Shown: one piece after another, positions 1-64,000 of the stretch
Layout of the letters: each line of letters opens with the position of its first letter
Numbering within the stretch: position 1 is the stretch's first letter
NCBI GenBank assembly: GCA_035631035.1
Contig: DASQJL010000076.1
Span: 13,482-77,481, forward strand
From: Candidatus Binatia bacterium
GTDB taxonomy: Bacteria; Eisenbacteria; RBG-16-71-46; SZUA-252
Reading direction: 5' to 3'
Length of the DNA: 64,000 nucleotides
Notes under the pieces: generated by a model
What the model saw: only the letters and a program-made list of their open reading frames with translations
Told to the model about the DNA's origin: nothing
Databases searched by the model: none
Made by a program: the position numbers and the translations under genes

Positions 1-2
1 CC

Positions 3-191
3 TACCTCGACGGAATCCTGAGCATCGTGCTGCTGCTCCTCGTCGCAACCGTGCTGCTCGACTCCGTGCGGCGGTGGATGCGGATCCTGGCCCTGAAGCG
101 CGCGGGGCTCTCGGAAATCCCGCTCGCCGTGGAGCCCGCTCCAGAGCCGGCGCCGACAGGGATCGGCGCGGCGCCCGAGCCCTCACTGTAG
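3..191 (+). CDS. 3' end of a gene entering from upstream of the window; hydrophobic C-terminal segment of a membrane protein (…YLDGILSIVLLLLVATVLLDSVRRWMRILALKRAGLSEIPLAVEP…), stop TAG 189-191
   Basis: Frame-3 translation is open from the window edge and contains a TM-like hydrophobic stretch. No start codon in the window, so it is absent from the ORF track. Confidence 0.3.
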   Translation, partial: YLDGILSIVLLLLVATVLLDSVRRWMRILALKRAGLSEIPLAVEPAPEPAPTGIGAAPEPSL

Positions 192-282
192 ATCCTCGCT
201 TCGCCACGGTCTCCCCCAAAACGAATCGGCCCGAGCCGCCGGAGCGGATCGGGCCGTGGGGATCGCTAGCGAGAAGGGCGCG

Positions 283-816
283 TCAGGGAAGCTGGGAGTC
301 CTTGAAGTTCGCCACCTGGACCGGGACGCTGGCCAGCGCCTCGACCTTGTCGCCGTTGTTCGAGCCGTTGGCCATCACGAACCCGTAGACCTTGATGCGC
401 GCCGTCGTGGCGGTCGCGACATTCGTCGGCACGGAGGCCTTGGCGCCCAGATCGCTCAGCGCGATCGAGCCGTCGGCGGTGCCGCCCGAGGGAACGCGAA
501 GGGTGAGGCCGCCCGAGTAGGGAGGATAGATGCCGTTGTCGTAGGTGACCGAATACCCGGTCACGACGATCTCGGAGTACGGGCTTCCCGGAGCGAGCGG
601 CGCCGAGCCGTCGGCCGGGACGTTGCCGAGCGTGATCTTCGCTTCGTCCGCCACGACCGTGCCGGAATCCGAAACCAGGTCGCTGTAGAAGACGTTGCCG
701 TCGTTCACCGAGACCACCGTGAGGAAGGAGCGGGTGGACGTGTCGGTGCATCCTCCGATCGCGAGCAGCGCGATCCCTGCGAGCGCCGCGAGCGCGAGCA
801 ACCTGAGCGTCTTCAT
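283..816 (-). CDS. secreted lipoprotein, unknown function (177 aa)
   Basis: N-terminus MKTLRLLALAALAGIALLAIGGC has a signal peptide and lipobox (IGG-C). AAGGAGA RBS lies 7 nt upstream of the ATG. Gly/Ser/Thr-rich beta-type composition. Confidence 0.6.
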   Translation of the reverse strand: MKTLRLLALAALAGIALLAIGGCTDTSTRSFLTVVSVNDGNVFYSDLVSDSGTVVADEAKITLGNVPADGSAPLAPGSPYSEIVVTGYSVTYDNGIYPPYSGGLTLRVPSGGTADGSIALSDLGAKASVPTNVATATTARIKVYGFVMANGSNNGDKVEALASVPVQVANFKDSQLP

Positions 817-998
817 ATCGGTCTCCTTGGCCTACGCGATCCCCATCGCGCATGAAGCGGGTAGGAACGGCATACGAAACCCCGCAGCCGGAAACGCAAA
901 GGGCATGCCACATGTAGGCCCGAAGGGCCGGGCTGTAAGTAACACCGTTTACAGAGGCTTATCGGCGGTGGCTCAACTTTGTCCCATGGCAGCGAAAC

Positions 999-1026
999 GG
1001 GCGCCGTGCATAACGCATCGGCGCCC
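999..1026 (-). terminator. candidate intrinsic terminator of the SOD gene: stem GGGCGCCG/CGGCGCCC, 12-nt loop, followed by GUUUCG on the - strand transcript
   Basis: Perfect 8-bp GC stem 27 nt downstream of the SOD stop in an intergenic region. Confidence 0.35.
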
Positions 1027-1052
1027 GCCGGACTGCAACGCGATGAAGCCGG

Positions 1053-1664
1053 TTACTTCTTGGCCATCGCCATGCTCGCCGCGTTCGTGAAACGGCGGTT
1101 CACCTCGTCCCAGTTGATGTTCCGCATGAACGCCTCGACGTAGGCCTTCCGGTCCGAGCCGTAGTCGATGAAGTAGGAGTGCTCGTACGTGTCGCAATTG
1201 AGCACCGGAATCGTGCCCCAGACGCCGCCCTGGTTCTGGGCGTCGCCGATGAAGTTGTGGAGCATGCGGTCGGTGGGGTCGTAGGCGAGAACGACCCAGC
1301 CGCGCGCGCACATCGCGGAAGCCTTGAAGTCCTCCTCCCACGCGGCGAACGTTCCGAAGTCCTCCTTGATCTTGTCGACGACCTCGCCCTTGGGCTGTCC
1401 GTCGCCGCCCATGATCGAGAAGTAGATCTCGTGGAGGATCTGGCCGTTGGCGGCAAACGTCTCCTCGGCCTTCAGCCCCCGCATCTCGCTGTAGATCTGA
1501 TTGGCCTTGCTGCGGTCGACCTTCTGCAATGCCTCTTCGATCTCGTTCCGCTTGTTCACGTAGCCCGCGTACAGCTTGTCGTGGTGGATCTCCATCGTCT
1601 TCGACCCGATCCCCTTCAACGCGTCGTTCGCGTAGGGGAGGGGTTGAACGGGGTGCTTGGCCAT
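1053..1664 (-). CDS. sod: Fe/Mn-family superoxide dismutase (203 aa)
   Basis: MEIHHDKLYAGYVNKRNE and the WEHAYY-like region (DTYEHSYFIDYGSDRKAYVEAF) match the SodA/SodB family over the full length. AAGGAG RBS. Confidence 0.85.
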   Translation of the reverse strand: MAKHPVQPLPYANDALKGIGSKTMEIHHDKLYAGYVNKRNEIEEALQKVDRSKANQIYSEMRGLKAEETFAANGQILHEIYFSIMGGDGQPKGEVVDKIKEDFGTFAAWEEDFKASAMCARGWVVLAYDPTDRMLHNFIGDAQNQGGVWGTIPVLNCDTYEHSYFIDYGSDRKAYVEAFMRNINWDEVNRRFTNAASMAMAKK

Positions 1665-1802
1665 GAGGGCGTCTCCTTATGTCCCGCCGCGAGGCGGCGG
1701 AATGGGGTCCTTGGAGAATGAGGCAGCCACTATATCAGATGCGCCGCGACGGGGTTGGGAGCGCGTCCCGAGGGCCGCGGGCGCCGCGGAAGCCCGCCGG
1801 GT

Positions 1803-4499
1803 TCAGTTCTCCTGGCCGGGAAGCCGCCGTCGGATCGATTCGACGCGGTAAAGGCGCGGTCCCTTCTCTTCCAGCGCCAGCTCCACCTCGGCGCCCACTT
1901 CCTTGCCGAGCAGGTTCCGCGCGAGGGGCGCCCGGTAGGAGAGCACCCCGGGGGCGATGTTCCCGTCCCCCTCGCCCAAAATCCAGAAGGTGACCGGGGG
2001 ATCGTTGTTGCCCTCGGGGCGCAGCGTCGCCTCGGTGCCGACGCCGACGCGCGAGGAGTCGACTTCGAGGTTCTCGATCAGGCGCGCGCGCTGGATCATC
2101 CCCATCACTTCCTGAAGCCGGGCCGCGGCATTCGCCTGCCGCTGCTTGGCCGCCTCGTACTCGGCGTTTTCGCGCAGGTCGCCCAGCGCGCGCGCCTTTT
2201 CGATGGCGGCGGGGATCGAGGTCTTGAGGTCGCGCGCGATCTTCGCCATCTCCACGTTGAGCCGGTCGTAGGTGGCGCGCGTCATGAGGGTGAACTGCGT
2301 GTCCACGTCCTCGGTGCTGCGCCCCTCGAGCAGATCCTGCGCCCTCGCCTTGCGGCGGCGCTCGTATTCGTCGCCCAGGTCCCCCAGGCCGACTTCCTGG
2401 AGGAACTCGAGGATCGGGACGAGGCGCCGCTCGCTGCCGTTCCAGTGGAGCACCGTGCGCTCCAGCGCTTCCGCGGTCTCCGTTTCGGGGGGCGTGGCGC
2501 GGAAGCGCCGATGGAGCAGCCCGCCGTCGGCGACCAGCCCGTAGAGGCGCTCCGGCACGCCCTCGGGGAGGTCCCCTTCGAGAAGGCGGACCGTGGCGAC
2601 GAGGAGCGCGTCCATCGTCGGGGCCCCCGCGTCGTCGGGGTGGGCCGCGAAGTGCTCGACGAGCCGCGCCGAGAGCGCCGGGTGCTCCGACGCGCGCGTC
2701 ATGCGCTGCTCGATCGCGCGCGCGTAGCGCTCGGGCCCGAGCAGCTCGCGGAGCCGCTCCCGGCCCTCCTCGCGGAGCCGGGGAAGCCGGCTCTCGACGG
2801 CGAACCAGAGGAACTCCTCCTCGCCCGCGACGCCGCGCGAGAGCCCGAGGAGCTGCTCCTGGTTCAAGCCGAGCGCCAGGTCGTCGGGCCGGAGTCCGGC
2901 CGCGATGAGGTCGGCGAGGATGACCTGCGCGGTCTCCTTCGGCACCGAATGCCAGGAGAGCGCGTAGCAGAGCGCCTGCGCGCGCATCGTCCCCTCGAGC
3001 CGCTCGTCCTGGGACCAGCGCGCGACGAGCGGGCCCGCGTGCGCGCTCAGGCGCGGCTCGTCCTCGGGGTGCTCGCGGAGGAACTTGCGGATCAGCTGAA
3101 GTCCCGCGCCGGGCGCCTTCGGCGCGATCGTGGGCAGCGTGGCCGCGGCCGCCTCGCTCCCCTCGGGCGCAAGCCGGAACTGCCCGCGGTACGCCTCGCT
3201 CGTGTCGAGGCGCGCGTCGGTCTTCCAGCGCTCCTTGACCCGCTTCCAGAAGAGGGTCGCGTCGAAGCCGGGGAGCGCCGCTTCCAGGCGCGGCTTCATC
3301 TGCGCCTGCGTCGCGGCTCCGCCCATGTCGCGGAGCACCCGCGCGATCACCTCGGGGTCTCCCTCCGCCGCGAGCGCGCGGGCGCGCTCCGGCTGCTCGA
3401 TCGCGAGGACGCGAAGGCCGTCGCTCGGGAGCCGGTCCAGGGAACGGGACGCCATGGCGAAGGACATCTTGTGTCCGGAGCGGCCGGTGAAGTCCAGGGT
3501 CAGCGAATCGCCGTCGCTCGCGAGGACGCGACCGATCCCCCAGGTCTGGTGCGTGACGTAGGCGCCGGGCGGCAGGGCCAGGATCTTCGGCACCCGCGCG
3601 GCGATCGCGTCGTACGACTCGCTCGGATCGAGGATCCCCGAGCCCTGGATGATCGCTTCGGGATCGGGCTCCTTGCCCACGACGATCCGGAAGAGCCTGG
3701 CGAACATGGCGCGCCCGGCGGTGCCGCCCGGCAGGCGCGGGAGGATCGGAGCGACGTCGTCCCAGTCGAAGCGCCCGCTGGCGCGCTCCTCGAGCGGCGG
3801 AATCGCGAGATCGAGGATCGATTCCGAGTCGCTCCAGGGGGCCAGGGCCGCGTAGCGAAGGAGGATCTTCCCGATGCGGACTGGCGCGGTTTCGAGATCC
3901 TCGTCCACCGCGCGGAAGAGCGCCTCGCTCAACCCTTCGTGGACTCCGTCGTCCAGCGAGAGCTCGACGGCCCGGAGCCGGTGCTCGCGCGCGGCTTCGC
4001 GCGCATCGGGATCGGCGGAGCGCTCGAGCAACGCGGCGAGATCGGCGTGCAGCTCGGGATCGGCGTGGCGGATCCCGATCGCGGTGCGTAGCCAGTCGGC
4101 GCGCTCCTCTTCGGATGCCGCGGGATTCTGCGAGAGGAAGTGGAGGAAGCGCACCGCGGCGGGGGTCGGCTCCGGCTCGAGAAAGCGGGGAAGGAGCGCC
4201 AGCACGCCGTCCCGGTCGCCGGCCGCGAGCAGCTTGTCCGAGACGACCTCGAGGGCGTCGAGCGCGCGCGCCCGCTCGCCCAGTCCCTGCTGGAGCAGGG
4301 CGGCCAGGAGCAGGAGATCCCAGCGCTTCTTTCGCGCCGGCTCCTGCTCGAGCGCCTTGAGCGCGGCCTCGGCCGCGCTTCGCTCGATCAGGCGGTGCGC
4401 GAGAAGCTCGGTGTCCGCCCAGCGCGGATCGCCGTGGCGAAGCGGCGGCTCCTCGCCGGTGGCGCTCTTCAGATAGGCTCGCAGCTCTGCGTCGATCAT
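1803..4499 (-). CDS. large GreA/GreB-domain fusion protein (898 aa from ATG 4499; the ORF opens at TTG 4535)
   Basis: The C-terminal ~155 aa are a complete GreA-like module: coiled coil …GDLRENAEYEAAKQRQANAAARLQEV… plus an FKBP-like domain …VGVGTEATLRPEGNNDPPVTFWILGEGDGNIAPGVLSYRAPLARNLLGKEVGAEVEL…. The preceding ~740 aa are helical and contain a Tudor/CarD-like stretch YVTHQTWGIGRVLASDGDSLTLDF. GAGGAT RBS precedes ATG 4499. Confidence 0.7.
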   Translation of the reverse strand: MIDAELRAYLKSATGEEPPLRHGDPRWADTELLAHRLIERSAAEAALKALEQEPARKKRWDLLLLAALLQQGLGERARALDALEVVSDKLLAAGDRDGVLALLPRFLEPEPTPAAVRFLHFLSQNPAASEEERADWLRTAIGIRHADPELHADLAALLERSADPDAREAAREHRLRAVELSLDDGVHEGLSEALFRAVDEDLETAPVRIGKILLRYAALAPWSDSESILDLAIPPLEERASGRFDWDDVAPILPRLPGGTAGRAMFARLFRIVVGKEPDPEAIIQGSGILDPSESYDAIAARVPKILALPPGAYVTHQTWGIGRVLASDGDSLTLDFTGRSGHKMSFAMASRSLDRLPSDGLRVLAIEQPERARALAAEGDPEVIARVLRDMGGAATQAQMKPRLEAALPGFDATLFWKRVKERWKTDARLDTSEAYRGQFRLAPEGSEAAAATLPTIAPKAPGAGLQLIRKFLREHPEDEPRLSAHAGPLVARWSQDERLEGTMRAQALCYALSWHSVPKETAQVILADLIAAGLRPDDLALGLNQEQLLGLSRGVAGEEEFLWFAVESRLPRLREEGRERLRELLGPERYARAIEQRMTRASEHPALSARLVEHFAAHPDDAGAPTMDALLVATVRLLEGDLPEGVPERLYGLVADGGLLHRRFRATPPETETAEALERTVLHWNGSERRLVPILEFLQEVGLGDLGDEYERRRKARAQDLLEGRSTEDVDTQFTLMTRATYDRLNVEMAKIARDLKTSIPAAIEKARALGDLRENAEYEAAKQRQANAAARLQEVMGMIQRARLIENLEVDSSRVGVGTEATLRPEGNNDPPVTFWILGEGDGNIAPGVLSYRAPLARNLLGKEVGAEVELALEEKGPRLYRVESIRRRLPGQEN

Positions 4500-4602
4500 C
4501 GTTGGGATCCTCGAGAATCCGCTAGGATAGCGCAAGGAGGCTCCCCTCGGATAGACTCTCCGGCTTCACGCGACGCGCTTCGAGCGAAGGGACCGAACGG
4601 TC

Positions 4603-4677
4603 GCAGCGTCGGGGCGCACGAAGGGGGCAGCGTCGGGGCGCACGAAGGGTCGCCGCGTCGGAGCGCACGAAGGGGGG
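4603..4677. repeat. three tandem copies of a ~24-bp unit GCAGCGTCGGGGCGCACGAAGGG in the divergent promoter region between the GreA-fusion gene and the EamA gene
   Basis: Copies at 4603-4625, 4627-4649 and 4650-4677, the third slightly degenerate. Confidence 0.8.
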
Positions 4678-4745
4678 ACCGGATCCCGAAGCGGACACGA
4701 CTCATCCTGGCCCTGAGCGCGAACCAGCTTCTTGCGAGCGGCACC

Positions 4746-5594
4746 CACGTGATCGCGAAAGGCGCGCTGCTCCGGCTGAACCCGCTCGCGCTGGCGCTGC
4801 TCCGCTTCGTTTCGGCTTCCCTCGTGCTCTTCGCCTATCTCCGGTTCCGCACCGGGCTCGCCCGCGTGGAGCGGCGCGACTGGCCGGCGTTCCTCCTGCT
4901 CGGCTTCCTCGTCATTCCGGGGAACCAGGGGTTCTTCCTGTTCGGATTGGCCCGCTCGACGGCGAGTCATGCGGCGCTGCTCTACGCCTTGACGCCCCTG
5001 ATCGTGCTGCTGTTCGCCAGGCGCCTGCTGCGCGAAGAAGGGTTCGTGTCCAAGCTCCTGGGCATCGTCGCCGCGTTCACCGGCGTTGCGGTCATCCTCC
5101 TCGAGCGCGGGCTGCGGCACGAAGTGGGACTGTTGAGCGGCGATCTCCTCATCCTGGTCGCGGTCTTCGCGTGGGCCGCCTACACCGTTCTCTCGAAGCG
5201 GCTGCTCGCGCGCTACGACCCGATGACGGTGACCGGGTGGTCGATCATCTCGGGAACGCTGATGTGCCTGCCGGCGCTGTTCGTGCCCGGGGCCATTCCG
5301 CGCCTGGAGTCGATCCCGATCGGCGTGTGGGGCGCCATCGCCTACCTCGCCGTCGGCACCTCGGTCATCGCCTACCCGCTCTGGTCCTACGCGCTGCGCC
5401 ACATGGACGCCTCGAAGGTCGCGATCACGTCCAACACGCAGCCGATCCTGACCGCGGCGCTATCCTGGCTGCTCTTCCGGGAGCGGTTCACGCCCGGGTT
5501 CTTCGTCGGGGCCGCGCTGATCCTGGCCGGCGTCACGTGGGTGGAGACGCGCCGGCCGGGCATGGCGCGGGTCGTGCCGGTGGAGGCGGGGTGA
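4746..5594 (+). CDS. EamA/DMT-family (drug/metabolite exporter) 10-TMS membrane transporter; start codon uncertain
   Basis: Two EamA-type repeats (…NPLALALLRFVSASLVLF…, …YLAVGTSVIAYPLWSYALRHMDASKV…). TM1 seems to begin at LILALSAN (4701) but no ATG/GTG/TTG lies in frame upstream of it. GTG 4746 is the first canonical start. Confidence 0.55.
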   Translation, partial: HVIAKGALLRLNPLALALLRFVSASLVLFAYLRFRTGLARVERRDWPAFLLLGFLVIPGNQGFFLFGLARSTASHAALLYALTPLIVLLFARRLLREEGFVSKLLGIVAAFTGVAVILLERGLRHEVGLLSGDLLILVAVFAWAAYTVLSKRLLARYDPMTVTGWSIISGTLMCLPALFVPGAIPRLESIPIGVWGAIAYLAVGTSVIAYPLWSYALRHMDASKVAITSNTQPILTAALSWLLFRERFTPGFFVGAALILAGVTWVETRRPGMARVVPVEAG

Positions 5595-5595
5595 T

Positions 5596-7026
5596 GTGGG
5601 CGAAGACCGGCCGGGCGGGCCGCTCGTGACGCGCCGGCCGCCGCTCCGGGGCGACGAGCTTCCGGAGATTCGGGTCCCGCCGCCGGGGCCGAAGTCGCGC
5701 GCCTCCTCGCGAAGACTGCGGCGCGCCGAGGGCGCCGCGATCTGGGGCGCCGACCCATCGCCCATCGTCTGGTCCCGCGCGCGAGGCTCGGTCGTCGAGG
5801 ACCTGGACGGCAACCGCTACGTCGACCTGACGAGCGGCTTCGGCGCCGCGACGCTGGGTCATGCCTCGCCGGAAGTGGCGCGCGCGGTCGCCGCGCAGGC
5901 CCGGCGCCTGTCGCAGGGGCTGGGCGACCTCCATCCGCACGTGGCGCGCGAGAAGCTCGTGCGCAAGCTCTCGGCGTTGGGCGGAGCGTTGAGCCGCGTG
6001 CTCGTGACCGGCACCGGATCGGAAGCGGTGGAGCTGGCGCTGAAAACCGCTGCGCTCGCGACCGGGCGCCGGCGCGTCGTCGCGTTCGAGGGCGGCTACC
6101 ACGGTCAATCGGGCGCCGCGCTCGAGGTCACGCACTTTCCTCGGTCTCCGGAATTGCTGCAGCCGGCGGGTCCGCCCCGCGCGATTCCCATTCCGTTTCC
6201 CGATCCGCGACACTGCGGGGCGCGCACGCCGTGCGAGGCGTGCGACCTTTCCTGTCTCGATCGCGGATGGGAGCGCTCGGTAACGCCCGAGCTTCGAGGG
6301 AGCGATCCTCCCGGCGCGGTGATCGTCGAGCCGGTCCAGGGACGGGCGGGCGTGATCGTCCCGCCGCCGGAGTTTCTCGCGCGTCTGTCGGCCCTGGCCC
6401 GCGAGGCCGGAATGCTCGTGATCTACGACGAGATCCTGACCGGCGCCGGCCGCACCGGCCCCTTCTGGGCCTGGAAGCGGAGCGGCGCGGCGGCGGAGCC
6501 CGACCTGATGACGGCAGGGAAGGGGATCGGCGGCGGCGTGGCGATCGGCGCGCTCTTCGGCAAGTCCCAGGTCATGGAGGTATGGTCGCGTCACGTCTCC
6601 TCGTCGGGCGAGTCACCGTACGCGAGCACGTTTTACGCGCACCCCCTGGCATGCGCGGGTGCGCTGGCCGCGCTGGAGCGGCTGACGTCGGAGGAGATCG
6701 CGTCGTCTCGGGAGGCGATCGCAGGGATGCTTCTCGATGCGCGACCACCCCTCGGTTTCACGATCCGGGCTCTGGGCGCCATGGCCGCGATCGAGCCGGA
6801 AGACACAAGGCGCTCGACCACTCCTTCCGCGGAGGGCGGTCGGCGCCTCGCCGCGCCACTCGACCCAGATCGGACCGAGAGAAGCCTATACCTGCCCCTG
6901 CTGCACCGCGGAGTCATCGCCATCCCCGGAGGCATCAGCTCCGCGGCCGTCAGCATGTACCCCGCCTTCACGATCACCCCCCAACAGCTCGCGCACGCCA
7001 TGGATGTCGTGTCTTCGCTTTCCTAG
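5596..7026 (+). CDS. class III pyridoxal-phosphate aminotransferase (GABA/ornithine/acetylornithine aminotransferase family), 476 aa, GTG start
   Basis: Motifs DLTSGFGAATLGH, DEILTGAGRTG and TAGKGIGGG (PLP-lysine region). Confidence 0.8.
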   Translation: MGEDRPGGPLVTRRPPLRGDELPEIRVPPPGPKSRASSRRLRRAEGAAIWGADPSPIVWSRARGSVVEDLDGNRYVDLTSGFGAATLGHASPEVARAVAAQARRLSQGLGDLHPHVAREKLVRKLSALGGALSRVLVTGTGSEAVELALKTAALATGRRRVVAFEGGYHGQSGAALEVTHFPRSPELLQPAGPPRAIPIPFPDPRHCGARTPCEACDLSCLDRGWERSVTPELRGSDPPGAVIVEPVQGRAGVIVPPPEFLARLSALAREAGMLVIYDEILTGAGRTGPFWAWKRSGAAAEPDLMTAGKGIGGGVAIGALFGKSQVMEVWSRHVSSSGESPYASTFYAHPLACAGALAALERLTSEEIASSREAIAGMLLDARPPLGFTIRALGAMAAIEPEDTRRSTTPSAEGGRRLAAPLDPDRTERSLYLPLLHRGVIAIPGGISSAAVSMYPAFTITPQQLAHAMDVVSSLS

Positions 7027-7070
7027 GAGACGCGTCATTACCCCGTGTTGGGTGCCGCTTTCCTCCCCCT

Positions 7071-7205
7071 GAACGCGCGCCCGCAACGGCCGAGTTTCTG
7101 CGCGTCCGCCAGCTAGGTTCATTGGAAAAGCGCGCCCGCCGCGCCGAGCTTCAAGTGAACGCGCTTCCGCCCAGCTAGGTTCAGCTGAACGCGCGCCCGC
7201 TCCGA
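7071..7205. repeat. imperfect direct repeats in a convergent intergenic region: GAACGCGCGCCCGC (7071-7084 and 7187-7200; partial copy at 7157) and CCAGCTAGGTTCA (7109-7121 and 7171-7183)
   Basis: Two ~38-bp units, ccgcCAGCTAGGTTCA…GCGCGCCCGC, spaced ~62 bp apart. Confidence 0.6.
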
Positions 7206-7212
7206 TCTGGCT

Positions 7213-8187
7213 CTATTTGGAGATCCTCCCGAACTTCCGCTTCTCCAGCTTCTCGATGAGCGCGTCGAGGGCCCGGTCGAGCACCTGCGCCACGTCCCGC
7301 GGCGACACAGCGTGACTGAGTAGCGCCTGAGCGAGTCGCAGCTTGTCGTGCGTGCCCTTGGAGACCGTTACTTGAACGAGGAAGGAAGGGGGCCGAGCCG
7401 GAGTTGGGGCGTTGTTCCCGGGGGTCCGTTCGACAGCAGCCTCCGGCGATAGATCGTCAGCTCCGGCACTCTCGGGCGATGGATCTTCCGCTCCGGCACT
7501 CTCGGGCGATGGACGGTCAGTGCCGTCCGCCGTTGACGCCTGATTGCGCGAGCCACTGTGCATCGCGGGGCCCGCGGCGTCGACGTCCGAACCCTGTCCG
7601 TCCACGACGACAGTTGTCTCCGATTTCACCGCCGCTAGCGGCGGTAAAAACTTGGGCGGAGCTTCGGGAGTGGGCTCGCCCGCCGGTGAATCGAACATGT
7701 CATGGCGCCGATCGAGCGCAACCGTCTTCGGAAGGGGAAGGGCGACAGGTCGGATGGACGCGAGTGGTGGAACGCTCGAGGCCTGGGGGAAGCGCGAGGC
7801 GAGCCACTCTTGAACTTCGGCCCTGCTCCGGCCTCCGACCGCACGGAGCAGCTCGTTGATATTCCCGGGCGTGAGATGGGGAGCGATCAGGCAAACGGCC
7901 GTGAGATGGATCCTGCCCTCCGCCACCGCCTGGAACAGAACCGGAAAACGCCGCGCCGCCCGCGCCGCTTGGATGCGTCTCCAGGCGGGACCCTCCGCAA
8001 AGCGCAACTCACGGAGGCAGTAGGTGAACATGGAGGAGAACCCTGCCGGAGCGTACAGCCTGCGTGCGTCGAACTCACCAAGGTAAGCCAGGAGAGCCGC
8101 GGTCAGCTGGCCATTGCGGGCGAGAATGATTCGCAGGTTCCGAAGCAGCACGGCGTCGCTGAGATGCGTCAACGAATAGGAATTCAT
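7213..8187 (-). CDS. hypothetical protein with a DUF222-like N-terminal domain (the domain that normally precedes HNH nucleases in 13E12-type proteins); no HNH motif; Pro/Ser/Glu decapeptide repeats in the C-terminal half
   Basis: …FDARRLYAPAGFSSMFTYCLRELRFAEGPAWRRIQAARAARRFPVLFQAVAEGRIHLTAVCLIAPHL… matches the DUF222 pattern. C-terminus has SPESAGAEDP/SPESAGADDL repeats. Confidence 0.45.
   Translation of the reverse strand: MNSYSLTHLSDAVLLRNLRIILARNGQLTAALLAYLGEFDARRLYAPAGFSSMFTYCLRELRFAEGPAWRRIQAARAARRFPVLFQAVAEGRIHLTAVCLIAPHLTPGNINELLRAVGGRSRAEVQEWLASRFPQASSVPPLASIRPVALPLPKTVALDRRHDMFDSPAGEPTPEAPPKFLPPLAAVKSETTVVVDGQGSDVDAAGPAMHSGSRNQASTADGTDRPSPESAGAEDPSPESAGADDLSPEAAVERTPGNNAPTPARPPSFLVQVTVSKGTHDKLRLAQALLSHAVSPRDVAQVLDRALDALIEKLEKRKFGRISK
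7431..7520. repeat. in-frame tandem 30-bp DNA repeat (~2.5 copies; unit CTCCGGCACTCTCGGGCGATGGA…) inside the DUF222-like gene
   Basis: Copies at 7461-7490 and 7491-7520, plus a degenerate copy at 7431-7460. Confidence 0.7.
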
Positions 8188-8358
8188 GCAAACACCTGTT
8201 TGCGGGGAGGTCAGGCTCTCTCGGTGTCGTGCCGTTGGGGGGGCTTCGCTTAGGCAAGGCGACGCAGGGGACCGACGGATGAAGTAACAAGTTTCGGTCC
8301 AGGATCCGAAGGCGTGGCGGGGAGGTGCGGAGGGGCAGCGCGGATCCGCTACCGACAG

Positions 8359-10074
8359 CTAAATATCGTGCGGCATGTATCCCACGGGGCTCTGATAGTA
8401 GTAATCCGACGGGTAGTGCAGGAAGTTGGACACGCGGCTCATGTACAGGCAGGCGAAATCCTTGAGCTGGTGGCCGAAGCGGCTGGACTCGTTGCCCTCG
8501 CGAAACAGCGATCCCCACCGCGAATTGTAGGCGCGGTCGATCTTCAGCCGGATCGCGTCGATCTCCCCCTGCAGCTCGACGCTGTGCTTCTCGAGGGCGC
8601 CGACCTGCTCGGGGATCTCGGCGATGCGCCCGCCCAGCTCGTGCCGCCGGCTCGGATCGTTGCCGTTCTCGCTCAGCACCAGCGTCAGCCGCCGGAGTTC
8701 CCGGCCCAGCACGGCCTTTTCGATCTCGCTCTGGTGCCGCTCGGCCGAGAGGCGCGCGAGCCGATCGAATTCCTTCGCATGCTCGGCGGTCACGGTGATC
8801 TCGCGGTCCAGCTCGGGGACGAGCATCGCGGTGCGCCAGCCGCGCGCGCGCTTCGACTGCAGAATGTCCCCGTAGGTGTGATCGCCGAAATACAGCACGT
8901 GCTCGGCCGAGGCGCCGAGCGTGCGCTCGAGCCACGTCGCGTCGCCGCGACGGACGGCCGCGCACGCGATCCGGGAGCCCTGGATTTCGGGAACCGGCTC
9001 GGCCGCCTGGGTCTCCGTGAAGAAATCGGGCTTCCGCGCCTCGACGACGACCGCGTGGAAGAGGTCGGTCCAGTGCTCCGGCGCGCCGCGTCCCTTCATC
9101 AAGATGTGGCGGAGCAGCGTGTCGGTGTAGGCCCATTCGCTGTTCGTGACCAGGAAGAGCTTCTTTCCGGTGCGGCGGAACTCTTCGAGCACGGTGCGCA
9201 GCTCGGGGTCGAGGCGGATGTAGCGATCGAGGTCGTTCGTGATCACGTTCTTCAAGCTGCCGTCGCGGTGCGCCTCGTCGATCATCTCGCGCACGTCGCG
9301 ATAGAGCGCTTCGTAGTCCAGCGTCGTTCCCGGGCGCCGCCGCTCCAGGAGGTCGATCAGGCACAGGTACAGGTACACCTCGGGCAGATGGAAGAGCGTG
9401 TCCACGGAAACGTAGTTCTCGTGCCCGAGCCGGATGCGCGACGTGCGGTAGGCTCGGCGGCGCTCCTCCGAACGGAGCGGCATCAGGCCGTGGGACCCGC
9501 GGGTGACCAGGTTGAAGTAGTCCATCTTCAGCAGATTGCCGCGCTTCCGATCCACCACGAGGCCCCGGATCACGAAGGAGGGGTCGTACTTGAGGTCGAG
9601 GATCTCCGTGGGATAGCCCTTGTTCGCGACCAATTTTTCCTTCGTGAGATCGAACGCCAGCTCCTCGACGCTCGTCGGGTCGTAGTGGGCGAGCGTGTGG
9701 TCCAGGTCGAAGCCGATGGCGCGGATCTGCGTCATGCGGAGGTTCCGGTTCACGAAGACGCGATGCCGCCGGGGAATCCGGTGCTCGCGATAGCGGAGCG
9801 CGCGCGCGGACGGCTCGTGCGGGGCGCCGGGGTGCGCGTGGTGGGCCGGCTGCGGTCCGTGCGGCTTGAGCGGCGTGGCCGGGGCGAAGGGCGCGGCCGG
9901 GGCGAACGGCGCCGACGGCTCCGCCGGGACACCAGGCGGCGCCTCGATCTCGGGCAGCGATCCGGCGGGAGCGACGCCCGCGGGGGTCGCGTCAGGCGCC
10001 TCGGCGGGACGAGACGTCGCGGGCGGCGCGGGAGCTCCGGTCGCTCCGCCCCGCTCCTTCTTCATGGCGCTCAT
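8359..10074 (-). CDS. HAD-superfamily cytosolic purine 5'-nucleotidase (cN-II/NT5C2-like, Pfam 5_nucleotid) with a Pro/Ala-rich N-terminal extension
   Basis: HRVFVNRNLRMTQIRAIGFDLDHTLAHY matches the human cN-II N-terminal region [27 protein letters not shown], including HAD motif I DxDxT. Homology continues across the ORF. The start is set at internal Met MSAMKK; the ORF opens at 10155. Confidence 0.75.
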   Translation of the reverse strand: MSAMKKERGGATGAPAPPATSRPAEAPDATPAGVAPAGSLPEIEAPPGVPAEPSAPFAPAAPFAPATPLKPHGPQPAHHAHPGAPHEPSARALRYREHRIPRRHRVFVNRNLRMTQIRAIGFDLDHTLAHYDPTSVEELAFDLTKEKLVANKGYPTEILDLKYDPSFVIRGLVVDRKRGNLLKMDYFNLVTRGSHGLMPLRSEERRRAYRTSRIRLGHENYVSVDTLFHLPEVYLYLCLIDLLERRRPGTTLDYEALYRDVREMIDEAHRDGSLKNVITNDLDRYIRLDPELRTVLEEFRRTGKKLFLVTNSEWAYTDTLLRHILMKGRGAPEHWTDLFHAVVVEARKPDFFTETQAAEPVPEIQGSRIACAAVRRGDATWLERTLGASAEHVLYFGDHTYGDILQSKRARGWRTAMLVPELDREITVTAEHAKEFDRLARLSAERHQSEIEKAVLGRELRRLTLVLSENGNDPSRRHELGGRIAEIPEQVGALEKHSVELQGEIDAIRLKIDRAYNSRWGSLFREGNESSRFGHQLKDFACLYMSRVSNFLHYPSDYYYQSPVGYMPHDI

Positions 10075-10158
10075 GTTCGCGAATTGTAGGCGCTGGACGC
10101 GCTTCGGGCCAGCCGCCATTCGCGGAGGCTCGCTGCGTCCTCGGCCGGCCGCCATTCC

Positions 10159-10187
10159 TTGACGGCATCACGGCCCGTCCGTACTCT
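10159..10187 (+). promoter_or_regulatory. candidate sigma70-type promoter TTGACG-17 nt-TACTCT upstream of the LbH-protein/rhomboid operon
   Basis: Good -35, weak -10, 6 nt before GTG 10194. Confidence 0.25.
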
Positions 10188-10193
10188 GCCCGG

Positions 10194-11498
10194 GTGAATC
10201 TCTGCCTCTACGAAGACCCGGATGCCTCGGCGTTCGGTCCCCACGCGCTCCTCCGTCCCGTGTTCGCGCTCCGATGCGGCGCCTTCACCCTGATCGAGAA
10301 GCTCGTGCGCGCCTTTCCCGAAGCCCCGCTCCATCTCATGGTCCGCTCCGAGGTCGAGGAGGTGACGCGCGCGCTCTATCCGACCGCGTCGGTCGGAGAG
10401 CCGCCCGCCGAAGAGACGCTCTTCGTGAATGCGCGGCTCTGCATGACCGACGACGAGGTGCTCCATTTTCTCGCCGCCTCTCCGACCGAAGCGTCCTACA
10501 TGTCGGGCGGCACGCTCTTCGCCGCGAAGGTGTCCGCGCCCCGCGTGGCCCACGCCGCCGGGCACCTTCGCGCCGGCGAGCCGGAGCGCGCCTTCGAAGA
10601 GATCCGGATGCCGGCCGAGGTGAACGCGTTCCTCGCGCGCTCGGCGGCGGATCTCATCCGATGGAGCCCGCGTCAGATCGTGCAGGACTTCCGGTACGCC
10701 TTCCAGCCGGAGACCGTCCGGGGGAAGATCGACGAGGGCGCGCACCTTCTGGAGCCGCGTGCGATCCATGTGGCGCGCGGCGCGCGCGTGATGGCGGGGG
10801 CCGTGCTGAACGCGGAGGAGGGCCCGATCCTGATCCAGGAGAACGCCGTGATCGAGCCGCTCGCCTACGTGGAGGGCCCGGCCGTCATCGGCGAGCGCTC
10901 GCGGATCAAGGCGGGCGCGCAGATTCGAGGCGGCACGTCGATCGGTCCGGTCTGCAAGATCGGGGGCGAGGTCGAGGCGTCGGTGTTCCAGGGGTACGCG
11001 AACAAGCAGCACGACGGCTTCGTCGGGCATTCCTTCGTGGGGGAATGGGTGAACCTGGGCGCGGGCACGATCACCAGCGATCTCAAGAACAACTACTCCA
11101 CGGTGCGCACCTTCCGGACCGCCGCCGACTGGATCGAGCGCCGCGGCGAGGATTCGGGGCAGCGGCTCCTGGGACTCACGGTGGGGGACTATACGAAGAC
11201 GGGCATCGGCGCCACGTTCCCGACCGGCGCGGTGGTGGGCGTCGGGTGCAACATCTACGGCACCGCGCTCATGCCGACCTACGTCCCGTCGTTCGCCTGG
11301 GGCGAGCCGGGACGGCTGGTCGAGCACGGCATCGACGCCATGATCGAGACCGCGGCCCGCGCGATGGGGCGCCGCCAGGTGGAGCTCTCGGTGCCGCTCG
11401 ATTCCCGCATCCGCCAGGCGTTCGACGACACGCGGGAGGACCGCGCCCGCTTCCTCGAAGCGCAGCACCGCGAGCCGGCGGGGAGCGCCAGGCCGTGA
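10194..11498 (+). CDS. left-handed beta-helix (LbH, hexapeptide-repeat) protein with a nucleotidyltransferase-like N-terminal domain (GlmU / putative sugar nucleotidyltransferase family), 434 aa
   Basis: Hexapeptide repeats …IQENAVIEPLAYVEGPAVIGERSRIKAGAQIRGGTSIGPVCKIGGEVEASVF…. Confidence 0.6.
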   Translation: MNLCLYEDPDASAFGPHALLRPVFALRCGAFTLIEKLVRAFPEAPLHLMVRSEVEEVTRALYPTASVGEPPAEETLFVNARLCMTDDEVLHFLAASPTEASYMSGGTLFAAKVSAPRVAHAAGHLRAGEPERAFEEIRMPAEVNAFLARSAADLIRWSPRQIVQDFRYAFQPETVRGKIDEGAHLLEPRAIHVARGARVMAGAVLNAEEGPILIQENAVIEPLAYVEGPAVIGERSRIKAGAQIRGGTSIGPVCKIGGEVEASVFQGYANKQHDGFVGHSFVGEWVNLGAGTITSDLKNNYSTVRTFRTAADWIERRGEDSGQRLLGLTVGDYTKTGIGATFPTGAVVGVGCNIYGTALMPTYVPSFAWGEPGRLVEHGIDAMIETAARAMGRRQVELSVPLDSRIRQAFDDTREDRARFLEAQHREPAGSARP

Positions 11499-12241
11499 GC
11501 GGACGCTGGCAGGAGCCGCGCCCCTTCGTCCTGGGCGGGCCGCTGACCCCCGCGGTCAAGACCCTCCTGATCACGAACGTGGTCGTGTTCCTCTTCCAGT
11601 ACCTCGCGCAGGGGCTGGCGCAGGTGCGGATCGACCGGATCTTCGGCCTCGTTCCCTACGACGTGACGCACCACCTGTTCCTCTGGCAGCTCGTCACGTA
11701 CATGTTCCTCCACGGCGGGATCTGGCACATCGGCTTTAACATGCTCGCGCTCTGGATGTTCGGCACGGAGCTGGAGTCGTACTGGGGGACCAGCCGCTTC
11801 ACGCGCTTCTACTTCATCACCGGGATCGGCGCCGCGATCTGTTCGACCCTGGCGCAGTGGAATTCGTTCATCCCGACGATCGGCGCCTCGGGGGCGATCT
11901 ACGGGCTGCTCGCCGCGTACGGCATCCTCTTCCCGGACCGGACGATCCTTCTCTACTTCGTCATCCCGATCAAGGCGAAGTACTTCGTCATTCTCATGGG
12001 GCTGCTCGCCTTCTGGTCGAGCGTGACCGCGAGCGGGAGCGGCGTGGCGCACATCGCCCATCTGGGCGGGATGCTCTTCGGCTGGCTCTATCTGCGCTAC
12101 GGCTGGGGAGAGCGGCGGGTGCGCGTCGGCTTCAAGATGCCCGACCTGCGCGGATGGCGCGAGCGGCGGCGCCAGGAGAAGCTGAAGAAGAAGTTCAAGG
12201 TCTACTACAAGGACACCCGGGGGGAGGACGACGAGGAGTAA
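11495..12241 (+). CDS. rhomboid-family intramembrane serine protease (GlpG-like), GTG start overlapping the upstream stop (GTGA)
   Basis: Catalytic GASGAIYG serine and HLGGMLFG histidine motifs; 6 TM helices; basic C-terminal tail. Confidence 0.8.
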   Translation: MSGRWQEPRPFVLGGPLTPAVKTLLITNVVVFLFQYLAQGLAQVRIDRIFGLVPYDVTHHLFLWQLVTYMFLHGGIWHIGFNMLALWMFGTELESYWGTSRFTRFYFITGIGAAICSTLAQWNSFIPTIGASGAIYGLLAAYGILFPDRTILLYFVIPIKAKYFVILMGLLAFWSSVTASGSGVAHIAHLGGMLFGWLYLRYGWGERRVRVGFKMPDLRGWRERRRQEKLKKKFKVYYKDTRGEDDEE

Positions 12242-12289
12242 CCCTTCGTCGCTCGGCCGCGCGCTCGCGCGCCGCCTGACGCATCGAGT

Positions 12290-13414
12290 CTACGAGCGTC
12301 CCGACCGCAGCCCCGCCATCACCTCGTCGAGTACCTCCCGCGGCGGACGCACCTGCTCCAGCGTGAGCGACGAGAGCGGCGCGTCCACCAGCGCCAGATC
12401 CTTGTCCAGCGCGGCCTCGTTCGCGTTCACGTAGAGCAGGCCCGTCACGAATTTGCCCTCCTCGCGCCCGCGGTTCAGCGTGGCCAGCGCCTGGCCCGGA
12501 TCGTAGGGGTCGTAGTCCTCGCCCAGCTTCTTCAGCACGACGCGCGAGCCGTCGTGCAGCTTCACCTCCCGCGACTCGCCCGGCGCGTAGTCCACCTCGA
12601 TGTTCTCGAAGTGGGGGACGTAGGTCACGTCGTGGAGCGGGGCGTCGTGCTCCTTGACCGCGGTGTAGGAGCGCGTCGAGCCCTCGTGCGCGTTGAACGT
12701 CACGCAGGGGGAGATCACGTCCACGACGGCGGTGCCGCGATGGCTCAGTGCCGCTTTCAGGATCGGCCGGAGCTGCTTGGGATCGCCCGAGAAGGAGCGC
12801 GCCACGAAGCCGCATCCGAGCTGGATCGCGATGGCGCACAGGTCGATCGGCATCAGCTCGTTCACGGCGCCCGACTTGGCGCGGCTCCCCACGTCGGCGG
12901 TCGCCGAGAACTGCCCCTTGGTCAGCCCGTAGACGCCGTTGTTCTCGATGATATAGGCGACCGGCACGTTCCGCCGCACCAGGTGGCAGAACTGACCGAG
13001 TCCGATCGAGGCGGTGTCGCCGTCGCCCGAGACGCCCAGGAGCGTGAGCTCGCGGTTGGCGAGGAACGCGCCGGTCGCCACGGAGGGCATGCGGCCATGC
13101 ACCGCGTTGAACGAATGCGAGCGGCCGATGAAGTAGGCCGGCGTCTTGCTGGAGCAGCCGATCCCCGACATCTTGGCCACGCGGTGCGGCTCCAACCCCA
13201 GCTCGAAGGCGGCCTGGACGATGCTTCCGGTGATCGCGTCGTGACCGCAGCCGGGGCAGAGCGTGGACTTGGCGCCCTTGTAGTCCGCCACGGTGAGGCC
13301 GATCCGGTTCTTCGGTACCGCCGCGCTCCCCGCTCCGGCGGCGCCCGCCGATCCCGCGCCCGCCGGCCCCGCGGCGTTGCCGTTCCCCTTCGGGATGTTC
13401 GCGCCGCCGCTCAT
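12290..13414 (-). CDS. korB: 2-oxoglutarate/2-oxoacid:ferredoxin oxidoreductase beta subunit (TPP-binding), 374 aa
   Basis: CPGCGH…GIGCSS…GDGD TPP motifs. Its ATG overlaps the korA stop (ATGA). Confidence 0.85.
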   Translation of the reverse strand: MSGGANIPKGNGNAAGPAGAGSAGAAGAGSAAVPKNRIGLTVADYKGAKSTLCPGCGHDAITGSIVQAAFELGLEPHRVAKMSGIGCSSKTPAYFIGRSHSFNAVHGRMPSVATGAFLANRELTLLGVSGDGDTASIGLGQFCHLVRRNVPVAYIIENNGVYGLTKGQFSATADVGSRAKSGAVNELMPIDLCAIAIQLGCGFVARSFSGDPKQLRPILKAALSHRGTAVVDVISPCVTFNAHEGSTRSYTAVKEHDAPLHDVTYVPHFENIEVDYAPGESREVKLHDGSRVVLKKLGEDYDPYDPGQALATLNRGREEGKFVTGLLYVNANEAALDKDLALVDAPLSSLTLEQVRPPREVLDEVMAGLRSGRS

Positions 13415-15273
13415 CGGACCCCCACCTCCTCCCGCTCGGCGCTCCGGATCTTCTCCGCCACGGTGCTCGCCGCGAGCGGGAGCCCGTCGTAGTGCAGCAC
13501 CGATCGGAGCCGCGCCGCACGCTCGGGGTACTCCATGCGGAGGAGCGCGGCCATCTGCCCGTCGCGGTTCTGCTCCACGACGTAGATCCGCTCGTGGCGC
13601 CCGAGGAATGCCTCCACCTCCGGCGTGAAGGGATAGGCCTGGATGCGGAGCGAGGAGGTCTTCAGCCCGTCCGCGAGGAGCCGCTCGCGAGCCTCCTCCA
13701 CGGCCCAGCGGGAGGAGCCGTAGGCGACGATCGCGATTTCCGCTCCCGCGACCTGGTCCACGGCCGGCTTCGGCACCCACGTTCGCGCCGTCTCCCACTT
13801 CGCGGCCAGCCGGTCCATCACGCGCGGGTAGGCCTCGCTCGATTCGGTGTAGCGCGCCGTCTCGTCGTGCCCCGAGCCGCGCGTGAAATAGGCGGCCAGC
13901 CCGTGCTTCGTTCCCGGGATCGTCCGGTAGGGAATGCCGTCGCCGTCCACGTCGCGGTAGCGCTCGAACTTCCCGATCCGCTCGAGGTCCTCGGCCGAGA
14001 GCACCTTGCCGCGGTCCCAGGGCTTGTCGGGATAGGGGAAGGGGTCGGCCATCCAGACGTTCATGCCGAGGTCGAGATCGGAGAGGACGAAGACCGGGGT
14101 CTGGAGCCGTTCGGCCAGGTCGAAGGCGCGCATGCCGTAGTCGAAGCATTCGTCCACGGACGAGGGGAAGAGCATCACCTGTCTCGTGTCGCCGTGCGAC
14201 AGGAACGCCACGCTCAAGAGGTCGCCCTGCGAGGTGCGCGTCGGCAACCCGGTGCTGGGGCCGATCCGCTGGATGTCCCAGATCACGGCCGGGATCTCGG
14301 CATAGTAGGCGTAGCCGGTGAACTCGGTCATGAGTGAGAGGCCGGGGCCGGAGGTCGCGGTCATCGCGCGGGCGCCGGCCCAGGAGGCGCCGAGCACCAT
14401 GCCGATCGCGGAGATCTCGTCTTCGGCCTGGACGATGGCGTAGGTGGCCTGTCCCGTCTTCGGGTCGCGCCGGTAGCGGCCGAGGTATCCGGAGAGCGCG
14501 TCGGCGAGGCTGGACGACGGCGTGATGGGATACCAGGAGACGAACGTCACGCCTCCGAACATCGCGCCGAGGGCGGCGGCCTGGTTCCCCTCGATGAGGA
14601 TCTTGCCCGCGGTCTTGTCGCGGCGCTCCACGCGGAAGGGCGCCGGCGGAAGGTTGGCCGCCGCGAAGTCGAATCCGGCATCCACGGCGGCGCGGTTCAT
14701 CGCGAGCGCCTTCGGCTTCCGGCCGAGCTGCGCCTCCAGCGCGCGCTCGACCTCGGCGCGGTCGATGCCCAGGATCTGCGCGAGCACGCCCACGTAGACC
14801 ATGTTCACGACCAACCGGCGCAGCTTGGGGTCGGGCACGAGCGGCTGGGCCATGGCGTCGAAGGGGATCGCGTGGACCGTGACCCCCTCGGGCTTCTTGG
14901 GCGCGGGGAGCCCCTGGTTCATGACGATGACGCTGCCGGGGCCCATGGCGGCGATGTCGGCGACCGAGGTCTCGGGGTTCATGGCCACGAGCACGTCGTT
15001 CCGGGTCTCGCGCGCGAGATGCCCCCACTCGTTCACGCGGATGGTGAACCAGGTGGGGAGGCCGGCGATGTTGGACGGAAAGAGATTCTTTCCGGAGACC
15101 GGGATTCCCATCTGGAAGATGGCCCGGAGGAGCGTGGTGTTGGCGGTCTGGCTCCCGGAGCCGTTCACGGTGGCCACGTGAACGTTGAAGTCGTTGACCC
15201 CGTGGGACAAGGCGTTGGGCACTGCCGTTCCTTTCGATTCGATTGTTCGCGTCGGGCGGGCCGCTCGGAGCAT
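13411..15273 (-). CDS. korA: 2-oxoglutarate/2-oxoacid:ferredoxin oxidoreductase alpha subunit, 620 aa
   Basis: KorA/PorA-family N-terminal gamma-like and alpha domains (…VNGSGSQTANTTLL…, …AIVQAEDEISAIGMVLGASWAGARAMTATSGPG…). Start set at MLRAARPTRT inside the longer ORF. Confidence 0.85.
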   Translation of the reverse strand: MLRAARPTRTIESKGTAVPNALSHGVNDFNVHVATVNGSGSQTANTTLLRAIFQMGIPVSGKNLFPSNIAGLPTWFTIRVNEWGHLARETRNDVLVAMNPETSVADIAAMGPGSVIVMNQGLPAPKKPEGVTVHAIPFDAMAQPLVPDPKLRRLVVNMVYVGVLAQILGIDRAEVERALEAQLGRKPKALAMNRAAVDAGFDFAAANLPPAPFRVERRDKTAGKILIEGNQAAALGAMFGGVTFVSWYPITPSSSLADALSGYLGRYRRDPKTGQATYAIVQAEDEISAIGMVLGASWAGARAMTATSGPGLSLMTEFTGYAYYAEIPAVIWDIQRIGPSTGLPTRTSQGDLLSVAFLSHGDTRQVMLFPSSVDECFDYGMRAFDLAERLQTPVFVLSDLDLGMNVWMADPFPYPDKPWDRGKVLSAEDLERIGKFERYRDVDGDGIPYRTIPGTKHGLAAYFTRGSGHDETARYTESSEAYPRVMDRLAAKWETARTWVPKPAVDQVAGAEIAIVAYGSSRWAVEEARERLLADGLKTSSLRIQAYPFTPEVEAFLGRHERIYVVEQNRDGQMAALLRMEYPERAARLRSVLHYDGLPLAASTVAEKIRSAEREEVGVR

Positions 15274-15461
15274 CTCATTCTCGGATGCTTCGGACGGCCG
15301 GTCAAGGCGCTTGAGGGGGCGCGCGGGGCTCCGGGGTGTCCGCCGCGGCGCCCTGAACTCGCGACGCTGATACCTTTTGGACGCGGAGGACCGCGGCCGC
15401 GATTCGTCGCCCGCGGGCCGGGAAAAGGCCTCCCTTGACCCCCGCCGCAGCGCCGTCAAGA

Positions 15462-16556
15462 ATGGAGCCTATGAGCCGACAGACGCTTCCCGAGCCCTAC
15501 CTGACCCTGGACGACGACGCGATCGCCGGGCGGATCGCGGACGCCAAGCGAGCGCTCGGTTCCCGTCTCGTGATCCTGGGGCACCACTACCAGCGCGACG
15601 ACGTGATCCGCCACGCCGACGTCACGGGGGACTCGTTCAAGCTCGCCCGGCTGGGGGCCGAGCGCACCGATGCCGAGTACGTCGTGTTCTGCGGAGTCCA
15701 CTTCATGGCCGAGAGCGCGGACATCCTGCGCGCGCCCCACCAGACGGTGATCCTGCCCGACCTGAACGCCGGCTGCTCGATGGCGGACATGGCCCCGACC
15801 GAGGACGTGCTCGAAGCGGGCGCCTCGCTGGAGCGGCTGGGCGTGACCGACGTGACACCGGTGACGTACATGAACTCGACGGCCGAGATCAAGGCGTTCT
15901 GCGGGGAGCGCGGAGGCGCGGTCTGCACGTCGTCCAACGCGCGCGCCGTGTTCGAGTGGGCGTTCCGCCGCCGCGAGAAGATCTTCTTCCTTCCCGATGA
16001 GCACCTGGGACGGAACACCGCCCTGGCGATGGACATTCCCGCCTCGGCGATCGTCGTCTGGGATCCGATGAAGGAGCAGGGGGGACTGACGGCGGCGCAG
16101 ATCGAGGGCGCCAAGGCGATCCTCTGGAAGGGATGCTGCTCGGTGCACACCAAGTTCCAGCGCCGGCACGTGGACGAGCGCCGCGCCGAGGATCCAGGCG
16201 TCCGGATCCTGGTTCACCCCGAGGTGCCGCACGAGGTCGCCGGGGCGGCGGACGTCGTCGGGTCCACCGAGACGATCATTCGCACGCTGCGCGAGGCTCC
16301 CGCGGGCAGCCGCTGGGCGGTCGGGACCGAGTACAACCTGGTCCGCCGTCTGGCGCAGGCGATGCCCGACAAGAAGATCGTCATTCTGTCCCAAGACTTC
16401 TGTATCTGCGCTACCATGTATCGGATTTCTCCGCAGAATCTGTTGTGGGCGCTGGAGCGCCTGGTGGCGGGGGAGGTCGTGAATCCGATCCGCGTACCCG
16501 AGCCCACGCGCACCTGGGCGAAGGCCGCTCTCGACCGCATGCTCCAGGTCACCTGA
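15462..16556 (+). CDS. nadA: quinolinate synthase A
   Basis: Full-length NadA homology (…VILGHHYQRDDV…FCGVHFMAESADIL…GCCSVHTKF…). Confidence 0.85.
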   Translation: MEPMSRQTLPEPYLTLDDDAIAGRIADAKRALGSRLVILGHHYQRDDVIRHADVTGDSFKLARLGAERTDAEYVVFCGVHFMAESADILRAPHQTVILPDLNAGCSMADMAPTEDVLEAGASLERLGVTDVTPVTYMNSTAEIKAFCGERGGAVCTSSNARAVFEWAFRRREKIFFLPDEHLGRNTALAMDIPASAIVVWDPMKEQGGLTAAQIEGAKAILWKGCCSVHTKFQRRHVDERRAEDPGVRILVHPEVPHEVAGAADVVGSTETIIRTLREAPAGSRWAVGTEYNLVRRLAQAMPDKKIVILSQDFCICATMYRISPQNLLWALERLVAGEVVNPIRVPEPTRTWAKAALDRMLQVT

Positions 16557-16574
16557 GCCGCCCGGAGGAGAACG

Positions 16575-16772
16575 ATGGCATACGTGATCGTGAAGGATAT
16601 CTGCGAAGGCGAAAGCTCCTGCGTCGACGTCTGCCCCGTGGACTGCATCAAGAAGGGCGACGGGGAGAATGGCAAGGGCACGACCTGGTTCTTCGTCGTG
16701 GCGGAGGACTGCGTGAGCTGCAACGCCTGTCTCGAGGCCTGCCCCGTCGAAGGCGCCATTCTTCCCGACTGA
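16575..16772 (+). CDS. small ferredoxin (65 aa, 8 Cys; one CxxCxxCxxxCP cluster motif plus an atypical Cx5Cx3Cx3C)
   Basis: GGAGGAG RBS; Cys spacing typical of 7Fe/2x[4Fe-4S]-type ferredoxins. Sits next to korAB and nadA. Confidence 0.8.
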   Translation: MAYVIVKDICEGESSCVDVCPVDCIKKGDGENGKGTTWFFVVAEDCVSCNACLEACPVEGAILPD

Positions 16773-16910
16773 TCCGCCGCCCCGCGCTCGATCCCCGCAT
16801 CTCCATTCGTCTCAAGATTCAGCCTCGCCGGACCGATATCTAGGACCGCGCGCCCCCGCAGCCCCAGCGCCGCGGGATGACCGCCGTATTCCAACCTGGA
16901 GTCCGTCCGC

Positions 16911-18701
16911 ATGGATTGCGCCGAGGCCAAGTTACAGATCGAGTCCTACGTCGCCGGCGAGATCGCCGACGACCGGAAAGGACCGCTCGAAGAGCACCTC
17001 GCCTCATGCGCCGAGTGCCGTCTGGACAGCGAGCTGACCCGCGCGTCCCGCAATCAGCCAGCCGACCCCGACCCCAACGTCGCTCCCGGCGCGTTCGTGG
17101 AATCGATCCAGCCCGACGCCGGGGACTCGCAATCCGGCTCCGGGGCGGACGATCGCCCGGCCGGGGCGACGCAGGCTGCGGACGGGAGCTGGACCCTCGA
17201 GTCGATCTTTGGAGCAGGGGGAGCGGGGGGAGCAGGGGGAGCGGGCGGAGCCGGCGGACCCGGGGGAGCAGCGGCAGCACGCGGCGCCGGAGCAGCCGAA
17301 GCGGCCCAGGCGGGCGGCGGAGCCGCGGATAGCACCGCGAGTGAGGGCCCGGCCCTGCCCCCGCCTTCGCCGCAGCCTGACCCCTCGCCCGAATCGGTCT
17401 TCGCGGACGACGACGATCCGAGGTCGGCGCTGGCCGAGCGCGCCGCCGCCGCGGCCGCGCCTCTTCCCGAGCCCGATCTGTCGGTCCTGTCCGGGGACGT
17501 CCCCCCCGACTTCTCCGACGAGGCCCCCGCTTCGGACGCGCCCACGTGGGACTTTGAGCCCGCCGACCTCAAGGGCGGCGCCAAGCCTCCCCAGGGGAGT
17601 CTCTTCTTCGCCGAGGAGGCGCTATCCCGCTCCGGAGCCCGGAAGAAACCGGGCGTTCCGAAAATCGTCCTGTGGGGAGCCGGCGGCCTGGTCGGTGTGG
17701 GGCTGCTGGCGCTCTCGATCTGGATCGCGATGACGGTTCGCCAGCCGCTGCCCGAGGGCCGCCATCCGATGCGCGCCGGCACCGGTCCGGCCGCGCCGGG
17801 GAACGACGCGGCGGCCACTCCGGCGCCGGTCGTGCCGGCGGATCCGGCCACGGGCGCCAATCCCGTCGCGGTGGCGAATCCCGAAGCCCCGGCAGGGTCC
17901 GGCGCGCCAACCGAGACGCCCGCGACGAAGACGCCCTCGACGAGCGTTCCCGATTCGAACCCCGTCGCGAGCGCGCCGCCACAGGCCGAGGCCCCCGTGC
18001 CGCCGGCGCCCAAGACGGTCGCGGTCGCACCTTCGTCGGAGAAGGCGCACGCGGCCGCGCCCGCTCCGGCGCGCAAGCCGGCCCACGCCGGCGAGACGGT
18101 GGCGCGGACCGCTCCCAAGACTCCGGCGACGACGAAGCCGGCGGCGCTTAAGCCCGTGCCCTCGAAGCCCTGGCCCGCGGCGCCCGTTCTCGATTCGGAA
18201 GACGAGGAAGAGGCCGTCACGCCGCCGCGCGTCGTGCCGCATTCGGGGACTCCGACCTCGCCGTCGACCGCCTCGAACACGAGCCCGGCCCCTCCGGGCG
18301 GCTCCACGTCCGCGCCGTCCGGCTCCGCGTCCGCGCCGTCCTCGGAGCCGGCTTCGTCCCCGGCTCCTTCCGCTCCCGACGCGGTCGAGCGCCCGATCGA
18401 CCGGCTGCATCTCGCGACGCTGAACGCGGAGCAGAACGCCGACCTCGTCGCGCTCCGGAAGCTGCGCGAAACCTGGCGCGCGTTCCTGAAGGGCAGCATC
18501 GGCCCCGACCGCTCGCGCGCCAAGCGGGAGCTGGCCGACTGTCTCTGGGCCATCCAGACGCTCACCTCGAAGTTCTCCGACCAGAAGGAAGCGCTCGCCG
18601 CCTACCGCGACTTCGTGCTGAACGCCCCCGCCGGCGGGGCGGACGCGCGCACCGTCGCCCGCATGCGCCAGCTGGAAGACGCCGTCGCCGAGTCGCACTG
18701 A
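16911..18701 (+). CDS. putative anti-sigma factor with N-terminal zf-HC2 (HxxxCxxC) domain, long Gly/Pro/Ala-rich linker, one TM, and a periplasmic C-terminal domain
   Basis: MDCAEAKLQIESYVAGEIADDRKGPLEEHLASCAECR is the zf-HC2 signature. The TM is IVLWGAGGLVGVGLLALSIWIAM. Confidence 0.5.
   Translation: MDCAEAKLQIESYVAGEIADDRKGPLEEHLASCAECRLDSELTRASRNQPADPDPNVAPGAFVESIQPDAGDSQSGSGADDRPAGATQAADGSWTLESIFGAGGAGGAGGAGGAGGPGGAAAARGAGAAEAAQAGGGAADSTASEGPALPPPSPQPDPSPESVFADDDDPRSALAERAAAAAAPLPEPDLSVLSGDVPPDFSDEAPASDAPTWDFEPADLKGGAKPPQGSLFFAEEALSRSGARKKPGVPKIVLWGAGGLVGVGLLALSIWIAMTVRQPLPEGRHPMRAGTGPAAPGNDAAATPAPVVPADPATGANPVAVANPEAPAGSGAPTETPATKTPSTSVPDSNPVASAPPQAEAPVPPAPKTVAVAPSSEKAHAAAPAPARKPAHAGETVARTAPKTPATTKPAALKPVPSKPWPAAPVLDSEDEEEAVTPPRVVPHSGTPTSPSTASNTSPAPPGGSTSAPSGSASAPSSEPASSPAPSAPDAVERPIDRLHLATLNAEQNADLVALRKLRETWRAFLKGSIGPDRSRAKRELADCLWAIQTLTSKFSDQKEALAAYRDFVLNAPAGGADARTVARMRQLEDAVAESH
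17211..17273. repeat. seven tandem 9-bp GGAGCDGGS units encoding (GAG)n within the anti-sigma gene
   Basis: GGAGCAGGG GGAGCGGGG GGAGCAGGG GGAGCGGGC GGAGCCGGC GGACCCGGG GGAGCAGCG. Confidence 0.7.
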
Positions 18702-18769
18702 GCGTCCCCGCTTCGGCTTCGGCCCCTTCGATTGACGGCCGTCGGGCCCGCCCCGTAGGCTCGTAGGTC

Positions 18770-21313
18770 GTGGAACCGTGGTGGCGCAAACGTCCTGAGT
18801 GGTCCCGGCCGGCCTGGCTCAAAGTCCCGAGCGGGACCACGCCGCGCCCGCCGTGGCTCAAGCTTCCGCGCCCGTCCTGGCTTCCCAAGGGCCACGCCCG
18901 CTGGCTGATCTTCCTGCTCATCGTCGCTTTCGGCTTCGTCGCCTACGACTGGTTCCGGCTCTCGGCGATCGGCTCGTCCCAGTATTCGGGGAAGGGGTGG
19001 ACTTTCCCGACCCGCGTCTACGCCGATTGGAGGGAGTACCGGGTCGGCGATCCGCTCGACACGCCGACGCTCCAATCGTCGCTCGATCGCGCGCGCTACC
19101 GCCGCGTCTGGGCGCGCCCGGCCGACTATGGGCAGTACCGCATTCGCGGCACCTTCTTCGAGATCCGGCTGCGCCCCTTCCGCTATCCCGATTTCGCCGA
19201 GACGGGGACCGAGGTCCTGGCGGACGTGCGGAATGGGCGGCTCGTTTCGCTCTCCCAGGGATTTCAGGAGCCCCGCGGCCGCGGCATCCTCCGCATCGAC
19301 CCCGAGCTCCTCGGCGAATTCTCGAACGCCTCGCGCGAGCGGCGGAGCTACGTCCCGATCGGAGACATTCCCCGCCACGTCGTGCTGGCCGTGGTCGCCA
19401 GCGAGGACCGGCGCTTCTTCCGCCACTGGGGCCTCGATCTGATCGGCGTCTTCCGCGCCACGCTCCGCAACATGAGGGCCGGATCGGTCGTGGAGGGGGG
19501 AAGCACGATCAACCAGCAGCTCGCGAAGAACCTCTTCCTCTCCCAGGAGCGGAACATCTTCCGGAAGTTCCACGAGGCGCTGCTCGCGCTCCTGATCGAG
19601 ATCCGCTATCCGAAGGAGAAGATCCTCGAGCTCTACCTGAACCAGATCTACCTGGGGCAGCGGGGAAGCTGGAGCGTCTGCGGGGTCGAGGAGGCGTCGC
19701 TCTTCTACTTCAACAAGCACGCCAAGGAGCTGACCCTTCCCGAGGGAGCGATGCTCGCCGGGATCATTCCGGCGCCGAACCGACTCTCCCCCTACCGCGA
19801 CCGCGGCGCCGCGCTGGCGCGGCGCGACCAGGTGCTCGCCGACATGGTCGATTGCGGCTGGATCTCCAAGGAGGACATGCGCCGCTACCGCCGCATGCCG
19901 ATGCGCTTCGGCGCGAACCCGCCGCCCACCACCAAGGCGCCCTACTTCGTCGACTACGTGCGCGAGGTCCTCTCCAAGGACATAGCACCCCTCGACCTGA
20001 GCGCGCGCGGCTACTCCATCTTCACGACGATCGATCCCGAGATGCAGGAGAGCGCCGAGCGCGCCGTGAAGGACGGCGCGCGCGAGGCCGACTGGCGGTC
20101 GGGGCGCGGCGGCTCCGACAAGGACCCCGCCCAGGCCGCGCTGGTGGCGATCGATCCCTCCGACGGGTACATGCGCGCGATGGTCGGGGGGCGGAGCTAT
20201 GCCGAATCGCCCTACAACCGCGCGGTGGACTCCCGCCGGCAGCCCGGCTCCGCGTTCAAGCCGTTCGTCTACGTGGCCGCGCTCGATTCTCCCTACCAGG
20301 GACGGCGGCCGCCGCTGACGGCGGCCACGATGCTGGAGGACATGCCGGACACCTTCGCGACCCCGCAGGGACCCTGGGCTCCGCGCAACTACGAGAACTC
20401 CTACGAGGGGCACGTGACGGCGGCGCGCGCGCTCGCGCGCTCGCTGAACGCGGCCACCGTCCACCTGGCGGAGATGGTGGGGATCCCCAACGTGGCCCGC
20501 ACGGCGCACGTGCTGGGCATCCAGAGCCGGTTGCGCGAGGTGGCGTCGCTCTCCCTGGGCACGAGCGAGGTGACCCCGCTGGAGCTGACGACGGCCTACG
20601 CGGCGCTCGCCAACGGCGGGGTCTGGATCCGCCCCGTCGCGGTGCGCGCCGTGCTGGACCGTGCGGGCGATGAGGTCTGGTCGCCGAAGAAGGAGATGCG
20701 CCGCGTGCTCCGGCCCGAGACGGCCTACATGGCGACCATCATGCTCGAGGGCCCGGTGATCTACGGCACGGCGGCGGGGATCCGCTCGCAGTACGGCTTC
20801 ACGCGCCCCGCGGCGGGGAAGACCGGGACCACCGACGACGAGAACGACGCCTGGTTCATGGGCTACACGCCGCAGCTGGTGACCGGCGTGTGGGTGGGCT
20901 GCGACCACAACCGGAAGCTGGGGCTCACCGGGACGCAGGCGGCGGTGCCGATCTGGGTCCGCTTCATGGACGAGGCGCACCGCCATCTTCCGGTGCGCGA
21001 CTTCGTAGCACCGCCGGGCGTCGTCGAGGTGTGGATCGACGCGCAGACCGGCTATCGCGCGGGCCCCGACTGTCCGCGCGTGATGCGCGTGGCGTTCGCG
21101 GCGGGAACCGAGCCGCGCACCGTTTGTCCCGCGTTCCACGCGCCCGCGCTCTTCGACGAGAGCGATTCCACGAGCGCGTTCGATCACGGCACCGAGCTGG
21201 AGCCGCGCGATCACGGCGACCAGCCGTTCGATCCGGGCGACGAAGGGCCGCCCGGCGACGACGACCAGCAGCCGCCGCCGCCTTCCGACGAGGGCGACCA
21301 GCAGGGACGCTGA
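18770..21313 (+). CDS. class A penicillin-binding protein (bifunctional transglycosylase/transpeptidase, PBP1-type), GTG start
   Basis: GT51 motifs (VLAVVASEDRRFFRHWGLD, RKF…) and transpeptidase SxxK/SxN (QPGSAFKPFVY). Confidence 0.85.
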   Translation: MEPWWRKRPEWSRPAWLKVPSGTTPRPPWLKLPRPSWLPKGHARWLIFLLIVAFGFVAYDWFRLSAIGSSQYSGKGWTFPTRVYADWREYRVGDPLDTPTLQSSLDRARYRRVWARPADYGQYRIRGTFFEIRLRPFRYPDFAETGTEVLADVRNGRLVSLSQGFQEPRGRGILRIDPELLGEFSNASRERRSYVPIGDIPRHVVLAVVASEDRRFFRHWGLDLIGVFRATLRNMRAGSVVEGGSTINQQLAKNLFLSQERNIFRKFHEALLALLIEIRYPKEKILELYLNQIYLGQRGSWSVCGVEEASLFYFNKHAKELTLPEGAMLAGIIPAPNRLSPYRDRGAALARRDQVLADMVDCGWISKEDMRRYRRMPMRFGANPPPTTKAPYFVDYVREVLSKDIAPLDLSARGYSIFTTIDPEMQESAERAVKDGAREADWRSGRGGSDKDPAQAALVAIDPSDGYMRAMVGGRSYAESPYNRAVDSRRQPGSAFKPFVYVAALDSPYQGRRPPLTAATMLEDMPDTFATPQGPWAPRNYENSYEGHVTAARALARSLNAATVHLAEMVGIPNVARTAHVLGIQSRLREVASLSLGTSEVTPLELTTAYAALANGGVWIRPVAVRAVLDRAGDEVWSPKKEMRRVLRPETAYMATIMLEGPVIYGTAAGIRSQYGFTRPAAGKTGTTDDENDAWFMGYTPQLVTGVWVGCDHNRKLGLTGTQAAVPIWVRFMDEAHRHLPVRDFVAPPGVVEVWIDAQTGYRAGPDCPRVMRVAFAAGTEPRTVCPAFHAPALFDESDSTSAFDHGTELEPRDHGDQPFDPGDEGPPGDDDQQPPPPSDEGDQQGR

Positions 21314-21338
21314 GCGCCGAAGCCTCGTAGCGCCGCGC

Positions 21339-21354
21339 CGCGCACGCGCGTGCG
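21339..21354. other. perfect 16-bp palindrome GCGCACGCGCGTGCGC between the PBP gene and dnaE
   Basis: Self-complementary; possible terminator stem or operator. Confidence 0.5.
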
Positions 21355-21382
21355 CCACGGTGTCCCGCGCCGCGCGTGAAAA

Positions 21383-21413
21383 TGACGCGCCCGCGTCCGC
21401 CGTCGCGTATACT
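21383..21413 (+). promoter_or_regulatory. candidate dnaE promoter TGACGC-19 nt-TATACT
   Basis: AT-rich -10-like hexamer stands out in 70% GC DNA, 53 nt upstream of the dnaE ATG. Confidence 0.25.
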
Positions 21414-21466
21414 GCGGTCGTGGAACGTTCCCCCGACGGATTCCCCGCGACGCCCCCGGTGCGCGC

Positions 21467-24400
21467 ATGAGCGCGCCCTTCGTCCATCTCCATAACCACA
21501 GCGACTACTCGCTCCTCGACGGAGCGTGTCGCCTCGACCGCCTGATCGATCGCGCGAAGAAGCTCGGCATGCCGGCGCTCGCGCTCACGGATCACGGCAA
21601 TCTCTTCGGCGCGGTCGAGTTCTACGGGATGGCCAAGGCCGCCGGCGTGAAGCCGATCATCGGCTGCGAGGTCTACGTGGCGCACGGCGCGCGCGGCGAG
21701 AAGTCGCGCGGCCCCGATGGCAAGGGCGCCTACGACCACCTGGTGCTCCTCGCGAAGAACCGCGAGGGCTACCGGAACCTCATGAAGCTCTCCTCCCTCG
21801 GCTTCACCGAAGGCTTCCACTACAAGCCGCGCGTCGACAAGGAGCTGCTCGCCGCCCACGCCGGCGGGCTCCTCTGCCTGAGCGCCTGCCTGCGCGGCGA
21901 GGTGCCGCAGCGCGTCGTGGCCGGCGATCTCGAGAGGGCGAGGACCGCGGCGGGGTGGTACCGGGACCTGTACGGGGCCGATTCCTACTTCTTCGAGATC
22001 CAGGACCACGGCATCCCCGAGGAGCGGGTCTCGGCGGAGGGGCTGCTCGAGCTGGGCCGGCGGATGGGGATTCCGGTCGTGGCGACGAACGATTGCCACT
22101 ATCTGCAGCGCGAGGACGCCGAGGCGCACGAGGTGCTCCTCTGCATCCAGACCGGCAAGACGATGCTCGATCCGGACCGCTTCCGCTTCGCGACCGATCA
22201 GCTGTACGTGAAGACCCCCGAGGAGATGGAAGCGCTGTTCGCGCACGCGCCGGAGGCGATCCGGAACACGCTGGTCGCGGCCGAGCGCTGCGAGCTGGCG
22301 CTGGACACCGAGCGCGTTCAGCTTCCTTCCTTCCCGCTCCCGCCCGACATCGAGAGCGAGGAGGGGTATCTCCGGCGCCTCGCCGAAGAGGGCCTGGCGC
22401 GCCGCTACGGCGAAGGCGTCCAGGAGGTCCATCGCACGCGCCTGGAGTACGAGCTGGACGTCATCTGCAAGGTCGGCTACGCGCGCTACTTCCTGATCGT
22501 GCGCGACTTCACCGACTACGCCCGCAACAACGGCGTGGCCGTGGGGCCGGGGCGCGGGTCGGCCGCGGGGAGCATCGTCTCCTACTGTCTCGGGATCACC
22601 GATCTCGATCCGATCCGGTTCGACCTCCTCTTCGAGCGCTTCCTGAATCCGGAGCGCGTGAGCATGCCCGACATCGACATCGACTTCTCGTACGAGACGC
22701 GCCAGAAGGTGATCGACTACGTGGTCGGCCGCTACGGTCGCGAGAGCGTGAGCCAGATCATCACGTTCGGGACCATGGCCGCGCGCGCCGTCGTGCGCGA
22801 CGTCGGTCGCGCGATCGGGATGACCTACGCCGAGGTGGACCGCGTGGCCAAGATGGTGCCGGGCGACCTGGGGATGACGCTCCCCAAGGCGCTGGAGATC
22901 GTCCCCGAGCTCAAGGCGCTCCCACAGCAGGGAGAGACCTACGCGCGCCTGATCCGCTGCTCGCTCGCCCTGGAGGGACTGGCGCGTCACGCCTCGACCC
23001 ACGCGGCGGGCGTGCTCATCGCGCCGGGGCCACTCATGGACTACGTGCCGGTCTACAAGTCCCCGAAGGGGGACTTCACGACCCAGTTCGACATGAACTC
23101 GCTGGAGAAGGTCGGCCTCCTGAAGATGGACTTCCTCGGGCTCCGCACGCTGACGGTGCTCGAGGACGCGGTGGCGCACGTGAGGGAGTCGACCGGCGGG
23201 ACGATCGATCTCAAGGAGATCCCGCTCGACGACAAGACCACGTTCGACCTGCTGGGGAAGGCGCAGTCGGTCGGGGTGTTCCAGCTGGAGTCCTCCGGCA
23301 TGCGCGACCTGCTCCGGAAGCTCATGCCCGACACGTTCGAGGACATCATCGCGATCAACGCGCTCTTCCGTCCCGGCCCCATCCAGAGCGGCATGATCGA
23401 CGATTTCGTCAAGCGCAAGCACGGGAAGCAGAAGGTCACCTACATGCACCCGGCGCTCGAGCCGATCTTGAAGAACACCTACGGCGTCATCGCCTACCAG
23501 GACCAGGTCATGCAGATCGCGAACCGGCTCGCGGGGTTCACCCTCGCGCAGGCGGACCTGCTCCGGCGCGCGATGGGGAAGAAGAAGCCGGAGGAGATGG
23601 CCCGCATGAAGAAGTCGTTCCTCGAGGGCTGCGCCGAGCGGGAGGTCCCGAAGAAGACGGCCGAGGAGATCTTCGATCTCATGGAGAAGTTCGCGGGGTA
23701 CGGCTTCGTGCGCGCCCACAGCGCGGCCTACGCGATCCTCTCCTACCAGTGCGCCTATCTGAAGGCGCATCACCCCGCCGCCTATCTCGCGGCGTCGCTC
23801 ACCAGCGAAGTCGGCGACACCGACCGCATCGTGGCGCTCGTGGACGAGGCGCGCCGCACCGGGCTCCAGGTGCTGGCGCCCGACGTGAACCGGAGCAAGG
23901 CGGCGTTCACGCTGGAGGGGAACGCCATCCGCTTCGGCCTCTCCGCCGTGAAGAACGTCGGCGTCGGCTCGGTCGAGGCGATCGTGAAGGCGCGCGACGA
24001 GGGAGGGCCCTTCCGGACGCTCTCCGACTTCCTGCGCCGCGTCGACACCGCCGCCCTGAACCGGCGCGTCGTCGAGTCCCTGATCCAGGCGGGCGCCTGC
24101 GACGGTCTCGAAGGGGACCGCGCGCAGCTCCTCGAAGCGGTCGGAGATCTGCTCGCGCAGATCCAGGAGCGAGCGCGCTCGGTCGCGAAGCACCAGGAGA
24201 GCCTCTTCGGCTCCGATCCGATGGCGGCGCCGTCCGACCCGCCGCTCCCCCTGATCGCGCCCTGGGGCCTGGAAGAGCGGCTCCGGCGGGAGAAGGAGGT
24301 GCTCGGCTTCTATTTCTCAGACCATCCGCTCGGCGCCTACCGGCACATCATCGAGGCGCGCGCGACCCACACGACCGCGCGGCTCCGCGAGTGCCGCGAG

Positions 24401-24955
24401 GGGCAGGAGGTCGTGCTGATCGGACTGGTCGCCGCGATGAAGCCGCACGTGGACCGGAACAAGCGGCCGATGGCGTTCGTCACGATCGAGGACCTGCGCG
24501 GCACCGTCGAGACCACCCTGTTCGCCGATCTCTTCGAGCGGAGCCGCGCGGCGCTCACCCCGGGCACCGTGATCGAGGCCCGCGGGAAGGTGAACGTGCG
24601 CGAGGAGGCCGATCCCAAGATGGTCCTCACGGCGGTCCGCCCCGTCCCGCACCCGGGGGAGGGGGGCCCGACCGAGCTCCGGATCGATCTCGTCAAGGCT
24701 CCGCCCTCGATCACCCCCGAGGAGATCCGCTCGGTGCTGGTTCGCCACCCCGGCGAAAGCCCCGTATACTTCAAGGTTCCGGGAGCGGAGGGCGCGGAGG
24801 CGGTCACGATCCGCGCGCGCCGGCTCCTGGTCTCGCCCAGCGCAGAGCTGCTCCAGGAGCTCCGGGAGCGCCTCGGCGCCGACGCCGTGCGCGTCACGGG
24901 ACCCGCGCTCGATTCGCCGAGCGCGGGCGGGCGAGCGGAGGCCGTTCCTCTCTGA
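21467..24955 (+). CDS. dnaE: DNA polymerase III alpha subunit
   Basis: PHP domain (HLHNHSDYSLLDGA), polymerase core and OB domains over 1162 aa. Confidence 0.95.
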   Translation: MSAPFVHLHNHSDYSLLDGACRLDRLIDRAKKLGMPALALTDHGNLFGAVEFYGMAKAAGVKPIIGCEVYVAHGARGEKSRGPDGKGAYDHLVLLAKNREGYRNLMKLSSLGFTEGFHYKPRVDKELLAAHAGGLLCLSACLRGEVPQRVVAGDLERARTAAGWYRDLYGADSYFFEIQDHGIPEERVSAEGLLELGRRMGIPVVATNDCHYLQREDAEAHEVLLCIQTGKTMLDPDRFRFATDQLYVKTPEEMEALFAHAPEAIRNTLVAAERCELALDTERVQLPSFPLPPDIESEEGYLRRLAEEGLARRYGEGVQEVHRTRLEYELDVICKVGYARYFLIVRDFTDYARNNGVAVGPGRGSAAGSIVSYCLGITDLDPIRFDLLFERFLNPERVSMPDIDIDFSYETRQKVIDYVVGRYGRESVSQIITFGTMAARAVVRDVGRAIGMTYAEVDRVAKMVPGDLGMTLPKALEIVPELKALPQQGETYARLIRCSLALEGLARHASTHAAGVLIAPGPLMDYVPVYKSPKGDFTTQFDMNSLEKVGLLKMDFLGLRTLTVLEDAVAHVRESTGGTIDLKEIPLDDKTTFDLLGKAQSVGVFQLESSGMRDLLRKLMPDTFEDIIAINALFRPGPIQSGMIDDFVKRKHGKQKVTYMHPALEPILKNTYGVIAYQDQVMQIANRLAGFTLAQADLLRRAMGKKKPEEMARMKKSFLEGCAEREVPKKTAEEIFDLMEKFAGYGFVRAHSAAYAILSYQCAYLKAHHPAAYLAASLTSEVGDTDRIVALVDEARRTGLQVLAPDVNRSKAAFTLEGNAIRFGLSAVKNVGVGSVEAIVKARDEGGPFRTLSDFLRRVDTAALNRRVVESLIQAGACDGLEGDRAQLLEAVGDLLAQIQERARSVAKHQESLFGSDPMAAPSDPPLPLIAPWGLEERLRREKEVLGFYFSDHPLGAYRHIIEARATHTTARLRECREGQEVVLIGLVAAMKPHVDRNKRPMAFVTIEDLRGTVETTLFADLFERSRAALTPGTVIEARGKVNVREEADPKMVLTAVRPVPHPGEGGPTELRIDLVKAPPSITPEEIRSVLVRHPGESPVYFKVPGAEGAEAVTIRARRLLVSPSAELLQELRERLGADAVRVTGPALDSPSAGGRAEAVPL

Positions 24956-24968
24956 TCCGGAGGGACCC

Positions 24969-25958
24969 ATGAACGGAACCTGGCTCGACTTCGAGAAGCC
25001 GCTCCTCGATCTGGAGCGGCGGATCGAGGATGCCCGCGGCCTGGCGCAGGACGGAGATGCCGCGGCGCAGGAGGAGGTCTCGCGGCTGGAGCGGAAGGCG
25101 GACCGCCTCCGGCAGGAGATCTACTCCAAGCTGACCCGGTGGCAGCGCGTGAAGCTGGCCCGCCACCCGCGTCGTCCCTACACCCTCGACTACCTGGCCG
25201 TCATGGCTCCCGAGTTCATGGAGCTGCACGGCGACCGCCGCTTCGCCGACGATCCCGCGATGGTGGGCGGCGTCGCCGTGGTGGACGGCCTGCCGCTCAT
25301 GCTGATCGGGCACCAGAAGGGGCGGGACACCAAGGAGAACATCTACCGCAACTTCGGCATGGCGCACCCGGAGGGATACCGGAAGGCGCTCCGCCTGATG
25401 CGCCTCGCCGCGAACTTCGGGATCCCGATCGTGACCTTCGTGGACACGCCCGGCGCCTATCCGGGCCTGGGGGCCGAGGAGCGCGGCCAGTCCGAGGCGC
25501 TGGCCCGGAACATCCTCGAGATGGCCCACCTCGCGGTGCCGATCGTCACGGTGGTCATCGGCGAGGGGGGCTCGGGCGGCGCGCTCGCGATCGCGGTGGG
25601 GGACGTCGTGATGATGCTCGAGAACTCGATCTACTCGGTGATCACGCCGGAGGGGTGCGCGGCCATTCTATGGAAGGACGCGACCAAGGCGGAGCAGGCG
25701 GCCGAGGCGCTGAAGCTGACCGCGCAGGATCTGCTCGAGCTCAAGGTCATCGACGAGGTGATCCCCGAGCCGGTCGGCGGCGCGCACCGCGACCCGGAGG
25801 AGACGGCCCGCCGCGTCCAGAGCGTGGTCCTGCGCCACATCCGGGCGCTGATCGACCTTCCGGCGCAGGAGCTTCTCGACCGCCGGCTGGAGAAGTACAT
25901 GCGGATGGGGGTGTATCTGGAGGAGAGCGCGGCCACCGCGGCCGCCTCGGGAGCCTGA
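24969..25958 (+). CDS. accA: acetyl-CoA carboxylase carboxyltransferase alpha subunit
   Basis: Full-length AccA homology (…PRRPYTLDY…GAYPG…). Confidence 0.9.
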   Translation: MNGTWLDFEKPLLDLERRIEDARGLAQDGDAAAQEEVSRLERKADRLRQEIYSKLTRWQRVKLARHPRRPYTLDYLAVMAPEFMELHGDRRFADDPAMVGGVAVVDGLPLMLIGHQKGRDTKENIYRNFGMAHPEGYRKALRLMRLAANFGIPIVTFVDTPGAYPGLGAEERGQSEALARNILEMAHLAVPIVTVVIGEGGSGGALAIAVGDVVMMLENSIYSVITPEGCAAILWKDATKAEQAAEALKLTAQDLLELKVIDEVIPEPVGGAHRDPEETARRVQSVVLRHIRALIDLPAQELLDRRLEKYMRMGVYLEESAATAAASGA

Positions 25959-25961
25959 GCC

Positions 25962-26138
25962 ATGCCGTTGAGCGACGAGCTGCTGGAGATCCTGGTCTGT
26001 CCCCAATGCCGCGGAGACCTCGTGTACGATCGCGCCGCCGAGCGGCTGGTCTGCGCGCGCTGCCGTCTCCGGTACCCGATCGTGGACGACATTCCGGTCA
26101 TGCTGATCGAGGAAGCCGAGCGGATACCCGAGTCTTGA
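25962..26138 (+). CDS. Trm112/YcaR-family small zinc-ribbon-like protein (58 aa); absent from the ORF track because it is under 60 aa
   Basis: MPLSDELLEILVCPQCRGDLVYD…LVCARCRLRYPIVDDIPVMLIEEAE matches the Trm112p family. ATG lies 4 nt after the accA stop. Confidence 0.6.
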   Translation: MPLSDELLEILVCPQCRGDLVYDRAAERLVCARCRLRYPIVDDIPVMLIEEAERIPES

Positions 26139-29100
26139 GGCGTCCCGACCGCCGCACGGCGTCCTTCTTCGCACCCTTGCGCTCCGGCCCGGCGCTCCTG
26201 GCCGTGGCGTCCCTTCTGGTTCTCCTGCCGCCCGCTTCCAGGGTCGGCGCGCAGGTCCCGTCCGGGTTCTCCGAGGCGTCGTCCCCGGCGCCGGTTCCCA
26301 CCGTCGAAAACGCCTCCCCGACCGGATACCGCGTGCGCGTGCCGATCGGAGACGCCCAGACCGTTCGGGCGCGGATCGCGGGGTACGACCTGGCCGAGAT
26401 CCGCATTCCGGGCGGCGTGGCCGGCGGGGCGTGGGCCCAGCCCTCGCTTCCCACGCGGACGGTGCTCCTGCGAATTCCCTGGGGCGCCGAGCCGGTCGCG
26501 CGAGGAGCGTGGTCTTCCTTCCGCTCGCTGGGCTCGCTCGAGCCCGTTCCGGTGCCGCACCTCGTGACCGAGCCAAGTGTCCGGGACCGGACCGCTCCCG
26601 AGGCCGTCGCCGCGGCGATGCGGGGCGCGCCCTACCGCGCCCTCGGGGGCGGCGGGGAAGCCGCGGCGATCGCGGGGACGGCTCTCATGGCCGCCCGCGG
26701 CGAGCGCTATCTCGCGGTGACCCTCCGCCCGGTGACCTGGGACCCCGCGACGCGCGAGGCGCGGGTGGCCGACGCGATCGTCGTCGACGTCTCCTGGGAG
26801 ACGCCCGCGCGCGTCCTGCCCTCCGAGGGGCCCGCGGGCGCTGCCGGCGCGGCGCCGTCCGAGGGCGCCCTGCCGCTCGGCGTCGACGGAGCGGTCGGAC
26901 CCCGGTTCGCACAGCGCTTCGCGCGGGCCGCGACCGCCGGGCGCGCGGCCGCCGTGACGGGACCGCTCCGCGTCGACCCCTCGCGACCCTGGGTTCGCGT
27001 CGGGGTGGTCCGGCCGGGACTCTACCGGATCACCCCGGCCGCCCTCCTCAGCGCGGGCGTCAACACGGCCGGCATCGATCCGGCCACGTTCCGGCTCTTC
27101 CGCTCCCCGCCGGGCGATCTTCCCGAGAGCACCGACGTGGACGCGGGCCCCGATTCGCTCCGCGAATGCGCCATCACGGTCACGGGCGAAGGGGACGGCA
27201 CGTTCGACGCGGCCGACGCCATCTACTTCTACGGCACCGGGGAGAGCGGCTTCGGTTACGACCTGGCCGCCGGGGGCGGGCCCGAGTACCAGGAGACGCA
27301 GCGAACCGATCTGGAGCCGCTCTGGCTCACGTGGGGACCGGGCCCGGTGCCGACGCCGCCGCGCCGGATCGCGACCCGCGACGCCGCGCCCGTCTCCACC
27401 GGAGCGCCGCTCCTGACACAGGTGACCCATCGGGTCCACTTCGAGACCAATCGCTTTCCCAACTTCGACCTCTTCCAGCCCGGGCTCCGATGGGAGCGCT
27501 GGTTCATGAGCGTGCTCCCGCAGGGCGCGAGGCTCGCGTTCCCGATCACGCTGCCGGGAGCCGTGCCGGGGGGCGAGGTCTCGGCGCGGCTCCGGATGTG
27601 GGGCCAGGGCACGTCGACCGGGCACGCCGCGCGGCTCTGGTGGGACGGCGCGATCGTGGACACCGTGAGCTGGAATTTCCTCGCGGCGCGCGACCTGACC
27701 GCGTCGGGACTGCGCACCAACGGCGCGCGCGATACGGTGCAGGCCGAGGTGCCCGCGGTTGCGGGACGGACCGACCCCGAATACCTCGCCTGGTTCGAGG
27801 TCTCCTACCCGCGCGCGCTCACCGCCTCGTCGGACACGATCGCCTTCGCCGCGCCCGATTCGGTCCCCCCCGGACGCTACCGCTATGCGATCGCGGGAGT
27901 GAGCGACACCACAGCCGCCTGGCTCCTGGACCGCACCGATCCCGAAACGCCTGTGCGGCTCGCCGGCGGGACCTGGTCCGGAGCCGCGCCCGCGTTCACG
28001 CTCACCGTGGAGGACAGCGCGGGCGCCGGCTACCGGCCGCGCTATACGCTCGTCTCCACGTCGGGCGCCCCCAGCCCGTCGCTCCTGCGCTACGCGCCCG
28101 CCGCGGGTCCGCACGCGCTGGCGGACCTCCTCGATTCCGGGAACGCGGCCGATTACCTGATCGTCGCGCCGGCCGCCTTCCTCGCGCAGGCGGAGTCGCT
28201 CGCGTTCGACCGCGAGGCGCGGCTCCCCGGAGTCGCCGCTCCGCGCGCGGCCATCGCCACCACCGAGGCGATCGCCGCCCAGCTGGGCGGCGGACGGTCG
28301 GACCCGGTCGCCATCCGGAACCTCTTCGCCTTTGCCGAGCGCCATTGGGCCGCCGGACCGCTCTATGTCTGTCTCTTGGGGGACGCCTCCGACGATCCGA
28401 AGAACTATCAGATCATCTCGGCGCCCGATCTCGTGCCGACCTACAACGAGTACTGGGACGTGAGCCTCCTGCTCCAGTACATCTCGGACGACTTCTATGC
28501 CTTCCTCGACGGGCCGGGCGACCGGCTCTTCGATCTCGCGATCGGTCGGCTGCCCGCGCGCACGACCGAAGAGGCGCGCACCCTCGTGCGCGGCAAGAAC
28601 GCGGTCTACGAGCGGACGCAGGACTTCGATTGGTGGCGCGTGCGAGCGCTGCTCACGGCGGACGACGCCTGGAAATGGTCGGTCCCGAACACCAAGCGCG
28701 ACCCCGTCGGCGCCGACCACGTGACGCAGATGGAGCGGAAGGACGGATTCCATCTCCCGTTTCCCGTGCGCCGGGAGAAGGTCTACCTGAACGACTATCC
28801 CTTCGCGGATTCCACGAAGCAGTCGAAGCCGAAGGCCCGTGAGGCGTTCCTGGCCGCGGTGAACGCGGGGAACTGGCTCGCTGAGTTCGCCGGGCACGGC
28901 AACGAGAACTTCCTCGCCGACGAGCAAATGTTCCGCTCCCTCGACCTGAACCGCCTCACGAATGCCACGCGGCCTTCGATCTTCGGTTTCTTCTCCTGCA
29001 CGGTGGGGAAGTTCGACGACAACGTGCAGCAGGACGGGCTGGCCGAGCTCCTGCTGCGCTACCCCGGCGGCGGGTCGGTCGTCTCGCTGGCGGCGAGCCA

Positions 29101-30343
29101 GGAGGTGTTCGGGCTCGAGAGCGGGAGGCTGAACGACGCGTTCGTGGACGCCCTCTTCCCGGCTTCCCCGCGCGTGGACACCCTGCGCACGGCGGGGCTC
29201 GCGTGGGCCATGGCGAAGAACGCGCCGGGAAATCAGAACGAGATCGTGCGGAAGTACGGCTACCTGGGCGATCCCGCGGCCCTCCCGCCGCTCCCGCGCG
29301 GGCGCGGCGTGTTCGAAAAGGGCGCGCTCGACTCCATTCCGCGCGGCGAGGTCGCCGCGATCCGGGGGCACGCGCTGAACGCGGACGGATCCCCCGACAC
29401 GCTCTCGTCGGGCACGGTCCTGCTCGAGGCGCTCGGCCCGCCATCCCGCCGGATCGAGATCGCCGACCGGAACGGGGCGCCGACCGCGGTGCCCTACGCG
29501 CTCCCGGGGCCGGTGCTCTACCGCGGCGAAACCCCCTTGAGCCGGGGGGCCTTCACGCTTCGCTTCGTCGTGCCGACCGACGGCCGGATCATCGGCCCGG
29601 GCGCCCAGATCCGGGCGCTCCTCTCCCAGGCGGGCGGCCGGGGCGTGGGCCTCGCGGCCGACTCGCTCCGCATCGCGGCCTCGCTCGCCCCGCGCGCCGA
29701 CGCGACGCCCCCGACCATCCGCCTGCTCGGCCCGGCGGCGAACGACTCCACCGTGGCGCCGGGAACGGTCCTGACGTTCGCCATCGAGGACTCGAGCGGG
29801 ATCGATCTCACGCGACTGGACGACGCCCACAGCATCTTCACGATCGTGGACGACCGCGGCACGCCGATCGACATGACGCCGACCTTCCGCTACGAGCCCT
29901 CCAGCTTCACGCGCGGCACGGCGACGCTGACGCTGCCGCAGCTGGCCGGCGGCGCCCATCTGCTCGAAGTGCACGCCTCCGATACGTACCGGAACGTGGG
30001 GATCGCCACCTTCACGATCGACGTGGCCGCGGCCGTCCCCGGCGGGTCGGCCCTGGTCATGACGGAGGTGTTCAACTACCCGAATCCTTTTCCGCGCGAG
30101 ACCTACCTGCACGCGCGGCTGAACCAGGCGGCGCGGCTTCGGGTGCAGATCCTCACCGTGTCGGGGCGCCGGGTGCGCGATTTCGCGCTCGACGGCAAGG
30201 CGGGGGAGAACTACATCCCCTGGGACGGGCGCGATTCGGAGGGAGAAAAAGTGGCCCTCGGGGTTTATATCGTGAAGCTGACGGCAGAGGTACCGGGAGG
30301 GAATCGCGCGACGGCCATCGCGCGTGCGCTCCGAGCCGAATGA
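26135..30343 (+). CDS. C25-family (gingipain/PorU-like) cysteine peptidase with a type IX secretion C-terminal sorting domain; candidate PorU by synteny with the downstream porV-like gene (~1402 aa from TTG 26135)
   Basis: Catalytic His…Cys dyad region AEFAGHGNENF…(36 aa)…FGFFSCTVGKFDD resembles gingipain/PorU. C-terminus NYPNPFPRETYL…VSGRRVRDF…WDGRDSEGEKVALGVYIVKL is a Por_Secre_tail/FlgD-Ig-like CTD. Signal peptide RRPDRRTASFFAPLRSGPALLAVASLLVLLPPASRVGA-Q sits after a TTG overlapping the Trm112 stop (TTGA). The start codon is inferred. Confidence 0.6.
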   Translation: MRRPDRRTASFFAPLRSGPALLAVASLLVLLPPASRVGAQVPSGFSEASSPAPVPTVENASPTGYRVRVPIGDAQTVRARIAGYDLAEIRIPGGVAGGAWAQPSLPTRTVLLRIPWGAEPVARGAWSSFRSLGSLEPVPVPHLVTEPSVRDRTAPEAVAAAMRGAPYRALGGGGEAAAIAGTALMAARGERYLAVTLRPVTWDPATREARVADAIVVDVSWETPARVLPSEGPAGAAGAAPSEGALPLGVDGAVGPRFAQRFARAATAGRAAAVTGPLRVDPSRPWVRVGVVRPGLYRITPAALLSAGVNTAGIDPATFRLFRSPPGDLPESTDVDAGPDSLRECAITVTGEGDGTFDAADAIYFYGTGESGFGYDLAAGGGPEYQETQRTDLEPLWLTWGPGPVPTPPRRIATRDAAPVSTGAPLLTQVTHRVHFETNRFPNFDLFQPGLRWERWFMSVLPQGARLAFPITLPGAVPGGEVSARLRMWGQGTSTGHAARLWWDGAIVDTVSWNFLAARDLTASGLRTNGARDTVQAEVPAVAGRTDPEYLAWFEVSYPRALTASSDTIAFAAPDSVPPGRYRYAIAGVSDTTAAWLLDRTDPETPVRLAGGTWSGAAPAFTLTVEDSAGAGYRPRYTLVSTSGAPSPSLLRYAPAAGPHALADLLDSGNAADYLIVAPAAFLAQAESLAFDREARLPGVAAPRAAIATTEAIAAQLGGGRSDPVAIRNLFAFAERHWAAGPLYVCLLGDASDDPKNYQIISAPDLVPTYNEYWDVSLLLQYISDDFYAFLDGPGDRLFDLAIGRLPARTTEEARTLVRGKNAVYERTQDFDWWRVRALLTADDAWKWSVPNTKRDPVGADHVTQMERKDGFHLPFPVRREKVYLNDYPFADSTKQSKPKAREAFLAAVNAGNWLAEFAGHGNENFLADEQMFRSLDLNRLTNATRPSIFGFFSCTVGKFDDNVQQDGLAELLLRYPGGGSVVSLAASQEVFGLESGRLNDAFVDALFPASPRVDTLRTAGLAWAMAKNAPGNQNEIVRKYGYLGDPAALPPLPRGRGVFEKGALDSIPRGEVAAIRGHALNADGSPDTLSSGTVLLEALGPPSRRIEIADRNGAPTAVPYALPGPVLYRGETPLSRGAFTLRFVVPTDGRIIGPGAQIRALLSQAGGRGVGLAADSLRIAASLAPRADATPPTIRLLGPAANDSTVAPGTVLTFAIEDSSGIDLTRLDDAHSIFTIVDDRGTPIDMTPTFRYEPSSFTRGTATLTLPQLAGGAHLLEVHASDTYRNVGIATFTIDVAAAVPGGSALVMTEVFNYPNPFPRETYLHARLNQAARLRVQILTVSGRRVRDFALDGKAGENYIPWDGRDSEGEKVALGVYIVKLTAEVPGGNRATAIARALRAE

Positions 30344-30454
30344 GCATCCCCCGGCGGAACCGCTTGTTACGATGTCCCATCGTGTTCTAGACTTAGGGTC
30401 TCGTCGGGGGCGCGTTCGGCGTCCCTTCCTGCATTCCGTAAGGAGGTCTTCCAC

Positions 30455-31438
30455 ATGAGTCGCATTCTCACCGTCGCCTCGAGGGCTGCCGTAGCACTCG
30501 TCCTCCTGGCCGGCTTCGCCGCGTCCGCCCAGGCCCAGTCCGAGGCCGGAGGCATCTCCACGCTCTTCGCGCCGGGGGCGCGCGCCGACGGCATGGGTCG
30601 CGCCTTCACCGCCGTCGCCAACGACGCGAACGCGATCTGGTGGAATCCGGGCGGCCTGGCGTTCCTCCGCGGCCACGACATCAGCCTGACCTACTCCCAG
30701 CTGGTCCCCGATCTCGCCTCCGACGTGAACTGGTCCTATCCCGTCTACGCCCAGCATGTCGAGGGGTGGGGCGGCCTGGGCGCCAGCGTCGGCTACCTGA
30801 GCTACGGAAAGAGCGAAGCGACCGACGTGGACGGCAACGTGACCGGCGAGTTCACCTCGTACGAGCTGGTGCCCTCCATCGCCTACGGCACCGAGCTGGC
30901 GGACAACGTCGGCTTCGGCGTCGCCTTGAAGCTGATCCGCGTCGACCTGGCCCCGCAGGCGGTCACGCTCGACCAGAAGAACGGGCGCGGAACGACGTTC
31001 GCCGCCGACATCGGCGGCATGATCAAGATGCCGGCGGCCAAGGTCGCCATCGGCGCCACGCTCGCCAACCTGGGGCCGGATATCGCCTACATCGACCAGG
31101 ATCAGTCGGACCCGCTGGGCCGGAACATCCGGTTCGGGGTCGCCTACACGCCGATCGAGAACGACGTGCACCGCGTCCTGATCGCGGCCGACGCCTCGCG
31201 CTTCCTCATCCCCGGCCGCGTGCTCGCCGTGGACGTCTGGAACGCCGGCGCCGAGTACGAGTTCAACCGGCTCATCGCGCTCCGCGCGGGCTACATCAGC
31301 GACCCGATCGGCGACATCACGGACTTCACGTTCGGCCTGGGATTGAACTATAAGGGCGTGCGCTTCGACTACGCCTCGATCCCGCAGTCGAGCTTCCTGG
31401 ATCGCGTCAACCGGTTCTCGCTCGGATACCACTTCTAA
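30455..31438 (+). CDS. outer-membrane beta-barrel of the PorV/PorQ (LptO) family (327 aa)
   Basis: Signal peptide AQA-QS; N-terminal RADGMGRAFTAVANDANAIWWNPGGLA motif; alternating beta-strand pattern; C-terminal LGYHF aromatic terminus; AAGGAGG RBS. Sits directly downstream of the C25/PorU-like gene, as porU-porV does in Bacteroidota. Confidence 0.5.
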   Translation: MSRILTVASRAAVALVLLAGFAASAQAQSEAGGISTLFAPGARADGMGRAFTAVANDANAIWWNPGGLAFLRGHDISLTYSQLVPDLASDVNWSYPVYAQHVEGWGGLGASVGYLSYGKSEATDVDGNVTGEFTSYELVPSIAYGTELADNVGFGVALKLIRVDLAPQAVTLDQKNGRGTTFAADIGGMIKMPAAKVAIGATLANLGPDIAYIDQDQSDPLGRNIRFGVAYTPIENDVHRVLIAADASRFLIPGRVLAVDVWNAGAEYEFNRLIALRAGYISDPIGDITDFTFGLGLNYKGVRFDYASIPQSSFLDRVNRFSLGYHF

Positions 31439-31451
31439 GAACCCTTCCCAC

Positions 31452-34400
31452 GTGACCCTGCGGACGGGGCGGCGGACCGCCCGCGGCGCGCTGTTCGGAA
31501 TCGCAATCCTGGTGGGGAGCCAGGCCCTGACCTCGGGCCTGGCTCCCTTGTCCTTTGCGGCCGGCGTTCCTTCGTCGCGGCTCGTGGCGTCGAGGCCTCC
31601 CGCCGGCGCCGCGCCCGGCAGGGGCGCGCTCCTCGCCCGTCGCATCGAGCGGGCGCATGCCTTTCCCCACCGCCTGGGCGGCGCGCGGCGCGCGCCGTGG
31701 GTGAGCGGGGGACGTCCGCCGCTTTTGGCGCCGTCGTTGCGGACGGGGCAGCTGGAGCGGACGGTCGCCTTCGCGGGCGCTCCGGAGACGCTCCGCGTCC
31801 TCGGCCTGCGCGTCGACTTCGCGACCGACCGGCTGGGAGCGCAGACCACGACCCCCGACGGGAAGTTCGACCTTCGCGACGGCAAGTCGCTCGGGATCCC
31901 GATCGATCCGCCGCCGCACAATCGCGCCTATTTCCTCTCCCACTTCCAGGCGCTCCAGCGCTACTGGCGGTTCGCCTCCTACGGCAATCTCGTCCTGGAG
32001 TACGACGTCTACCCGAAGAACGACACGCTGACCTACCGCCTGGGGGACACCGGAGACTACGGACCCTGGACGCTGGGCCAGGCGTCGTTCGCGTCGGCGC
32101 AGCGCTTCTTCAAGGACGCGGTGACCAAGGCCGACCAGACCGACTCCATCCCCTTTGGCGACTTCGACGTGATCGCCCTCTTCCATTCGGGATCCGACTT
32201 CCAGACCGACCTTCGCGGCGACACCCCGCGGGATTTTCCGACGTTCGAGATCTCGCTGGAGGACTCGGTCGCCGTCAACGGCGGCGCGGTCGCGGTCTTC
32301 GGCGGCCTCGTCATGCCCGAGACGGAGAACCAGGACGGCTACTACAGCGCGCTGAACGGAACCCTGGCGCACGAGTTCGGCCACACGCAGGGGCTGCCCG
32401 ACCTCTACGACATCAACACCTTTTTCCCGGCGGTCGGCGTCTGGAGCAACATGGACTCGGGGTATCTCCTCACCACGTCGGTCCAGGACCAGAAGACGGG
32501 AGCGATCTCCGACGCGACGGGGGTCATTCCGACCAGCCTCGATCCGTGGTGCAAGAACGTCCTCTGGCCCGGGAAGCTCGACCTGGTGGATCCGGGGCGC
32601 GGCTACTCGGCCTCGCTCCGCGCGACCGAGCTTCAAGACAGCCTGCTCTACGTCCCGCTGGGGGGCGACGAGTACTACCTGATCGAAAACCGCGAGACCG
32701 ACCTGAACGGGGACAACACGGTCTACCTCGACCGCGACTCCACGACGAACGTGATCCTGGGGCCGGGGCTGTCGAGCGCCGATCCGACCGACTCGCTGGG
32801 CGACAAGGAGTACGACTTCCTGCTGCCGGGGCAGGGGATCCTGGTCTGGCACATCGACGACACGGTGATCTTCGGGGTGAACATGCCCCCCGACGGCGGG
32901 ATCAACTCGAACCCCGAGCGCCGCGGCGTGAAGGTGATGGAAGCGGACGGGATCGACGACATCGGCGATCCCAACTCGCGCTACTTCTTCGGCGGGCCCT
33001 TCGATCCGTACTTCGTGGGGAATCACACGCGCCTCGCTCCCGACACGAGCCCTTCGACCGCGACCAACGACGGAGCGCAGAGCCACGTCGCGATCACGGT
33101 GAAGTCTCCGGCCGGTGACGAAATGAGCCTGGACGTGAACTCCGAGTGGCGCGCCGAGGGGTGGCCGGTCGTTTCCGAATTCGGGCGAAGCGGCGATCCT
33201 CCCACCTTCGGCAGCCTGCGGCGCGACGCCACCCGGCAGGTCGTGGCGTCCTCCGACAGCCTGATCTACGCCTGGATGTCCAACGGCGAGCCATACACCA
33301 CGGCGAACACCGACGGCCAGTTCGCGGCGCTTCCCGCGCCGATCGTGCCGCCGGTGCTGGTGGCCGACAGCCTCTTCCGCTCGAATCCGCTCGCGGCGCA
33401 CGGGGCCGCCGTCGTCGCGACGGCCGAAGACGGCCGGGTCTACGCCTTCCGCGCGAACGATCGCGATTCGACCCAGGCGATCCCGCTCGCAGGATGGCCG
33501 CCCCTCCTTGGGGCCGGGATCGCCGCCACCACCGCGCCCTCGCTCGGCCCCGCGGGCGACGTGCTCGTGGGCGCGAGCGACGGCACCGTTTTCTCGATCG
33601 CCGGCACCGACAGCGTCTCCTTCGCGCCGTTCGTCGACGCCATCGCCGACACGCTCCGGATCGGACCGACGCCCGTCACCGCCTCGGTCGTGGGGAACCT
33701 CGCCGTGGGCCGCTTCCGCGGGCCCCCGGGCAGCTGGATGGTGGCCTACGGCCTGGCGAACGGCGTCGTGCGCCTCGTCAGCCCCGTCGGAAAGGATCCG
33801 AACGTCACCGACCTCCACTGGAACGTGGGCGGCGCGAACTTCCGTCCCTACGTGATGGGCGCCGACCTGGACCGCGACGGCGAGACGGAAGTGATCGTGC
33901 TCGACCGCGCGCAGGGAGAGGTGCACGCGCTCGATCTGGCCGGCGGCGAGCTTCCGGGCTGGCCGGTGTCCGTGGTCGGGCGCATCGAGGGCGCTCTCGC
34001 CGCCGGGGACCTGGACCGGGACGGCTACCCCGAGGTCTTCGCGGTGGACGACCAGGGATACGCGCATCGCTGGAATCGAAACGGGGTCGAGCCCCAGGGC
34101 TGGCCGGTCTCGCTCGGCGCGCGCTACGGCGCTTCGGCGGTGGGAGGGACCGGGTCGCCGGTGCTCGGCGACGTCGACGGGGACGGCACTCCCGAGCTCC
34201 TGGTCGCGACCCAGAGCGGCCTTCTGATCGCGCTGGAGGGGAACGGCACGTCGGTCCCGGGATGGCCCGTCGCGAGCCAGCCGGGTCCCGAGATCTCGCC
34301 CCTTCTCCTGTCGCTCAACGACGCGCTGACCCCGCCGGATCCCCCCGGCGGCCCCTGGGAGCACCTGATCGCCCCCGGCGGCGACGGCCTCTGGAACGGC

Positions 34401-34829
34401 TATCAGATCGGCGTGCGGGCCGACAGCGCCTACGCCACGCGGGACGGCGTGTCGCCGCGCTTCCCCTGGATCGGGTATGCGGGGGACAGGCGCCACAGCT
34501 CGATGCTGGGGGACGCCCTGCTCTTGCCTATCTCGGCCGCGGCCACGGCTTTGGCACGGGGTTCGCTGTACTGTTTTCCGAACCCGGCACGGGGGGCCGA
34601 CGTGGGTATCGCCTATACGCTGGGTGACGGAGTCGGCTCCGTCGAAATCCGGGTGCTCGACCCCCTGGGGAACGAGGTCCGGAAGATCGAAGGGCCGGTC
34701 CTGCCGTCCCAGAATGTGGCCCGGATCCCGGTGCGGGATCTCGCCAGCGGGGTATATCTGGTGCGCCTGGAGGTGAAGCGCGCGGGCGCCAGCGAGATCG
34801 CCTTCAAGAAGTTCGCAGTTGTCCGGTGA
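31452..34829 (+). CDS. M6-family (immune inhibitor A-like) zinc metalloprotease with FG-GAP/VCBS repeats and a T9SS C-terminal sorting domain (1125 aa)
   Basis: HEFGHTQGLPDLYD is the M6 signature. FG-GAP-like repeats (GDLDRDGYPEVFAVDDQG, GDVDGDGTPELLVATQSG, ADLDRDGETEVIVLD). C-terminal CFPNPARG…ASGVYLVRLEV…KKFAVVR CTD. Signal peptide present. Confidence 0.75.
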   Translation: MTLRTGRRTARGALFGIAILVGSQALTSGLAPLSFAAGVPSSRLVASRPPAGAAPGRGALLARRIERAHAFPHRLGGARRAPWVSGGRPPLLAPSLRTGQLERTVAFAGAPETLRVLGLRVDFATDRLGAQTTTPDGKFDLRDGKSLGIPIDPPPHNRAYFLSHFQALQRYWRFASYGNLVLEYDVYPKNDTLTYRLGDTGDYGPWTLGQASFASAQRFFKDAVTKADQTDSIPFGDFDVIALFHSGSDFQTDLRGDTPRDFPTFEISLEDSVAVNGGAVAVFGGLVMPETENQDGYYSALNGTLAHEFGHTQGLPDLYDINTFFPAVGVWSNMDSGYLLTTSVQDQKTGAISDATGVIPTSLDPWCKNVLWPGKLDLVDPGRGYSASLRATELQDSLLYVPLGGDEYYLIENRETDLNGDNTVYLDRDSTTNVILGPGLSSADPTDSLGDKEYDFLLPGQGILVWHIDDTVIFGVNMPPDGGINSNPERRGVKVMEADGIDDIGDPNSRYFFGGPFDPYFVGNHTRLAPDTSPSTATNDGAQSHVAITVKSPAGDEMSLDVNSEWRAEGWPVVSEFGRSGDPPTFGSLRRDATRQVVASSDSLIYAWMSNGEPYTTANTDGQFAALPAPIVPPVLVADSLFRSNPLAAHGAAVVATAEDGRVYAFRANDRDSTQAIPLAGWPPLLGAGIAATTAPSLGPAGDVLVGASDGTVFSIAGTDSVSFAPFVDAIADTLRIGPTPVTASVVGNLAVGRFRGPPGSWMVAYGLANGVVRLVSPVGKDPNVTDLHWNVGGANFRPYVMGADLDRDGETEVIVLDRAQGEVHALDLAGGELPGWPVSVVGRIEGALAAGDLDRDGYPEVFAVDDQGYAHRWNRNGVEPQGWPVSLGARYGASAVGGTGSPVLGDVDGDGTPELLVATQSGLLIALEGNGTSVPGWPVASQPGPEISPLLLSLNDALTPPDPPGGPWEHLIAPGGDGLWNGYQIGVRADSAYATRDGVSPRFPWIGYAGDRRHSSMLGDALLLPISAAATALARGSLYCFPNPARGADVGIAYTLGDGVGSVEIRVLDPLGNEVRKIEGPVLPSQNVARIPVRDLASGVYLVRLEVKRAGASEIAFKKFAVVR

Positions 34830-34854
34830 TGCGGCCCGGAGGTAGAATAAACCA

Positions 34855-35718
34855 TTGCGTTCGCATCCATTTCGGCCGGTTCAAGGAACCCGTCTTCTGA
34901 CTTCTCGCGCTCCCCTTGCGGTCCTTGCCAGCACGCTCTGTCTACTTTTGACGACAGGGGTAGGCCGCGCTTCGATGCTCGACTTCAGCCCGCTTCCCAC
35001 CGGAGAGATCCTGCTGGCACAGCGAGCGATTGCGGACACCGAAACGGTGGCCACCCCGATCGTCACCCCAAGCGGGGCCGAGGCGGTGGGACTGGCTCCC
35101 CCTCCCGTTCCCGACGTCCACAAGTCCCCCGGGAAGGCCTTCATTTACAATCTCCTCCTGCCCGGGGCGGGGCACCTGTACGCCGGCAGTAAGCGCGGGT
35201 ATGCCCACCTGGGGCTGGAAGGCGTGGCGTGGGTAACCTATTTCTATTACCACGGTCGCGGCGCGGCGAAAGAGGACCAGTACCTGGCCTATGCGGACGA
35301 CCACTGGAGCTACAGCAAGTGGGTTTCCAGCTGCAACTGCCAGGGATCTCCGGAGGACAGCCTCATCCTGTACTTCCGAGCCAACAACAAGCAGCACTAC
35401 TACGAGGACATCGGGAAGCTCAGCACCTATTCGGGCGGATGGGACGACGCCGCGTTGAACGGCTCGACCTACATCTCCGGAAACCGGAACTTCTACCGGG
35501 GGATGCGCGGGGACAGCAACAATCTCCTGAAGGACGCCCGCTACGCCGTGATGGGGAGCTTCCTCAATCGGATCGTCTCCGCCGTCGACGTGCTCCGGAT
35601 GCTCAAGCACCGGAGCAGCGCGCTTCTCGGCGAGAACACCCGAATCCGCATCAAGGTGCGCACGAGACCCTTCTCGGACCAGACCGCGGTCGGATTTGAG
35701 ATCCGGAAACAGCTGTAG
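34855..35718 (+). CDS. secreted hypothetical protein, paralog A (287 aa, TTG start), with motif KSPGKAFIYNLLLPGAGHLYAGSKRGYAHLGLEGVAW (reminiscent of the DUF5683-type PG.G..Y…W motif)
   Basis: Signal peptide. Shares the LLPGAG..Y.G..RG……EG..W motif and Trp/Tyr-rich middle region with the next gene. Confidence 0.45.
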   Translation: MRSHPFRPVQGTRLLTSRAPLAVLASTLCLLLTTGVGRASMLDFSPLPTGEILLAQRAIADTETVATPIVTPSGAEAVGLAPPPVPDVHKSPGKAFIYNLLLPGAGHLYAGSKRGYAHLGLEGVAWVTYFYYHGRGAAKEDQYLAYADDHWSYSKWVSSCNCQGSPEDSLILYFRANNKQHYYEDIGKLSTYSGGWDDAALNGSTYISGNRNFYRGMRGDSNNLLKDARYAVMGSFLNRIVSAVDVLRMLKHRSSALLGENTRIRIKVRTRPFSDQTAVGFEIRKQL

Positions 35719-36580
35719 CGCCGCGCGCGCCATTCCGCTCGCCGCCGCAGCGCTCCTGCTCACGGGCGGGATGTCGGTGGCTCGAGCCTCGTGGCCTCCG
35801 CTCGCGCTTGTCAGCGGCTCCCCGGTGCTCGCCCAGGCCGCGATCGGCCCCGCCGACGCCACGATGGCGGCGGGCGGATCGGCCGCCGTCTCGACGGGAG
35901 CGGCCGCGGCCTCGGAGCGGCTCCGCCGCGCCGACGAGCAGCCGCGGAGGGGGGGCAAGAAGGCGGTGCTCCTCTCCCTGCTCCTTCCCGGCGCGGGAGA
36001 GATGTCGCTCGGCGCACGGGGCCGCGCGACGGGGTTCTTCATCGCGGAGGGGGCGATCTGGACCCATTTCGTCTGGTTTCAGGTCGCGGGTCATCTTCGA
36101 AAGGACAATTACATCGAGCAGGCGCAGCTTCACGCCGGCGTCGGCGTGAGCAGCGCGGACGACACCTATTGGAAGCTCCTCGGCCAGTATCAGACCTCGC
36201 AGGGAACCGGGCCCACCGCCTACGAAGAGGCGCTGCGCCGCGAGGCGCGGGACAACTTCCCGTCCGATCCGGCGGCTCAGGACGCGTACGTCGCGGAGCG
36301 GCTCCCCAGCGGCGATCGCGCGTGGTCGTGGAGCTCCGCGGACGCGCAGACGAGCTACCGGGCGACGCGCGAGAGCTCCCGCCGCGCCTTCGACCGCTCG
36401 AAGTATTCGATCGCGGCCGCCATCGCGAACCGTCTCCTGAGCGCCATCGACACCCAGATCGTCCGGGGGCGCTCCGGCGAGAGGCATTCGGCGCGCGAGG
36501 TCCCCGGCATTCCGCTCCTCCTCCTGGCCGACACCGCTCCCGACGGGAGCGGGCGACTCTACCTCACCCGATCGTTCTGA
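35696..36580 (+). CDS. secreted hypothetical protein, paralog B (294 aa); overlaps paralog A by 23 nt
   Basis: Signal peptide MRSGNSCSAARAIPLAAAALLLTGG…ARA-SW. Motif GKKAVLLSLLLPGAGEMSLGARGRATGFFIAEGAIW is homologous to paralog A. Confidence 0.45.
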   Translation: MRSGNSCSAARAIPLAAAALLLTGGMSVARASWPPLALVSGSPVLAQAAIGPADATMAAGGSAAVSTGAAAASERLRRADEQPRRGGKKAVLLSLLLPGAGEMSLGARGRATGFFIAEGAIWTHFVWFQVAGHLRKDNYIEQAQLHAGVGVSSADDTYWKLLGQYQTSQGTGPTAYEEALRREARDNFPSDPAAQDAYVAERLPSGDRAWSWSSADAQTSYRATRESSRRAFDRSKYSIAAAIANRLLSAIDTQIVRGRSGERHSAREVPGIPLLLLADTAPDGSGRLYLTRSF

Positions 36581-36591
36581 CGTTCGGCGCC

Positions 36592-37584
36592 GTGCGCGGC
36601 ACCGCCGCGGCGATCGCCGCCGCGACGCTGATCGCGGCGGGACCGGCGTCGCTTCCCGCGCGTGCCGCCGCGGCGCCCGCGATCCGCCAGGCCCCCGCCG
36701 GTCCTCCCGAAGTCCTCCGCACGGAGCGGATCTTCGACCGCGCCACGCTCGAATCGTGGGGCGTTCCGCGCCCCACGCGGCTCGCCTTCGACGGCGACGG
36801 AGCGCTCTACATTCTCGACGCCGGAAGGAGACGGCTGGTCAAGGTGGGGGAGGACGGCGCCCTGATCCACGACGTCGCGCTGAGCGGCGACGACCCCGCG
36901 TCCACGACGGAGCCCGCCGACGTCGTGGTGGACGCGCGCGGCTCGGCGCTGGTGCTGGACCGCGCCTCGGCGTCGGTCCTCGCGTACGACAAGAACGGCG
37001 CGCTTCTCGCGGCGCGACCGCTGGCCTCCGACCTCGCGGACGAAGCGCGCGATCCGCGTGCGGCCCTCGTCCAGGACTCCTTCGGAAGGCTGTGGCTTCT
37101 CGCCCCGCGCGAGCGCGACCTGATCCGGCTGGACGCTTCGCTCGCGCGCGAACGCGCGGGACGCTTCCTGACGCCCGACGATTCCGTCGGCACTCCGGGC
37201 GCCGTGGCCGCGACCCCGAACGGAGACCTGTGGATGGCCGACGCCGCCTCGGGCGCGCTCCGCCGTTTCCGCGCGAGCGGCGCCCTCGCGGGCGGCGCGG
37301 CGGGCGACTCGGCGGGGACGGGGCGCTACGCGGCGCTCGCCGTGGACGGCTCGGGCTACGTCTACGCGGCCGACGCCTCGAGGCAGCGGATCGTGGTCTT
37401 CGACCAGGACGGATCGCGCGTGATGGAGCGCGTGCTGGGGGGCGGGGAGCATGCGTGGCGGCCGTCGGCCATCACCTGGGGTGGGCGCGACCGTCTCGCC
37501 GCCGCCGACGCGGCGCGGGGCGAGGTGCAGATCTTCGCGCTCGAGCGCGGCGCCGGCCGGCCCTCCGGAGCGAGGGCCCCCTAG
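36592..37584 (+). CDS. secreted NHL-repeat beta-propeller-like protein (~330 aa, GTG start)
   Basis: Repeated YILDAGRRRLVKVGEDG / LVLDRASASVLAYDKNG / YVYAADASRQRIVVFDQDG blades typical of NHL repeats; signal-peptide-like N-terminus. Confidence 0.45.
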   Translation: MRGTAAAIAAATLIAAGPASLPARAAAAPAIRQAPAGPPEVLRTERIFDRATLESWGVPRPTRLAFDGDGALYILDAGRRRLVKVGEDGALIHDVALSGDDPASTTEPADVVVDARGSALVLDRASASVLAYDKNGALLAARPLASDLADEARDPRAALVQDSFGRLWLLAPRERDLIRLDASLARERAGRFLTPDDSVGTPGAVAATPNGDLWMADAASGALRRFRASGALAGGAAGDSAGTGRYAALAVDGSGYVYAADASRQRIVVFDQDGSRVMERVLGGGEHAWRPSAITWGGRDRLAAADAARGEVQIFALERGAGRPSGARAP

Positions 37585-40500
37585 GTGCGCGCGCGACGGC
37601 GACAGGGCGCCCGGTCCGTCGTCGCGTGCGCGATCGCGCGCGCGCGCGCCACTCTGGCCATCGCCGTCGCCGTCACGTGCGCGTGGGCGCCGCGCGTTCT
37701 CGCCTACCCGGTCGCCACCATCCATCCCGGCGGGGACGGCGCTCCCGAGGACAGCATCGTCCTCGAATTCCCGGTGCGCCGGGCGCCGAGTCTCCTCTCG
37801 CTCCGCGCCGTGGCGCCGCTCGCCACCATGGCTGCGAGCGCCGAGCCCGCCACCCTGCTGCGGCGGGACGCCGACCCGCTCGTCTCCGGATCGGGGGGAG
37901 CGGGCGGAGCGGGCGCCGGGGCGCAGGACGCGGCCGACCGGCAGGCCGACGCGCTCGTCGTGAGCGGCGCCAAGTCGTTCGCCGTCGAGATGGGGCGGAA
38001 TCGCGACGCGTCCCTCCACCAGACGCTGGACCTCACCCTTCGCGGCAAGGTGGCCGGCGACCTCGAGGTGGCCGCGACGCTGAGCGACCAGCGGCTCCCG
38101 TTCGAGCCCGACGGCTCGACGCGCGAGCTGGAGGATCTCGATCGCGTCTCCATCTCGCTGCGCGCGCCGCAGGGAGGCGCCACGCTGGGCGACTTCCGCC
38201 TGGAGGGGATTCCGGGCGAGTTCGCGAGCGTCACGCGCGCGCTCCAGGGGGTGCAGGGGGAGGCCAGGGTCGGGGGACTTCGCTGGGACGTCGCCGCCGC
38301 CAGCCCGAAAGGCGAGCGGCGCTCGCTGGAGTTCCGCGGCGAGGACGGGAAGCAGGGCCCCTACGCCCTCCTCGGGCGGGGCGCGGACGCCGACCTGGGC
38401 GGAATCGTCGCGGGATCGGAAACGGTATGGCTGGACGGCGTGAAGCTGCGCCGCGGCGCCGACCTCGACTACGTGATGGACTACGGAGCGGCCTCGCTCA
38501 CGTTCACCGTCCGCCATCCGGTCACCGCCGAGAGCCGGATCGCGGTCGACTTCGAAGGGGCGAACGGCCGCTATCGCCGCACCTTCTACGCCGCGACGAC
38601 GCGCCGGGAATGGGGCCGCGGGGGATGGTACGCCTCCTACCTGCGCGAGGGGGACGACGCGAAGAGCCCGCTGGGCGCGGCGCTCACGCCGGAGGATCGG
38701 ACCGCCCTGGGCGCGATGGGCGACTCGGCCACGACCACCCTTCCGAGCGGGGTGCGCTACGTCGGCGCCGGCGCCGGCACGTACGTGTGGGACGGGTCCG
38801 ATCCCAGCCGCGCGCACTGGCTCTGGCTGGGCCCGGCCCGAGGGGACTACGACGTGGAGTTCACGCCGGTCGGCGCCGGGCGCGGAAGCTACGCCGACAC
38901 GCTGGCCGCCGACGGGACGCGCTTCTACCGCTTCATGGGACCCACGCTCGGCACCTTCGAGCCCGGCCGCGCCCTCGCCGTCCCGCGCGAGAACGCGCTC
39001 ATGGACCTGGGGGGCGCCACGCGGATCGGAGCGCTCGCCCTCGAGGGAGAGGCCGCGCGCTCGGGCTTCGACCGGAACTCCCTCTCCTCGCGCGACGACG
39101 GCGACAACACCGGGGGCGCGGGCAGGCTGGCCGCCCGCCTCGACCCGCGCGCGATCCGGATCTTCGGCGCCCGACTCGGATCGGTGAGCGCGGCGGCATC
39201 CCTGCGCGCGCGCGACGCGCGCTTCTCCTCGCTCGACCGCACCGAGGGCGCGTTCGAGAACGAGCGCTGGAACCAGGCGCCCTCCACGGCAGGCGAGCGT
39301 CGCCAGGAGTTCTCGCTCGCGTACGACCCGGTCGCGGTCCTCGGCCTTCGCGGCGAGGCGGGGCTCCGCTCGCTGAGCGGAGGGTCGCGGGCGACGCGGC
39401 GGGCGGCGGTGCTCGAGGTGCGCTCCTTCCTTCCGGGCGCGGTGCGGTGGGACGAGGCGAGGAATCGCGGGCCGCTGGGCGACGGCCGGCGGTCGAAGTG
39501 GTCGCTCGATTTCGCCCGGGTCACGGGGCCGCTCCAGCCCCGGCTCTCCGTGGCCCTCGAGCGGATCGCGGGCCAGGAGGGGGACAGCGCCGACGCGAGG
39601 TCGAGCAGGCTCTGGAGCGCCGGCCTCGGATGGAGCCCGGGCGCCGCACTCCGCCTTCGCTCCTCGGTCGGTTGGAGGCGCGACGAGGCACGGATTCTCG
39701 GCGTGTCGAACGGAACCGAGGCGCGCACCTGGGAGGGGGGCGTGGCGGCGCGCGCGGGAGACGCGTTCCTGGCCGACGCGTCTTTCTCGCGGCGGCGCGT
39801 GGCGGGATCGAAGGGGCCGAGCGCGGCCGATCTGGCCCAGCTGGTCCTGACCGGCGGCCGCGCCGGCGGGCCCGTGAGCTCCGAGCTGCGCTACGACGTG
39901 ACCCAGCTCCGCGAGCCCGCGGTGACGCGGTCGCTGACCGCGGTGGGTACGGGAGCGGGCTCGTACGACGCCTATGGGAACGCGCAGCAGGGCGGGGGCT
40001 ACGAGCTGGTGTCGGGCGCGGGCGAGCCGGCGACGCGCTCGCGGGCCACCGTGCAGCTCCGGCTGGACGCCTATCCCGGGCGGAGCGCGCGCTCCGCGAA
40101 GAGCGCGCTCCGTCCCTTCGGCGCGAGCACCTTCTTCCGCCTGGAGACCCTCTCCTCGCTGCCGCTGGGCCGGCTGGAAACGATCGCGCGCCCCTCCGAC
40201 TACCTCGCGTCCGGCTCCACGCTGCGCGGAACCCTCGCCGCGCGCCAGAGCTTCGAGGTCGTGCCGCAGGGCTCGCGCTTCGAGGCGCGCCTGGAGGTGG
40301 GGACGAGCCGCGACGTGAGCGGCGAGCTGACGGGATTGGAGAGCCGGGGGCGCGGCATGGACGGCCGGTTGCGGGTGAAGCGCGTCCTCCCCCTGGGGCT
40401 CCGCGCCACGGCCACCGCCGATCTCTCGCGCAACGAGCAGGCGGTCGCGCGCGACGACGGGGCCGGGGTCTATGCGTCGCTGGTGCGCGGCCGCGGATAC

Positions 40501-40868
40501 GAGCTGGAGCTGGCGCGGGCGATCGGCGCGGTCTGGACCGCGTCACTCGTGTCCCGCCACCGCCGCGACGTCGACATGACGCGGGGCGGCTACCAGGATG
40601 CCTGGTCGGTGGGGCCCTCGGCGCGCTGCGCCGGCGCGCGTCTCCGGTTGGACGGGAGCGCCTCGTACGGCCGCCTGGACCAGCACGGGACCTACGCCCC
40701 GGCCGGCCGCTACCTGATCGCGCCGCTCGGGCCGCGCGTGGACGTGGACCTCCTGGGCGAGTATCGCGCGGGGGACCGGATCTCCCTGTCGCTCGGATGG
40801 AACGGCTCGCAGGTCGAGGGGCGCCCCACGACCTACACGGGCCGGTTCGAGCTGAGGAGCAGCTTCTG

Positions 40869-40869
<1 letters not shown>
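37585..40869 (+). CDS. 1094-aa secreted/outer-membrane protein; candidate TamB/AsmA-like or giant beta-barrel protein; function unknown
   Basis: GTG follows the upstream stop directly (TAGGTG). N-terminal signal or signal-anchor. Extensive amphipathic beta-strand pattern. C-terminus …YTGRFELRSSF ends in Phe (OMP beta-signal-like). Its stop overlaps the start of the downstream Omp85 gene (ATGA). Confidence 0.5.
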
Positions 40870-44802
<3,933 letters not shown>

Positions 44803-44832
44803 GCTATCGCCATCCATGACGAGTCCCCTCCC

Positions 44833-46929
44833 GTGCCGGTGACCACGGCCCAGCACTCCCGCTCCGAAGCCGTCCTGGCCGCCTTCGCGCTCCTTTCGCG
44901 CGAGAGGGGGTTCGAGCGCCGCGAGGGGCAGCTCGAGATGGCCGCCCGCTGGAGCGAGGCGCTCGAGCGCGGGGGGACCCTCGCGGTCGAGGCGCCGACC
45001 GGCATCGGGAAGTCGCTCGCCTATCTCATCCCCGCCATCGAGCACCGCGCGAGCGGTTCGGGGCCGATCCTCGTGAGCACGCACACCAAGGCCCTGCAAG
45101 ATCAGCTGGTGCGCGCCGACGCCCCGCTCGCGCTCGCGGCGACCGGCGCGCGCCTCCGGGTCATGGCGCTTCTCGGGCGCGCGTCGTACCTCTGCCGCCG
45201 CCGAGCCCAGTCGAGACTGGCGCAGCGAAGGCTGTTCGCCGCGGACGAGGCGGGGCACCGGCTGGACGACCGCACGCTCGCCGACCTCGAGGCGTGGATC
45301 GCGGAGACGACGACCGGAGTGCTGGACGAGCTTCCCGCGCTGGGCATCCACGCCCATCCGGCGCTTCTCGCCGACATCGCCTCCGATCCCTTCGTCTGCT
45401 CCGGCTCCTCCTGCGAGGCTCCGACCGGCTGCTTCGCCAAGGCCGCGCGCCGGGAGGCCCGGCGCGCCGACCTCGTCGTCGTGAACCACGCGCTCCTGCT
45501 CGCCGATCCGGGCCTGCGCGGCACGCTCCTCGCCGAGTCGGGGGCGCTGATCCTGGACGAGGCGCACCACCTCGAACGCGTCGCCCGGGAGCAGCGCGGC
45601 GTCTCGCTGGGGGCGCAGGATCTGGCGCGTCTCGCCGCGCGCACCGACGCGAAGACCGGCGCGCTCCGCCTGCTGGCGCGCGCGCTTCGGCGCGGCCCCC
45701 GGGGCGCGGCGGCCGCCGCGGCGCTGGCCGAGGCCGACCGCGCGCTCCGCCCGGTGCTGGCCAGCGCGGCGGAGATGGCGCGCGACCTGGAATCGATGCT
45801 GCCGCCGGGCGTGACCGCGGCCCTCTGGCCCCGCGGCGTCGATCTCGCCCGCGTGAGCCCGCTCGCGGTGGATCGCTGCCTCGCCGCCATGGGGGAGCTG
45901 ATCCGCAGGCTCGAAGCCGCGGTGGACGCCGCAGAATCCGACGAGCGGGACGCGCTCCGGCCGGGCCCGACGGCGGACGACGCGCTCGACGAGACGCGCG
46001 GGCGGCTCGCACGCTGGATCGAGGCGGACCAGGCGCTCCGCGCGGTGCTTCGCCTCGAGGATCGCGAGGTGGCGTCCTACCTCGATCGCGACGAGCGGGG
46101 CGGCGCGCGCCTGAACCGCAGGCCGCTCGAGGTGGGGAGCGCGCTGCGCGATTCGATCTTCGCCCTCTCGGAACGGACCCTCCTCACGTCGGCCACGCTC
46201 GCGCCCACGAGCGACGTGGCCCGTGCGGCCGCATCGCTGGGACTGCAGGCCGACGAGGTCGAGGCGATCCGTCTCCCCTCTCCCTTTCCGCTCGAGCGCC
46301 AGATGGCGACGCTCGCGCTGGACGGTCCCGAGCCCAACGATGCGGGCTTCACGCGCGCGCTCGCGGCGCTCGTCACGCGGCTCGCGACGACGCTCCGGCG
46401 GAACACGCTCGTCCTCCTCACCTCCTACCAGATGCTGGAGGACGTGGCCGCGCGCGTCCGGCCGGCGCTGGAAGAGGCCGGCATTCCGCTGTACGCCCAG
46501 GTTCCGGGCGAGGCGGCCGGGCCGCTCGCCCGCGCGTTCCGGAAGGGCGGCGGAGCGGTGCTCCTCGGCACGGCGTCCTTCTGGGAGGGGGTCGACTTTC
46601 CGGGCGAGGCGCTCGAGGTGCTCGTGATCGCGCGGCTCCCTTTCGCGGTGCCGAGCGATCCGGTCGTGGCCGCGCGCTCGGAGCGGATCGTGGAGTCCGG
46701 CGGCGACCCGTTCCGCGATCTGGCGCTGCCCGAGGCGCTGCTCCGCTTCCGCCAGGGGATCGGCCGGCTCATCCGCACGGCCGAGGACAGGGGCGCCGCC
46801 GTGATCGCCGATCCGCGCATCGTCCGCTCGTGGTACGGGGAGCGCTTCCAGGCCGTGCTCCCGATGCCCCCGCGCGTGGTGCGGAGCCCGGAGGAAGCCG
46901 CCACGCTCCTCGAACGGTGGTTTACGTGA
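44833..46929 (+). CDS. DinG/Rad3-family ATP-dependent DNA helicase (698 aa, GTG start)
   Basis: Walker A APTGIGKSLAYLIP, DEAH box (LILDEAHHLE), helicase C-terminal motifs. Confidence 0.75.
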   Translation: MPVTTAQHSRSEAVLAAFALLSRERGFERREGQLEMAARWSEALERGGTLAVEAPTGIGKSLAYLIPAIEHRASGSGPILVSTHTKALQDQLVRADAPLALAATGARLRVMALLGRASYLCRRRAQSRLAQRRLFAADEAGHRLDDRTLADLEAWIAETTTGVLDELPALGIHAHPALLADIASDPFVCSGSSCEAPTGCFAKAARREARRADLVVVNHALLLADPGLRGTLLAESGALILDEAHHLERVAREQRGVSLGAQDLARLAARTDAKTGALRLLARALRRGPRGAAAAAALAEADRALRPVLASAAEMARDLESMLPPGVTAALWPRGVDLARVSPLAVDRCLAAMGELIRRLEAAVDAAESDERDALRPGPTADDALDETRGRLARWIEADQALRAVLRLEDREVASYLDRDERGGARLNRRPLEVGSALRDSIFALSERTLLTSATLAPTSDVARAAASLGLQADEVEAIRLPSPFPLERQMATLALDGPEPNDAGFTRALAALVTRLATTLRRNTLVLLTSYQMLEDVAARVRPALEEAGIPLYAQVPGEAAGPLARAFRKGGGAVLLGTASFWEGVDFPGEALEVLVIARLPFAVPSDPVVAARSERIVESGGDPFRDLALPEALLRFRQGIGRLIRTAEDRGAAVIADPRIVRSWYGERFQAVLPMPPRVVRSPEEAATLLERWFT

Positions 46930-48482
46930 GCCCGGCCCGCGCCGAAGCGCCGGCCGCCGCGCCGGCCCGCGTCCTGGTGGGCGGGGCGCCGCTCGGCCTG
47001 GCCGAGCTTCGCGCGATCGCTGCGGGCGCTCCTGTGGCGCTCGCGCCCGGGGTCGCGGCGCGCGTCGCTCCCTCGCGCGCGCTGATCGACGACGCGCTGC
47101 GGCAGCATCGCGCGGTCTACGGCGTGAACACCGGCTTCGGCGCGCTCCAGTCGGAGCGCGTCTCCGACGCCGACCTGGAACAGCTGCAGCTGAATCTGCT
47201 CCGGAGCCACGCGGCGGGCTACGGCGAGGAACTCGAGCCCGCGGCGGTGCGGCTCATGCTGGCGCTCCGGGCGCATTCCCTCGCCCAGGGGATGAGCGGG
47301 GTGCGTTTCGAGCTGATCGAGCGCCTCGCGGCACTCCTCGCGCAGGGCATCCTTCCGGTCGTCCCGAGCCGGGGCTCGCTGGGCGCGAGCGGCGACCTGA
47401 TCCCGCTCGCCCACCTTGCCCTCGTGCTCGTGGGGGAGGGAGAGGCGCGCCGGGAAGGGCGCGCCTCGGCTGCGGCCGAGCACCTGCGCGCGGCCGGGCT
47501 CCGGCCGCTCACGCTCCAGGCGAAGGAGGGGCTCGCCCTGATCAACGGCACCCAGGCCTCCGCCGCGCTCGGCGCGCTCGCGCTCGCCGAGTCGTTCGAG
47601 ACGCTGCGGGCCGCGCACGCCGCGTGCGCCCTCACGGTGGACGCGATGCGCGCGAGCGTGAAGCCGTTCGGCGAAGAGGTGCAGCGCGCCCGGCCGCACG
47701 CGGGGCAGGCCGCGTCGGCGGCGGCGGTGCGCCGGCTCCTCGAGGGGAGCGGCATCCTCGCCTCCCACGCCGACTGCCCTCGGGTGCAGGATCCCTACTC
47801 GCTCCGCTGCGCGCCGCAGGTGCTGGGCGCGTCGATCCAGGCGGTGCGCTACGCGCGCGACGTGCTGGTCACCGAGGTGAACAGCGTGACCGACAACCCG
47901 CTCGTCGTCCCGGAGAGCGGGACGATCGTCTCGGCGGGGAATTTCCACGGGCAGCCGCTCGCGCAGGCTCTGGATTTTCTCGCGATCGGGATGGCCGAGG
48001 CGGGCGCGATCGCCGAGCGCCGGACGTTCCTGCTCCTCGACGCGGCCAAGAGCGGTCTTCCTCCCTTCCTGAGCCGCGACGCGGGACTTACCTCGGGACT
48101 CATGATCGTGCAGTATCTTCAGGCCGCGCTCGTCTCCGAGAACAAGATGCTGGCGCAGCCCGCCAGCGTGGACTCGATTCCCACCTCCGCGGGGCAGGAA
48201 GATCACGTGAGCATGGCCATGCACGCGGCGGTCAAGGGGCTGGCCCTCGTCCGGAACGTGCGCCGGATCGTCGCGGCCGAGCTTCTCTGCGCCGCGCAGG
48301 GGATCGACCTGTTACGACCCCTCCGATCGAGCGCGCCGCTCGAGGCGCTTCACGCGGGCGTGCGGGAGCGGGTGGCGCCGCTCACGGGAGACCGGCGGCA
48401 GGACGGCGATCTGGCGGCGCTGGACGCATGGATCGCCGAAGGCGGGGCGGCGGACACGGCCGGGGTGGCATCCTTCGAATGA
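46926..48482 (+). CDS. hutH: histidine ammonia-lyase
   Basis: MIO-forming GSLGASGDL motif and full-length HAL homology. GTG overlaps the dinG-like stop (GTGA). Confidence 0.9.
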   Translation: MSPARAEAPAAAPARVLVGGAPLGLAELRAIAAGAPVALAPGVAARVAPSRALIDDALRQHRAVYGVNTGFGALQSERVSDADLEQLQLNLLRSHAAGYGEELEPAAVRLMLALRAHSLAQGMSGVRFELIERLAALLAQGILPVVPSRGSLGASGDLIPLAHLALVLVGEGEARREGRASAAAEHLRAAGLRPLTLQAKEGLALINGTQASAALGALALAESFETLRAAHAACALTVDAMRASVKPFGEEVQRARPHAGQAASAAAVRRLLEGSGILASHADCPRVQDPYSLRCAPQVLGASIQAVRYARDVLVTEVNSVTDNPLVVPESGTIVSAGNFHGQPLAQALDFLAIGMAEAGAIAERRTFLLLDAAKSGLPPFLSRDAGLTSGLMIVQYLQAALVSENKMLAQPASVDSIPTSAGQEDHVSMAMHAAVKGLALVRNVRRIVAAELLCAAQGIDLLRPLRSSAPLEALHAGVRERVAPLTGDRRQDGDLAALDAWIAEGGAADTAGVASFE

Positions 48483-48530
48483 GTGGCCCCGCCGCCGAAG
48501 GCGGCGGGAGTTCTGGGTGAGGAGACGGCG

Positions 48531-50243
48531 ATGAATCCGACGAACGTACAGCTGCCCGCGGATCCGCTCCGGGGGACGCCCCCCGACGAGCCGGTGCGCG
48601 CCCCGCGCGGCACGACGCGCTCGTGCCAGGGGTGGCACCAGGAAGCCGCGCTCCGGATGTTGATGAACAACCTGGACCCCGAGGTGGCCGAGCGGCCGCA
48701 AGACCTGGTGGTCTACGGTGGCACGGGACGGGCGGCGCGCTCCTGGCCCGCGTTCCACGCCATCGTGCGGTCGCTTCGGTCGCTGGCCGACGACGAGACG
48801 CTGCTCGTCCAGTCGGGGAAGCCGGTCGGCATCGTGAAGACCCATCCCGAGGCGCCGCGCGTTCTCATCGCCAACTCGCTCCTCGTTCCGAAATGGGCGG
48901 ACTGGGACACCTTCCGCGAGCTCGAGGCGCAGGGGCTCACGATGTACGGGCAGATGACCGCGGGGTCCTGGATCTACATCGGCACGCAGGGAATCCTCCA
49001 GGGCACCTTCGAGACCTTCGCGGAGGCGGCCCGCCAGCGCTTCGGCGGCTCGTTGCGCGGACGCTGGACGCTCACGGCGGGACTGGGCGGGATGGGCGGC
49101 GCGCAGCCGCTCGCGGTCACGATGAACGAGGGGATCTGCCTCGCGGTCGAAGTGGATCCCGAGCGCGTGGACCGGAGGCTCCAGACGCGCTATCTCGACC
49201 GGGCGACCGCCTCGATCGACGAGGCCCTCCGCTGGGTCGAGGAGGCGGTGCGAGCGAAGAGCGCGCTCTCGATCGGGCTCGTGGGGAACGCCGCCGACGT
49301 GCTGCCGGCGCTGGCCGCGCGGGGGGCACGCCCCGACCTGGTCACCGACCAGACCTCGGCGCATGACGAATTGAACGGCTACGTCCCGGGCGGGATGGCG
49401 CTCGCCGACGCGCTTCGCCTTCGCGCCGAGAAGCCGAAGGAGTACGTCGCGCGCTCGGTCGAATCGATGGGGCGCCACGTGCGCGCCATGCGCGCCTTCC
49501 AGGATGCGGGCTCGGTCACGTTCGACTACGGCAACAACCTGCGCGCGCAGGCGGTGAAGGCCGGCGTCGCCGACGCCTTCCAGATCCCGGGCTTCGTGCC
49601 GGAGTTCATCCGGCCGCTCTTCTGCCGGGGGAAGGGGCCGTTCCGCTGGGTCGCGCTCTCCGGAAATCCACGGGACATCGCCGCGACCGACCAGGCGGTG
49701 CTCGAGACCTTCCCCGAAGACGAATCGCTCCGCCGCTGGATCCGCCTCGCGTCGGAGCGGGTGCAGTTCCAGGGGCTTCCGGCGCGGATCTGCTGGCTGG
49801 GCATGGGCGAGCGCGAGCGCTTCGGCGCGGCACTCCATCGGCTGGTGGAGCGCGGGCTGGTCGAAGCGCCGATCGTGATCGGCCGCGACCATCTCGACTG
49901 CGGCTCGGTCGCCTCGCCCTACCGCGAGACGGAGGCGATGCGCGATGGAAGCGATGCCATCGCCGACTGGCCGATCCTCAACGCCCTGGTGAACGCCGTC
50001 TCGGGCGCCTCGTGGGTGTCGGTGCACCACGGCGGCGGCGTGGGGATCGGCAACTCGATCCACGCCGGCGTCGTCATGGTCGCCGACGGCACACCATCGG
50101 GGCTGGCGCGCCTCCGCCGCGTGCTCACCAACGATCCGGCGATGGGCGTCTTCCGCCACGCGGACGCGGGCTATCCCGATGCCTTGGAAACGGCGAAGAA
50201 GAACCGCCTTTCCATCCCCGGGGCGTCCCCCCGCACATCGTGA
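48531..50243 (+). CDS. hutU: urocanate hydratase
   Basis: …[26 protein letters not shown]…[14 protein letters not shown]… is the canonical urocanase N-terminus; full length. Confidence 0.9.
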
Positions 50244-51517
50244 GGAGCGACCTGCTCGTCCTCGGGGCGGCCCAGCTCCTGACCGCTCCCGAGGGATCGG
50301 GGCCGCTCCGCGGCGAAGACCTCGACCGGCCGCTGCTCCTCGATGACGCGGCGATCGCCTGCGTGGACGGGCGCATCGCCGCCTTCGGCCCCACCGCCGA
50401 CGTGGCCGCGCGCTTTCCGGAGCGGGAGGCGGCCGAGGTGCTCGACGGCTCGGGCTGTCTCGTCGCGCCCGGGTTCGTGGACGCCCACACCCATCTCCCC
50501 TTCGCGGGCACCCGCGAGAACGAGTTCGACGCGCGCGCGCGCGGCGAGCGCTACGAGGCGATCGCCGCCCAGGGCGGCGGGATCCGGGCGAGCGCGCGGC
50601 AGCTCCGCGCCTGCTCCGAGGAGCGGCTCGCGGAGCTGGTGTCCGGCCGGCTCCGCGAGCTCCTGGCGGAGGGAACCACCACCGTCGAGGCGAAGAGCGG
50701 CTACGGGCTCGCCACGTCCGAAGAGCGAAAGCAGCTGCGCGCCCTCGCCCGGGCCGCCGCCCACGACGGCGTGGAGATCGTTCCCACCTTCCTGGGCGCG
50801 CACGACGTTCCCGACGATTATCGCGACCGCCGCGGCGACTACGTCACGCTCCTCATCGAGGAGATGATCCCCACTGTCGCCGCCGAGGGGCTCGCCCGCT
50901 TCTGCGACGTCTGGTGCGATCGCGGCGTGTTCACCGTGGAGGAGTCGCGGCGCATCCTCGCGGCGGGTCGCGAGCGCGGCCTGTTGCCCAAGCTCCACGC
51001 CGACGAGCTGGGCGATGCCGGCGGTGCGGCGCTCGCGGCCGAGGTCGCCGCCGTCTCCGCCGATCACCTGCTCTGCGCCAGCGACCCGGGCCTCCGCGCG
51101 ATGGCCGGGGCGGGCGTGATCGCGGTGCTCCTGCCGGGCACCGCGCTGACCCTGGGGCTTCCCTACGCCCGCGCCCGCGACATGATCGCCATGGGCGTGC
51201 CGGTCGCGCTCGCCACCGACTTCAATCCGGGGAGCACCTTCTCCTCGTCGATGCCGCTCATGCTCACGCTCGCGGTGACGCAGATGCGCCTCACGCCGGC
51301 CGAGGCATGGATGGCCGCCACCGCCAACGCCGCGGAAGCGGTCGCGGAGGGGCGGAGGCTGGGGCGGATCGCCCCCGGCTGGCAGGCCGATTTCGTCCTC
51401 TACGACGCCCCCGATTATCGGCATATTCCTTACCACTACGGCCGGAACCACGCGCGGGCCACCGTGAAGCGGGGGAAGGTGGTCCATCGCCGCGCCGACC
51501 CCTCGATCTGCCATTAA
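50240..51517 (+). CDS. hutI: imidazolonepropionase
   Basis: Amidohydrolase metal ligands ([24 protein letters not shown]). GTG overlaps the hutU stop (GTGA). Confidence 0.85.
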
Positions 51518-51528
51518 GAAACTCGAGT

Positions 51529-51551
51529 AAGCGGCGGCCACTGCGCCGCTT
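51529..51551 (+). terminator. hairpin AAGCGGCG-gccactg-CGCCGCTT between hutI and ftcD (possible partial terminator/attenuator)
   Basis: Perfect 8-bp stem with 7-nt loop 12 nt after the hutI stop; no U-tract. Confidence 0.3.
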
Positions 51552-51582
51552 GGATCCCCCAAGCCAACGACCAGGAGAGGGC

Positions 51583-53124
51583 ATGAGCGAGCTCGTGGAA
51601 TGCGTTCCCAACTTCAGCGAAGGCCGAAATAAATCTGTAGTTACGGCCATCGCTGCCGAAATTTCGCGTGACCGGTCGATCCGCCTGCTCGACCAGGAGA
51701 TGAACGCCGACCACAACCGTTCGGTGATCACGTTCGTGGGGGAAGCGGAGGCCGTGCTGGAGGCGGCGCTCCGAGGCGTGAAGAAGGCGGCCGAGCTGAT
51801 CGACATGCGCCATCACCGGGGGGAGCATCCACGGATGGGAGCCACCGACGTCCTGCCGTTCGTCCCGGTCGGCACCGCCGCGCTCGAGGGCTGCGTCCAG
51901 CTCGCGCGGCGCGCCGGCGAGCGGATCGGCAGCGAGCTCGGGATCCCGGTATTCCTGTACGAAGCGGCCGCGACGCGGCCCGACCGCCAGAACCTGGCGG
52001 ACGTGCGGCGCGGCGAATACGAAGGGCTGGCCCGGGCGATCGGGACGGATTCGGATCGGGCGCCCGACTTCGGGCCCGCCGCGATCCATCCCTCGGCGGG
52101 CGCGACGGCGGTCGGCGCGCGCCTGCCGCTCCTCGCCTTCAACGTGAACCTCGGCACGTCGGACGTCGAGATCGCGAAGCGGATCGCCAAGGCGATCCGG
52201 TTCCAGACCGGCGGCCTGCGCTACGTGAAGGCGCTGGGGTTCGCCCTGGCGGAGCGGGGCATCGTCCAGGTCTCGATGAATCTCGTGAACACGTGGGGCA
52301 CTCCGGTGCACCGCGTGTTCGCGCTCATCCGGGACGAGGCGGAGCGCTACGGCGTTCCGATCGTCGGCAGCGAGGTGGTGGGGCTGGTCTGCCAGGACGC
52401 GCTCGTGGACGTGGCGGAGCACGCGCTGCGGCTGGAGAGCTTCTCGCGCGACCAGATCCTCGAAAACCGCCTGGCGCGCCGGATCGGCGCGGCAGAGCAG
52501 GCGCTGCCCGAGTTCGTGGACGAGGTGGCGTCGTCCGCGCCGACGCCGGGCGGCGGCACCGTCTCGGCCGTGGCGGGCGCGCTCGCGGGGGCGCTCGCGA
52601 CGATGGTCGCGCGGCTCACGATCGGGAAAAAGAAGTACGCGGAGGCGGAGGGGGCCATGCGCGAGGTCGAGCGTGAAGGCGAGGCGATCCGCCGCGAACT
52701 CCTGGACCTCGCGGCGGCCGACGCGCGCGCGTTCGAGGGCTATCGCGCGGCGATGAAGCTCTCGCAGCGGACGCCGGAGGAAGTCGCCGCGCGCGCCCGC
52801 GCGATCGAGGCCGCGGCGCTCACGGCGGCCGAGGTGCCGCTCCAGACCGCCGAAGCGTGCGTGCGCGCGCTGGAATTGGCGCGCACGGCGGCCGAGTCGG
52901 GGAACGAGAACGCGGTCAGCGACGCGGGGGTGGCGGCCTGGCTCGCCCGGGCGGGAGCCGAGGGCGCCGCGCTCAACGTGAAGATCAACCTGCCGTCGGT
53001 GACGGAAGCGCAGCGGGCGGGGCTTCTGAAGCGCGTGAACGGCTGTGCGGAGCGGGCTCGCTCGCTCCACGAAGCGTGCGTCGAACGCGTGCAACGGCGA
53101 ATGCCGGCGCCCGCGGCCGTCTAG
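51583..53124 (+). CDS. ftcD: bifunctional glutamate formimidoyltransferase / formimidoyltetrahydrofolate cyclodeaminase (FTCD-like), 513 aa
   Basis: LVECVPNFSEGRNKSVV…ITFVG matches the formiminotransferase N-terminus; C-terminal cyclodeaminase domain present; AGGAGAGG RBS. Confidence 0.8.
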   Translation: MSELVECVPNFSEGRNKSVVTAIAAEISRDRSIRLLDQEMNADHNRSVITFVGEAEAVLEAALRGVKKAAELIDMRHHRGEHPRMGATDVLPFVPVGTAALEGCVQLARRAGERIGSELGIPVFLYEAAATRPDRQNLADVRRGEYEGLARAIGTDSDRAPDFGPAAIHPSAGATAVGARLPLLAFNVNLGTSDVEIAKRIAKAIRFQTGGLRYVKALGFALAERGIVQVSMNLVNTWGTPVHRVFALIRDEAERYGVPIVGSEVVGLVCQDALVDVAEHALRLESFSRDQILENRLARRIGAAEQALPEFVDEVASSAPTPGGGTVSAVAGALAGALATMVARLTIGKKKYAEAEGAMREVEREGEAIRRELLDLAAADARAFEGYRAAMKLSQRTPEEVAARARAIEAAALTAAEVPLQTAEACVRALELARTAAESGNENAVSDAGVAAWLARAGAEGAALNVKINLPSVTEAQRAGLLKRVNGCAERARSLHEACVERVQRRMPAPAAV

Positions 53125-53145
53125 GACGAGGTCGGGGAACCGGGC

Positions 53146-54915
53146 GTGGACCGAAACATCGCGATCAAGAAGAAGGCGCAGCAGCTCATCCAGAAGGGGC
53201 AGATCGACGCCGCCCTGGCCGAGTTCGACAAGCTGTTCGCGCAGGGGGACAAGGACCCCTACGACTTCATCCTGGTCGCCGACCTCCTGGCCAAGCGCGG
53301 ATCGATGCAGGAGGCGGTGCGCCGCTACCGCCAGGCCGTGGAGGAGTACACCCGGGCCGAGCTCTTCAAGAACGCGATCGCCGTCTGCAAGAAGATCCTC
53401 CGGATTTCCAAGGAAGACCTCCAGATCCACCGCACCCTCGGCGAGCTGTACGCCAAGGAGGGGCTCTACGGCGACGCGATCATCCACTACCTGGAGTTCG
53501 CCGAGGGCTCGATCCGCCGCCAGGACCACGATGCCGCGCTCGACGTGATCGAGACGGTCCTCGGCCTCTCGCCCGACAACGACGAGCTCTCCGAGAAGTT
53601 CGTCGAGATCGCGGTGCGCGCCGACCAGCCCGAGCGCGGCGGCAAGGAGCTCTACCGCCGCGCCGACCGCCGCGCGCGGGCGGGCCGCTCCGCCGAGGCG
53701 GCCGAGCTCCGCGATCGCGCCTCCACGCTGGCTCCCGGCACGACGCCCGAGTTCGCCGTGGAGGACGCCGGGCCTCCGGCCCTGGCGGACGGCAACTTCT
53801 CGTCAGCGCCCGCCGTCGAGACGCCGGATGCCCCGGAGGAAGCTCCCGGCCGGTCCGCCCTTGCATCCTCGGGCTTCAACCTGGACCAGATGGCGCGGCC
53901 GGGGGAGGGCGAGGACGCTCGGGTGCCCGAGCCGGGCGTGGTCTCGCTGCACCGCGAGGAGCCGCCCCTGCCGGCGGCCGCGGAGAAGGCGGACGCCGTC
54001 GGCACGCACGCCGAGCTCGCGGCCGGCTACCTGAGCGCGGGGAACCGCGAGCTCGCGGCGGAGGAGTTCTGGAAAGCGGCGGAGCTCGCCTTCTTCCGCG
54101 GCGACCTCACGAAGGTACGCACGCTGCTCACGTCGCTGCTCACGGCCATTCCGAACCACGAGGCGGCGCTGCGGCGCCTCGTCGACATCACGTCGCAGGC
54201 CGAGGATCGGCCCGCCGAGGCGAAGGCGCGGTTCGACCTGGCCGAGGTATACCTGGCGCACGAGGAGTGGCCGCTCGCGCGCGCCGAGTTCATGCGCGTG
54301 CTGGAGCTGAATCCCGGCAATGACCGCGCGCGCGCCCGCGTGCAGCGCCTCGACGCCATGAACGGCGACGCCCCGGCCGGGATCGACCTGGACGCCATCG
54401 ACACGCCGAAGCCGGCCGCCTCGGTGCGCGTGCGGGACGACCAGCCCGCCAGCATGGACAACCTGGTGGACCTCGAGGAGATCATCGACGAGTTCAAGGC
54501 CGGCGTCTCGAACACCATCTCCGGCGAAGACCATGAGAGCCATTACGATCTCGGCATGGCCTACATGGAGATGGGGCTCCACGACGAGGCGATCCAGGAG
54601 TTCCAGATCGCCTCGAAGGGGGGACCGATGGAGCTCAAGTGCCTGGAGATGATCGCCCTCTGCTATCTCGAGAAGAACGAGCCCGCCGCGGCGGCGCGGG
54701 AGCTGGACCGGGCGCTGCAGCTTCCCGGACATGGACCGGAAGAAACGATCAGCATCCGGTACAATCTGGGCCTGGCCAACGAGCGCCTCGGCAACCTCGA
54801 CAAGGCGCTCCAGCATTTCGAGGAGGTGTACCTGCTCAACGTCGATTTCCTCAAGGTGGCGTCCAAGGTGCGCGAGGTGAAGGCGCGCCTGGCGGGCGCC
54901 CAGGATCCAACGTGA
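53146..54915 (+). CDS. TPR-repeat protein (589 aa)
   Basis: Multiple TPR-like helical repeats at both ends (…EAVRRYRQAVEEYTRAELFKNAI…, …HYDLGMAYMEMGLHDEAIQEFQIA…). Confidence 0.7.
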   Translation: MDRNIAIKKKAQQLIQKGQIDAALAEFDKLFAQGDKDPYDFILVADLLAKRGSMQEAVRRYRQAVEEYTRAELFKNAIAVCKKILRISKEDLQIHRTLGELYAKEGLYGDAIIHYLEFAEGSIRRQDHDAALDVIETVLGLSPDNDELSEKFVEIAVRADQPERGGKELYRRADRRARAGRSAEAAELRDRASTLAPGTTPEFAVEDAGPPALADGNFSSAPAVETPDAPEEAPGRSALASSGFNLDQMARPGEGEDARVPEPGVVSLHREEPPLPAAAEKADAVGTHAELAAGYLSAGNRELAAEEFWKAAELAFFRGDLTKVRTLLTSLLTAIPNHEAALRRLVDITSQAEDRPAEAKARFDLAEVYLAHEEWPLARAEFMRVLELNPGNDRARARVQRLDAMNGDAPAGIDLDAIDTPKPAASVRVRDDQPASMDNLVDLEEIIDEFKAGVSNTISGEDHESHYDLGMAYMEMGLHDEAIQEFQIASKGGPMELKCLEMIALCYLEKNEPAAAARELDRALQLPGHGPEETISIRYNLGLANERLGNLDKALQHFEEVYLLNVDFLKVASKVREVKARLAGAQDPT

Positions 54916-55760
54916 CCGGCTCGACGATCGACCTGCACATGCACTCGACCGCCTCCGACGGCTCCGACGCCCCGGAGGCGGTCGCCGCTTTGGCCGAGCG
55001 GAACGGCCTGCGCGTGATCGCGCTGACCGACCACGACTGCCTGGACGGGATCCCGGCCGCGGCGGCGCGCGCCGAGGCCGCGGGCATCCGGCTGATCCCC
55101 GGCGCGGAGCTCTCCGTTCACGAAGAGGGGACCGACGTGCACCTGCTGGCCTACGGCTTCGATCCGCACGACGCGGCGCTGGTCGAAGCGATCGGCCGCT
55201 ACCGCGACGCGCGGCGGGAGCGCGCGCGGAAGATCCTGGCGCGGCTGAAGGGGCTGGGGATCCGCGTGCCGCTCGAGACCGTCGAGGAGATCGCCCGCGG
55301 CGGCGCGCTCGGACGCCCCCACGTGGCGGAAGCGCTCCTGCGCGGAGGCCACGTCGAGACCTTCAACGAAGCGTTCCAGCGCTTCCTGGGGACGCACGGG
55401 CCGGCGTACGTGGCCAAGGCGGTCGTGCGCCTGGAGGAGGCGACGAGCGTGGTGCGCGAGGCGGGGGGCGTCACGGTGCTGGCCCACCCGGGCACGCTCA
55501 ATCGCGACCACCTGATCCCCGGCTGGGCGCGGCGCGGGCTCGACGGGATCGAAGTCTGGCACTCCAAGCACGACGCGAACGCCGTGGCGCGCTACCAGGG
55601 CTTTGCCAAGATCCACGGGCTGCTCATGACCGGTGGCTCGGACTATCACGGCGAGCGCACGCCCTCCGTGACGATCGGCTCGGTGCCCGTCCCCGAGAGC
55701 GTGCTGCCGCCGCTCGACGAAGCGTTTCGCGCCCGCCGTCCCGCCGCCTCCGGCCGCTAG
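54912..55760 (+). CDS. PHP-domain metal-dependent phosphoesterase (TrpH/YciV-like), 282 aa
   Basis: IDLHMHSTASDGS…ALTDHD…HPG… PHP histidine motifs. GTG overlaps the TPR gene stop (GTGA). Confidence 0.75.
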   Translation: MTGSTIDLHMHSTASDGSDAPEAVAALAERNGLRVIALTDHDCLDGIPAAAARAEAAGIRLIPGAELSVHEEGTDVHLLAYGFDPHDAALVEAIGRYRDARRERARKILARLKGLGIRVPLETVEEIARGGALGRPHVAEALLRGGHVETFNEAFQRFLGTHGPAYVAKAVVRLEEATSVVREAGGVTVLAHPGTLNRDHLIPGWARRGLDGIEVWHSKHDANAVARYQGFAKIHGLLMTGGSDYHGERTPSVTIGSVPVPESVLPPLDEAFRARRPAASGR

Positions 55761-55836
55761 CCCGCCTCCGCAGCCTCGGAGCACCGCGTCCTTGCGCCCG
55801 ACGGCGCGCCTCTGGTAGCGTCCCTGTCCCCGGCCC

Positions 55837-56382
55837 ATGCGCACCGCCGCCCGTAGCGCCGCCCTCATCGCCTTCTCCGTCGCGTGCGGCTACGCGAAGC
55901 CGCTCCTGTTCCCGGTTCTCTTCTTCGTGGAGCTTTTCTCGGTGGCGGTCTTCCTGTCGGGGGTGATCGTGGGGGTGGGGTGGGGAATGTGGGTGGCCGC
56001 CGCGGCGCGCCTCATCTTCAGCGTCGCCAACCCGTACGGCCCGCTGCATCCCTGGGTGCTCGCCGCGCAAGTCGTGGCGGCGGCCCTGATCGGCGCCATG
56101 GGCGGGCTGGTCCGGCGGGCGCTCACGGCGTCGTGGCTTCAGGCCGCCCCGGCCCGCGCCGCCTTCCTCGGTGCATGCGGATTCCTCGGGACCGCGGCCT
56201 ACGACCTGATCACCAATCTCGCCCAGGGGATCGTGTTCGGCTCGCTTCGAGCGGCCCTGGCGCTGGGCGTGCTTCCCTCGCTGCAGCACATCGCCTCGAA
56301 CACCGCGATCTTCGCCATCATCGGCGGCCTAGCGGTTTCGTGGCTGCGCCGCGATCCGCGCCTCCTGAGCCATGCGGCGTAG
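55837..56382 (+). CDS. small integral membrane protein (181 aa, ~5 TM), unknown function
   Basis: Hydrophobic helices throughout; overlaps the next gene by 11 nt. Confidence 0.4.
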   Translation: MRTAARSAALIAFSVACGYAKPLLFPVLFFVELFSVAVFLSGVIVGVGWGMWVAAAARLIFSVANPYGPLHPWVLAAQVVAAALIGAMGGLVRRALTASWLQAAPARAAFLGACGFLGTAAYDLITNLAQGIVFGSLRAALALGVLPSLQHIASNTAIFAIIGGLAVSWLRRDPRLLSHAA

Positions 56383-58537
56383 GCTGCTCCTCGCGGCGCT
56401 GCTCGTCGCCGCGGCTCTCCCGGCGCCGGCGCGGGCCCAGTCCGCGGCGCCCGCGGAGAGCACGGTCACGCGCCCGATGCCGCTCGTGGATTCGACCTCT
56501 GTCATCCCGGGCGGCGCCGTCCCGGTGCTCGATTCGACGGTCGTCCTCCCCGCGATGGTGCGGAACCTCCCCGGCGCCGCGCCGCCCGAGTCGCTGCCGC
56601 GGCCCGATACCCTCGGCCTGACGCTCCGCGCCGACATGCTGCGGAAGCGCGGCGACGTTTCGCTCGCACAGCTGCTCCAGGGGCGCCGGCCCGTGTGGAT
56701 CGAGACCGCGCCGGGCTTCGCGCCGCTCTTCGGCGCGCCGCGGCTCCTGGACTCCGGCGATCCGGTCTCGCCCGATCCGGGGCCGATCGCGGCGGACCGC
56801 GCGACCGATCGCACGGCGATCGCCGACTTCACGCACCTGCTCGGATCCGGGTATCCGCTCGGCGTGCCCGGCTTCGCGACGGCGTGGGAGATTCCGGAGA
56901 CGCGCGGCATCGATGCCTTCGACGAGGTCGCGATCGACTCCTCGCTCGCGCCCCACGCGCTTCTCGGGGCCGGGGATCTCTTCGCGCGACCGGGCGCGGT
57001 CCCGTTCGACGCCCTCGCCATGCCCGATCCGCCGGCGCCCTACCGCGTGCGGAGCGCACTCCTCTATCGGAAGGGCGCCGGAAACCTCCTCGATACGGGA
57101 GCGCGCTTCTCGTCTCCGCTTCTGGCGAATGGCGTCGCGGGCTCGTACGTGCGGCACGCCGCGGAGGCGCTGACGCCGTTCCTGAGCTCCATCTCGACGC
57201 GCTATACGCTGGCGGCCGGACTGACGCGCGGGGGCCCGCTCCGCTCCTGGGTGGAAGGGCGGCTCTTCAAGATGCGCATGGAGACCGACTACCCGGGGGG
57301 CTATGAGAACCCCGAGTTCGGCTTCACGCCGCCGACCCGCGCGCGCGCCGAGTGGGCGTCGCGTGAGGCGACCCTGCACGCGATTTGGACCGGAGGCGGC
57401 GTGGTCGCGTCGGCGGCGCTTCGCGCGGGGAAGTCGCAGGCGACCCAGATCCGCTACGACCTGGGGCGCGAGCGGTGGGCCTTCCCGGAGATCGCGGCCG
57501 AGGCGCGGCTCGCCGGCGGCGGAGCGCGCGCCTCGGAGGGTGAGGGACGCGACTCGCTGGCGCATCGCCCGGGTCCCGCATGGTCCTGGTCGCTCGAGGG
57601 GAGCGGATCGCGGCGGCGCGTGGACTACCGCTCCGACGACACCGCGTTCTTCCCGCGCGTCCGCGCCGGGCGCGCGGCGGCGACGCTGCGGCGCGCGGGC
57701 CCGGACGGCGGCGCCGAGGCGGCGGCGGCGGCGGACTTCCGCCTGGGAGACCCTTTGCTCGTCGATGGACGGCTCTCCCTCTGGGGCGCGCGCGGGCGGG
57801 CGCGCTTCCGCCTGGACGCCGAATCCGCGCACGAGCGGCCCACGATGGTGGATCTCTTCACCCCCGCGCGGGTCGACACGATGCCGAGCTCCGTGGCCCC
57901 GACCCTCCTGCTCGCGCGCGGCGGCGACGCATCGCTCGGCGCTCGCTCGCTCCGCGGCGTGCTCGCCGCCGCGGCGTTTCGCGCGCGACCCGGCGTCGAG
58001 CTCTACGCGTTCGGCTCGGCGCGTCGCGTGACCGACGACTTCGGCTGGACCGCCGAGCGCTCGGTGTCCGGCGACACGATCCTCATCGTGGACGCGGCGC
58101 GGGAGCGGGGGAGCGGCTGGGCGTTCCAGGCGGCGGCGGGAGGCGACGCGGCCTTCGGGCCCTTCACGGCGCGCGGCCTGGGCTGGCTGCGGGGCGGCGC
58201 CCAGGGGCTCGCGCCGCGGGCCGGCGCCCCTCCGCGGGCGGGACTGGACGCGTCGGTGGGGCTCCGCGCCAGCTTCTTCCAGGGCGATCTGCCGCTCCAG
58301 CTCGAGCTGGTCGGGCACGCCACCGGCCCCCGACATGGGATCCTCACCGCCCCCGCGCTCGCGACGTGGGATGCTCGCCTCCACGCGGACTTCGGGTCGG
58401 CGGGTCTCTTCGCCACCGTCACGAACCTGTTCGACGCCACGGTGCCGAGCGCCGTCTATCTCATCGACGAGAATCGCGGAGCGCCGCTTCCCGGGCGCGC
58501 GCTCACCGCGGGAGTGATCTGGCACATCCAGGACTAG
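56372..58537 (+). CDS. secreted/envelope hypothetical protein (721 aa)
   Basis: Signal peptide MRRRLLLAALLVAAALPAPARA-QS; beta-rich composition; no recognisable catalytic motif. Confidence 0.45.
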   Translation: MRRRLLLAALLVAAALPAPARAQSAAPAESTVTRPMPLVDSTSVIPGGAVPVLDSTVVLPAMVRNLPGAAPPESLPRPDTLGLTLRADMLRKRGDVSLAQLLQGRRPVWIETAPGFAPLFGAPRLLDSGDPVSPDPGPIAADRATDRTAIADFTHLLGSGYPLGVPGFATAWEIPETRGIDAFDEVAIDSSLAPHALLGAGDLFARPGAVPFDALAMPDPPAPYRVRSALLYRKGAGNLLDTGARFSSPLLANGVAGSYVRHAAEALTPFLSSISTRYTLAAGLTRGGPLRSWVEGRLFKMRMETDYPGGYENPEFGFTPPTRARAEWASREATLHAIWTGGGVVASAALRAGKSQATQIRYDLGRERWAFPEIAAEARLAGGGARASEGEGRDSLAHRPGPAWSWSLEGSGSRRRVDYRSDDTAFFPRVRAGRAAATLRRAGPDGGAEAAAAADFRLGDPLLVDGRLSLWGARGRARFRLDAESAHERPTMVDLFTPARVDTMPSSVAPTLLLARGGDASLGARSLRGVLAAAAFRARPGVELYAFGSARRVTDDFGWTAERSVSGDTILIVDAARERGSGWAFQAAAGGDAAFGPFTARGLGWLRGGAQGLAPRAGAPPRAGLDASVGLRASFFQGDLPLQLELVGHATGPRHGILTAPALATWDARLHADFGSAGLFATVTNLFDATVPSAVYLIDENRGAPLPGRALTAGVIWHIQD

Positions 58538-58546
58538 GAGGCGGCG

Positions 58547-59017
58547 ATGTGGGGCCGGGAGATGCGGGCGGGGCTGGTCTTCGTGCTGGTGTCTGTGGCT
58601 GCGGGCGGCGCGTTTCGAGGATGGCAGCGGGAGCACCGGGAGCGCTTCGACGAGATCGTGGCGTCGCTCGTGGAGGCCGATGCTCGTGATGCCTCGTCGG
58701 GGCGCGCGTCCTCGACGGTGGCTGGCGATTCGGCCGGGGCTGCGGCGGTTCCCGCCGTGAGTGCCCCCGGCGCGAGCCGCCTCGCACGGCGGGCCGCCGC
58801 GCCGCTTCGTCCCGCGTCGATCGACGTGGACCGGGCGAGCGAGGCGGAATTGCTTCGGCTGCCCGGGATTGGCCCTGCGCTCGCGGGGCGGATCGTCGCG
58901 GAGCGCGCGGCGGGCGGGCCGTTTGGGGGGCCGGATGGGCTCCTCAGAGTCCATGGGATTGGGCCTAAGACGCTGGAGAAGATCAGGCCTTTTCTGACTC
59001 CTGCTACGACACCCTAG
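58547..59017 (+). CDS. comEA: ComEA-family competence protein (tandem helix-hairpin-helix DNA-binding domain)
   Basis: N-terminal TM, then …ASEAELLRLPGIGPALAGRIVAER…LLRVHGIGPKTLEKIRPFL HhH motifs. Confidence 0.7.
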   Translation: MWGREMRAGLVFVLVSVAAGGAFRGWQREHRERFDEIVASLVEADARDASSGRASSTVAGDSAGAAAVPAVSAPGASRLARRAAAPLRPASIDVDRASEAELLRLPGIGPALAGRIVAERAAGGPFGGPDGLLRVHGIGPKTLEKIRPFLTPATTP

Positions 59018-59067
59018 CCCGGTTCCGCGCCGGTGGTCACGTCGGCCGTTTGCGGCTGACCGCGCCG

Positions 59068-59103
59068 GCGCGGTACATGGCGCGGTACATGGCGCGGTAC
59101 ATG
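59068..59103. repeat. three perfect tandem copies of GCGCGGTACATG
   Basis: 59068-59079, 59080-59091, 59092-59103; lies ~135 bp upstream of the sigma54-like promoter of pilB. Confidence 0.85.
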
Positions 59104-59235
59104 GCATTTTGAACGATGCTCTTCGCACGGCGCACGGTGGATTGCGCCTCGCCGGGCGCGGCGCATGGTCCGGCCGGCCCATCTAACCCCGCCGCTGCCG
59201 CCCGCTTCCCCGGCCGCGCCCCTCGTGGCTGGTCG

Positions 59236-59251
59236 TGGCACCCCTCTTGCG
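59236..59251 (+). promoter_or_regulatory. sigma54 (RpoN)-type promoter TGGCAC-N5-TTGC upstream of pilB
   Basis: TGGCACCCCTCTTGCG matches the -24 GG / -12 GC consensus with exact 5-nt spacing, 113 nt upstream of GTG 59364. Confidence 0.45.
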
Positions 59252-59363
59252 AATCCGAAATCGGCGCGATTCCGCGCGTTCCGCGAAAGATCGCGGGCCG
59301 GGACGCCGAAGACTCCCTCCGTATACGAACGCACCGTCGCGACACAACCGAGGGGATACGTCT

Positions 59364-61061
59364 GTGCAGCAGGAGAACGTCGGTCTCAAGCTGCTGGAAG
59401 CGCGTCTCATTTCGCCCGAGAACCTCCAGAAAGCGCAGCAGCAGGTCAAGACGGGCGGCGGCAATCTCACGGCCGCTCTCGTCAAGCTGGGCGCGATCAG
59501 CGAGGAGGATCTGGCGAAGTTTCTCGCGGAGCTCTACGGCGTGCCCGCGGTGGATCTCTCCAATTTCCAGCCCGATCCCTCCGTGGTGAAGCTGCTTCCG
59601 TCGGACGTGGCGAGCAAGTTCCAGGTGGTTCCGATCGCGCGCGCCGGACGCCGCCTCACCGTGGCCATGGCCAACCCGTCCAACATCTTCGCCATCGACG
59701 ACATCAAGTTCATCACCGGCTGCGAGGTGCAGCCGGTGGTCGCGCCCGAGTCGGCGGTCAAGAAGGCGATCGACAAGGCCTACGACTCCGCAGCCTCCTT
59801 CGAAACGGTCATGAGGGGGCTGGACGACGAGATCGAGGTCATCGACGAGTCGCCGGACGACACGCCGGACGTGGCCCTGATCGGCGAGGCGGAGCAGGCG
59901 CCCGTCGTCAAGCTGGTGAACTCGCTCATCTCCGACGCGGTTCGCAAGGGAGCGAGCGACATCCACATCGAACCCTACGAGAAGAGCCTGCGCGTGCGCT
60001 TCCGCATCGACGGCACGCTCTACGAGATGATGTCGCCGCCCTTCCGCATGAAGGCCGCGATCACCTCCCGCTTGAAGATCATGGCCGAGCTGGACATCGC
60101 GGAGCGGCGCGTGCCGCAGGACGGGCGCATCAAGCTGCGCCTCCTCGGCCGCACGATCGATCTTCGCGTCTCCAGCCTCCCGACGATCTTCGGCGAGAAG
60201 GTCGTGATGCGAATCCTGGACAAGGGCAACCTGAACATCGACTTGAGCAAGCTGGGGTTCCAGGAGCAGGCCTACACCGACTTCTCCCGCGCGATCGCCC
60301 AGCCCTACGGCATGGTGCTGGTGACGGGGCCGACCGGCTCCGGCAAGACGACCACCCTCTACTCCGCGCTCTCGAAGATCAACGTCCCCGAGGTCAACAT
60401 CATGACCGCGGAGGACCCGGTCGAGTACAACCTCGAGGGGATCAACCAGGTCCTCGTGAACGACGACGTGGGGCTCTCCTTCGCCGCGGCGCTCCGCGCC
60501 TTCCTGCGCCAGGACCCCAACATCATCATGGTGGGCGAGATCCGCGACATCGACACGGGCTCCATCGCCGTCAAGGCGGCGCTCACGGGCCACCTGGTCC
60601 TCTCCACGCTCCACACCAACGACGCGCCCAGCACGATCAACCGCATGGTCGACATGGGGATCGAGCCGTTCCTGGTCTCGTCGTCGACCAACCTGATCAT
60701 GGCGCAGCGGCTCCTGCGCAAGGTGTGCAACTCCTGCAAGACCGACGTGAAGCTCCATCCCGAGGCGCTTCGCGAGCTGGGCCTCTCCGACGAGGACGCG
60801 CGCAAGGAGAGCTTCAAGGAGGGGAAGGGCTGCGTCGACTGCAGCAACACCGGCTACAAGGGGCGCGTCGGCGTCTACGAGGTGATGCCGATGAGCGCCC
60901 GGATCCGCGATCAGATCCTCGACCGGGCCTCCACCGCCGACATCAAGAAGCAAGCGGTGGCGGAAGGAATGCTCACGCTGCGCATGGACGCGCTGATCAA
61001 GCTCAAGAAAGGAATTACGACGGCCGAAGAGGTCTTGAAAGAGACGGCGTCCGACCGCTAG
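59364..61061 (+). CDS. pilB: type IV pilus assembly ATPase PilB (GspE family), GTG start
   Basis: N-terminal GSPII domain, Walker A GPTGSGKTT, Asp/His boxes, tetracysteine CNSC…CVDC; followed by pilT and pilC. Confidence 0.9.
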   Translation: MQQENVGLKLLEARLISPENLQKAQQQVKTGGGNLTAALVKLGAISEEDLAKFLAELYGVPAVDLSNFQPDPSVVKLLPSDVASKFQVVPIARAGRRLTVAMANPSNIFAIDDIKFITGCEVQPVVAPESAVKKAIDKAYDSAASFETVMRGLDDEIEVIDESPDDTPDVALIGEAEQAPVVKLVNSLISDAVRKGASDIHIEPYEKSLRVRFRIDGTLYEMMSPPFRMKAAITSRLKIMAELDIAERRVPQDGRIKLRLLGRTIDLRVSSLPTIFGEKVVMRILDKGNLNIDLSKLGFQEQAYTDFSRAIAQPYGMVLVTGPTGSGKTTTLYSALSKINVPEVNIMTAEDPVEYNLEGINQVLVNDDVGLSFAAALRAFLRQDPNIIMVGEIRDIDTGSIAVKAALTGHLVLSTLHTNDAPSTINRMVDMGIEPFLVSSSTNLIMAQRLLRKVCNSCKTDVKLHPEALRELGLSDEDARKESFKEGKGCVDCSNTGYKGRVGVYEVMPMSARIRDQILDRASTADIKKQAVAEGMLTLRMDALIKLKKGITTAEEVLKETASDR

Positions 61062-61079
61062 GCCACCCGGGGAGGGGAG

Positions 61080-62159
61080 ATGGTTTCGCTTCGGCAACTG
61101 CTGGATGAGATGACGAAGATGCGGGCGTCGGACCTGCACATTTCGGCCGGCGTGCCGCCGCAGGTGCGCGTGGACGGATCGATCGTTCCGATGTCGCACC
61201 CGCCGCTCACCCCGCAGATGACGCAGCAGCTCGCCTACAGCGTGCTCACGGAGGAGCAGCGCAAGCGCTTCGAGACGACCAAGGAGCTGGATCTCTCGTT
61301 CGGCGTGCCCGGACTCTCGCGCTTCCGCGCCAACGTCTACCTGCAGCGCGGCGTGACCTCCATGGCCATCCGCCAGATCCCCTACGAGATCCTGACGTTC
61401 GAGCAGCTGGGGCTCTCCAAGACGGTCCGGGACTTCACGACGAAGCAGAAGGGGCTGGTGCTGGTTACCGGACCGACCGGGAGCGGCAAGTCCACGACCC
61501 TGGCCGCCATGATCGACCTGATCAACAGCAACCGGGCCGGGCACATCATCACGATCGAGGACCCGATCGAGTACGTCCATCACCACAAGAAGTGCATCGT
61601 GCACCAGCGCGAGATCAACTCCGACACGACCACCTTCGTCACGGCCCTGAAGTACGTGCTGCGCCAGGACCCGGACGTGATCCTGATCGGAGAAATGCGC
61701 GACCTCGAGACGATCGCCGCGGCGCTCACCATCGCCGAGACGGGGCACCTGGTGCTCGCGACGCTCCACACCAATTCGGCGTACGAGTCGATCAACCGCA
61801 TCGTGGACGCGTTCCCGTCGAACCAGCAGCAGCAGATCCTCTCGCAGCTCGCGTTCGTGCTCGAGGGCGTCATGACGCAGCAGCTCATTCCCCGGGCCAA
61901 GGGTCCGGGGCGCGTCATGGTCTCCGAGCTCCTCATCTGCACCCCCGCGGTCCGGGCCGTGATCCGGGAGCGGAAGATCCACCAGATCTACAGCCTGATG
62001 CAGGCGGGGACGAAGCACGGGATGCAGACGATGAACCAGGCGCTCTTCCAGGCCTACGTGAACAAGCTGATCTCCCTGGACGAGGCGCTCGGCCGGAGCA
62101 CCGACGTCAAGGAGCTTGAAGGGATGCTCGAGAAGGTCGGCGTCCACGTGACCGCCTAG
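61080..62159 (+). CDS. pilT: twitching-motility (pilus retraction) ATPase PilT
   Basis: Walker A GPTGSGKST, PilT-type C-terminal AVRAVIRE motif, 359 aa. Confidence 0.9.
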   Translation: MVSLRQLLDEMTKMRASDLHISAGVPPQVRVDGSIVPMSHPPLTPQMTQQLAYSVLTEEQRKRFETTKELDLSFGVPGLSRFRANVYLQRGVTSMAIRQIPYEILTFEQLGLSKTVRDFTTKQKGLVLVTGPTGSGKSTTLAAMIDLINSNRAGHIITIEDPIEYVHHHKKCIVHQREINSDTTTFVTALKYVLRQDPDVILIGEMRDLETIAAALTIAETGHLVLATLHTNSAYESINRIVDAFPSNQQQQILSQLAFVLEGVMTQQLIPRAKGPGRVMVSELLICTPAVRAVIRERKIHQIYSLMQAGTKHGMQTMNQALFQAYVNKLISLDEALGRSTDVKELEGMLEKVGVHVTA

Positions 62160-62187
62160 GCCGCCCGGGAACGAGGGGGAAGCCGCG

Positions 62188-63411
62188 ATGCCCGTTTACG
62201 TATGGAAAGGCCGGACCACCGGCGGGGAGATCCAGACCGGCGAGCTCACGCTCGACAGTCAGGAAGAGGCGCTCGCCGCGCTCCGGAAGAAGCGGATCAT
62301 CATCACGTCGGTCCGGGAGAAGAAGGGCGACGTCAAGCTCAGCCTTCCGAAGTTCGGGACCGGCGTGTCCACGCGCGACCTGGCCATCTTCACGCGCCAG
62401 TTCGCCACGATGATCAACGCGGGCCTTCCGCTGGTGCAGTGCCTGGACATCCTCTCGAAGCAGACGGAGAAGGAGAACTTCCGCGCCATCATCGCGCAGG
62501 TCATGCGCGAGGTGGAGGCCGGCAACACCCTGGCCGAGTCGCTCGCCAAGAAGGAGAACAACCGGGTCTTCGACGAGCTCTTCGTCAACATGGTCGAGGC
62601 CGGCGAGGCGGGCGGTATCCTGGACGACATCCTCCAGCGGCTGGCCACGTTCATCGAGAAGGCCGAGGCGCTGAAGCGGAAGATCCAGGGCGCCATGGTC
62701 TATCCCGCCGTGGTCATGACCGTGGCCATCCTGGCCACCGCCTTCATGCTCATCTTCATCATCCCCACGTTCGCCAAGATGTTCACCGGCTTCGGCGCGG
62801 AGCTTCCGCTTCCGACCAAGATCGTCATGGGGCTCTCGTCGTTCCTCCGCTCCTACTGGTGGGTGATGCTGCTCGGCATCGTGGGAACGTTCGTCGGCCT
62901 CCAGCGTTACTACCGGACGGAGCAGGGACACATCGCGATCGACCGGTTCCTGTTGAAGATCCCGGTGCTCGGAGACGTCATCCGGAAGGGCGCCGTGGCC
63001 CGCTTCACGCGCACGCTGGGCACCCTGATCTCCTCGGGCGTTCCGATTCTCACCGGGCTGGAGATCACGGCCCGCACGTCGGGCAACCGCGTGATCCAGG
63101 AAGCGATCATGGCGGCCCGGGCCAGCATCCGCGAAGGAGAGACGATCGCGGCGCCGCTCCGGGTCTCGAACGTCTTCCCGCCGATGGTCGTGCAGATGAT
63201 CTCGGTGGGTGAAGAGACGGGAGCCCTGGACGACATGCTCACGCGCATCGCCGACTTCTACGACGACGAGGTGGACACCGCCGTGGAGGCGCTGACCTCG
63301 CTGATCGAGCCGATCATGATCGTGTTCATGGGCAGCGTCGTGGGCGGCATGGTCATCGCCATGTACCTGCCGATGTTCAAGCTGATCAACGTGGTCGCGA
63401 GCGGGCACTAG
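62188..63411 (+). CDS. pilC: type IV pilus inner-membrane platform protein PilC (GspF family)
   Basis: Duplicated T2SSF domains (…FTRQFATMINAGLPLVQCL…, …FTRTLGTLISSGVPILTGL…), 407 aa. Confidence 0.9.
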   Translation: MPVYVWKGRTTGGEIQTGELTLDSQEEALAALRKKRIIITSVREKKGDVKLSLPKFGTGVSTRDLAIFTRQFATMINAGLPLVQCLDILSKQTEKENFRAIIAQVMREVEAGNTLAESLAKKENNRVFDELFVNMVEAGEAGGILDDILQRLATFIEKAEALKRKIQGAMVYPAVVMTVAILATAFMLIFIIPTFAKMFTGFGAELPLPTKIVMGLSSFLRSYWWVMLLGIVGTFVGLQRYYRTEQGHIAIDRFLLKIPVLGDVIRKGAVARFTRTLGTLISSGVPILTGLEITARTSGNRVIQEAIMAARASIREGETIAAPLRVSNVFPPMVVQMISVGEETGALDDMLTRIADFYDDEVDTAVEALTSLIEPIMIVFMGSVVGGMVIAMYLPMFKLINVVASGH

Positions 63412-63417
63412 GAACCC

Positions 63418-64000
63418 ATGGAGCTCACGCGCCCGCCGCTCGTGCCGGGGCCGGACGAGGCGCTGCGGCGCGAAGTCCGCGCCGTGATCGTCGGCCGGAT
63501 CGCGCTGATCACGCTGGTCACGGCCATGGCGGCCGCGTTCTCGGACCGGATCGCCGAGCCCGCCCAGAACGTGCCGCTGTCGTTCCTGGTGGCGCTCTCG
63601 GCCGGACTGGCGATCGCGTACCACCGGGCCGCGAAGAGCGGGGCGCCGCTCCGGTCGCTCCTGACGATGCAGCTGATCGTGGACGTGGCGGTGATCAGCT
63701 ACCTCCTGCTGTTCACGGGAGGCGCGTCGAGCCCGTTCGTGCCGCTCTATCTCCTGGCGCCGCTCCTGGGGGGCGTCTTCCTGAGCGTGCAGGGGGGGAT
63801 GCTCCTCGCGGTGGCGTCGGCGGTGGCGTACGCGGTGCTCTACGCGGCCGAGCGCGGGGGGATGCTCCCGCCCGTCTCGTACGGCCTGACGGAGCGGCTC
63901 AGCGAGTCGGCCCTGAAGCTCCGGCTGATCCTGTACCTGCCGCTCCTGTTCGTCGTGGGGGCGATCGGCGGCGCGCTGGGGCGAACCCTTCGCGAAGGAC
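63418..64000 (+). CDS. 5' part of a membrane sensor protein (PilS-like histidine-kinase N-terminal multi-TM domain); continues beyond the window
   Basis: ATG 7 nt after the pilC stop; 5-6 TM helices; kinase domain not reached. Not in the ORF track because it has no stop. Confidence 0.4.
   Translation, partial: MELTRPPLVPGPDEALRREVRAVIVGRIALITLVTAMAAAFSDRIAEPAQNVPLSFLVALSAGLAIAYHRAAKSGAPLRSLLTMQLIVDVAVISYLLLFTGGASSPFVPLYLLAPLLGGVFLSVQGGMLLAVASAVAYAVLYAAERGGMLPPVSYGLTERLSESALKLRLILYLPLLFVVGAIGGALGRTLREG

What the first reader, a model, noticed from the sequence alone, without database searches (positions are those of the whole stretch)
1803..4499. ~900-aa protein with a complete GreA transcript-cleavage-factor module at its C-terminus
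GreA/GreB are normally ~160-aa stand-alone factors. Here a full coiled-coil + FKBP GreA unit (…GDLRENAEYEAAKQ…VGVGTEATLRPEGNNDPPVTFWILGEGDG…) ends a large helical protein that also contains a CarD/Tudor-like RNAP-interaction-like stretch (YVTHQTWGIGRVLASDGDSLTLDF). This suggests an RNAP secondary-channel factor tethered to an unknown regulatory or scaffold domain. The conserved acidic tip residues of the coiled coil should be checked.
Basis: partly seen in the sequence, partly recalled or inferred. Interest (0 to 1): 0.6.

Follow-up and report, generated by a model that had tools for sequence, protein, structure and literature searches.

The report
Long-form GreA with RNAP-docking Tudor domain
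This is a real 898-aa "long GreA": an intact transcript-cleavage factor fused to helical repeats and a UvrD/PcrA-type Tudor domain, an architecture that databases already model for spirochaetes and chlamydiae but nobody has characterised, found here in a Candidatus Eisenbacteria-like genome.

Summary
Window 1803-4499 (minus strand) is one uninterrupted 898-aa gene, conserved at about 890 aa in over 100 homologues. Its last 160 aa are a complete GreA module: both Pfam domains pass threshold, the fold matches solved GreA/Gfh1 (target TM 0.75-0.79), and the acidic tip D774/E777 (E. coli D41/E44) is invariant. It is closest to the RNA-polymerase-binding C-terminal domains of UvrD and PcrA, and it keeps the His and Trp whose mutation severely reduces PcrA-RNAP binding. 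A winged-helix-like unit and two helical-repeat domains complete the protein. The architecture is not new. It is collinear with NCBIfam PRK14720 (spirochaete long GreA) and PRK06330 (chlamydial "transcript cleavage factor/unknown domain fusion protein"), and relatives carry Planctomycetota and Lentisphaerota labels. The window protein scores far below those models' cut-offs, so it represents a separate clade, found almost only in Candidatus Eisenbacteria MAGs. Most likely it is a working Gre factor held on RNA polymerase by a second, Tudor-mediated contact near the secondary channel. That step is inferred, not shown. Verdict: new member of a known but uncharacterised kind, of moderate interest.

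The parts
1803..4499 (-). Long-form GreA coding sequence, 898 aa plus stop
   Evidence: ORF and translation; over 100 homologues of about 890 aa; alignment A1, mean column identity 66%.
3576..4499 (-). N-terminal helical-repeat (TPR-like) domain, aa 1-308
   Evidence: all-helical in the AF2 model, block pLDDT 82-95; only generic solenoid matches. TPR Pfam hits in a few remote relatives; this part is shortened or absent in the ~730-aa and ~620-aa classes.
3420..3575 (-). Tudor-like five-stranded beta-barrel, aa 309-360 (PcrA/UvrD type)
   Evidence: five strands, pLDDT above 90; family profile matches UvrD CTD 7egt_B at E=4.7e-5, then 9dqs and PcrA 5dma. Foldseek top hits 7egt_B (target TM 0.82, rmsd 1.1 A, 33% identity), 9dqs, 5dma, 7egs_B, then CarD, CdnL and Mfd; the most conserved part of the N-terminal region (0.80).
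3540..3551 (-). H317-Q-T-W320, equivalents of PcrA H681 and W684
   Evidence: alignment to 5dma. (PMC5397179): H681A and W684A each severely reduce RNAP binding. H317 and W320 are invariant in 35 of 35 family members, and present in 39 and 43 of 45 remote core domains.
3465..3491 (-). F337 to M345 (F337 = PcrA F705; H343-K344-M345 align with PcrA K712-R713-L714)
   Evidence: alignments to 5dma and 7egt_B. F337 present in 45 of 45, H343 in 38 of 45, M345 in 33 of 45 with the rest hydrophobic. The Lys at PcrA position 712 is replaced by an invariant His, with Lys or Arg at the next position.
3165..3419 (-). Small alpha/beta unit after the barrel, aa 361-445, winged-helix-like (tentative)
   Evidence: order H1-strand-H2-H3-strand, pLDDT about 95; weak matches to Zur (4mtd) and a MarR-family protein (1z7u); forkhead 1kq8 at E=1.1; near-invariant Trp at 414 and 418 in relatives, but the window has Ala at 414.
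2328..3113 (-). Second helical-repeat domain, aa 463-724
   Evidence: all-helical, block pLDDT 88-95; generic solenoid matches only.
2292..2327 (-). Flexible linker, aa 725-736
   Evidence: the only segment with pLDDT below 50 (aa 723-733).
2082..2291 (-). GreA N-terminal coiled-coil domain, aa 737-806
   Evidence: PF03449, 56.7 bits; alignment to E. coli GreA 1grj; fold match; conservation 0.81, the highest in the protein.
2169..2180 (-). Acidic coiled-coil tip D774-L-R-E777 (E. coli GreA D41 and E44)
   Evidence: numbering offset of 733 against 1grj. D774, E777 and Y781 invariant in 35 of 35; translation gives DLRE.
1806..2081 (-). GreA C-terminal globular (FKBP-like) domain, aa 807-898
   Evidence: PF01272, 36.7 bits; whole-module superposition on GreA and Gfh1, target TM 0.75-0.79.

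Best explanation
The gene encodes a long-form GreA. Its C-terminal 160 aa work as an ordinary transcript-cleavage factor: the coiled coil enters the RNA polymerase secondary channel and the acidic tip (D774, E777) helps the active site cut backtracked RNA. The preceding 735 aa add a second attachment to the polymerase. A UvrD/PcrA-type Tudor barrel, followed by a winged-helix-like unit, docks on the beta subunit, most likely on the beta lobe beside the channel entrance. Two helical-repeat domains act as spacer and as a platform for partners. A disordered 12-aa linker lets the Gre module swing in and out. The expected result is a Gre factor that stays on the polymerase rather than sampling it from solution, and that would compete with other users of the same docking site, such as UvrD. 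Shown here: domain identities, ORF integrity, conservation of the catalytic residues and of the Tudor contact residues, and the phyletic spread. Inferred: RNA polymerase binding by the Tudor domain, the docking site, simultaneous two-point binding, and the physiological effect.
For: GreA module: both Pfam domains pass their thresholds. The module aligns to E. coli GreA with D41/E44 matching D774/E777, and those residues are invariant in the family. The fold superposes on GreA and RNAP-bound Gfh1 at target TM 0.75-0.79, against 0.45 for the free Gfh1 crystal forms. Tudor domain: the family profile matches the UvrD and PcrA C-terminal Tudor domains (E=4.7e-5, 0.007, 0.034). The confident domain model (pLDDT 91.6) has UvrD, UvrD1 and PcrA Tudor domains as its top structural matches, including 7egs_B, the UvrD CTD bound to the RNAP lobe. 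Remote relative P0247 passes Pfam CarD_TRCF_RID (38 bits, cut-off 23) at the aligned site. H317 and W320 correspond to PcrA H681 and W684, whose single mutations severely reduce RNAP binding, and they are conserved across 45 remote core domains. The Tudor barrel and the Gre coiled coil are the two most conserved segments (0.80 and 0.81). Linkage: 46 of 60 remote proteins that share the core carry both GreA domains. Geometry: the 73-aa secondary-channel factor TraR reaches beta Si1 in the beta lobe with its C-terminal helix (PMC9239242), PcrA CTD binds beta SI1 (PMC8318588), and UvrD CTD binds core RNAP with a Kd of about 77 nM.
Against: No experiment or complex model supports RNA polymerase binding by this Tudor domain. 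The window sequence alone scores only 13.5 bits on Pfam PcrA_UvrD_tudor against a cut-off of 23.9. The Foldseek E-values for the 50-aa barrel are weak (0.01-0.09). The PcrA K712 equivalent is His rather than Lys. PcrA-type Tudor domains also bind UvrB and other proteins through the same motif, so the partner need not be the polymerase. If the lobe and the channel are adjacent, a 260-aa solenoid spacer is not obviously needed. The full-length model has pTM 0.54, so the relative domain arrangement is unknown. The GreA module scores below the NCBIfam TIGR01462 cut-off (110 against 139). Whether the genome also has a short GreA could not be determined.
Confidence: 0.6

Rival explanations
1. The Gre module is functional, but the N-terminal region docks on something other than RNA polymerase. 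The PcrA/UvrD-type Tudor would bind the 'helicase interaction motif' on UvrB or another protein, and the TPR-like repeats would bind further partners. The protein would then link transcript cleavage to DNA repair or another machine rather than simply anchoring itself on the polymerase.
For: PcrA CTD binds the same short motif in RpoB, UvrB, YxaL and YwhK (PMC8318588). The best structural match, 7egt_B, is a UvrD CTD crystallised with UvrB. TPR-like solenoids are typical protein-binding platforms.
Against: The core is linked to a polymerase-binding Gre module in 46 of 60 remote relatives, which fits a polymerase-centred role most simply. No repair gene sits in the conserved neighbourhood. The two roles are not mutually exclusive.
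Confidence: 0.2
2. The Tudor-wH unit binds nucleic acid (upstream DNA or nascent RNA) and so positions the Gre factor on elongation complexes, much as CarD combines a Tudor domain with a DNA-contacting domain.
For: The unit after the barrel has winged-helix-like topology, with weak matches to the DNA-binding domains of Zur, a MarR-family protein and forkhead. Its third helix carries conserved Trp and basic residues. UvrD CTD binds DNA weakly, with Kd 1.9-3.8 uM.
Against: The winged-helix matches are weak (target TM about 0.3, E above 0.1). The window protein itself lacks one of the near-invariant Trp residues (A414). PcrA CTD does not bind DNA.
Confidence: 0.12
3. The protein is a Gfh1-like secondary-channel blocker or regulator that occupies the channel without stimulating cleavage.
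For: Sequence and fold match Gfh1 nearly as well as GreA. The module falls below the NCBIfam GreA cut-off.
Against: The GDLxENAEY tip, with both acidic residues, is invariant and matches GreA. E. coli GreA is the best PDB sequence match (E=4e-13, against 3e-5 for Gfh1). The model adopts the RNAP-bound, active-like domain arrangement.
Confidence: 0.05
4. The long ORF is an artefact: two genes joined by a sequencing frameshift or a mis-assembly.
For: None was found. In one long-read MAG chromosome (L032) the gene appears interrupted.
Against: The ORF is continuous. The same ~890-aa architecture occurs in over 100 independent assemblies and in other phyla. The model is confident across all domain boundaries.
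Confidence: 0.01

Closest known systems
Spirochaete long GreA (NCBIfam NF011309 / PRK14720, 906-position model)
   Same: The length is nearly identical (898 against 891 aa for the Spirochaetaceae protein in L034, which scores 1031 bits on the model). The layout is collinear: aa 227-430 align to 225-422 (Tudor-wH core, 28% identity) and aa 773-891 to 774-890 (GreA, 34% identity).
   Different: The window protein scores only 138.5 bits against the 714-bit equivalog cut-off. The two helical-repeat regions show no significant pairwise similarity. The phylum and the G+C content differ (72% against about 61%).
Chlamydial 'transcript cleavage factor/unknown domain fusion protein' (NCBIfam NF004969 / PRK06330, 718 positions)
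   Same: It has the same Tudor-wH core followed by a helical region and GreA. Window aa 307-448 match model positions 135-280 and aa 728-889 match 558-715. Relatives of about 720-750 aa carry Lentisphaerota and Planctomycetota labels.
   Different: The N-terminal helical domain is about 175 aa shorter in that class. The window scores 95.6 bits against a cut-off of 697.
Canonical GreA/GreB (E. coli GreA, PDB 1grj; GreB 2p4v)
   Same: The coiled coil and globular domain are both present, the acidic tip is identical in pattern (GDLxENAEY), and the fold superposes at target TM 0.71-0.77.
   Different: Canonical factors are stand-alone proteins of about 158 aa. Here the module is the last 18% of an 898-aa protein, and it scores below the TIGR01462 cut-off (110 against 139).
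PcrA/UvrD C-terminal Tudor domain (PDB 5dma, 7egt, 7egs, 6yi2, 9dqs; Pfam PF21196)
   Same: It is a five-stranded barrel that superposes at rmsd 1.1-2.7 A with up to 33% identity. It has the same V-x-H-x-x-W-G-x-G-x-V motif, and the His, Trp and Phe of the PcrA RNAP-binding face are conserved.
   Different: It sits in the middle of a non-helicase protein and is followed by a winged-helix-like unit. The Lys at PcrA position 712 is His. The window sequence alone is below the Pfam threshold.
CarD/CdnL and Mfd RID (Pfam PF02559 CarD_TRCF_RID)
   Same: It shares the Tudor-like polymerase-docking barrel followed by a helical domain. CarD, CdnL and Mfd structures appear among the fold matches. Remote relative P0247 passes the Pfam threshold and four core domains give weak hits.
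   Different: These rank below the UvrD/PcrA type by both sequence and structure. They bind the beta1 domain rather than the lobe/SI1. No Pfam hit was found for the window protein itself.
HelD
   Same: It is a large factor that touches RNA polymerase at more than one site, one of which is the secondary channel. The abstract listed says HelD penetrates two RNAP channels. That its channel-inserting arm is Gre-like is from my own knowledge of the HelD structures.
   Different: HelD is a helicase-like ATPase whose arm lacks cleavage function. There is no homology outside the Gre-like arm. This comparison was not tested here.

Membership tests
GreA/GreB transcript cleavage factors (Pfam PF03449 + PF01272) | N-terminal coiled-coil domain matches PF03449 above the gathering score | tested here: met
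   56.7 bits against 24.5, profile positions 2-70 of 71.
GreA/GreB transcript cleavage factors (Pfam PF03449 + PF01272) | C-terminal globular domain matches PF01272 above the gathering score | tested here: met
   36.7 bits against 26.9, profile positions 4-76 of 77.
GreA/GreB transcript cleavage factors (Pfam PF03449 + PF01272) | Two acidic residues at the coiled-coil tip (E. coli D41 and E44) | tested here: met
   alignment: D774 and E777; invariant in 35 of 35.
GreA/GreB transcript cleavage factors (Pfam PF03449 + PF01272) | Gre fold with both subdomains in the RNAP-bound arrangement | tested here: met
   target TM 0.75-0.79 to 1grj, 3aoi_X, 4wqt_X and 9a7t_B.
GreA/GreB transcript cleavage factors (Pfam PF03449 + PF01272) | Stimulates endonucleolytic cleavage of backtracked RNA | not testable with these tools
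   Needs an in vitro cleavage assay.
NCBIfam TIGR01462 greA (canonical GreA domain model) | Score at or above the curated cut-off of 139 bits | tested here: not met
   110.2 bits. The spirochaete long GreA in L034 reaches 140.7 bits.
NCBIfam NF011309 / PRK14720 (spirochaete long GreA equivalog) | Whole-protein score at or above 714 bits | tested here: not met
   138.5 bits, matching only the Tudor-wH core and the Gre module.
NCBIfam NF011309 / PRK14720 (spirochaete long GreA equivalog) | Collinear architecture: helical repeats, conserved core at about position 300, helical region, GreA at about position 745 | tested here: met
   aa 302-430 match model positions 299-429; aa 732-890 match 745-901; pairwise alignment with a true member.
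NCBIfam NF004969 / PRK06330 (chlamydial fusion protein equivalog) | Whole-protein score at or above 697 bits | tested here: not met
   95.6 bits; the core matches at model positions 135-280.
PcrA/UvrD Tudor domain (Pfam PF21196) | Sequence match above the gathering score of 23.9 bits | tested here: not met
   the window domain scores 13.5 bits (E=0.066). Eight of 45 related core domains hit at E up to 0.1, best 3.2e-5.
PcrA/UvrD Tudor domain (Pfam PF21196) | Family profile recognises solved UvrD/PcrA Tudor domains | tested here: met
   7egt_B E=4.7e-5, 9dqs_A 0.0072, 5dma_A 0.034, 4c2t_A 0.035. These are the four best hits in the whole PDB.
PcrA/UvrD Tudor domain (Pfam PF21196) | Five-stranded Tudor barrel that superposes on solved examples | tested here: met
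   target TM 0.69-0.82, rmsd 1.1-2.7 A.
PcrA/UvrD Tudor domain (Pfam PF21196) | Residues of the RNAP-binding face (PcrA H681, W684, K712, L714; cage residue F705) | tested here: inconclusive
   H317, W320 and F337 are conserved. L714 corresponds to invariant M345. K712 corresponds to invariant H343, with Lys or Arg next to it.
PcrA/UvrD Tudor domain (Pfam PF21196) | Binds RNA polymerase beta lobe/SI1 | not testable with these tools
   Needs binding assays or a complex structure. No rpoB is present in the window.
CarD_TRCF_RID (Pfam PF02559) | Sequence match above the gathering score of 23 bits | tested here: not met
   no hit for the window protein; remote relative P0247 passes at 38 bits at the aligned site; four of 45 core domains give weak hits.
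Pfam PF27167 (listed for most family members in the precomputed table) | Match to the model | not testable with these tools
   One search lists PF27167 for most homologues, including N-terminal fragments, but not for the two closest (P0001, P0002). The model did not appear in my Pfam scan at E up to 1, and I do not know its name or extent.

The most novel reading that the evidence does not exclude
The long GreA is a two-point clamp on RNA polymerase. Its UvrD/PcrA-type Tudor domain would occupy the same beta-lobe docking site used by the backtracking-promoting helicase UvrD, while its Gre arm reverses backtracking. One protein would then both rescue arrested complexes and gate access of UvrD (and perhaps UvrB) to the polymerase. 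In Eisenbacteria, spirochaetes and the PVC group it would be the sole Gre factor, replacing the stand-alone one.
Probability: 0.2. Interest if true: 0.6.

Novelty: new member of a known kind. Interest (0 to 1): 0.38.

Why it matters
Gre factors are thought of as small proteins that sample RNA polymerase transiently and compete with DksA, TraR and others for the secondary channel. Several phyla encode a 600-940-aa form instead or in addition: spirochaetes, chlamydiae and other PVC bacteria, and now Candidatus Eisenbacteria. Databases still call the extra part an "unknown domain". This analysis shows that the conserved heart of that extra part is a UvrD/PcrA-type, polymerase-docking Tudor barrel with a winged-helix-like partner, and that the known contact residues are conserved. 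That gives a concrete, testable mechanism for the whole class, which includes the pathogens Borrelia, Treponema, Leptospira and Chlamydia. It also suggests a physical link between anti-backtracking (Gre) and pro-backtracking (UvrD) factors. For this particular window the result is mostly ordinary: a housekeeping gene of a known architecture in an uncultured phylum.

Tried and rejected
- **Two genes or a frameshift:** rejected. The ORF is continuous and the architecture is conserved.
- **Second Gre gene in the window:** tblastn with the Gre module and with E. coli GreA found only the gene itself.
- **Short GreA elsewhere in Eisenbacteria:** a search with the Gre module returned probable fragments of long proteins on contigs of 0.6-3.5 kb (one, P0280, on a 29-kb contig), plus ~158-aa GreAs at 44% identity or less. 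The only phylum labels found among those are from other phyla. This is inconclusive; a whole-genome scan was not possible.
- **Operon logic:** the neighbours are a Fe/Mn superoxide dismutase, an EamA transporter, a class III aminotransferase and a 5'-nucleotidase. The order is conserved, but there is no evident functional link.
- **Promoter and terminator consensus scan of 900-4800:** nothing found, and not informative for this phylum.
- **Helicase-interaction motif [VIL]DxxTGE[VIL][VILT] in the six-frame translation of the window:** absent, so there is no rpoB or uvrB to test.
- **Genome scan with alignment A2:** A2 was too divergent for pattern design. The tighter alignment A3 was used instead.
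- **Literature:** searches for long GreA in Borrelia or Chlamydia, for locus tags BB0132, CT636 and TP0019, and for GreA with Tudor or CarD fusions found no study of the N-terminal region.
- **Helical-repeat domains:** they gave only generic solenoid matches (PP2A A subunit and other helical-repeat proteins) and no specific family.
Full report
**1. The observation**

The window has about 70% G+C. A single ORF runs 1803..4535 on the minus strand. The ATG at 4499 gives an 898-aa protein, which matches the finding's coordinates. This start is supported by homologues of 886-910 aa that begin at the same place and by a GAGGA 8 nt upstream. The quoted peptides are at aa 773-786 and aa 314-337.

Pfam finds GreA_GreB_N at aa 738-806 (56.7 bits, cut-off 24.5) and the GreA/GreB C-terminal domain at aa 816-890 (36.7 bits, cut-off 26.9). 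Each match covers almost the whole profile. The best PDB sequence match is E. coli GreA (1grj, E=4e-13). In that alignment E. coli D41 and E44 fall on D774 and E777. In an alignment of 35 family members at 53-94% identity (A1), G773, D774, L775, E777, N778, A779, E780 and Y781 are all invariant.

The C-terminus aligns over both Gre subdomains, and the ORF is not a frameshift fusion.

**2. Anatomy**

An AlphaFold2 model built on A1 is confident (mean pLDDT 88.4), but its pTM is 0.54, so the arrangement of domains relative to each other is uncertain. It shows:

| Residues | Element |
|---|---|
| 1-308 | Helical repeats |
| 309-360 | Five-stranded beta-barrel (strands at 314-357) |
| 361-445 | Small alpha/beta unit |
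| 463-724 | Helical repeats |
| 725-736 | Disordered linker (the only segment with pLDDT below 50) |
| 737-898 | Gre module |

Foldseek against the PDB superposes the Gre module on GreA, on a GreA/Gfh1 chimera and on RNAP-bound Gfh1 at target TM 0.75-0.79. The free, flipped Gfh1 crystal forms give only about 0.45. The helical parts give only generic solenoid matches. A few remote relatives give TPR Pfam hits there.

**3. The "CarD/Tudor-like" stretch**

Four lines of evidence agree that this is a Tudor barrel of the UvrD/PcrA type.

- *A remote relative passes a Pfam threshold.* An exhaustive search with the N-terminal 734 aa found 424 representatives. Among them, P0247 (641 aa) passes Pfam CarD_TRCF_RID (38 bits, cut-off 23) and also hits PcrA_UvrD_tudor, at the site that aligns with window aa ~309-340.
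- *The family profile finds solved Tudor domains.* A profile of 45 diverse core segments (A2, 23-37% identity to the window) searched against all PDB sequences returns as its four best hits the C-terminal Tudor domains of T. thermophilus UvrD (7egt_B, E=4.7e-5), M. smegmatis UvrD1 (9dqs, 0.007), G. stearothermophilus PcrA (5dma, 0.034) and a UvrD (4c2t, 0.035). Scanned one by one against Pfam, 8 of the 45 hit PcrA_UvrD_tudor, 9 hit DUF3553 and 4 hit CarD_TRCF_RID.
- *The fold matches.* A domain-only model of aa 296-460 is very confident (pLDDT 91.6, pTM 0.83). Its top Foldseek matches are 7egt_B (target TM 0.82, rmsd 1.1 A, 33% identity), 9dqs, 5dma and 7egs_B (UvrD CTD bound to the E. coli RNAP lobe), followed by CarD, CdnL and Mfd. 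The E-values are weak (0.01-0.09), as expected for a 50-residue barrel, but the ranking is coherent.
- *The contact residues are conserved.* In PcrA, the single mutations H681A, W684A, K712A and L714A each severely reduce RNAP binding (PMC5397179). Through the alignments, H681 corresponds to H317, W684 to W320, cage residue F705 to F337, L714 to M345 and K712 to H343, with K344 adjacent. H317, W320, H343 and M345 are invariant in the family and F337 is present in 34 of 35. In the 45 remote domains they are present in 39, 43, 38, 33 and 45 respectively.

The unit after the barrel has the order helix-strand-helix-helix-strand and weakly resembles winged-helix DNA-binding domains (Zur 4mtd, MarR-family 1z7u, forkhead 1kq8). 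I treat that assignment as tentative.

**4. This is a known class**

NCBIfam already holds two models for long GreA proteins: NF011309/PRK14720 (906 positions) and NF004969/PRK06330 (718 positions, "transcript cleavage factor/unknown domain fusion protein"). The window's N-terminal 734 aa alone match both at collinear positions: aa 302-430 to positions 299-429 of PRK14720 (E=1e-12), and aa 307-448 to positions 135-280 of PRK06330 (E=5e-6).

A genome scan brought in two spirochaete loci. The 891-aa ORF of L034 scores 1031 bits on PRK14720, so it is a true member. It aligns with the window protein at aa 227-430 to 225-422 and at aa 773-891 to 774-890.

The Tudor-wH core defines three size classes. 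It sits at about residue 300 in proteins of ~860-940 aa, at about 125 in proteins of ~700-760 aa, and at about 10 in proteins of ~615-675 aa. Source labels include Planctomycetota and Lentisphaerota. Of 60 remote members, 46 carry both Gre domains.

The window protein fails the equivalog cut-offs by a wide margin (138.5 against 714, and 95.6 against 697) and also the canonical greA model (110 against 139). It therefore belongs to a distinct clade. Its close family is found almost only in MAGs labelled Candidatus Eisenbacteria: 116 clusters at 51% identity or more and 33 of the 35 genome loci. The few other labels (Omnitrophota, Bacteroidota, Limnocylindrales, Hyphomicrobiales and others) are attached to near-identical contigs and are probably binning errors. 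The precomputed tables list a Pfam entry, PF27167, for most members. It did not appear in my own Pfam scan and I could not identify it.

**5. Context**

The gene lies in a housekeeping chromosomal region that includes DnaE, AccA, a PorV-like protein and a T2SS F protein. The local order is conserved in nearly all Eisenbacteria loci: 5'-nucleotidase, class III aminotransferase and EamA transporter on the opposite strand, then the long GreA, a Fe/Mn superoxide dismutase and a 177-aa protein on the same strand. Nothing here suggests a dedicated operon partner. No second Gre gene is present in the 64 kb. I could not determine whether a short GreA exists elsewhere in the genome.

**6. Mechanism**

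*Shown:* an intact Gre module with its catalytic tip, an internal UvrD/PcrA-type Tudor barrel with a conserved contact face, and a flexible linker before the Gre module. The two most conserved segments of the whole protein are the Tudor barrel (0.80) and the Gre coiled coil (0.81).

*Inferred:* the Tudor domain docks on the beta subunit. The UvrD/PcrA type binds the lobe/SI1 (7egs; PMC8318588), with a Kd of about 77 nM for UvrD CTD, at a site distinct from Mfd's beta1 site. That site lies next to the secondary-channel entrance, because the 73-aa channel factor TraR reaches beta Si1 with its C-terminal helix (PMC9239242). A protein carrying both modules could therefore hold on with the Tudor domain while the Gre arm enters and leaves the channel. 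That would raise occupancy and compete with UvrD or other factors.

The main rival reading is that the Tudor domain binds UvrB or another protein carrying the motif. Less likely readings are that the Tudor-wH unit binds nucleic acid, or that the protein is a Gfh1-like blocker. My confidence is about 0.85 that this is a functional long-form GreA, about 0.55 that its Tudor domain binds RNA polymerase, and 0.6 for the combined explanation.

**7. Novelty and verdict**

The architecture is already modelled in curated databases and is annotated automatically as "GreA/GreB family elongation factor". In the searchable literature I found no experimental or computational description of the N-terminal domains. 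The window gene is a new, phylum-specific member of a known but uncharacterised kind. The useful product of this check is the domain assignment and a testable two-point-binding model for the whole class. Interest is moderate, at 0.38.

Noticed in passing
window 283-1664 (minus strand), and loci L004-L032: The long GreA gene is followed on the same strand by a Fe/Mn superoxide dismutase (1053-1664, 138-bp gap) and a 177-aa protein with no Pfam match (283-816). This order, together with the divergent EamA, aminotransferase and 5'-nucleotidase genes upstream, is conserved in nearly all Eisenbacteria loci. The dismutase is unusually conserved, at 78-93% identity.
   Followed up: partly
proteins P0185, P0196, P0207, P0209, P0218, P0228, P0240, P0243, P0250, P0191, P0211 (remote relatives, not in the window): Eleven of 60 remote relatives have the Tudor-wH core at the extreme N-terminus and no GreA module. 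They have similar-looking C-terminal tails and give weak, sub-threshold Pfam GrpE hits (best E=0.009, covering profile positions 9-162 of 165). GrpE, like Gre, is a long coiled coil plus a small beta domain. This may be a sister architecture.
   Followed up: partly
window 3258-3260 (aa 414 of the long GreA): The window protein has Ala where the family (29 of 35) and the wider set (42 of 45) have a near-invariant Trp, in the third helix of the winged-helix-like unit. Its closest relatives share the change.
   Followed up: no
L032 (OY969801.1, complete 3.12-Mb Eisenbacteria MAG chromosome), about 3100-5774: In this long-read assembly only aa 399-894 align as one block, and the database holds a 411-aa fragment (P0115). 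The gene looks interrupted there, probably by an indel error rather than true pseudogenisation.
   Followed up: no
loci L001, L003, L004, L007, L015, L028, L029: Contigs with 57-91% identity in the core domain and the same gene order carry labels from seven different phyla or orders (Omnitrophota, Bacteroidota, Limnocylindrales, Hyphomicrobiales, Binatia, Acidobacteriota, Dormiibacterota). Most of the remaining loci are labelled Candidatus Eisenbacteria, so these labels are probably MAG binning or labelling errors.
   Followed up: no
window 7213-8187 (minus strand): A 324-aa ORF has no Pfam match and contains a short repeated acidic segment (…SPESAGAEDPSPESAGADDLSPEAA…). A 62% identical copy occurs at the same position in L002.
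   Followed up: no
window 1755-4091 (plus strand): A 778-aa ORF lies antisense to the long GreA gene. It is a shadow ORF of the kind typical of 72% G+C DNA. All the homology evidence lies on the minus strand.
   Followed up: yes

Follow-up and report, generated by a model that had tools for sequence, protein, structure and literature searches.

A cN-II-type HAD-IG 5'-nucleotidase of Candidatus Eisenbacteria with a probable leaderless start and a variable Pro/Ala-rich N-terminal tail

The window analysed here, a stretch of 64,000 nucleotides from contig DASQJL010000076.1, carries on its minus strand a real open reading frame at 8359..10155(-) that encodes a full-length HAD-IG, or cN-II-type, 5'-nucleotidase. 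As first proposed from an ORF listing, this frame comprises 598 aa, and residues are numbered accordingly unless stated otherwise. We consider it likely that the gene encodes a native, vertically inherited cytosolic HAD-IG nucleotidase, made as a leaderless 571-aa product with a disordered tail that drifts between relatives. The protein is of an already known kind: its nearest database relatives are already named HAD-IG family 5'-nucleotidase.

The family assignment covers the whole protein. The HAD-IG 5'-nucleotidase domain PF05761 lies at 8365..9759(-) (aa 133-597) and matches profile positions 1-458 of 460 with 465 bits and an E-value of 3e-139 (cutoff, 28.5 bits), and the HAD-IG model TIGR02244 matches with 340.6 bits, above its curated cutoff of 237.15 bits. 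Compared with the bacterial annotations under TIGR02244 and InterPro IPR008380, there is no difference of substance. The best sequence matches in the PDB are Legionella pneumophila cN-II (LpcN-II; E 2.6e-78, colinear over aa 131-598) and human NT5C2 (E ~1e-70), which belongs to the same Pfam family and is 36% identical over ~437 aa. The peptide that had been quoted for its likeness to the human enzyme, HRVFVNRNLRMTQIRAIGFDLDHTLAHY, corresponds to aa 131-158. LpcN-II (lpg0095; PDB 2BDE, 4G63, 4OHF) is the closest solved structure both by sequence and by fold, though only 33% identical. An AF2 model of the monomer, built from 60 closely related sequences (mean pLDDT 63.7), predicts a cN-II-type fold with a Rossmann-like core, a large cap and a long helical hairpin arm. 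All of its top 50 Foldseek matches are Legionella or human cN-II structures, with E-values from 2e-23 to 2e-16 and a TM of only ~0.5, because the disordered tail and the moderate quality of the model limit the score. The sequence-only reading had claimed true homology to cN-II across the entire protein, and the two family models, the PDB matches and Foldseek all bear it out. An ordinary HAD phosphatase resembling cN-II at DxDxT-type motifs alone could draw on the weak, sub-threshold matches of the generic HAD models PF00702 and PF13419 to the nucleotidase. However, this candidate is excluded by the end-to-end PF05761 alignment, by colinearity with Legionella cN-II over 468 aa and by a fold search that returns cN-II structures only, and we give it practically no probability.

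The HAD-IG/cN-II family was first characterised in eukaryotes, and the gene had been read as belonging to an overwhelmingly eukaryotic family with Legionella-type exceptions. The bacterial record does not agree with that description. NCBI has a naming model for the bacterial proteins; the search for relatives gave 1241 matches, headed by proteins that carry the name HAD-IG 5'-nucleotidase [Cand. Eisenbacteria]; the family forms 543 clusters at 50% identity (E<=1e-30); and relatives occur in at least 579 bacterial species genomes of GTDB. Carriers include Eisenbacteria, Gemmatimonadota, Krumholzibacteriia, Fibrobacteraceae, Wallbacteria and many Myxococcota, cultured genera among them. The family is better described as a widespread, vertically inherited bacterial one (FCB-type candidate phyla and Myxococcota) than as a eukaryotic one with rare bacterial outliers. 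To our knowledge, Legionella pneumophila cN-II is the only bacterial HAD-IG 5'-nucleotidase to have been characterised biochemically, and for this reason we regard the family as under-studied rather than exotic.

Within this family, the gene appears from sequence comparison to be native to Eisenbacteria, bacterial and vertically inherited. The most similar deposited sequences are 96% (partial) and 88% (full length) identical to this one, and identity declines by grades, from 96-68% in a syntenic Eisenbacteria clade through 45-50% (other Eisenbacteria, Gemmatimonadota and Krumholzibacteriia) to 38-43% (Myxococcota). An NJ gene tree follows bacterial taxonomy and places the window sequence inside Candidatus Eisenbacteria, with the human and Legionella proteins outside. 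Among the genes for which GC3 was used (nucleotidase, alt-GlmU, aminotransferase and orf324), the nucleotidase (0.912) equals its divergent neighbour alt-GlmU (0.913), and no mobile-element context was found on the promoter side. Horizontal acquisition, which had been suggested earlier, would mean a recent gain of a nucleotide-pool modulator from a eukaryote or a Legionella-like donor. The protein is about as similar to human NT5C2 (36% identity) as to the Legionella enzyme (33%), which could be taken to favour such a gain, as could the family's history of eukaryotic characterisation. Yet every one of the closest relatives is bacterial, and the taxonomy-following tree, the conserved synteny, the neighbour-like GC3 and the lack of mobile-element context on the promoter side all speak against it, making such a gain very improbable.

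The catalytic apparatus appears complete. We took the definitions of the HAD motifs and helix A from PMC5070119 and the roles of residues in cN-II from PMC5070119 and PMC4979751. Motif I, DLDHT (aa 150-154; 9694..9708(-)), aligns with human D52/D54/T56, with D150 as the predicted nucleophile (human D52) and D152 as the predicted acid/base (human D54). Motif II, TNS (T337/N338/S339; 9139..9147(-)), aligns with human T249, N250 and S251, and the motif III lysine K375 (9031..9033(-)) with human K292. Motif IV, GDHTYGD (aa 424-430), which together with the helix A equivalent occupies 8839..8886(-), corresponds to human D351 and D356 and provides D425 and D430 as predicted Mg2+ residues. The residues of motifs I-IV are all identical to those of human NT5C2 and invariant in a 60-sequence clade alignment, and all catalytic residues are shared with LpcN-II.

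The IMP pocket is likewise largely kept (human F157, R202, D206, H209, K215, S251 and K292), with two changes in the base clamp and pocket, human Tyr210 to Arg and Met53 to Leu. Because the Arg contacting the 6-oxo group of IMP, the Phe/His base clamp and the Ser/Lys ribose ligands are retained, 6-oxopurines (IMP/GMP) are most likely preferred, and from the conserved pocket residues we infer Mg2+-dependent hydrolysis of IMP and GMP. By homology, the enzyme would hydrolyse purine nucleoside 5'-monophosphates via an aspartyl-phosphate intermediate, trimming the IMP/GMP pool. Pocket residues predict specificity only loosely, however, since Legionella cN-II has Gln at the human R202 position, where the window protein has Arg, and still prefers GMP (PMC8475336). 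Both substrate and effector are assigned by inference because the nearest member with biochemistry is the Legionella enzyme, at 33% identity.

Regulation may have been conserved in part. Directly after motif IV stands the segment GDILQSKRARG, which aligns at the sequence level with GDILKSKKRQG at human 355-365 (helix A). Since the GDILxSK segment is kept, the disorder-to-order switch of helix A is probably still used for regulation; the human regulatory hotspot residues R39, R291, S360, R367 and L375 are kept as well. Effector site 1 of the human enzyme, which binds ATP or Ap4A, consists of R144, D145, I152, N154, F354, Q453, R456 and Y457 (PMC4161293), and only one of these eight, Q453 (Q563 here), is identical in the window protein. 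R144 is replaced by Leu (L243), R456 by Asp (D566), N154 by Asp and I152 by Ser, D145 has no aligned residue, and the changes of F354 to Y and Y457 to F are conservative. Because both triphosphate-binding arginines are lost, the alignment indicates that the effector is not ATP bound in the human cN-II manner. Several residues of the site instead match LpcN-II, a GTP-activated enzyme with a preference for GMP (PMC8475336): the two proteins share L, D, Y, Q and F at human effector-site positions, whereas at the R456 position the Asp of the window protein faces an Arg in LpcN-II.

The acidic (poly-Glu/Asp) C-tail of the human type is absent because the protein stops at the domain boundary, ending ...GYMPHDI* at PF05761 position 458/460, and LpcN-II is likewise without one. 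Measured against adenylate-activated enzymes of the NT5C2 type, the protein has the helix A segment and lacks both the ATP/Ap4A site residues and the acidic C-tail. A check of the allosteric site, proposed with the original annotation, gives a divided answer: the helix A segment is kept, and the human ATP-site side chains are lost. Bacterial enzymes that keep the helix A switch and not the human ATP site could serve as comparators for the evolution of cN-II allostery.

The two-helix hairpin arm (aa 460-543; 8527..8778(-)) is a further point of difference. In the AF2 model it comprises helices 433-468 and 474-516, counted from M28, with pLDDT of 82-94. This region is colinear with Legionella cN-II, although the hairpin of the window protein is ~19 residues longer in the aligned arm, and it coincides with a gap between two matched stretches of human NT5C2, whose helical arm is shorter. 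The human counterpart of the arm takes part in the subunit interface of cN-II (residues 385-433; PMC5070119).

The 5' end of the gene has probably been over-called by 81 nt. We place the true start at ATG 10074, which is M28 of the 598-aa ORF and lies 27 codons downstream of the first proposal; the best-supported CDS is then 8359..10074(-), 571 aa plus stop, and the 81 nt of codons 1-27 (10075..10155(-)) are probably untranslated, with the nucleotidase promoter inside them. A putative -10 box, TACAAT (10083..10088(-)), lies 8 nt upstream of ATG 10074 in leaderless geometry, preceded at a distance of 17 nt by a -35-like element, TGGCCC (10106..10111(-)). An exact TACAAT is found 6-8 nt (N6/8) before an in-frame ATG or GTG at 16/16 clade loci. 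Its conservation spans two reading frames: the 'LQ' or 'YN' called in homologues both come from this one DNA hexamer. The hexamer is rare, with 4 copies in the 64-kb window when both strands are counted (128 kb), and every locus inspected has TGGC(C/G)N or TTGGGA at 17-18 nt from the -10 box. Conservation at 6-8 nt spacing in all 16 loci and in two frames points to a -10 element, with leaderless translation from 10074, and TACAAT-N8-ATG agrees with the leaderless arrangement, in which a -10 element ~6-8 nt before the start leaves no room for a Shine-Dalgarno site. Transcription would most likely begin at the TGGCCC-N17-TACAAT promoter and yield a leaderless mRNA from ATG 10074, encoding 571 aa. 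A consensus sigma-70 scan of 8100..10400 called no promoter; it missed that of the nucleotidase because the -35 element fits the consensus at 3/6 positions only, and the promoter call thus comes from comparative conservation. Across the whole window, ORFs of at least 150 aa showed no enrichment of TANNNT 5-8 nt before their starts; the two divergent genes were the sole exceptions.

The product could instead start at 10155 (598 aa) or at M13 (10119), in which case it would include the peptide MAAGRGRSEPPR and have an N-terminal extension of ~110 aa. The frame is open from 10155, gene callers gave several homologues (P0001-P0004) the long form, and AAGGA stands immediately before ATG 10155. That AAGGA has a spacing of zero, however, and so is unusable as a Shine-Dalgarno site for this ATG, and a start at 10155 would leave a 38-bp gap to the divergent gene, a gap holding the conserved -35 box of that gene (TTGACG, 10159..10164, 3 nt from ATG 10155). 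In the upstream 'residues' it is the DNA that is conserved, in two frames, and not the protein sequence, and GC3 is lower in the region of codons 1-27 (0.78) than in the core (0.90-0.95). At three loci (L001, L007 and L008) gene callers chose the start equivalent to ATG 10074; these have zero upstream in-frame starts and still keep the TACAAT-N-ATG arrangement. We therefore regard a start upstream of M28 as rather improbable: inspection of the RBS and comparison of TACAAT sites probably shift the start from 10155, as first read, to ATG 10074. The conserved TACAAT-N6/8-start arrangement offers a concrete fix for over-extended gene starts in the clade, and beyond annotation quality the gene has little significance.

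Counted from ATG 10074, the protein begins with an 86-aa Pro/Ala-rich tail (51% P+A; 9817..10074(-)) that is predicted to be intrinsically disordered. The existence of a P/A-rich N-terminal region, as originally described, is confirmed by composition (Ala occurs 29 times and Pro 27 times among the first 132 residues of the 598-aa ORF), and the tail must be translated because there is no alternative start codon between M31 and V135 and all tail indels across the clade are in frame. Its supposed length of ~110 aa is probably too great, as the best start leaves 86 aa and codons 1-27 are most likely promoter DNA. Nor is it unusual, since members of the clade regularly carry P/A-rich tails, which vary in length from 18 to 93 aa. 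LpcN-II has ~3 residues before the domain, and in human NT5C2 the disordered tail is C-terminal rather than N-terminal. Conservation in the clade begins only at the 19-aa pre-domain segment EPSARALRYREHRIPRRHR (9760..9816(-)), which has invariant or near-invariant columns in alignments of 22 and 60 sequences. The tail has a pLDDT of ~30, by itself weak evidence for disorder because the AF2 model is only moderate, and its dN/dS is 0.16-0.43, against 0.06-0.14 for the core. We found no signal peptide or membrane anchor in it (maximum Kyte-Doolittle hydropathy over 19 aa, 0.43), and no hydrophobic core, twin-arginine motif or lipobox.

We predict that the tail is a disordered, non-catalytic and fast-evolving appendage. 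It contains an 18-bp tandem repeat in 2.3 copies (9871..9912(-); Tandem Repeats Finder, score 70) encoding APFAPAAPFAPATP, and repeat slippage would let its length drift, relatives having tails of 18 to 93 aa. The tail could also be a specific functional module, serving autoinhibition or regulation (as the acidic C-tail does in human cN-II), localisation or tethering, or secretion. A dN/dS below 1 (0.16-0.43), a loose GAPAPPA...ATPAGAAPAG...APE.EA pattern common to many relatives and the retention of a tail of some length throughout the clade are what such a module would lead one to expect. But tail lengths form a continuous range from 18 to 93 aa, the 496-aa forms are almost tail-less, slippage-type repeats lie inside the tail, and secretion-type features are absent from it. 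Moreover, the composition is the outcome of GC-rich codons, similar low-complexity stretches occur in other proteins of the window, and the alignment of low-complexity sequence inflates the apparent constraint. A dedicated function for the tail is accordingly unlikely in our view.

The divergent neighbour at 10194..11498(+) had been taken for a left-handed beta-helix (LbH) nucleotidyltransferase, correctly so: it is an alternative bacterial GlmU-like sugar-1-phosphate nucleotidyltransferase/acetyltransferase (TIGR03991, alt_bact_glmU, 369 bits) that also matches PF13562 and Hexapep. Its promoter, TTGACG (10159..10164), N17, TACTCT (10182..10187), N6, GTG (+), is kept in 14/16 loci, and the two arrangements suggest leaderless mRNAs for both genes of the divergent pair in this uncultured phylum. 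PADLOC matched none of nucleotidase, GlmU-like gene and orf324, and an anti-phage defence role for them was rejected; neither Rfam nor a tRNA scan found anything in the window. Relatives with at least 68% identity share a conserved block of alt-GlmU, rhomboid / nucleotidase / aminotransferase, EamA, and every clade locus whose flank is long enough keeps the nucleotidase beside alt-GlmU. The nucleotidase adjoins alt-GlmU at 15/16 loci with at least 68% identity and at 0/72 more distant loci, which indicates lineage synteny rather than a family-wide link, and functional coupling to alt-GlmU was rejected because the adjacency is limited to these close relatives.

One could combine tail and promoters in a single reading, in which the hypervariable tail is a tunable regulator of the enzyme and the conserved back-to-back leaderless promoters co-regulate purine-NMP dephosphorylation with UDP-GlcNAc synthesis in Eisenbacteria, but we think this quite improbable. 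Under such a scheme the tail might modulate tetramer assembly or helix A switching, either entropically or as an autoinhibitory arm, with its length set by slippage, and it would take over the function that the acidic C-tail has in the animal enzyme.

The 598-aa open reading frame at 8359..10155 on the reverse strand encodes a true member of the HAD-IG/cN-II family of 5'-nucleotidases, new to a well-annotated family and from an uncultured phylum. The sequence-only reading had placed it at exactly these coordinates, quoted a peptide that we recover as aa 131-158, and claimed homology to cN-II across the whole protein; all three hold. PF05761 (5_nucleotid) aligns over profile positions 1-458 of 460 (465 bits, E 3e-139), and TIGR02244 (NCBIfam, HAD-IG family 5'-nucleotidase) scores 341 bits (cutoff 237). 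Among solved structures, the top sequence match is Legionella pneumophila cN-II (LpcN-II; 2BDE, E 2.6e-78), colinear over aa 131-598, followed by human cN-II (NT5C2, E about 1e-70), which aligns in two separate parts (aa 123-469 and 528-597). A Foldseek search of the PDB with the AlphaFold model returned cN-II structures only, Legionella ranking first. The sequence matches rule out a HAD protein that resembles cN-II in its motifs only, and thus establish family membership.

To compare individual residues, we mapped the protein onto solved structures through HMMER alignments, checking human numbering against S445 and D459. All HAD motif residues of the human enzyme (D52, D54, T56, L57, T249, K292, D351 and D356; PMC5070119) are identical, as D150, D152, T154, L155, T337, K375, D425 and D430, so that the aligned sequence shows a complete HAD catalytic apparatus, and the model shows a predicted cN-II fold. 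The residues of the human IMP pocket, including the 6-oxo contact R202 (PMC4979751), are retained at F157, H209, R202, S251, K215 and K292 (human numbering), with Y210 changed to Arg and M53 to Leu. The enzyme would therefore be expected, as its alignment suggests, to hydrolyse purine 5'-monophosphates, IMP/GMP being the probable ones, in an Mg2+-dependent reaction via a phospho-Asp150 intermediate, and by analogy with LpcN-II it may serve purine-pool homeostasis.

Inspection of the allosteric-site residues, proposed in the sequence-only reading, gave a split result. The helix A switch segment (GDILQSKRARG) is retained, together with the hotspot residues R39, R291, S360, R367 and L375 (human numbering). 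Yet only Q453 is identical among the eight ATP contacts listed for PDB 2XCW (PMC4161293); replacements include R144 to Leu, R456 to Asp, N154 to Asp and I152 to Ser, while D145 lacks an aligned residue. LpcN-II and our protein share the residue at five of the human ATP-contact positions (L, D, Y, Q, F). The acidic C-tail of animal cN-II is missing, since the protein stops where the domain does. In the AlphaFold model (mean pLDDT 63.7, with 80-95 in the core), aa 460-543 of the 598-aa numbering form a long two-helix hairpin, across which Legionella cN-II is colinear; the corresponding human segment, part of the subunit interface (PMC5070119), is shorter. LpcN-II shows a preference for GMP and feedback activation by GTP (PMC8475336). 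Regulation of the window's enzyme may act via helix A, with an effector bound otherwise than ATP in human cN-II. This catalogue of regulatory features retained or missing in bacterial enzymes is of modest added value.

The family had been thought overwhelmingly eukaryotic and this gene horizontally acquired, but search counts, tree, synteny and GC3 support neither idea. In a word-indexed search, 1241 relatives passed E<=1e-10; the best, 68-96% identical, derive from metagenomes and MAGs, and the top ones carry the name HAD-IG 5'-nucleotidase [Cand. Eisenbacteria]. When HMMER was run exhaustively over 1.84 billion representatives clustered at 50% identity, 3827 clusters passed E<=1e-3, of which 1786 reached E<=1e-10 and 543 reached E<=1e-30. 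Scanning one genome per GTDB species confirmed at least 579 stretches encoding relatives; the best 80 of these come from Eisenbacteria, Krumholzibacteriia, Gemmatimonadota, Fibrobacteraceae, Wallbacteria and very many Myxococcota, cultured Myxococcus, Corallococcus, Archangium, Citreicoccus and Anaeromyxobacter included, and the closest among the matches listed is the Eisenbacteria isolate SMAG_U1185 (96%). In a midpoint-rooted neighbour-joining tree of labelled homologues, the window's protein falls deep within an Eisenbacteria clade, itself placed among those of Gemmatimonadota, Krumholzibacteriia and Fibrobacteraceae. The Myxococcota sequences group in a separate coherent clade, and Legionella (33% identity) and human (36%) lie outside, at the root. 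The eukaryotic impression probably arose because LpcN-II is the sole bacterial member described in the open literature (PMC8475336). The syntenic block also occurs on three MAG contigs that bear the labels Candidatus Binatia, Hyphomicrobiales and Candidatus Limnocylindrales, whose nucleotidases are 68-85% identical to the window's core and fall within the Eisenbacteria clade; mis-binning or mislabelling of the contigs is the probable reason.

Recent transfer is also argued against by a conserved gene block and by GC3, which is 0.912 in the nucleotidase core and 0.913 in the divergent neighbour. The block comprises NadA, a 2-oxoacid:ferredoxin oxidoreductase, a rhomboid, this divergent neighbour, a convergent class-III aminotransferase, EamA and a GreA-like gene; it surrounds the nucleotidase in every relative of at least 68% identity whose flanking sequence suffices (15 of 16 loci) and in 0 of 72 loci at <=50% identity. 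The neighbour (10194..11498, forward strand), described earlier as an LbH nucleotidyltransferase-like gene, is indeed an alternative bacterial GlmU-like sugar-1-phosphate nucleotidyltransferase/acetyltransferase (alt-GlmU; TIGR03991, 369 bits; PF13562 plus Hexapep). In one relative's 3.1-Mb contig (L005), alt-GlmU and rhomboid are called as a single 743-aa product (731..2962, reverse strand; PF13562, Hexapep and Rhomboid), which could be a genuine fusion or result from a stop or frameshift that was missed. PADLOC gave no defence-system hit for the nucleotidase, for alt-GlmU or for the 324-aa reading frame described below, and the 64-kb window yielded no tRNA genes and no Rfam families at gathering threshold. 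Between nucleotidase and aminotransferase lies a 324-aa reading frame (7213..8187, reverse strand) with no family above threshold (a faint DUF222 match, E 0.014), a GC3 of 0.73 against about 0.91 in neighbouring genes, and homologues at the two closest loci only (L003, L009). In L003 the same slot also contains a gene of 205 aa, and in L005 it is occupied by a 610-aa PKD/He_PIG protein and a gene of 139 aa. With this changing cargo the position has the look of an insertion hotspot and may carry a decayed mobile gene of the HNH type.

The called 5' end of the nucleotidase (ATG 10155) is probably 81 nt too long. When called N-termini were aligned, 'LQ' was common to one sub-clade and 'YN' to another, in each case upstream of sequence that could not otherwise be aligned; both are a single DNA hexamer, TACAAT, in two reading frames. 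It is followed after 8 or 6 nt by an in-frame ATG/GTG in the 9 loci first examined and in all 16 clade loci, with a TGGC-type -35-like element 17-18 nt upstream; the window (70% GC) has only four copies of TACAAT on both strands together. In the window these elements, all on the reverse strand, are TGGCCC (10111..10106), TACAAT (10088..10083) and ATG (10074..10072; M28), and in three relatives the callers' start is already the one after TACAAT. The alt-GlmU promoter, CTTGACG-N17-TAC(T/C)NT-N6-GTG/ATG in 14 of 16 loci (here TTGACG-N17-TACTCT-N6-GTG, 10159..10196, forward strand), has its -35 box (10159..10164) 3 nt from ATG 10155, and GC3 over the first 40-80 codons of the 598-aa frame is 0.78-0.80, below the 0.90-0.95 of the core. 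On this comparative evidence we place the start at 10074, giving a predicted product of 571 aa and a putatively leaderless or near-leaderless mRNA. A generic consensus scan did not call this promoter, since its -35 fits at 3 of 6 positions only, nor do the starts of the window's other ORFs show any enrichment of this arrangement. As alt-GlmU also appears leaderless, the 119-bp intergenic region (10075..10193) would hold two back-to-back leaderless-type promoters. The corrected start is again of modest added value for the clade.

The Pro/Ala-rich N-terminus noticed from the sequence exists and must be translated, because no ATG, GTG or TTG occurs between M31 and V135 and RYREHRIPRRHR (aa 121-132) is invariant in a 22-sequence close-relative alignment and at least 90% conserved in 60 clade sequences. 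Length differences among relatives are all in frame. It is not, however, unusual as had been thought: tails of 18-93 residues, from conserved start to RYREH, are typical of the clade, the window's being the longest and the common 496-aa forms nearly tail-less. From M28 the tail comprises 86 aa, 51% of them Pro or Ala, and its net charge is close to -1; with hydropathy over 19 residues peaking at 0.43, it is neither a signal peptide nor a membrane anchor. An 18-bp tandem repeat (2.3 copies) encodes APFAPA units, pLDDT is about 30 over residues 1-114 of the 571-aa protein, and dN/dS against four close relatives is 0.16-0.43 in the tail versus 0.06-0.14 in the core. The tail is best read as a weakly constrained, intrinsically disordered appendage that changes length by slippage in a GC-rich genome. 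Translations of other window proteins also contain G/A/P-rich low-complexity stretches. For example, a 2-oxoacid:ferredoxin oxidoreductase beta-like product (12290..13400, reverse strand) has an apparently Gly/Ala-rich low-complexity N-terminus (MSGGANIPKGNGNAAGPAGAGSAGAAGAGSAAVPK...), so that in this genome the nucleotidase is not alone in having such an N-terminus.

What the first reader, a model, noticed from the sequence alone, without database searches (positions are those of the whole stretch)
26135..31438. Candidate porU-porV pair whose PorU-like gene starts at a TTG overlapping a hidden Trm112 ORF
The C25 peptidase gene has no ATG/GTG that preserves its signal peptide. The only start giving a canonical signal peptide (RRPDRRTASFFAPLRSGPALLAVASLLVLLPPASRVGA-Q) is TTG 26135, overlapping by 4 nt the stop of an unlisted 58-aa Trm112-like ORF. 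The His…Cys dyad (GHGNEN…FFSCTVG) and CTD are intact. A PorV-like barrel follows with a strong RBS.
Basis: partly seen in the sequence, partly recalled or inferred. Interest (0 to 1): 0.55.

Follow-up and report, generated by a model that had tools for sequence, protein, structure and literature searches.

The report
PorU–PorV secretion genes, TTG start
This is an ordinary, correctly spotted pair of type IX secretion genes (porU and porV) from an uncultivated Eisenbacteria bacterium.

Summary
A 58-aa Trm112/YcaR-like ORF (25962-26138) ends in TGA inside the sequence cTTGAg. The TTG at 26135 opens a 1402-aa ORF (to 30343).

Evidence that TTG 26135 is the start:
- All 12 related Eisenbacteria loci have a TTG at this junction. 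Two of them have an ATG as the next codon.
- The base before the TGA is always T, in a genome whose third codon positions are about 90% G/C.
- Third-position GC in the porU frame jumps from 0.4 to 0.9 exactly here.
- The downstream alternatives (TTG 26177, GTG 26204) are absent in the 90%-identical relative.
- Public gene calls for most of about 70 orthologues already start at this junction.

The protein passes NCBI's PorU model (460 bits; cutoff 420). It matches P. gingivalis PorU (PDB 6ZA2) far better than gingipains, and it keeps the His/Cys dyad. A PorV gene with an AGGAGG ribosome-binding site follows.

New here: residues ~55-225 form a gingipain-type prodomain that P. gingivalis PorU lacks. 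This architecture is widespread in PorU of non-Bacteroidota phyla. The Arg that is conserved in Bacteroidetes PorU (Arg722) is Gln989 here.

This is a new member of a known kind, of low to moderate interest.

The parts
25962..26138 (+). Trm112/YcaR-like (UPF0434) zinc-ribbon gene, 58 aa. It starts 3 nt after the accA stop and ends in TGA at 26136-26138.
   Evidence: Pfam PF03966 E 3.7e-15. NCBIfam YcaR/Trm112 hits are below their cutoffs. Conserved at this position in every related locus that has upstream sequence.
26135..26138 (+). TTGA junction. The TTG start of porU overlaps the TGA stop of trm112 by 4 nt. This is the likely site of termination-reinitiation coupling.
   Evidence: Sequence. 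TTG is present in 12 of 12 loci; an ATG follows immediately in L005 and L007; TTG is kept even where trm112 ends earlier at a TAG. GC3 in the porU frame switches from 0.4-0.5 to 0.87-0.9 here.
26135..30343 (+). porU, 1402 aa: signal peptide, gingipain-type prodomain, linker, PorU core (N-terminal domains, C25 catalytic domain, Ig-like domains), C-terminal sorting domain.
   Evidence: NF033707 460 bits, above the 420 cutoff. PDB 6ZA2 PorU E 6.2e-32. About 70 full-length orthologues of 1325-1419 aa.
26135..26251 (+). Predicted Sec signal peptide, residues 1-39. n-region RRPDRRTASFFAPLRS, h-region GPALLAVASLLVLL, c-region PPASRVGA, cut before Gln40.
   Evidence: Read from the translation. Orthologues have equivalent signal peptides. 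An in-frame 6-nt indel relative to L016 lies inside this region. No signal-peptide predictor was available.
26297..26809 (+). Gingipain-type prodomain (Propeptide_C25-like), residues ~55-225. It is absent from P. gingivalis PorU.
   Evidence: Kgp prodomain 5MUN: phmmer E 5.4e-9, profile E 1.1e-11. AF2 pLDDT >90 over most of 51-230. Foldseek finds only the RgpB and Kgp prodomains, E 6e-10 to 7e-9, probability 1.0. Pfam PF08126 is sub-threshold here (15.8 bits) but passes in orthologue P0002.
26810..26959 (+). Variable, Ala/Pro/Gly/Arg-rich linker, residues ~226-275, between the prodomain and the PorU core. It is a candidate processing region.
   Evidence: Many gaps and no conserved columns except A253, G255 and P256 in alignment A1. 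Mostly low pLDDT.
26984..30298 (+). PorU core matched by the NCBIfam T9SS sortase model, residues 284-1388.
   Evidence: The mature N-terminus of P. gingivalis PorU (residue ~22 of chain 6ZA2_A) aligns to residue ~269 here.
28154..29281 (+). Peptidase C25 catalytic domain, residues 674-1049. His921 is encoded at 28895-28897 and Cys955 at 28997-28999.
   Evidence: Pfam PF01364 E 1.6e-60. His and Cys are invariant in 42 of 42 aligned relatives. They align to YAGHGG and TATCDF of P. gingivalis PorU.
30077..30340 (+). C-terminal T9SS sorting domain (CTD), residues ~1315-1402.
   Evidence: Pfam FlgD_ig 31 bits, above the cutoff of 27. TIGR04183 22.6 bits, cutoff 23. Aligns to the PorU CTD of 6ZA2.
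30364..30426 (+). Conserved elements in the porU-porV spacer: TTGTTA, 18 nt, TAGACT, then an 8-bp GC hairpin at 30406-30426.
   Evidence: Alignment of 9 loci and fold. Their function is not resolved.
30441..30446 (+). Shine-Dalgarno AGGAGG of porV, ending 8 nt before the ATG.
   Evidence: AAGGAGG is conserved in all 9 aligned loci.
30455..31438 (+). porV, 327 aa, an outer-membrane beta-barrel of the PorV/PorQ family with a signal peptide (…FAASAQA|Q).
   Evidence: NF033709 PorV_fam 224.7 bits, above the cutoff of 90. PorV equivalog 146 bits, below its cutoff of 250 but above PorQ at 77 bits. Pfam PorV PF19572 70 bits.
31452..34829 (+). Context: M6-like metalloprotease (HEFGH intact) with FG-GAP repeats and a T9SS CTD. 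It is a likely cargo and is always adjacent.
   Evidence: Synteny is conserved in every locus with enough downstream sequence.

Best explanation
The region encodes the PorU-PorV module of a type IX secretion system (T9SS) in a Candidatus Eisenbacteria genome. It sits in a conserved gene string: dnaE-accA-trm112-porU-porV-M6 protease.

Shown:
- porU begins at TTG 26135. This TTG overlaps the TGA of the small trm112-like gene, and no good Shine-Dalgarno sequence lies at the usual distance.
- The product has a 39-residue signal peptide and a ~170-residue domain homologous to the inhibitory prodomains of gingipains RgpB and Kgp.
- A variable linker follows, then a full PorU core with the His921/Cys955 dyad and a C-terminal sorting domain.
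- porV follows, with ATG and a strong AGGAGG.

Inferred:
- Ribosomes that finish trm112 re-initiate at the weak TTG. This would keep PorU low and tied to upstream translation, while PorV is made in larger amounts from its own strong ribosome-binding site, and possibly its own promoter.
- PorU crosses the inner membrane via Sec and folds in the periplasm as a zymogen held inactive by its own prodomain, as gingipains are.
- It is exported through the T9SS by its CTD and docks on PorV. After loss of the prodomain, it removes the CTDs of cargo such as the neighbouring M6-like protease.
For: Start codon:
- TTG at the junction in 12 of 12 loci. The wobble base is T in all 9 overlapping cases despite GC3 of about 0.9. 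TTG is kept where trm112 stops early. ATG is the next codon in 2 loci.
- GC3 switches frame at 26135.
- TTG 26177 and GTG 26204 are absent in the 90% relative, and an in-frame indel lies in the signal-peptide region.
- 26 JGI orthologues start with L at this position and 4 with M. The JGI call for L016 overlaps trm112 by 4 nt.

PorU identity:
- NF033707 460 bits, above the 420 cutoff, with near-full model coverage. Seven orthologues score 467-493 bits.
- 6ZA2 PorU E 6e-32 for the whole protein. For the catalytic domain alone, E 1.3e-14 against 0.12 for RgpB.
- His and Cys are invariant.

PorV:
- NF033709 224.7 bits, above the cutoff of 90.

Prodomain:
-.
- 37 of 40 long proteins that carry this domain also match the PorU model at E <= 1e-5. 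The clusters of four of these 40 (P0150, P0151, P0154, P0173) have members named PorU in KSB1, Gemmatimonadota, Zixibacteria and Latescibacterota.

Synteny and regulation:
- Synteny is conserved.
- Gingipain prodomains inhibit the enzyme in the periplasm (review PMC10202324).
Against: - No experimental data exist for this uncultivated lineage. The start site, coupling, signal-peptide cleavage and prodomain function are all inferred.
- No signal-peptide predictor was available.
- The Arg that is conserved 32 residues after the catalytic Cys in Bacteroidetes PorU (Arg722), and was proposed to be sortase-relevant, is Gln989 here and Q/G/D/E in other Eisenbacteria. Transpeptidase activity is therefore uncertain.
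- The PorV equivalog model is below its cutoff (146 bits against 250).
- No other T9SS component was found among the 14 neighbouring ORFs scanned in this window.
- PGAP has named several orthologues only 'C25 family cysteine peptidase'.
Confidence: 0.85

Rival explanations
1. The gene starts elsewhere: at the upstream in-frame ATG 26006 (inside trm112), or downstream at TTG 26177 or GTG 26204.
For: - Some database entries (P0001, P0002, P0006, P0008) were called with upstream extensions that run through trm112.
- TTG 26177 would still give a plausible signal peptide.
- There is no Shine-Dalgarno sequence before any of the candidates.
Against: - GC3 in the porU frame is only 0.3-0.5 upstream of 26135. 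An ATG 26006 start would bury the signal peptide behind 43 residues read from the wrong frame of trm112.
- TTG 26177 and GTG 26204 are replaced by GCG in L016 (90% identity) and are not conserved in the other loci.
- The RRPDRR n-region is conserved with P0009.
Confidence: 0.06
2. The protein is not the T9SS sortase but a secreted, gingipain-like cargo protease. It would be made as a zymogen with a prodomain, exported via its CTD and then released, and it merely happens to sit next to a PorV-family barrel.
For: - It has a gingipain-type prodomain, which is a cargo-protease feature.
- It lacks the Arg722 equivalent of Bacteroidetes PorU.
- Its CTD (~88 aa) is shorter than the 108-aa retained CTD of P. 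gingivalis PorU.
- PGAP names several orthologues 'C25 family cysteine peptidase'.
Against: - The match to the PorU model is end to end and above its cutoff, including the N-terminal domains and Ig-like domains that gingipains lack.
- The catalytic domain matches PorU about 13 orders of magnitude better than RgpB.
- Adjacency to porV is strictly conserved.
- The same prodomain-plus-core architecture is named PorU in several other phyla, and some of those proteins keep the Arg.
Confidence: 0.1
3. The TTG is conserved only because it is forced by the last codon and TGA stop of trm112, and has nothing to do with porU initiation.
For: In 9 of 12 loci the TG of the TTG belongs to the trm112 stop codon.
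Against: - The T before the TGA is a synonymous third position. It is T in all 9 overlapping cases across four different amino acids, in a genome with GC3 of about 0.9.
- In L004, L005 and L015 trm112 ends at an upstream TAG, yet TTGA is retained in what is then spacer.
Confidence: 0.03

Closest known systems
[quoted passage not shown]
   Same: - Same core: N-terminal domains, C25 catalytic domain with a His/Cys dyad, Ig-like domains and CTD.
- Residues 669-1394 align to PorU residues 401-1147 (E 6e-32).
- A porV gene lies immediately downstream.
- A signal peptide is followed by Gln.
   Different: - About 230 extra N-terminal residues here form a gingipain-type prodomain plus linker, which P. 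gingivalis PorU lacks. Its mature N-terminus aligns to residue ~269 here.
- P. gingivalis PorU is reported to be kept latent by dimerisation through a beta-hairpin (PMC10202324), not by a prodomain.
- Arg722 is Gln989 here.
- The CTD is ~88 aa here against 108 aa.
Prodomains of gingipains RgpB (PDB 4IEF) and Kgp (PDB 5MUN); Pfam Propeptide_C25 (PF08126)
   Same: - Homologous fold and sequence: profile E 1e-11; Foldseek E about 1e-9 to 1e-10 with target-normalised TM 0.60-0.66.
- Same position, directly after the signal peptide and before a C25 catalytic unit.
   Different: - Here the domain is attached to a PorU-type core instead of a cargo gingipain.
- The residue aligned to the S1-blocking Lys129 of Kgp is Asp151, flanked by Arg150 and Arg152. 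The Lys129 role and numbering are from my own knowledge of Pomowski et al. 2017.
- Inhibition has not been tested.
PGAP-annotated 'type IX secretion system sortase PorU' of KSB1, Gemmatimonadota, Zixibacteria and Latescibacterota (e.g. NQT26002.1, MEE2991928.1, HIG48850.1)
   Same: Same architecture of prodomain plus PorU core plus CTD. Non-Bacteroidota members of the FCB group.
   Different: - Only about 20-28% identical to one another.
- The KSB1 and Gemmatimonadota/Zixibacteria proteins keep the Arg722 equivalent, while the Eisenbacteria clade does not.
PorV (PG0027/LptO), the T9SS outer-membrane shuttle
   Same: PorV/PorQ-family barrel (NF033709 above its cutoff, Pfam PorV), encoded directly after porU.
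   Different: It scores below the PorV equivalog cutoff (146 bits against 250), so a PorV assignment rather than PorQ rests on the better score and on synteny.
Bacterial Trm112/YcaR (UPF0434) small zinc-ribbon proteins
   Same: 58 aa, CPxC…CxxC motif, Pfam Trm112p above its cutoff.
   Different: No known link to secretion. Here it serves as the upstream cistron whose stop overlaps the porU start.

Membership tests
PorU (T9SS C-terminal signal peptidase/sortase; NCBIfam NF033707) | Score above the curated cutoff with full-length coverage of the PorU model | tested here: met
   460.2 bits against a cutoff of 420. Model positions 5-1082 of 1095 match residues 284-1388. Seven orthologues score 467-493 bits.
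PorU (T9SS C-terminal signal peptidase/sortase; NCBIfam NF033707) | C25 catalytic domain with a His/Cys dyad, closer to PorU than to gingipains | tested here: met
   Pfam C25 E 1.6e-60. His921 and Cys955 align to the PorU dyad and are invariant in 42 of 42 relatives. The catalytic domain alone hits PorU at E 1.3e-14 against RgpB at 0.12.
PorU (T9SS C-terminal signal peptidase/sortase; NCBIfam NF033707) | [quoted passage not shown] It was reported for 16 Bacteroidetes orthologues, proposed to be sortase-like, and is not known to me to be functionally validated. | tested here: not met
   It aligns to Gln989 (AASQEVF against STTRVVY). Other Eisenbacteria have Q, G, D or E, while the KSB1 and Gemmatimonadota/Zixibacteria PorU have Arg. 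Source: PMC4560394.
PorU (T9SS C-terminal signal peptidase/sortase; NCBIfam NF033707) | N-terminal Sec signal peptide and a C-terminal T9SS sorting domain | tested here: met
   The signal peptide was read from the sequence. For the CTD: FlgD_ig 31 bits, above its cutoff of 27; TIGR04183 22.6 bits against a cutoff of 23; and it aligns to the PorU CTD.
PorU (T9SS C-terminal signal peptidase/sortase; NCBIfam NF033707) | The CTD is retained (not cleaved) and anchors PorU to PorV | not testable with these tools
   The literature states that the features distinguishing cleaved from retained CTDs are undetermined (PMC11285876).
PorU (T9SS C-terminal signal peptidase/sortase; NCBIfam NF033707) | Genomic association with porV and presence of a T9SS in the genome | tested here: inconclusive
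   porV is immediately downstream in all 15 loci that reach it. A CTD-bearing M6 protease is adjacent. No core T9SS genes were found among the 14 neighbouring ORFs scanned in this window, and the whole genome could not be scanned.
PorV (NCBIfam NF033709 / NF033710; Pfam PF19572) | Score above the family cutoffs | tested here: met
   The subfamily model PorV_fam scores 224.7 bits against a cutoff of 90, and Pfam PorV scores 70 bits against 27. The PorV equivalog is not met (146 bits against 250), but it scores better than PorQ at 77 bits.
Gingipain prodomain (Pfam PF08126 Propeptide_C25) | Sequence and fold homology to the RgpB and Kgp prodomains | tested here: met
   5MUN E 5.4e-9 with the single sequence and 1.1e-11 with the profile. 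Foldseek hits only 4IEF and 5MUN prodomain chains at E <= 7e-9. The Pfam model itself is sub-threshold for this sequence (15.8 bits against 22) but passes in orthologue P0002 (24.9 bits).
Gingipain prodomain (Pfam PF08126 Propeptide_C25) | Inhibits the cognate catalytic domain and is removed on activation | not testable with these tools
This needs biochemistry or a full-length model.
Trm112/YcaR (Pfam PF03966) | Pfam score above the gathering cutoff; zinc-ribbon CxxC pairs | tested here: met
   56 bits against a cutoff of 22. The motifs CPQC and CARC are in the sequence. The NCBIfam equivalogs are below their cutoffs.

The most novel reading that the evidence does not exclude
In Eisenbacteria, and more widely in non-Bacteroidota FCB phyla, the T9SS signal peptidase PorU is made as a gingipain-style zymogen. 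Its own N-terminal prodomain would keep it latent until export. This would be an intramolecular alternative to the dimer/beta-hairpin latency described for P. gingivalis PorU. In addition, the Eisenbacteria clade has lost the Arg722 equivalent. It may therefore act only as a CTD-removing hydrolase and not as an LPS-attaching sortase.
Probability: 0.4. Interest if true: 0.5.

Novelty: new member of a known kind. Interest (0 to 1): 0.3.

Why it matters
- Annotation: the result fixes the correct start of porU in a whole phylum. Several database entries are mis-extended through trm112 or truncated. Start-site errors have also affected P. gingivalis PG0026 itself (PMC4560394).
- T9SS distribution: the PorU-PorV attachment module reaches into Candidatus Eisenbacteria, in a strictly conserved housekeeping gene string.
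- T9SS biology: the more useful point is that many PorU proteins outside Bacteroidota carry a gingipain-type prodomain, and that the Eisenbacteria clade lacks the proposed sortase Arg. Both give testable predictions about how the sortase is kept inactive before export, and about whether cell-surface attachment is universal.
- None of this changes the basic picture of the system.

Tried and rejected
- Upstream ATG 26006 as the start: rejected on the GC3 frame analysis.
- TTG 26177 and GTG 26204 as the start: rejected on conservation.
- A Shine-Dalgarno sequence for porU: none at -5 to -13. The conserved GAGGAAGCCGAGCGG lies 11-25 nt upstream and encodes the Trm112 EEAER motif, so its conservation is explained by coding.
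- Twin-arginine (Tat) signal: RRPDRR and RRTASFF do not fit S/T-R-R-x-F-L-K, and the motif is not conserved in orthologues. It was judged to be a Sec signal by inspection only.
- Rfam scan of 25800-31700 at E <= 1: only a chance miRNA hit.
- Promoter and terminator scan of 21000-35500: nothing between dnaE and the M6 gene except a hairpin inside the M6 signal-peptide coding region.
- NCBIfam and Pfam scans of 14 neighbouring ORFs for other T9SS parts: only housekeeping genes (PBP1, NadA, LigA, DinG/YoaA, HutU, 2-oxoacid oxidoreductase) and unknowns.
- Classifying the CTD as retained or cleaved: abandoned, because no sequence criterion exists.
- Reading the PorU structure paper (PNAS 2021, PMC8501833): not held. 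The H657/C690 numbering and the seven-domain description are therefore from my own memory of its abstract.
- Literature searches for Eisenbacteria plus T9SS, and for PorU plus Propeptide_C25: no papers in the held library.
- Modelling prodomain-catalytic domain docking: not attempted, because model coordinates and contacts cannot be inspected with these tools.

Full report
WHAT IS THERE

The window has 71% G+C. Related loci carry titles naming Candidatus Eisenbacteria MAGs. On the + strand the genes run:
- dnaE, 21467-24955
- accA, 24969-25958
- a 58-aa ORF, 25962-26138
- a 1402-aa ORF, 26135-30343
- a 327-aa ORF, 30455-31438
- an 1125-aa ORF, 31452-34829

The 58-aa ORF is a Trm112/YcaR-type zinc ribbon (Pfam PF03966, E 3.7e-15). 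Its TGA stop (26136-26138) lies inside cTTGAg.

THE START CODON

The in-frame candidates are ATG 26006, TTG 26135, TTG 26177 and GTG 26204. Four independent lines pick TTG 26135.

(a) Conservation of the TTG.
- Ten related Eisenbacteria loci with upstream sequence, plus the 90%-identical locus L016, all have a TTG at this junction.
- In L005 and L007 it is followed at once by ATG (TTGATG).
- In L004, L005 and L015 trm112 ends 8 nt earlier at a TAG, and the TTGA is still present.

(b) The base before the TGA.
- Where the TGA overlaps, the last trm112 codon is TCT, GCT, GGT or CGT.
- That is four different amino acids, always with a T in the wobble position, in a genome whose third positions are about 90% G/C.

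(c) Coding signal.
- GC3 in the porU frame is 0.3-0.5 up to 26135 and 0.87-0.93 from 26140 on.
- The accA/trm112 frame shows the reverse pattern.
- This excludes ATG 26006.

(d) The downstream alternatives.
- In L016, TTG 26177 and GTG 26204 are both GCG.
- A 6-nt in-frame indel lies between them.

Public gene calls agree. Most of the ~70 full-length orthologues begin at this junction. Of these, 26 JGI entries start literally with L (LSRPDRR…, LIRRR…) and four with M (MRR…). The JGI call for L016 overlaps trm112 by 4 nt. A few entries (P0001, P0002, P0006, P0008) are wrongly extended through trm112, and several are truncated.

TTG 26177 would give MRSGPALLAVASLLVLLPPASRVGA|Q, but it is not conserved.

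No Shine-Dalgarno sequence lies 5-13 nt before the TTG. The conserved GAGGAAGCCGAGCGG lies further upstream and encodes the EEAER motif of Trm112. In contrast, trm112 has GGAG, and porV has AGGAGG ending 8 nt before its ATG. I infer that porU is translated by ribosomes that terminate on trm112 and re-initiate at the weak TTG. This would hold PorU at a low level relative to PorV. It is inference, not shown.

WHAT THE PROTEIN IS

- NCBIfam's PorU model (NF033707) scores 460 bits against a cutoff of 420. It matches residues 284-1388 to model positions 5-1082 of 1095. Seven orthologues score 467-493 bits.
- The best solved structure by sequence is P. gingivalis PorU (6ZA2, E 6.2e-32).
- With the catalytic domain alone, PorU scores E 1.3e-14 and the RgpB mature domain only 0.12. 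So the enzyme is PorU-like, not gingipain-like.
- His921 (AGHGNEN) and Cys955 (FFSCTVG) align with the PorU dyad. They are invariant in 42 aligned relatives.
- The last ~88 residues align with the PorU CTD. They hit FlgD_ig above its cutoff and TIGR04183 just below its cutoff.
- The next gene is a PorV/PorQ-family barrel: NF033709 224.7 bits against 90; PorV equivalog 146 bits against 250; PorQ 77 bits.
- The string dnaE-accA-trm112-porU-porV-M6-orf290 is kept in every locus with enough flanking sequence.

The PorU model starts only at residue 284. The mature N-terminus of P. gingivalis PorU aligns to residue ~269. The extra region breaks down as follows.
- Residues ~55-225 are conserved across the clade (alignment A1).
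- They are homologous to the prodomain of gingipain K: 5MUN, E 5.4e-9 with the single sequence and 1.1e-11 with the profile.
- An AlphaFold2 model has pLDDT above 90 over most of residues 51-230.
- In the PDB this model finds only the RgpB and Kgp prodomains (4IEF, 5MUN), at E 6e-10 to 7e-9 with probability 1.0. The next hit is at E 0.6.
- Residues 226-275 are a variable, low-confidence linker.

The residue aligned with Kgp Lys129 is Asp151, between Arg150 and Arg152. The role of Lys129 in blocking the S1 pocket is from my own knowledge. I do not build on this point.

A profile of this region finds 349 cluster representatives at E <= 1e-3 among 1.84 billion proteins. Of 40 long hits, 37 also match the PorU model at E <= 1e-5. 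The clusters of four of those 40 hits (P0150, P0151, P0154, P0173) carry names. Members are annotated as PorU in KSB1, Gemmatimonadota, Zixibacteria and Latescibacterota, and as C25 peptidases in KSB1 and Chloroflexota. So the prodomain-PorU architecture is widespread outside Bacteroidota and already sits in databases under the PorU name. I found no paper discussing it in the held library.

Gingipain prodomains keep the enzymes inactive in the periplasm. P. gingivalis PorU is reported to be restrained by dimerisation instead (PMC10202324). The natural reading is that these PorU proteins are zymogens restrained by their own prodomain. This is inferred.

A FEATURE THAT IS NOT MET

Gorasia et al. 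(PMC4560394) reported an Arg conserved in 16 Bacteroidetes PorU orthologues, 32 residues after the catalytic Cys (Arg722). It is absent from gingipains, and they likened it to the sortase Arg.
- Here that position is Gln989.
- Other Eisenbacteria have Q, G, D or E.
- The KSB1 and Gemmatimonadota/Zixibacteria PorU keep Arg.

I still file the protein under PorU on the curated model, the fold-wide match and the synteny. But whether it attaches cargo to the surface or only cleaves CTDs is open.

THE CTD TYPE

A 2024 study concluded that the features separating PorU-cleaved from retained CTDs remain undetermined (PMC11285876). The CTD here is about 88 aa, against 108 aa in P. gingivalis PorU.

CONTEXT AND SIDE OBSERVATIONS

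- The porU-porV spacer is conserved. It holds a sigma-70-like TTGTTA/18 nt/TAGACT, then an invariant 8-bp hairpin at 30406-30426. A T-run follows the hairpin in some loci but not in this window.
- Whether this spacer is a porV promoter, a leaky terminator or a leader is unresolved.
- The downstream M6-like protein has an intact HEFGH, FG-GAP repeats and a T9SS CTD. It is a likely substrate.
- No other T9SS component was found among the 14 neighbouring ORFs scanned.
- Rfam found nothing.

VERDICT

It is an ordinary PorU-PorV module in a little-studied phylum, and the TTG start is one that standard pipelines already call in most orthologues. The prodomain and the missing Arg are modest, testable additions.

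Novelty: new member of a known kind. Interest: 0.3.

Noticed in passing
window 30364-30426 (porU-porV spacer): The spacer is conserved across divergent Eisenbacteria loci. It holds TTGTTA (30364-69), 18 nt, TAGACT (30388-93), then an invariant 8-bp GC hairpin (30406-26) ahead of the AGGAGG. In L007, L010 and L014 a T-run follows the hairpin, so it looks like a terminator. In this window it does not. Promoter, terminator or leader: not resolved.
   Followed up: partly
window 29099-29101 (codon of Gln989 in porU): The position equivalent to the conserved Arg722 of Bacteroidetes PorU (proposed to be sortase-like) is Gln here and Q/G/D/E in other Eisenbacteria. It is Arg in the PorU of KSB1 and of Gemmatimonadota/Zixibacteria.
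   Followed up: partly
window 31452-34829: An M6-like metalloprotease with intact HEFGH, FG-GAP repeats and a T9SS CTD always follows porV. Its best NCBIfam family is the 'T9SS-dependent M6-like inactivated metalloprotease' (228 bits, far below the 600 cutoff), yet the zinc motif here is intact.
   Followed up: partly
window 31514-31548: A 14-bp (11 G-C) hairpin lies inside the signal-peptide coding part of the M6-like gene, 76 nt after the porV stop. The terminator scan flagged it, but it has a poor T tail.
   Followed up: no
window 26249-26254 and 30533-30538: The predicted signal-peptidase cuts in both PorU (VGA|Q40) and PorV (AQA|Q) leave an N-terminal Gln. This is reminiscent of the Bacteroidetes 'Q-rule' (pyroglutamate N-termini), which I recall from memory. 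L003, L011 and L013 also show …SA|Q in PorU.
   Followed up: no
P0001, P0002, P0006, P0008 and P0013, P0031, P0040, P0045, P0072, P0077 (database orthologues): Public gene calls for this orthologue group are inconsistent at the N-terminus. Some run upstream through trm112 in the wrong frame (…DRGSRA…). Others are truncated into the prodomain.
   Followed up: yes
L001, L008, L009, L011; P0017: Loci 60-93% identical to this Eisenbacteria locus sit in MAGs labelled Omnitrophota, Limnocylindrales, Acidobacteriota, Bacteroidota and Hyphomicrobiales. This is most likely binning or label noise rather than gene transfer.
   Followed up: no
window 34846-35718, 35552-36580 and 37585-40869: These three ORFs have a good coding signature (GC3 0.79-0.93) but no Pfam or NCBIfam match. 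The first (about 290 aa) is syntenic with the porU-porV-M6 string in all loci that reach it.
   Followed up: partly
window 18602-24193 (-), 25631-31921 (-), 26431-28842 (+) and others: Very long ORFs on the opposite strand and in the other frames are artefacts of the 71% G+C content. They lack the GC3 > GC1 > GC2 pattern.
   Followed up: yes
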